From Candidatus Thorarchaeota archaeon (lineage in GTDB: Archaea > Asgardarchaeota > Thorarchaeia > Thorarchaeales > Thorarchaeaceae), in the NCBI GenBank assembly GCA_004524445.1, contig SDNP01000042.1, positions 1 to 18,999 on the forward strand: DNA of 18,999 bases, in the 5' to 3' direction. The position numbers were made by a program, and so were the translations under genes. Below the pieces are notes generated by a model. The model was not told the origin of the DNA. It was given only the letters and a program-made list of their open reading frames with translations, and made no database searches. Of the stretch, positions 1 through 18,999 are shown one piece after another; the first letter of the stretch is position 1; every line of letters starts with the position of its first letter.

Positions 1-775
1 CTTTTCACACCCCGTCCCTCGCCCGAAGGCTGCGGACTTGTTGGTTTCCCTTCGTTTTCGGCTTGACGCCTTATCCTCGCCACGTACATGAACTCCCTGG
101 CCCGTGTTTCAAGACGGATGATGCTGATTTGATCCGCTCTGGTCCTACTACAGGATCCCTCCTGATTCGTTCTCAGAGCATCTTCTCTTTTCATCAGCAT
201 CCTTTGTTTAAACTGCTGGTTTCAGGTGCTTTTCACCCCGCTTCCGCGGCACTTTTCAACTTTCGCTCGCGCTACATAGTCTACTATCGGTTTGGTTGAA
301 TATTTAGGCTTCCCAGATTGCGGCTGGGACGTTCACACGAGATGTCCAACCCATGCTACTCGGGATCCTGAACCATGCCCGCAGTTTACGCCTACGGGGG
401 TATCACCCTCTCTGCCGCGTCGTTCCAGACGACTTTGGCTTCGATGCGTCGGCATGTAATGTTCAGGCCCTCACACCACATCTCCAAGAACTCTTCGCTC
501 TCGGATTCGGTTTGGCCTTTTTCCCTTTCTTTCGCCAGTACTCGGGAAATCTCTAGTTGATTTCTGTTCCTGCCCGTACTAAGATGCTTCAATTCCGAGC
601 GTTCCCCTTCCAGATTTGACCCTGGAATCATGCAGGGTATTAACCCACATGTGGAAGTCCTATTCGGGTTCCTACGGATCAACGGCTTCATGCGCCTACC
701 CGTAGAATATCGCAGCTTGTCGCGCCCTTCATCAGTTAACCAACCAAGTCATCCACCAGCAGCTGTACAGCATTT
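1..775 (-). rRNA. rrl: 23S rRNA, 5' portion (domains I-II); continues beyond window start; exact 5' end approximate
   Basis: The reverse complement carries conserved archaeal LSU motifs: GGTGGATGACTTGG...GATGAAGGGCGCGACAAGCTGCGATA, GAATTGAAGCATCTTAGTAC..GCAGGAACAGAAATCAA, ACCGATAGTAGAC...GAAAGTTGAAAAG, CCGTCTTGAAACACGGGCCAGGGAG. The 5' end is placed about 20 nt upstream of GGTGGATG (757-750). Confidence 0.97.
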
Positions 776-1110
776 GCAGTTCTAGTCATGCAGCCGGCAA
801 CGTAGTACCCGTTGCGCAGCTGACGCTGAACAGCCAAGGATTGTAATAACCTAATCTAATTTAGTTTGGAATTTGTATCGAGTTTTCATACACTACAGTG
901 TATATGATCTGCCTTCATCCTTTGCAATCTCCACATCTCGCCTCTTTTACCTGAAATAGTCAGGGGTGCACGGCACCAAGGGGATGTATCGACGGTCCTC
1001 CACCAGGAATGACTCCGTGATTACGTCTGGTCCCGATGGTCGTTCAACCAGCGAAAACATGCTGGAATCGGACCAAACACACGCCATGAGGCATCACAGC
1101 TGTGTGCGCT
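776..1110 (-). other. Structured pre-23S leader (external transcribed spacer)
   Basis: Non-coding stretch between the TATA box and the mature 23S. Visible stems: CAGCCGGCAACG/CGTTGCGCAGCTG (~791-822), and TGGTCCCGAT/ATCGGACCA (~1028-1075) enclosing CCAGC/GCTGG. Minus-strand TGCACC...GATGAAGG motifs resemble archaeal pre-23S spacers. Confidence 0.65.
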
Positions 1111-1132
1111 CCGCGAGCCAATTGCGCTCGCG

Positions 1133-1146
1133 ATTTAAAGCTTGCT
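1133..1146 (-). promoter_or_regulatory. Archaeal BRE/TATA promoter for the 23S rRNA transcript
   Basis: Minus strand reads AGCAAG-CTTTAAAT, a purine-rich BRE-like element followed by a TTTAAA box, immediately upstream of the structured leader. Confidence 0.6.
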
Positions 1147-1355
1147 ATACATCGAGGTTCATAGAACGGTGTCACAATGACCTTTCGAGAGCCATCGCAT
1201 AAGACCGCCTCTACTCAATGAGAGCATATTTATCCTCCAGTTGTTTGAAGATAAGTATTACGCTCAAGCCGCATCTAACTAACAGATAGGTTAGTGCTAT
1301 GTGTGCCTCTGCACATGAGAAAGACCAAAAGGTACCGCGCGAAAAGAAGATGTGA

Positions 1356-3164
1356 TTGGGGCATAGGTTCGTGCAAATCTCAAAGCGCTGTATGTCTGCA
1401 TTCATGCTGAGCTGGATAATGTTATCTCTAAATTCTGCTGTGATATTGGCAGGAACACCTATTGGCGACATACATAGAGGACCATTTGTTGATAAAGTCG
1501 AATTCCGAGTCATCGAGAACCAGATGCAACAAGTTGAGGCACTATTAGATGGTAGGATTGACATCATCGGAAACAATCTGGAATCAGTTTTTGGGCGAGA
1601 ATTGAGCGCTAATGATGATATTGAAGCAGAACAGATTTTTCTTGGGCGTTTAGACTATTTGGTCATAAACTGCCAGAAGTATCCCTACAACATCACCGCC
1701 TTTCGAAAGGCAGTGGCTCTAGCAATGGACAAACGTAGAGTATGTGAGGAGGCTTGGGAGGGGTTTGCCATACCTCATGATTCCGTCATTCCATATACAA
1801 ATTCATGGTCTATAGAGAATGAAACGGAGAATTCGTACTATGAAGGCGAACAGCAGGAGGCGGCAGCTCTCCTAGATGGGGCGGGATTTCTCGATATTGA
1901 TGATGACGGATTTCGAGAGGCCCCGGATGGAACTGAGTTGAAAATATCCATTGAACGGGAGTTCTCTATGCAGGATACGGATCCAGGAGACCTCATCGCA
2001 CAAGACCTCCAAGAGATAGGACTTGATGCCCATGCGTATGGGCCTTACTACTATCCTAATCCTCCTTGGTCGCTTGAATACATGGATTATGATATGGCAT
2101 GGTTAAGACAATCAGAGTCGGGTGTTGAGCCAAGCTGGTGGGCGAATCATCTACACTCGTCACGCATTGGGCGCACACCTGGCAACTGGCCAAGATTCAA
2201 CAGCACAGACATTGATGCACTAGCAGATACCATTGTGAATTCGTCCAACCCGGATGATGTCTTGTCCGCATGCCAAGAGATGCAGTCTATTTTGTTAGAA
2301 GAATGCCCAGTAATTCCCTGCTATATGCCATGTAAACTCCAAGCATACAGAGATGACAGACTTGCTGGGATTACGGCAAGCCGGAGTGAGGGGATTATTG
2401 GCTGGTGGAGCAGCTATAAAGGGCATCTCACAGAAGCAGCGGGTGGCCCGTTAGGAGGGACCATAACATGGGCAATTCAATCAGGATTTGAAACATTTAA
2501 CATCATGGAAGTCACCAACAAGATAGAAAAGCTCGTTCTTGGTCATATGTACGATAGTCTGTTTAGATTGGGACCATCAGGGGGCATGATTCCTTGGCTT
2601 GTGGATTCGTTTAATGTTACAACACACCAAGATTATGCTTCAGTGCCGGAGGGTCATTTACGATTCACTCTTGATATACTTGAAAATGCCACATGGAGTG
2701 ATGGGGAGCCAATCACAGCAGATGATGTGTCCTTCACTCTACAACAATTCATGCCTCAAGAAATGACTACCTATTGGGGTGACCTCTCAAATCTTTTCTC
2801 TACATTCTCACTCACTAGCCGTAGAGTAGCCGTAGAGTTCAATACTACATCATACCTCCATCTGACGGATTTTGCTTTCATCCCGATTCTGCCTAGCCAT
2901 GCATTTCAGGATATGAACCGTGAAGAATGGAGCGAGTGGAGTCCAGACCCAACATCAATGGTGACTTCCGGGCCGTTCAACGTAAGCATGGTGGAGGAGC
3001 ATAATAGGATTATCATGGAAAAAAGGCCGGACTACTTCTATTGGCATGGTATTGAAACGGAGGGTGAAGGAATTAGTATTCTTCCATTTCATCTAGCAAT
3101 TGCCGCATCTTTGGTTGCCACTGGAATAGTTGTTATGGAGATTTTACGTAGGCGCATGAAATGA
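1356..3164 (+). CDS. ABC transporter solute-binding protein, family 5 (OppA/DppA-like), with signal peptide and C-terminal membrane anchor; circularly permuted domain order
   Basis: Family motifs ATWSDGEPITADDVSFT, YDSLFRL..G.MIPWL, TSGPF, FRKAVALAMDK, LLDGAGF and ILLEECPVIP. Hydrophobic N-terminus and a C-terminal TM helix followed by RRRMK. The true start may be ATG 1392. Confidence 0.9.
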   Translation: MGHRFVQISKRCMSAFMLSWIMLSLNSAVILAGTPIGDIHRGPFVDKVEFRVIENQMQQVEALLDGRIDIIGNNLESVFGRELSANDDIEAEQIFLGRLDYLVINCQKYPYNITAFRKAVALAMDKRRVCEEAWEGFAIPHDSVIPYTNSWSIENETENSYYEGEQQEAAALLDGAGFLDIDDDGFREAPDGTELKISIEREFSMQDTDPGDLIAQDLQEIGLDAHAYGPYYYPNPPWSLEYMDYDMAWLRQSESGVEPSWWANHLHSSRIGRTPGNWPRFNSTDIDALADTIVNSSNPDDVLSACQEMQSILLEECPVIPCYMPCKLQAYRDDRLAGITASRSEGIIGWWSSYKGHLTEAAGGPLGGTITWAIQSGFETFNIMEVTNKIEKLVLGHMYDSLFRLGPSGGMIPWLVDSFNVTTHQDYASVPEGHLRFTLDILENATWSDGEPITADDVSFTLQQFMPQEMTTYWGDLSNLFSTFSLTSRRVAVEFNTTSYLHLTDFAFIPILPSHAFQDMNREEWSEWSPDPTSMVTSGPFNVSMVEEHNRIIMEKRPDYFYWHGIETEGEGISILPFHLAIAASLVATGIVVMEILRRRMK

Positions 3165-3187
3165 TGAAATGAATGCGTACATATGAG

Positions 3188-3889
3188 CTAATGCCAAGAG
3201 GCGAGCTGTATTTCTATAAGATCTTGAATCCCCTTCTGAGCCAGCTCCAGCATGTCATCCAGGACAGCCCGGTCGAAGGTTGAGTGTTCACCAGTACCTT
3301 GTAATTCAACAAACTCGTCATCAAGCATGACAATATTCATGTCAACATCGGCAACTGAATCTTCAGCATAGCAAAGGTCTAGGAGAGGGTCCCCGTCCAC
3401 AACGCCTACGCTAATTGCAGCCAAGTTGCCATTCAAAGGCATGTCCGGAATCATATTCATATCTACCATGTAATGCAGTGCATCAACGAGTGCAACATAA
3501 CCCCCCGTAACAGATGCAGTTCGAGTACCACCGTCAGCCTGAATCACATCACAGTCTATCCGAATCTGGTGTTCTCCTAACCTAACCATGTCCACTGCAG
3601 CACGCAAAGACCTGCCAATCATACGTTGTATCTCCCTTGCCCGGCCGCTATGCCGAAATCGATTCGTTCGTTCATCAGTTGCTCGAGGAAGCATTGCATA
3701 CTCTGCAGTAACCCACCCCGTTCCACGTCCATTTAGCCAATTCGGAACGCGCTCTTCAACTGTTGCAGCACATATCACCTTTGTTTCTCCAGTAGTTATC
3801 AGAACAGAACCCTCCGGATACTTGAGATAGTCACGTTGGATGGTAACTGGCCGCAATTCGTCATTCTTTCTGCCATCGATGCGAGTCAA
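3188..3889 (-). CDS. rph: Ribonuclease PH (bacterial type)
   Basis: Motifs R.DGR..DELRPV, EGSVLI..GETKVIC, GWVTAEYAMLPRAT, EIQRMIGRSLRA, DCDVIQADGGTRTASVTG, DLCYAEDS.ADVDMN and VELQGTGE. TTG start with GAGGA upstream. Confidence 0.95.
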   Translation of the reverse strand: MTRIDGRKNDELRPVTIQRDYLKYPEGSVLITTGETKVICAATVEERVPNWLNGRGTGWVTAEYAMLPRATDERTNRFRHSGRAREIQRMIGRSLRAAVDMVRLGEHQIRIDCDVIQADGGTRTASVTGGYVALVDALHYMVDMNMIPDMPLNGNLAAISVGVVDGDPLLDLCYAEDSVADVDMNIVMLDDEFVELQGTGEHSTFDRAVLDDMLELAQKGIQDLIEIQLASWH

Positions 3890-4046
3890 TCTGTTGTCCT
3901 CAAAAACACACAGAGATTCCCCTATTAATCACTGTCGGATGCCGTTAGGAACTTCAATCATGGATACACAGGGCAAAGCCATATTATTGTGAGAGTATAT
4001 AGTGGTCTCGAGCAGTCCTCAGCTCGTTAGGATGTGTACTTAGGCC

Positions 4047-5072
4047 GTGATGGATGTACGTCGGAAATTTGAACAGTCCTTGCAAGATACTGTCGAAGAG
4101 TGGAAATCACGCGAAGAAGTTAGAGGAATTTTCGTGTATGGGTCCTATGTTCGCGGTACAGCAACAATGAGCTCCGATTTAGATGTTGTTATTATTTGGA
4201 ATGAGGACGAAGCTCCCGCCAGACTAATCGCACGTCATAAAGGAGTGCTCATAGATATGGATTTTATGACACCAGAGGGCATAGAGGTTATTCTTGAAGA
4301 TGAAGCCACTGATGCATTCGAGGTTGCCGGCGTGATTAGCAGGCTACGTGGTGCGCGGATTGAATATGACCCAGACAAACTATTGGTTGATTGGCTGAGT
4401 CGTGTGGAAGATTATACCTGGCCAGAGGAAATGATAGACAGAGTAAAGGAACGTATTCTTGAATCATTGAGCTATGCGAAAAAGTTCTTAGAAAAAGGAG
4501 ACGCGGCCAGCGCTAACTATGCTATGCGTTTAGGTATTCTCAGGCTAGCTAGGTTGGTCCTAATGCGGAACAATAATTTCTCGATTATCAAACCAGCAGA
4601 AGTCCTCTCAGAATTGAGAATGCTGGACCCAGTTTCATACCAGCTCTTTCTACGATCCTTTAAGCTCAAAGGCGTCAGTGAAAATCAGCTTATGATAATT
4701 CTTGATGACATAAAGAAGTGGCTTATTGAGGCTGTGGAGAGATTTGAAAGGGAAGACAGGACAGAAGAAGAGGTTATCAATCTGCTTACTCAGGCTCAGC
4801 GGTATTACTATGGTGCCAACGGGCTAACCATAAATGGCGACTATGAATTAGCAGTGTTGGAAATCAGAAGATGCATTCCTATGATTGGAATGGCCCTGCT
4901 CAGACTCTCTGAAATACCGTTAGAACGAGAAGATGCACTTCTGAAATCTCTCAAAGAAAACGAGAAGGAATTCTATGAGGAGATTATTATGGAATACGGA
5001 GGCTATGACATGCAGCCCAAGGGTATTGAGAGAGCAATTGGTGAGGCAACATTCCTTGTAAACAGATTGTGA
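4047..5072 (+). CDS. Pol-beta-superfamily (MNT-like) nucleotidyltransferase fused to two HEPN-like helical domains
   Basis: N-terminal GIFVYGSYVRG....SSDLDVVII plus a third Asp in IDMDF. Two helical repeats (LSYAKKFLEKGDAASANYAMRLG; AQRYYYGANGLTINGDYELAVLEIRR) resemble HEPN N-termini. The NTase call is solid; the HEPN call is inferred. Confidence 0.75.
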   Translation: MMDVRRKFEQSLQDTVEEWKSREEVRGIFVYGSYVRGTATMSSDLDVVIIWNEDEAPARLIARHKGVLIDMDFMTPEGIEVILEDEATDAFEVAGVISRLRGARIEYDPDKLLVDWLSRVEDYTWPEEMIDRVKERILESLSYAKKFLEKGDAASANYAMRLGILRLARLVLMRNNNFSIIKPAEVLSELRMLDPVSYQLFLRSFKLKGVSENQLMIILDDIKKWLIEAVERFEREDRTEEEVINLLTQAQRYYYGANGLTINGDYELAVLEIRRCIPMIGMALLRLSEIPLEREDALLKSLKENEKEFYEEIIMEYGGYDMQPKGIERAIGEATFLVNRL

Positions 5073-5145
5073 ATAGAATTCAAAAGAAATTTCTCCAAGA
5101 ACTAAATTGATTAAGAATATTCTAACTGATTGGTGTGTGAATTAC

Positions 5146-5682
5146 ATGTCTGACGCGGAGATTGAAGTAGTAGGACTATCTACTGTTCCACTCACTCGGC
5201 AGAAGCAGGACATTATCGATGCCGAACTCGAAAAATATGCCAGCGCAACCAATTACATAATTTTGGCACTCTTTGGCAAGTCTCCCAGTGAACAGCAAAA
5301 AAGTATCGAAGCACTAAGAGATAAGTTCTATGAAAAATTTGATGCTCGTCCTGAGTACCTTGACAATATACTAGCAACTGCCCGTCTTGAGATTCAAAGA
5401 CATAAAGCACAAGCCAGATATATCCGAAACCTGCGGGACAAAGTGCCATCTTTTGAAGAGGGAGAGTTGAGGTTATCTGCGCCACTAGTTAAAGTGGGCC
5501 GGAAGGCCATTGTCCTTAAGACGGCAGAAGACGAGGTCCCCTTGCCATTTGACAAATACAGCCGCAATAAGAATGCTCAAGTTCTTGAAGAGATTCGAAG
5601 TGGAAGAACTGCATTTCAGAGGGTGCGATTCCAATGGAACAAAGAAGGGTATTTTGATGTTGATATCCGGTTAAAGCAATAG
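5146..5682 (+). CDS. Hypothetical protein resembling the N-terminal WED/REC lobe of TnpB (IS200/IS605 OrfB)/Cas12f, lacking RuvC
   Basis: ATG 5146 preceded by GGTG (ORF open from 5107). Residue pattern: strand, PLT..K, helix ELEKY..A.N, three helices, K.P.F, strands LRL/VKV/IVLKT/VPLP, then terminal strands VRFQW..GYFDVDIRL. The CDS is well supported; the family call is pattern recognition. Confidence 0.6.
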   Translation: MSDAEIEVVGLSTVPLTRQKQDIIDAELEKYASATNYIILALFGKSPSEQQKSIEALRDKFYEKFDARPEYLDNILATARLEIQRHKAQARYIRNLRDKVPSFEEGELRLSAPLVKVGRKAIVLKTAEDEVPLPFDKYSRNKNAQVLEEIRSGRTAFQRVRFQWNKEGYFDVDIRLKQ

Positions 5683-5697
5683 GGAATATGCTTGTCA

Positions 5698-6585
5698 TCA
5701 AAGGTCGATTTTCCAAGATATTAGAGAACCTGTAAAATCAGTTGTGTATAGGTTATTCCCGGATGGGTGCCAAACTACAGAAGATATTCCATTCCTACAT
5801 GTACTGGAGGAAATCAGTTCACCTGAGTCCATGTCCCATATTCGCAAAGTTCTATCCCAACTACCCGATGCCAAGTACCGGTTCGTCGGATTTATTGAGA
5901 GACAACTCACAAAATCGGTATGCTCATTGAGCTCTGTCCTGTTTCTTGCGTTCTCTAATGATACTGAACGAATGTTTCCAGACTGTAGTCCTACATAGGC
6001 TCGGTCGGTAGCAGTATCCAATGCAAGAGAGCGAACCCTTTCTTTCTGTCTTAGAAGGTTCTTGACGAATCCATAACCGCTCATATCCCAGAGTTTCACG
6101 CCCCCATCATAAGAAGCACTTACCAGATATGACCCGTCATCTGTCAGAGCAATGCCAGATATATCCTTCTGGTGAGTAGGTAAATTTCTAAGGCACTTCA
6201 TGTTCTTGAGTGAAAATATCTTAACCAACCCGTCTCTTGTTCCAATAGCCCCCTTTCCAACATCCTCCTGTACACTAAGCTCCTTAAAATCTGAGTTATG
6301 ACTAACCATATTCGGACTGGCTGTTCCCTTTGAACAGCTCCACACTCGTGCCGTTTGATCCCAACTAGAAGTCAAGAGTCGCGAGCCATTCTTTATGAAT
6401 TGCAGGCCAGATATGATTCCTTCATGCCCGTTGAGAATACGCTGTGGTTTTTCCTTTTTTGCATCAATAAGAATAATTTCAGCATCTACTGTTCCACAGG
6501 CCATTCGTTTGCCCTTGGAGTCGATAGCAATGGCTGTCAGAGCAGAATTGTTTCCTGAGGTTTTGAATAGGATACTGGGCTCCAA
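5698..6585 (-). CDS. WD40-repeat protein, single 7-bladed beta-propeller
   Basis: Seven repeats countable, e.g. GHEGIISGLQF...LLTSSWDQTARVWS, THQKDISGIAL...LVSASYDGGVKLWD, EHTDFVSCLSI...LASGSWDRTLRIWD. TTG start with GGTGTGA upstream. Confidence 0.95.
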   Translation of the reverse strand: MEPSILFKTSGNNSALTAIAIDSKGKRMACGTVDAEIILIDAKKEKPQRILNGHEGIISGLQFIKNGSRLLTSSWDQTARVWSCSKGTASPNMVSHNSDFKELSVQEDVGKGAIGTRDGLVKIFSLKNMKCLRNLPTHQKDISGIALTDDGSYLVSASYDGGVKLWDMSGYGFVKNLLRQKERVRSLALDTATDRAYVGLQSGNIRSVSLENARNRTELNEHTDFVSCLSINPTNRYLASGSWDRTLRIWDMDSGELISSSTCRNGISSVVWHPSGNNLYTTDFTGSLISWKIDL

Positions 6586-6650
6586 GCTATCACACCACTA
6601 AGGCTCTTTCATTATGGTTAATGTATCAAAATGATAAAAGTCTGTGTGGT

Positions 6651-7649
6651 TCATCTACGTCGGTACAGAATGATAGTCATAGCGGCTATGACTGGAACGA
6701 CGATGACAACCAGCCATTCGACCTGGATGGGAGGTTCAGGTAGGAAACTTGTGATTCCTGTTTGTTGTTCGTGCAGGAAGCTCTCTAGAACACTGCCCAC
6801 TGCCTCAAGGCTGTCGCCACTACATTTGTCCGGCGTATCCTCTCGAGTGTGCCAATACCAAGGGAAGGGATAATGAATAAGATCGACTGCTGGAATTCCA
6901 GCATCAATAAATGGCCTATGGTCATCAATGATGGAACCGCCAGCTGTATCAAGAAACACGTCACTATATCCTAGGGTGTCGGCTTTTTCCCAAATGCGAT
7001 TCTGCAACGAATCTGTTGAGAACCTTTCTCGAGGGATACGCAATGATTCGTCACCCACCATATCAGCCAAAATCATACCACGAATGGCGGTTCTCTCCTG
7101 TTCACTTAGCAAATCTACGTACTTGCTCGATCCAACAATCCAGTCCCATCCATTTATTTCTCCTGAATCTTCAGCATCAAAAAAGACGAACTCAACGATG
7201 GATCGGGTCTTCTCGGGAAGCGAATTTGCAAGTTCTAAGAGAACAGCCACACCACTAGCTCCGTCATTAGCACCTAGGACAGGCAGAGTGCGATTCTCTA
7301 TGGCGGGATCTTGGTCCGCAAGTGGGCGGGTATCATAATGGGCACCGAGAACGAATCGGGATTGGTTCGGATTCTGGCTTTTTGCGATGATATTGACACA
7401 TTTCGTATCACGATAGGTGAAATTCTGTAGTTCAACAACCCAACCTGATGACTCGATTTGATCCGTGATATATTCACGACATTTGCTCAGATTGTCAGAG
7501 CCCGGAGGGCGTGGACCAAAGGAACACTGGGCTTCTAGATATTCAAATGCAGAGTTGCCGTCGAAGATAGGCTCATAGGAGGTTTGGTTCGATATAGGAC
7601 GGGGATTAAGGGTGATCAAGAGTAGAATAAAGATGAAATATCTATGCAT
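6651..7649 (-). CDS. M28-family zinc peptidase / glutaminyl-peptide cyclotransferase-like protein, secreted and C-terminally membrane anchored
   Basis: Motifs FGPRPPGS, GAHYDTR, GANDGASGVAVLLELA, FFDAEDSG, DMVGD, IDDHRPF and WHTREDT. Signal peptide; C-terminal TM helix followed by YRRR. Confidence 0.88.
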   Translation of the reverse strand: MHRYFIFILLLITLNPRPISNQTSYEPIFDGNSAFEYLEAQCSFGPRPPGSDNLSKCREYITDQIESSGWVVELQNFTYRDTKCVNIIAKSQNPNQSRFVLGAHYDTRPLADQDPAIENRTLPVLGANDGASGVAVLLELANSLPEKTRSIVEFVFFDAEDSGEINGWDWIVGSSKYVDLLSEQERTAIRGMILADMVGDESLRIPRERFSTDSLQNRIWEKADTLGYSDVFLDTAGGSIIDDHRPFIDAGIPAVDLIHYPFPWYWHTREDTPDKCSGDSLEAVGSVLESFLHEQQTGITSFLPEPPIQVEWLVVIVVPVIAAMTIILYRRR

Positions 7650-7693
7650 CTTCTGCGACCAAGTTCAGTGAGTCATGACAACCTAAGAATCTT

Positions 7694-8920
7694 TCACTTT
7701 TGGGAACTGATACGTGAACGTACCATCTTTTGAATAACGGACGGAAGCTCTGAGGGGAGTTCTCGTAGGATAATGAGAGGTAGGTCAACATATCCAATAT
7801 CTCCACGTGCTAAGCCCGCCAGAATTTTATGGGAAATTTCGTGACCTTCTGCTTTCTTCAAAAGCCACTCAGCAAATGATGTGCCTCGTAGTCCGAACCA
7901 TTCAGCTACTTGAAAATTACCCCTGAATTCTTGCCTGCACGAGTCGTGGTATTTCATCAGGTGCTTCGCGGATGCCCATTCTTTTTCTCTACACTCTTGT
8001 ATTGTGTTAACGGCAAGTACAGCAGACCGCATTGCATATGCTATACCCTCCCCCATTAGAGGATCAACGAATCCAGCAGCATCTCCAACCAACACGGCCC
8101 GTTTGCATACATTGGGCCCAAGCACGCCTCGTCCCCCTAAGAAGTATGTGTAGCGTTTGTCTATGGGAAGGTCGATTCCGAGGTGACTTTCCATTCGCGT
8201 GTGGAAGCGGTTGAAAATCGGTCGCAAGGGATGCATGTGGGCACTTGCTCCTGCTACACCTATTGCTAGGTGATCCTTCTTTGCGAATACCCATCCATAG
8301 CTGAGCCTGTTTTTTACCGGGATTATCTGCAACACTTCTGGGCGTCCATTCATAGCCTCCATAACGGCTTCTTCCCCAACATGAACATGAGTTTCCATTC
8401 CTAATCCAATGCTATGGGGTTCCCTCCTCTTTGGACGAAGTCCCAATGATCTACTCACTATCGAATTGACTCCATCTGCTCCGATGAGATAGGACCCTTT
8501 GAATTCTCGACCGTTTCTTAATCTGACAGTAGCGCATTCTTCATCAGCACAAGCAGCCACAACCTCCGCCTCTTCAAGAAGGGTTGCTCCCCTTGACTCC
8601 GCGCGTCGAGCCAAGAATTCATCGAATTTGCTTCGAAATACAGTAATCCCAAGTTTCTCCTTGGACACAAACTCTGCCTCTTCGGAGTCAGGAAAAACGA
8701 ACTTCAAGCCGAATATTTTTCTCTCCATTATTCTTGGAGGAATTCTTTCATCAATCACGTTTAACGCACGCTGCATAACAGCTCCGCCGCATGGTTTGAT
8801 TCTAGGTAGAGAATGTTTTTCCAAGAGAAGAGTATCTAGTCCTGCCATAGCTGCTTGGTACGCTGCCGTTGCCCCCGCGGGTCCTGCTCCAACAATAATG
8901 ACATCATACTTCATTACCAT
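7694..8920 (-). CDS. Geranylgeranyl reductase family FAD-dependent oxidoreductase
   Basis: YDVIIVGAGPAGATAA Rossmann motif, PRIKPCGG, R..FDEFL, IGADGVNS, YGWVF and LVGDAAGFVDPLMGEGIAYA. Start is likely ATG 8920 or 8914 (ORF open to 8956). Confidence 0.9.
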   Translation of the reverse strand: MVMKYDVIIVGAGPAGATAAYQAAMAGLDTLLLEKHSLPRIKPCGGAVMQRALNVIDERIPPRIMERKIFGLKFVFPDSEEAEFVSKEKLGITVFRSKFDEFLARRAESRGATLLEEAEVVAACADEECATVRLRNGREFKGSYLIGADGVNSIVSRSLGLRPKRREPHSIGLGMETHVHVGEEAVMEAMNGRPEVLQIIPVKNRLSYGWVFAKKDHLAIGVAGASAHMHPLRPIFNRFHTRMESHLGIDLPIDKRYTYFLGGRGVLGPNVCKRAVLVGDAAGFVDPLMGEGIAYAMRSAVLAVNTIQECREKEWASAKHLMKYHDSCRQEFRGNFQVAEWFGLRGTSFAEWLLKKAEGHEISHKILAGLARGDIGYVDLPLIILRELPSELPSVIQKMVRSRISSQK

Positions 8921-9056
8921 TATTGAATCCCACATTAAGGAATAGGTTCCAACCACTCCACGATTTGAGAACGCTGTTCTCTAGTTTCAGCATTCGTATT
9001 TGGATTTAATTAATACTATCCTAGCAAGCATATATACAAAAATCGATGAGTGTGTT

Positions 9057-9644
9057 TCATATATCGCGGCAATCTTCACAGCCTTGGCGATTAATTAAGC
9101 CCAAACGGCGCATGATTTTCCCGCCTGGTTGTTCAGGAGCAGGTCCCCCAGGAGGTGTTTCGGTGGGGATGTCCCTCCTGCCCACCTCTTTGAATCCATA
9201 AGCCTGAACGAGCATCAATGAGGGGGTGTTTTCCTCATATATCTCTGTATAGACTTCTTCAACCCCCGCATCGATGAAGTATTCCGACGATTTGCGAATC
9301 AGAGCTGTTGCAACACCGCGACGTCTACGACTGGGTGCCACCCCGAGGCCTGTTATTTCACCATAAATGGATTCCTCTTCCTTCTCAACAAAGCAAGCGA
9401 TGAATCCAACAAGAGAGCCCCACATCTCTGCCACAAAGATACCTTCGGTTTCCATCTTCTGGGCATCCTCTTCAGTCAGTGGGCAAAAGGGGTCAGGAGA
9501 GGCAAGAAATGCGCGATTGTACAAATCGACAAACTCACTCATTTCTTCAGGCTTCAAAGCTCGCACACGAACATACTTCGGAATCTCCTTTTCATCCCAC
9601 CATTCTTCTGCTAATTCTAGAGCCTCTTCTGCATCTGCTTTCAT
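9057..9644 (-). CDS. GNAT family N-acetyltransferase with Pro-rich tail and terminal CxxC
   Basis: Acetyl-CoA motif LGVAPSRRRRGVATALI and motif B N.PSL.L....GF. Start uncertain (ATG 9644; ORF open to 9731). Confidence 0.85.
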   Translation of the reverse strand: MKADAEEALELAEEWWDEKEIPKYVRVRALKPEEMSEFVDLYNRAFLASPDPFCPLTEEDAQKMETEGIFVAEMWGSLVGFIACFVEKEEESIYGEITGLGVAPSRRRRGVATALIRKSSEYFIDAGVEEVYTEIYEENTPSLMLVQAYGFKEVGRRDIPTETPPGGPAPEQPGGKIMRRLGLINRQGCEDCRDI

Positions 9645-9740
9645 GATAAGGTATGATTTTGTTCCCATCTGCTGAGATGAATCTGCTTTGCCTGATGGCA
9701 ATATTAGTCCCCACTCCCATTTGCGGTGCACTTAGCAAGC

Positions 9741-10502
9741 TCAACTGTATAGTTTATCAATGGCGCTTATGGTAGCCTCTATCTCTTTTTCTACCGCCTC
9801 AATCATAAGGGGATTCTGTTCGCCTGTTTCTTCTGTTTCATCTTCCTGTTCTCCTTTTTGACCGGTGTGCAGGTTACCATCACAGGCGAGAATGGAAGCG
9901 GCTTCCAATCCTTTGGTCTGAGCGAACACATAGAGCATCGAACTCTCCATCTCGACACATTTCACCCTAGCCTTGGTCCAAATGTCCAACTGGTTATTGG
10001 CTTCACCCACATAATAGACATCGCTGGTCCAGCAAATGCCCGAATGAACCCGATCGTGTGGCAACAATTTCTTGATTTCATCATACAATGCGGCGTAGAG
10101 CTCCGGTGTAGCAACAGCTGGATATTCCATGGGAGCATAATTTAGACTTGTACGTTCATCACGGATACAGGCAGTCGGTACCACCACATCACCCGTTTGT
10201 ACAGCCAAGCTGATTCCTCCACAGGATCCTACCCTGATGAATGTCTTTGCGCCAACATTGGCAAATTCTTCCACGCAAATATGGGTAGAGGGCGTTCCAA
10301 TACCAGTGCCCGATATATTCAGTGGCACGCCTTTTGGTGTATATGCCCTATACGTGACAAAACCCCGATAACGAGCCACTTCTTCTGCATCTTTCATCTT
10401 TGCTGCGATTTTGGGAACTCTATCCGGATTGCCTGCGATAAGAACAATTTCCTCTACATCATCCTCTCCAACTCGCAAATGAGGTTGAACTCTCTTTTTC
10501 AT
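9741..10502 (-). CDS. Uridine/purine nucleoside phosphorylase (PNP_UDP_1 family)
   Basis: Motifs QPHL, GNPDRV, TGIGTPS, FIRVGSCGG, RDERTS..Y.P..YPAVA, SDVYY and VEMESS. ATG 10502 preceded by GGTGG. Confidence 0.92.
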   Translation of the reverse strand: MKKRVQPHLRVGEDDVEEIVLIAGNPDRVPKIAAKMKDAEEVARYRGFVTYRAYTPKGVPLNISGTGIGTPSTHICVEEFANVGAKTFIRVGSCGGISLAVQTGDVVVPTACIRDERTSLNYAPMEYPAVATPELYAALYDEIKKLLPHDRVHSGICWTSDVYYVGEANNQLDIWTKARVKCVEMESSMLYVFAQTKGLEAASILACDGNLHTGQKGEQEDETEETGEQNPLMIEAVEKEIEATISAIDKLYS

Positions 10503-10598
10503 AATATCCACCGTAACCAGAAGGTCGAATTCGGTATGACATGTCTTTTTGCATGCTGCTTGATAATATCTTTGATGGTCGTCGAAAAACAGCATTAT

Positions 10599-10787
10599 TT
10601 AGCGGGACTCTATTCGTTTCAAAATGCATTCAACGCATACCTTGTCATCAGCTATCTGGAACACTTTGCCAAACTGAGGGTGTGAACATCCGCAGCTTTC
10701 ACATGGGCCTACTTCATGCTCGTAATTTTCCGTCAGGAAAACTATCAGTAACGAAAGCAGTTTGGTTGAATCCGCTGACACCTGCAA
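10599..10787 (-). CDS. Putative small zinc-finger protein (CxxC-x18-CxxC); start uncertain
   Basis: GPCESCG...KVCVEC in an otherwise empty gap between genes, co-oriented with the downstream phosphorylase. Confidence 0.5.
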   Translation of the reverse strand: MQVSADSTKLLSLLIVFLTENYEHEVGPCESCGCSHPQFGKVFQIADDKVCVECILKRIESR

Positions 10788-10929
10788 TCTTGGTCAACAT
10801 CCATTAATATGGTTCATCAGTGCACCTTATTATCTCATTGGAATTCATTTCATGGAGTCCAACAAGATCTTTTTGAACAGGCAGAGGTATCCATAACAGG
10901 CTGAAAAGCATGGTTAACCAAGGATTGTA

Positions 10930-11304
10930 ATGGTGAATTTCACATACTATTGCTATTTATGTGTAAAAAAGAATTCTTTGGAACTCCCTGCACCTGGAGC
11001 ACCCGAGAATCATCACGCAGACTTGAAGTGTGAGAAGTGCGGAAACAACACACACGTCCTGACATCTTCCTATCCGGGTGAAGAGTGCAATCGCTATCTA
11101 TACTGGATTAATGTCAGCTCCGTCCCTAGCCTAGTAACAGGATTTGCAGAATACATGGTACAGAACATGCAGAAACTAATCGACTCAGCGGCTGAACAGT
11201 GTGTGAAGATTGGAATTAATACCCCAAATACATTTCTAATTCATGCCAAGCGCCGATGTGGACCTGAATTGACGGTAGAGATAGAAGTATGTGATTCATA
11301 CTAG
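10930..11304 (+). CDS. Cys-rich hypothetical protein (zinc-ribbon-like), possibly degenerate
   Basis: YYCYLC and KCEKCG knuckles plus half-motifs YPGEEC and RRCG. The only substantial ORF in this gap. Confidence 0.7.
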   Translation: MVNFTYYCYLCVKKNSLELPAPGAPENHHADLKCEKCGNNTHVLTSSYPGEECNRYLYWINVSSVPSLVTGFAEYMVQNMQKLIDSAAEQCVKIGINTPNTFLIHAKRRCGPELTVEIEVCDSY

Positions 11305-11338
11305 TCGGATGCTCATCTTACATGCATCGACACAGAAC

Positions 11339-12643
11339 TCAACATAGATAATGAAACAGGTAGCTTTCTCTCTTCGGGAACAGGGCTTCAATTAGGTCTT
11401 CATATTGTTTTTCAATGACAAAATCAGCATCAAATTCGCTGAGTTCATGAAGTCCATTTGCCCCCAAGAGTAAACGAGTAAATTTGCTTGGTGGTGCTCG
11501 TAGCATGCCCCCATGTCCTATCATCGGTTTTGGACTTGTTTTGATTTTGACAATTTTTCCATCTTGGAATATCAATGTATAGAGGGCGAGATAGGTGTTG
11601 ATTTCAACATCCAAATTTAGACGCTGATATGGGGTTCCTATGAGCCGTTCTTCTAATGCCTTTCGGACACGCCAAAGAAAACGCTCCGGACAGGGTATCA
11701 GAATCTGATATTTCCAACCCCGTGTCATTTTCCCACCTAGGGAAAGAGCTAACTTGCTCGGATGTGATTCAGTCGTTCCGGGAAGATAAACTTCCTGAAT
11801 CTTATTCCTCAGACCTTGTTCTTGTAGATAGTGTAGCAAGGCAAGCGTACAGCGATAATTGGGAGTCACTGCCTCAAATACGGTGAGTGTTTTCTTCTTA
11901 ATCATTCCATTGGGTGCCTTAGGTATGGTTTCGCGAAAGTATCCACAGACTTCACCACCCTTTTCGATTACTTTTGTATGAAATTTCTCAGATTCATACA
12001 TACTGGTTTCTTCTTGAGTTAGCCACAATTCCTTGCTTCTCTCAGCAGCAACCAGGAGTTTGGCTACAGTTTCTCGGTACAACCGGAGAAGACAGTCTAG
12101 GTCCCTTTTCTCTGCCAACCTTATGGTATATGCATCTTCGTAATCCACCTCTTTTTGCTTAGGAGGCAGCTGATCTGGTCTGATACTCACCCGACGATTC
12201 AATGGAAGCATGAAATCGTATCCGTATTTTCGATAAAAGAAAGGAATGCCCTGAATTGCTGAAATTTCATACTCACCTTTGTGAAGCGCGATGTTGAAGA
12301 GCTTGTAGAGCGCATGAAAGAGACCTTGTTTCCTGTAAGCCTCACGTGTACCCACAAACCCCAATTCCAAATTTCTGATTTCTATTCCTTCATAGCTCCA
12401 AGTGCTGGGGATTGCATTCAGGCACGCGACCATCTCTCCTGTGTCGAGGTCACGTAAGTAGAAGTTGCTTTCAAGCCCAAATCCAGGATAATGCTCAATT
12501 AACCGCTCCAGCATTAAGGCATCAGTTTCATCATGAATGGCCCTATTGAGTTCAACAAGCTCTCGATGTTCTTCAGGAGTCTCTACACATCCGTATACAA
12601 AACCGTCAGGAGGCAGGGGCCAATCATTTCTATTCGACATCAA
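11339..12643 (-). CDS. Eis-like tandem-GNAT acetyltransferase with probable SCP2-like C-terminal domain
   Basis: VGTREAYRKQGL (acetyl-CoA motif), IQGIPFFYRKYGY, a second GNAT start TIRLAEKRDL..L..LY, and C-terminal LLLG...L.EL...LIEALFPK. Confidence 0.85.
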   Translation of the reverse strand: MMSNRNDWPLPPDGFVYGCVETPEEHRELVELNRAIHDETDALMLERLIEHYPGFGLESNFYLRDLDTGEMVACLNAIPSTWSYEGIEIRNLELGFVGTREAYRKQGLFHALYKLFNIALHKGEYEISAIQGIPFFYRKYGYDFMLPLNRRVSIRPDQLPPKQKEVDYEDAYTIRLAEKRDLDCLLRLYRETVAKLLVAAERSKELWLTQEETSMYESEKFHTKVIEKGGEVCGYFRETIPKAPNGMIKKKTLTVFEAVTPNYRCTLALLHYLQEQGLRNKIQEVYLPGTTESHPSKLALSLGGKMTRGWKYQILIPCPERFLWRVRKALEERLIGTPYQRLNLDVEINTYLALYTLIFQDGKIVKIKTSPKPMIGHGGMLRAPPSKFTRLLLGANGLHELSEFDADFVIEKQYEDLIEALFPKRESYLFHYLC

Positions 12644-12716
12644 GAATCACATAGCTTCTATTTGTTTGGTACTATTATTGTTAATAGAACGGGTGAAAGA
12701 TGAGGATTTCCTCTTA

Positions 12717-13379
12717 TTATCTGATTCCTCTCTCTGAGAAAAAGGAACAATTCTCTCGCAAAGGGCACTGTTTGCAGTGTGGTTGCTTGTGAAGGCAGAT
12801 TGCAGATACAAAATCTATCACACCCCAGTAGAAGCGTTGGTCATGGTCCGGACCAGCCACATTATCGGCAAATTGCCAAGCCCCTTCATCTTCAGCACCA
12901 TCAAAATCGGTGCCAAAGAGCCGGTTCAAAAAGAAGACAATATTCCCATCAATCAGTGGTTCAGGAATCGAGAATGCAAAGTTTCGTACGGCGCAAGCGG
13001 TGTATCTTCCTACTCCAGGGAGATTCTCCAAATTACTGGAAGCTGACTTTACACTTCCATTATACCTCTCAACAAGGATAGCTGCTGTTCTTTGTAGATG
13101 TTTAGCACGGACGGATTGCAGCCCAAGAGGCGTAATGAGGGATTCAACCTTACGCCTACTGAGATTCATGAGGGCTTCAGGGGTTCCGGCAACTTTGAGA
13201 AGCGAGGGGTAAACCCGCATGACGGCTGCGGCAGTAGTTCTTCTGAGTAACATCTCTGCCACAAGAACATGAAATGGGTCGTCATCGTATCTCCAAGGAA
13301 AATCTCGGCCGTGCTCTTCGAACCATTCGATTATGGTTTCTTTTACTCTTTTGTAAAAATTGGATTTTTGGTTCAACAC
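12717..13379 (-). CDS. HhH-GPD DNA glycosylase with [4Fe-4S] cluster, MIG-like (T:G/U:G mismatch) rather than MutY
   Basis: RDFPWR, LVAEMLLRRT, HhH LPGVGRYTA, catalytic Asp in IDGN, and FCL motif C-x6-C-x2-C-x5-C (CLHKQPHCKQCPLRENC). No MutT-like C-terminal domain. Confidence 0.85.
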   Translation of the reverse strand: MLNQKSNFYKRVKETIIEWFEEHGRDFPWRYDDDPFHVLVAEMLLRRTTAAAVMRVYPSLLKVAGTPEALMNLSRRKVESLITPLGLQSVRAKHLQRTAAILVERYNGSVKSASSNLENLPGVGRYTACAVRNFAFSIPEPLIDGNIVFFLNRLFGTDFDGAEDEGAWQFADNVAGPDHDQRFYWGVIDFVSAICLHKQPHCKQCPLRENCSFFSERGIR

Positions 13380-13391
13380 CCATTCAATCTC

Positions 13392-13955
13392 CTATTGCAG
13401 CCCAATCAGTTCCTTTGCTTTCTGAAGGATTTTCTTTGGGTCATTGATTACACATGTGTCTTGAAAATTCCGAATAATATCGACATTATCAACATCTACC
13501 TTACGTGGTCTAATTCTTATGATGCGCCCACCGGGATCTATGGTATCTATGTTACCTAGGACTTGGTCTACTGGAAACAGGATGATAGGAGTATAGCCCC
13601 CCTTCAATGTTTGAGCTACTGCATTAGTGACCAGGGTGTCTGCAATTCCATGGGCTATTTTTGCGGCAGAGTTTGCAGTGAGGGGAGCTACAATCAATAG
13701 GTCATAATGCCCAACCTGGAGGGGTCCTGCAACAAAGGGATTGTTAGCGCTTTTTTCAACCATGACGTCATTAAATACCTCATGGATACGTTCAGTAAGA
13801 CCGTACCACTGAATAACCTCGACTCCGGCTAGTGATATTATACATGAAACGTCCATAGATTCAATTTCATTAAGAACTGCTGCGACTTCCAAAATCTCCT
13901 TTAGCTTATCTCCTGAGCCAGTGATTGCCCAAAGAATCCGTTTCATCTCACTCAC
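13392..13955 (-). CDS. afpA: Archaeoflavoprotein AfpA (FMN-binding flavoprotein family)
   Basis: Motifs WAITGSGDKL, ANNPFVAGPLQVGHYD, APLTANSAAKIAHGIADTLVTNAV and RKVDVDNV are typical of AfpA. Confidence 0.85.
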   Translation of the reverse strand: MSEMKRILWAITGSGDKLKEILEVAAVLNEIESMDVSCIISLAGVEVIQWYGLTERIHEVFNDVMVEKSANNPFVAGPLQVGHYDLLIVAPLTANSAAKIAHGIADTLVTNAVAQTLKGGYTPIILFPVDQVLGNIDTIDPGGRIIRIRPRKVDVDNVDIIRNFQDTCVINDPKKILQKAKELIGLQ

Positions 13956-14042
13956 GAAATAGTACGAATGACCACAAATATCTAACTAAACCTATGCAAG
14001 CCTTCATTTGGAAGTAGTGGAATTTCAATCCGAGGGAAGAAT

Positions 14043-15020
14043 TTGTACAAGCTCAGCATCGGGATGACTACCAATATGAAGACATCAGCCACGCAATGGT
14101 TGGCAGGGAATGCCGATAGATTGGGAGCGCACCGCATTTGGATTGGTGAGGACATCGGACTAGGGCAAGACATCTTCGTATTGACAGCGGCAACACTACT
14201 AGAGTCAGATAGAGTACAAGTGGGCACAGGTATCACTCCGATCAGTGTTCACAATCTCACTACTCTCGCAAGGGCAGGCATGACATTGCAGCAGATTTCC
14301 AATGACAGATTCATATTTGGCACAGGGATTGGAGGGCTTCAGGACCTTGAGAGACGCGGAATTGAAATCGAGAAACCCGTGACCGTGTTACGAGAGGGCG
14401 TGAAAGCCTTGAGGAAACTATGGAACGGCGAAAAAGTGACGGTCAGTAACGAGCTGTTTGATATTCAAGGCTATTCGTTGAGGTCGTCGAATAACTTGAA
14501 TATACCCATCTTTCTCGGGGTTAGAGGACCTCAGATGCTCAGACTGGCAGGGAAGATTGCAGACGGAGTTATTCTATCAGGACCCATAGACTATCTTCAA
14601 TATGCAATAGAAAGGGTGAATAAAGCTGCCAAAGATAATGGAAGAAGGCCCGATGAGATAGAGAAGTTGGTCTGGTTGCCAACGATTCCTACATTCAAGG
14701 GAGGGAATGAGAAGCTGGCCAAAAGAGTTGTAGCAGTGGTAGCAGCAGATATGCCCCAGACGGTTCTGGACATGCTCAGTATTGATAGAGAAAAACTGGA
14801 CGCATTGGTAAATGCAGTCGCCTCATCAGGTGCCCAAGATGCAACAGAGTATGTTGACGAAGAAATTATGAATATGTTTGCAATCACCGGAACCAAGGCA
14901 CAAATGATTGAGATTTTTTCCTCCATTGCAAAGCTTGGAGCCAACGAAATTCTTGTGGGACCGCCATTCTCCGGAAACTGGAGAACTGCACTTGAAGAAA
15001 TATTCGCTGAAATCGAATGA
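14043..15020 (+). CDS. Luciferase-like (LLM) Mer-related oxidoreductase, probably F420-dependent
   Basis: Motifs VGTGI, LARAGMTLQQISNDRFIFGTGIG, IPIFLGVRGPQMLRLAGKIADGVIL and LGANEILVGPPF. Confidence 0.88.
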   Translation: MYKLSIGMTTNMKTSATQWLAGNADRLGAHRIWIGEDIGLGQDIFVLTAATLLESDRVQVGTGITPISVHNLTTLARAGMTLQQISNDRFIFGTGIGGLQDLERRGIEIEKPVTVLREGVKALRKLWNGEKVTVSNELFDIQGYSLRSSNNLNIPIFLGVRGPQMLRLAGKIADGVILSGPIDYLQYAIERVNKAAKDNGRRPDEIEKLVWLPTIPTFKGGNEKLAKRVVAVVAADMPQTVLDMLSIDREKLDALVNAVASSGAQDATEYVDEEIMNMFAITGTKAQMIEIFSSIAKLGANEILVGPPFSGNWRTALEEIFAEIE

Positions 15021-15033
15021 GGGGTATTCTTCC

Positions 15034-15951
15034 ATGAAGTGGGGTCTCGCTGTTGGTGTGCGACAAAATCTGGATGAAGTCCTGAGGGTTAGTGAAATAG
15101 CGTATCACGGGGGGATAGATCAAATATGGGTCGTGGATTTTCCGGCATCACAGCTAGCTTCGGTTGCTGCAACAATGCTTGCCAAATACGTACCTATGAG
15201 GTTGGGCATAGGATTGCTCTCTCCGCTGCTGTACTCTCCCCAACAAATGATAAGAATGATTCAATCTATCAGAGATAATTATGATATCGAAACCGACATA
15301 ATGGTGGGCAGTGGAGATCCGCTTTGGCTTTCGAGGGTCGGCCTTGAATATTCTTCTGGCCTAGTAGCAGTTAGAGCGGTCAGGGATGAAGTCATTGAAA
15401 TCATGGAATTGCTGAAGAAGAATGAACTCGCATCTCAGCTGCTATTGGCAGCACAAGGACCGAAGATGATTTCAATCGCACGACTGGGTGACGGTGTGTT
15501 GCTCAATTATTCTGACCCTACTATGATTCAGTGGGCAGTAAAACAAATGGGGACAATGCCAGAAGGCTATGTCAAGGGGGTCTTTCCACCCACAGCATTA
15601 GCTGACAAGACATACAGATTGCCAGAGTATGCGAAGAATGCGGCAGCTATTGTTGCATTGGGAACTAGTTCCAAGGTGTTAAAGAGATTCGGGCTTCTCG
15701 CTGAACTGAGTGGCCCAAAAAATGACTTAAACGAAAAAGGAGAATTAACAGCTGAAATTGTGAATTCTATTCCGGAGGAAATATTGAGTCGGTTCATCCT
15801 CCACTGTACACCCGATGACTTGAATGAGTATGTTTCATCCTTGGTCTCTATGGGAATTGATTTGATAGTGTTTGGACCCCCTTTGTCCAGCTTGGAACAG
15901 GGTGTAGAAATGCTGGTTAGTGCAAAGCAGAAATATAGTGAAGGCCAATGA
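15034..15951 (+). CDS. Second, more divergent LLM/Mer-like oxidoreductase
   Basis: ATG 15034 after GAGGGG, 13 nt after the previous stop. Motifs GIDQIWVVD, LGIGLLSP, LAAQGPKMISIA..GDGVLLN and GIDLIVFGPPL. Confidence 0.82.
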   Translation: MKWGLAVGVRQNLDEVLRVSEIAYHGGIDQIWVVDFPASQLASVAATMLAKYVPMRLGIGLLSPLLYSPQQMIRMIQSIRDNYDIETDIMVGSGDPLWLSRVGLEYSSGLVAVRAVRDEVIEIMELLKKNELASQLLLAAQGPKMISIARLGDGVLLNYSDPTMIQWAVKQMGTMPEGYVKGVFPPTALADKTYRLPEYAKNAAAIVALGTSSKVLKRFGLLAELSGPKNDLNEKGELTAEIVNSIPEEILSRFILHCTPDDLNEYVSSLVSMGIDLIVFGPPLSSLEQGVEMLVSAKQKYSEGQ

Positions 15952-15959
15952 TTCTGCTA

Positions 15960-17384
15960 CTAGATTCTGTAAGCGACGTGCGCAGCCAAATCAAACTCCA
16001 GAGGGTTACCACTCCACCCTCTGCGTCCATATGTCAAATTCTTAACAAGGTCTAGTATTGTCCGAGACCCGACCTGCTTGATTGTCATAATAGGTTGAAC
16101 TGACTTAACTCCGGGTTCCTCTTCTAACGTTCGCAGTATCTTATAGTAGTCTACTTGATGATAACTTGGAACTTGAATCCATATGATTATACCGCGTGAA
16201 GAGAGATAATATACTGATGTCGGAATCTTGCCAATGGCTGCAACCAATCGTGTTTTCCATTCATCTTCACATACAATCTCAAAGCAAAAGTTCGCGGAGA
16301 GCCCAGTACCGGCAAAGCTGACATAGGGAAGAAGAAGATCTCGGTTCTGCAGCTTCTTCATGGATTGGGCAACTTTTCTGGAATCGACCTCGATTCCCCT
16401 ATATCGTAATCCTTCAGATATTTTGCTAGGAGATGCGCGCACGTCCAGCTTCATCTCCGCACCTATGAAGAAATCAGTCTTAGTTAAGTCGGATGTATAT
16501 TCAGTAGACCACAAAATAGGCAGATTATCTGGGTCCTTCACTCCGTTTTCATAAATCAGGCTCGCAAATTCGTCAGGGAATGCCCATTTTCCCTCTCGGT
16601 ACAGAGAAATGTTCGAGGCAGCGCCGGTCCCTATTTGAGGATGAATACTCACATAATCAAAGACTGTCGTTGAGAGGGCTTTGATGCTCTCATAGAAAAC
16701 ACGCGAACACTCACTTGTACTTGGCAATACTATTGATATGTAGCCCAAATCGGTCATAGAAGTCTTAAGCAGTGTCTTTGTGAATGGGAAGGAATATAAT
16801 GCCCTTTCTATGACATCCCATTCTGAATCATCCCTCGGGATGAAGAAGACCATGATGTTTTGAAGATTGAATGCTACTTGATTAAGGAAGCAATGGAATC
16901 GTAATCCATTTCGGTCTCCTAATCTCTCAAGCGATCTTGATACCGTTTTAGGGGCAATATTCAGGTTTTCTGCGGCTTTGACCAATGTGCTAAAAGGATG
17001 GTCTGCAAAATAAGATAGTACTCTCAAATCGGAAGATTGTATCGGAGTTTCTTGGACCATGAATGCAAAGCTGTATGCAGAACGTAAAGAGTCGGTTGTG
17101 ACCAAATTGAATTTTCTTAGTGTTTTGAGATTATCAAGAAGTTTGCTTCTATAGGATTCACCTATTGGCAATAGCGTAGGGTTGGTAGGAGATCTAGAAA
17201 ACTCAGGGTTTTCCTTTAGTTCCTCAACTGCTTGTTTGGCATCTTCTATTGACAATGTGCCTGAGCTCAGAGCTAAGTAAATGCGCATTGCATCCAGATA
17301 AAATTTGGCAGATGGTTCGTCCACTGTTGGGATGATAGCATCGAATGGTGTGTGGATTCGCTCCAAACGTCTTGATGACTCCAA
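15960..17384 (-). CDS. Transcription regulator-like protein: N-terminal unknown domain plus two Lrp/AsnC-like (wHTH + RAM-like) modules
   Basis: HTH1 DLRVLSYF...STLVKAAENLNIAPKTVSRSLERL and HTH2 KTDF......RASPSKIS....VDSRKVAQSMKKLQNRDLL, each followed by a ferredoxin-like beta-alpha pattern. Confidence 0.7.
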   Translation of the reverse strand: MESSRRLERIHTPFDAIIPTVDEPSAKFYLDAMRIYLALSSGTLSIEDAKQAVEELKENPEFSRSPTNPTLLPIGESYRSKLLDNLKTLRKFNLVTTDSLRSAYSFAFMVQETPIQSSDLRVLSYFADHPFSTLVKAAENLNIAPKTVSRSLERLGDRNGLRFHCFLNQVAFNLQNIMVFFIPRDDSEWDVIERALYSFPFTKTLLKTSMTDLGYISIVLPSTSECSRVFYESIKALSTTVFDYVSIHPQIGTGAASNISLYREGKWAFPDEFASLIYENGVKDPDNLPILWSTEYTSDLTKTDFFIGAEMKLDVRASPSKISEGLRYRGIEVDSRKVAQSMKKLQNRDLLLPYVSFAGTGLSANFCFEIVCEDEWKTRLVAAIGKIPTSVYYLSSRGIIIWIQVPSYHQVDYYKILRTLEEEPGVKSVQPIMTIKQVGSRTILDLVKNLTYGRRGWSGNPLEFDLAAHVAYRI

Positions 17385-17465
17385 TTCAGGGACTTCCTAC
17401 TTCTGGACGAGTATAGATGACTCATGCTTCCTCGTCGTCAAAGCTCTTTAAGCTTAAGGGGTGGT

Positions 17466-18515
17466 TTACATGAGCCGAATGAGGAGCTCCTCTATTTCTA
17501 AAGTACGGGGGTAATTCTGTGCTATAAATGTACACATGTTAGTAGAGAGCCCAACCATTTCGGAGAAGATTTGACTTAAAGCTACCCATTCTATTGACTC
17601 GGGGATTTCCAACAACATGAGGACAAACTTGCTCCCAGAGAGTACTCTTGATTTTGGTAGTGACTCTGCTTGTGCATGCATAAGACGTGGTAGGTTGTCA
17701 TTTTCTCGGCGCTCCAAGCAAAGGGTGAAGGGGGTTGACAGTCCTATGTTCTGTATGCTCAAATATGGCTTCGCGATGCTTTCTTTGATGCGATTTATTT
17801 TTCTACGCAGCGTTCTTCCAGATGGCACTGAATATCCTAGATTGCTTGCTAGTTTCCTGATATCTGATGATGCTAAATGATAGTCATTTCCTAATGCCAG
17901 GGCAATCATAATATCTGTAAAGTCGAAGTCTTGGGATTCATCGGTGGAATCACTTGTATAGGATGGCAGTACATCTGCATAGCTCTTTGCAGCGCTGATT
18001 GTTGCGCCCAAGCGAAATCCACCTTCGAAATCCCAATTATTACCGTCGAATAGTCCCAAGTTGAAATGAACCGACTCGTGATGCACCAAATCATAGTTGA
18101 CTGTCAAGGAATACGGGCGTTTTGTAAAACGCTCAAGCTGTCTAGTGATATGTGAGAGGTGTCTACCCTCTGGCGCAAGTATTTCGAATAGGACCCGGTG
18201 ATCCATGCCAGAAGTCATGACCGATTCTTGTGAGGATATAATAAATGGATTAGACTCAAGCCAATTGTTGAATTTCTCTAAGGCATGGGATAGCTCGTTG
18301 TCACTGACCCAGCCAGCTATGTGGCGCAGGTCAAGTGCAGCATAGTCAATCTTACTCCTCACACGAAGTTCACATTCCCTCTCAAGTTTTGTCCAAATCT
18401 GATTCACAGCAGATCTTGTCACACCCAAATCGTTTGCCAAATCAACTTGACGTAGATGAGGAGAAATAGCCATGCGATTGAGTAGTCTGAGTTCCCCGCT
18501 TGCATATCGTCGCAC
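17466..18515 (-). CDS. Transcription regulator-like protein with two Lrp/AsnC-like modules
   Basis: HTH ELRLLNRM..SPHLRQVDLANDLGVTRSAVNQIWTKL and second HTH DIMIALAL...SGRTLRRKINRI. Likely GTG start 18515 after AGGGTGA (ORF open to 18551). Confidence 0.72.
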   Translation of the reverse strand: MRRYASGELRLLNRMAISPHLRQVDLANDLGVTRSAVNQIWTKLERECELRVRSKIDYAALDLRHIAGWVSDNELSHALEKFNNWLESNPFIISSQESVMTSGMDHRVLFEILAPEGRHLSHITRQLERFTKRPYSLTVNYDLVHHESVHFNLGLFDGNNWDFEGGFRLGATISAAKSYADVLPSYTSDSTDESQDFDFTDIMIALALGNDYHLASSDIRKLASNLGYSVPSGRTLRRKINRIKESIAKPYLSIQNIGLSTPFTLCLERRENDNLPRLMHAQAESLPKSRVLSGSKFVLMLLEIPESIEWVALSQIFSEMVGLSTNMCTFIAQNYPRTLEIEELLIRLM

Positions 18516-18542
18516 GTTGGTCACCCTGAAGACATAAGTGCA

Positions 18543-18610
18543 ATTGTACAATATTAAGGATTGTCCAAAAGTTTAGATGTTTCCCTTGTCAAATGTCCGG
18601 TTTGTAGAAA
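18543..18610. promoter_or_regulatory. Divergent promoter region with TATA-like box and repeated TTGT-NN-AA motifs
   Basis: Minus-strand TTAATA at ~18558-18553. Palindrome ATTGTACAAT at 18543-18552. TTGTACAA (18544), TTGTCCAA (18561), TTGTCAAA (18586), TTGTAGAA (18602). Confidence 0.4.
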
Positions 18611-18765
18611 ATTTCTCCGCGGATTTTGAGTAGCTCCGCTGCAAAGGGGCAGAACAGGCAGAAAGCCTCTCAGAGTGACGTCCATTCACCCAGTTTCTCT
18701 TATTATGTGGTCTGGACCTACAGGTGCTTGTGATCACTGAAGTGCCAATAGACTGGCACAACCAG

Positions 18766-18820
18766 CACTGGAAACAGAGTAGGCGCCTACCCTATTTCAG
18801 TGAAAACTGCACTCTGTTTC
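18766..18820. repeat. Three copies of a 10-bp motif forming overlapping inverted repeats
   Basis: GAAACAGAGT (18771-18780), ACCCTATTTC (18789-18798, reverse complement GAAATAGGGT) and ACTCTGTTTC (18811-18820, exact reverse complement of the first). Confidence 0.7.
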
Positions 18821-18847
18821 TAACGCAACCACCAAACAACCATACTA

Positions 18848-18999
18848 GTGAAAAGAGATTCGGAGGTGAAAAGAATTAGCAAAGACCGGATGAGGGCCAT
18901 CTATGAGCGCATGACAAAGGATCGTGCAGCCCTCGAATTACTGTCAATTGGCATAGTTAGTGGCATTGCCACAGTAGTGCAGCCGCCTTGTGAGGATCC
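18848..18999 (+). CDS. 5' part of an ORF running off the window (unknown product); start could be 18848, 18866, 18875 or 18890
   Basis: Frame open from 18824 to the end: (V)KRDSEVKRISKDRMRAIYERMTKDRAALELLSIGIVSGIATVVQPPCED. Strong Shine-Dalgarno GGAGGTGA at 18862-18869. Confidence 0.55.
   Translation, partial: MKRDSEVKRISKDRMRAIYERMTKDRAALELLSIGIVSGIATVVQPPCED

Follow-up and report, generated by a model that had tools for sequence, protein, structure and literature searches.

Can the recognition lobe of a TnpB-type nuclease be kept by its host as a gene in its own right, without the nuclease half? The question is raised by a 178-aa gene (5146..5682, forward strand) in an 18,999-nt stretch of DNA from Candidatus Thorarchaeota archaeon (GenBank assembly GCA_004524445.1, contig SDNP01000042.1, positions 1 to 18,999; hereafter, the window), for which inspection of the sequence alone had suggested a domesticated WED/REC module of TnpB or Cas12f. 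Following up this original prediction computationally, we favour, as probable rather than certain, the reading that the gene is functional and encodes a domesticated TnpB/Cas12 recognition lobe, which lacks the nuclease half and serves as a non-catalytic nucleic-acid binder. The reading builds on the demonstrated fold, domain boundary, distribution, purifying selection and lost mobility of the gene.

Predicted structure of the 178-aa protein

The gene (product P0001) was characterized by its reading frame and translation, its AlphaFold2 model, its fold matches and its dN/dS. The frame (5146-5679, followed by a TAG stop codon at 5680-5682) comprises 178 codons and is intact, and an SD-like GGTG (5132-5135, forward strand) lies 11-14 nt ahead of the ATG, in keeping with the proposal of an intact ORF with its own ribosome-binding site. 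A GTGGTG-like word is found at comparable spacing ahead of the start codon in most orthologous loci.

The AlphaFold2 model, built from an alignment of 25 family members (A1), has a pLDDT of 93.4 and a pTM of 0.87. Its elements are, in order, a strand (residues 7-13), helices 18-42, 47-64 and 69-90, a basic loop, strands 107-111, 115-117, 121-125 and 130-135, a helix (137-152) and a hairpin of two final strands (157-164 and 170-176), and every secondary-structure element that had been named from the sequence agrees with it. On the forward strand of the window, WED strand β1 (residues ~1-13, with model strand 7-13, corresponding to WED residues 1-12 of TnpB) spans 5146..5184; the REC helical bundle and basic linker (residues ~14-100), which lie between WED β1 and β2, span 5185..5445; and the predicted β-barrel strands 2-7 of the WED domain with their flanking helix (residues ~101-178, the C-terminal end) span 5446..5679.

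Structural comparisons pointed to a single group of proteins. The best 50 Foldseek matches in the PDB were all Cas12f, TnpB or other Cas12-type proteins (best E value 1.9e-6, TM up to 0.66; ISDra2 TnpB at E 1e-4). VIA-align, run against 48,161 representative chains, placed only Cas12, TnpB and Fanzor proteins at ranks 1-30 (Z 13.1 to 7.3), followed by unrelated folds at Z ≤5.0: model residues 4-178 aligned with residues 0-209 of AsCas12f (Z 13.1 over 170 residues), RhCas12f (9NZP) was matched at Z 13.0 over 167 residues, and model residues 3-178 aligned with residues 1-175 of ISDra2 TnpB, that is, with the whole WED and REC lobe (Z 10.5). The WED/REC fold that had been recognized by eye is thus supported by matches that, above Z 5, are confined to TnpB, Cas12 and Fanzor proteins. 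In ISDra2 TnpB, the WED domain (residues 1-12 and 117-176) is a seven-stranded barrel with one helix, the REC domain (13-116) is inserted after β1 and RuvC begins at residue 185 (PMC10097598). The modelled 178-aa protein has the same arrangement of a WED OB-fold barrel with REC inserted between β1 and β2. Because model residues 3-178 match TnpB residues 1-175, with the published WED end at 176 and the RuvC start at 185, the protein, as modelled, comprises the entire REC lobe and goes no further than the lobe boundary, halting, as had been claimed, just before RuvC-I would begin.

Conservation and charge offer further clues to function. The REC part of the family alignment contains the conserved motifs LTxEKQ, ATNYVI and YLxDVVKTARVEIGRHR; R159 and R161 are invariant and, like K20, R97 and R140, are among the conserved basic positions; and cysteine is absent from most members. 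Most family members are strongly basic (pI 9.2-11, net charge +7 to +16), and this charge, together with the fold, leads us to infer a role as a nucleic-acid binder. The proteins of the host's own genus (P0001, P0002 and P0003) have a pI of 6-9 and a net charge of -1 to +3, compared with +4 to +16 in the rest of the family (at least +7 in all but one); one such charge loss, for example, is the replacement of the conserved K of DVVKTAR by A. This own-genus loss of net positive charge fits poorly with simple electrostatic nucleic-acid binding. Despite it, the own-genus proteins are still under purifying selection.

Single-copy inheritance within one archaeal family

Searches with the A1 profile recovered the gene in 79 of the 85 genomes of the same GTDB family, representing 16 of its 16 genera, and in none of the 315 genomes that represent other families of the phylum; the six family genomes without a match are 65-88% complete. 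There is nearly always one copy per genome. Two matches were found in two genomes, in one case (G029) as gene halves on separate contigs and in the other (G032) as full-length copies, one short and one bearing an insertion. In the protein tree, each genus with more than one member was recovered, with the fewest label changes possible, and the GC and GC3 contents of the gene equal those of its neighbours. Relative to the sister species, dN/dS is 0.17 (0.09 for the neighbouring nucleotidyltransferase, 0.06 for RNase PH and 0.15 for an M28 peptidase). The gene is a vertically inherited, single-copy core gene, without mobility and under purifying selection: typically present once, at a fixed locus, without a transposase in the window, it lacks the mobility of an IS200/IS605 element and shares with TldR genes immobilization, a conserved neighbourhood and purifying selection. 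The presence in 79 of 85 family genomes, the sorting of the tree by genus and a dN/dS below 1 bear out the earlier view that the gene is exapted rather than insertion-sequence debris.

Orthologue length is conserved, as had been anticipated, at 176-257 aa apart from one 377-aa form, and no orthologue has RuvC. The longest protein (P0016; L033, 6001-7134) carries a C-terminal extension of ~180 aa (residues ~195-377) with similar repeated stretches (RPWE...VPRIA...IR), in which neither a RuvC nor a zinc-ribbon (TNB) motif was found by eye. An insertion of 50-60 aa between REC helices 2 and 3 (A1 columns ~85-155) occurs only in genera g7, g8, g10, g15 and g16, the exception within these genera being the second, short copy in G032. 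Larger Cas12 proteins bear REC insertions in the same region.

Genomic neighbourhood

Immediately upstream, and ending 73 nt ahead of the gene, is a 341-aa nucleotidyltransferase (NTase; 4047..5072, forward strand; Pfam NTP_transf_2, E 1.3e-9). Its AlphaFold2 model (pLDDT 91.9) adopts a KNTase/ANT(4')-like fold to which further helical domains are added, with best Foldseek matches to ANT(4'), LinB and, more weakly, HalB; the GS...DLD motif is intact. NTases of this kind were found in families f1 and f2, across the order, with weak partial matches elsewhere in the phylum in three genomes only. Divergent from the NTase is a bacterial-type RNase PH (3188..3889, reverse strand; TIGR01966, E 7.8e-101, 336 bits), which within the sampled phylum is restricted to families f1, f2, f9 and f29, a wider range than that of the 178-aa gene. 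Downstream, a convergent WD40 β-propeller gene (5698..6585, reverse strand; Pfam WD40, E 1e-38) ends 15 nt past the stop codon, exactly as had been described. The remaining window genes are of ordinary cellular kinds and encode an M28 peptidase, an FAD oxidoreductase, GNAT acetyltransferases, a PNP/UDP phosphorylase, an HhH-GPD glycosylase and a flavoprotein. An archaeal LSU rRNA (1-780, reverse strand), represented by its 5' 767 positions, runs past the window edge. Elsewhere, the host genome encodes an ESCRT-II subunit and actin (440 bits), which, together with the source label 'Candidatus Thorarchaeota archaeon' on one orthologue, mark the host as a Thor-type Asgard archaeon.

The original prediction had singled out synteny with both the NTase and the WD40 gene; the first part stood and the second did not. 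The NTase lies upstream in every locus examined, including those of members only 27-31% identical. At 20 loci of relatives the WD40 gene has its full length; it is missing from those of the most divergent members and, in the sister species (L002, 7173-7555, reverse strand; also L003 and L004), is reduced by an internal deletion to residues ~1-81 and 238-295, out of frame, beside an intact 178-aa gene. Deleted in the one case and absent in the other, it is a frequent but dispensable neighbour and no obligate partner. Constancy of the NTase is itself weak evidence of a functional link, because ~10 kb surrounding the gene is collinear among family genomes. In the sister family (one genome), the NTase lies near RNase PH and is followed by a small membrane-protein ORF, the 178-aa gene being absent, so the NTase-RNase PH neighbourhood is older than the gene. 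A complex prediction for the NTase and the 178-aa protein gave a score of 0.00, which is not evidence either way. In one relative (L035), the position directly upstream of the NTase, occupied by RNase PH in the other loci examined, is taken by a 720-aa ORF (738-2900, forward strand) that bears a Cas12f1-like_TNB zinc ribbon, and an ORF of 150 aa intervenes between the NTase and the WED-REC gene.

Between the NTase and the gene, comparison of family loci revealed a conserved 10-nt box (ATTGATTAAG, family consensus ATTGATTAGG; 5106..5115, forward strand). It lies 40-44 nt ahead of the ATG in 20 of the 21 family loci, and also in L035 and L036, being present in L035 although an ORF intervenes between the NTase and the gene; as ATTGATTA(A/G)G, it holds the same position across genera (L004-L022, L035 and L036), the remaining spacer not being conserved. 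This position is where TATA-like words peak ahead of genes in the host genome. We read the box as a transcriptional signal, probably belonging to a promoter or operator of the gene itself. The gene appears to be transcribed from it, with a start predicted ~10-15 nt ahead of the ATG, and the box might also be an autoregulatory site, although it may be a promoter and no more. It contains TTGAT, which is also the TAM of ISDra2, and could be a fossil insertion-site junction. Two other interpretations were rejected. A regulon or general promoter motif is at odds with its 5 copies in the genome (~17 expected by our estimate from base composition), as none of the other four copies is upstream of a gene and three lie inside long ORFs; and the TTG in the box as the true start codon is at odds with its being in frame in some loci only and replaced by TTC in several.

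These observations bear on an alternative to which we assign a small chance, namely that the protein binds RNA and has an accessory role in RNA 3'-end metabolism, where it would present substrates to the NTase, and perhaps to RNase PH, or select them. The gene is always downstream of the NTase on the same strand, even in its most divergent relatives, RNase PH is usually divergent from the NTase, and WED touches RNA stems in both TnpB and TldR (PMC10097598, PMC13622181). The adjacency is nevertheless weakened by the collinearity of the surrounding region and by the greater age of the NTase-RNase PH pair, the gene has its own conserved upstream box, L035 retains the gene with an ORF in between and RNase PH replaced, and the fold of the NTase is closer to the small-molecule ANT/Lin enzymes than to RNA-tailing enzymes.

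Resident TnpB-like genes

Zinc-ribbon (PF07282) matches range from 0 to 43 per genome in the host family. Distinct TnpB-like frames of ~400, 580 and 715-730 aa occur in related genomes in 0-43 copies, and the only clear TnpB-like gene of the host genome is a 594-aa ORF (C8, ~38.1-39.9 kb, reverse strand; L023, 1039-2823) with a PF07282 match at E 3e-14. Given such abundance, and the TAM-groove architecture retained in the lobe, the protein could act as a dominant-negative decoy against resident TnpB or IS200/IS605 elements, competing for TAM sites or ω-RNA. We consider this quite unlikely: 4 of 41 genomes (86-95% complete) retain the gene although none of the four has a PF07282 match at E ≤1e-6; by sequence, the local TnpBs form several very distinct groups, so that different TAMs and RNAs would be required; and a fixed single copy with strict vertical descent is atypical of a conflict factor.

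Absence of the nuclease half

Neither RuvC (PF01385) nor the zinc ribbon (TNB; PF07282) was matched on the contig, and the window ORFs include no transposase, in line with the reported lack of a nearby tnpA. With the convergent WD40 ORF 15 nt past the stop codon, there is, as had been noted, no room for RuvC or a zinc finger. The same 15-nt gap leaves no place for a guide RNA at the 3' end of the gene or beyond it; Rfam gave no match near the gene (only the LSU rRNA at the window edge), and RNAalifold found no pairs, and no conserved RNA structure, in the upstream leader.

What a lone lobe might still do can be judged from its relatives. In TnpB and TldR, the TAM duplex is held in the REC-WED groove, WED and RuvC share the surface on which the guide scaffold lies, and RuvC is also required for the heteroduplex channel (PMC10097598, PMC13622181). 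A lone REC lobe would therefore keep the full duplex-reading groove and only half of the RNA-holding surface. Because the RuvC half of the scaffold anchor is gone and there is no room for a cis-encoded guide, the protein would be expected to act guide-free, and guide-independent binding of duplex DNA or another duplex is the most likely retained activity.

By contrast, a minimal RNA-guided DNA binder, using a guide RNA encoded elsewhere in the genome (in trans), strikes us as very unlikely. Such a role would draw on ancestry in an RNA-guided family and on the part of the heteroduplex channel that is lined by WED and REC (PMC10097598), and would make this 178-aa protein the smallest RNA-guided DNA binder known; however, the channel and the scaffold surface have lost their RuvC contribution, and there is neither adjacent non-coding space nor an Rfam family or conserved structure nearby. 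A less extreme reading of the same architecture is that the TAM-reading groove alone would have given rise to a protein-only, sequence-specific transcription factor in Asgard archaea.

Searches by sequence

A profile and structural comparison with TnpB and Cas12f had been named as the check on the original prediction, and its two parts diverged: the structural match held, whereas no sequence or profile match to TnpB was obtained. Neither the protein nor the 25 members were assigned to a family in searches of Pfam, NCBIfam and PDB sequences, whose only returns (TRCF, DsrC and a ribonuclease at E 0.16) were noise below threshold. Among the 25 family members there was no match to Pfam PF12323 or PF01385; the family profile matched none of the PDB sequences; and when hhalign was used to compare the family alignment with TnpB-like ORFs of related genomes, in four groups, the probabilities were <1%, from alignments that are shallow. 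An exhaustive phmmer search over 1.84 billion cluster representatives yielded 19 proteins, with full-length members of 179-240 aa, apart from one 377-aa form and one spurious repeat protein. Profile searches added only further 'hypothetical protein' entries of nearby length and none among longer proteins (421-2000 aa), the latter result being weak evidence, and searches for related loci with single proteins found the sister genome only and nothing among viral contigs. The homology to TnpB would thus be one without detectable sequence or profile similarity, resting on predicted structure.

This lack of detectable similarity is what one would expect if the protein were no TnpB derivative at all, being instead a stand-alone WED-REC protein of independent or ancestral origin, or a case of fold convergence. 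The chances of this are similarly slim: the discontinuous topology aligns over 160-170 residues at Z 10-13, with nothing else above Z 5, and the 178-aa family is limited to one archaeal family, whereas TnpB is widespread. A search of the ESM Atlas by fold returned, at TM 0.73-0.78, full-length TnpBs together with short clusters of the 'transposase (fragment)' or MJ0013 type (N-terminal TnpB ORFs of 165-223 aa with the same fold), some of which owe the name of transposase fragment to automatic naming; the link to PF27234 (MJ0013, which covers the N-terminal region in archaeal TnpB-like proteins) is a lead given by a language model in this atlas. That such short clusters exist elsewhere might suggest a decaying insertion-sequence remnant without function, a reading with practically no chance given a frame intact in 79 genomes from 16 genera, a dN/dS of 0.17 and a conserved start context and upstream box.

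Comparison with known TnpB derivatives

Compared with IS200/IS605 TnpB (ISDra2; 8H1J, 8EXA), the 178-aa protein has the same WED OB-barrel of seven strands and a helix, with REC after β1, and in both the lobe is without a zinc finger, unlike that of Cas12f. It differs from TnpB in having no RuvC, TNB or C-terminal domain, no ω-RNA region, no transposon context and no detectable sequence similarity, and in being encoded by a single-copy, vertically inherited gene. Cas12f proteins (AsCas12f, 8DZJ; RhCas12f, 9NZP) are the best structural matches, and several of their deposited second-protomer chains are only ~175-200 residues long; unlike Cas12f, the 178-aa gene is accompanied by no CRISPR array, nuclease lobe or zinc finger. 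We therefore call the protein TnpB-derived or TnpB-lobe-like, and not TnpB, because it has the REC-lobe structure and lacks RuvC, TNB, a cis guide, mobility and sequence similarity.

The closest parallels in evolutionary history are TldR and Cas12k/Cas12m, which are likewise immobilized TnpB-lineage proteins in a fixed context, with cleavage lost and binding presumably kept. In these, a RuvC fold persists in degenerate or C-terminally truncated form and a guide RNA is encoded beside the gene, as described for exapted forms in the TnpB census and TldR papers (PMC10691335, PMC13622181); the 178-aa gene has neither a degenerate RuvC nor an adjacent guide RNA. More broadly, the exapted forms in the papers on TnpB exaptation that we consulted (Cas12 effectors, Cas12k/m, TldR and sigma-associated TnpB) keep the RuvC scaffold, even where it is inactive or truncated. 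Within the set of papers searched, there was no RuvC-less or stand-alone REC-lobe TnpB derivative and no paper joining TnpB with Thorarchaeota. Since the RuvC fold is preserved in the TldR and Cas12k/m proteins known so far, a RuvC-less, stand-alone lobe looks like a new form of TnpB exaptation.

Discussion

Under the favoured reading of a domesticated recognition lobe, the gene most likely originated at the root of one Asgard (Thorarchaeota-type) family: with the NTase gene already in place, a TnpB-like gene downstream of it would have lost its nuclease lobe, and the shortened gene would afterwards have been inherited vertically as a single-copy core gene. The protein would comprise a seven-stranded WED OB-barrel and a REC bundle after strand 1, with the RuvC, zinc-ribbon (TNB) and C-terminal parts all gone, and its WED-REC groove would most likely hold dsDNA or another duplex without a guide RNA. 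Such derivatives are missed by sequence-based TnpB searches (the Pfam models and profiles tried here) and are found by structure.

If this reading is true, the recognition lobe alone has long been retained by its host, across 16 genera, and the WED-REC module would therefore have a selectable activity of its own. The family would offer a natural minimal system for what the lobe can do without a nuclease lobe or guide RNA, such as TAM-like duplex reading and RNA stem binding. That the host is an Asgard archaeon adds interest, because descendants of TnpB, the Fanzors, also entered eukaryotes.
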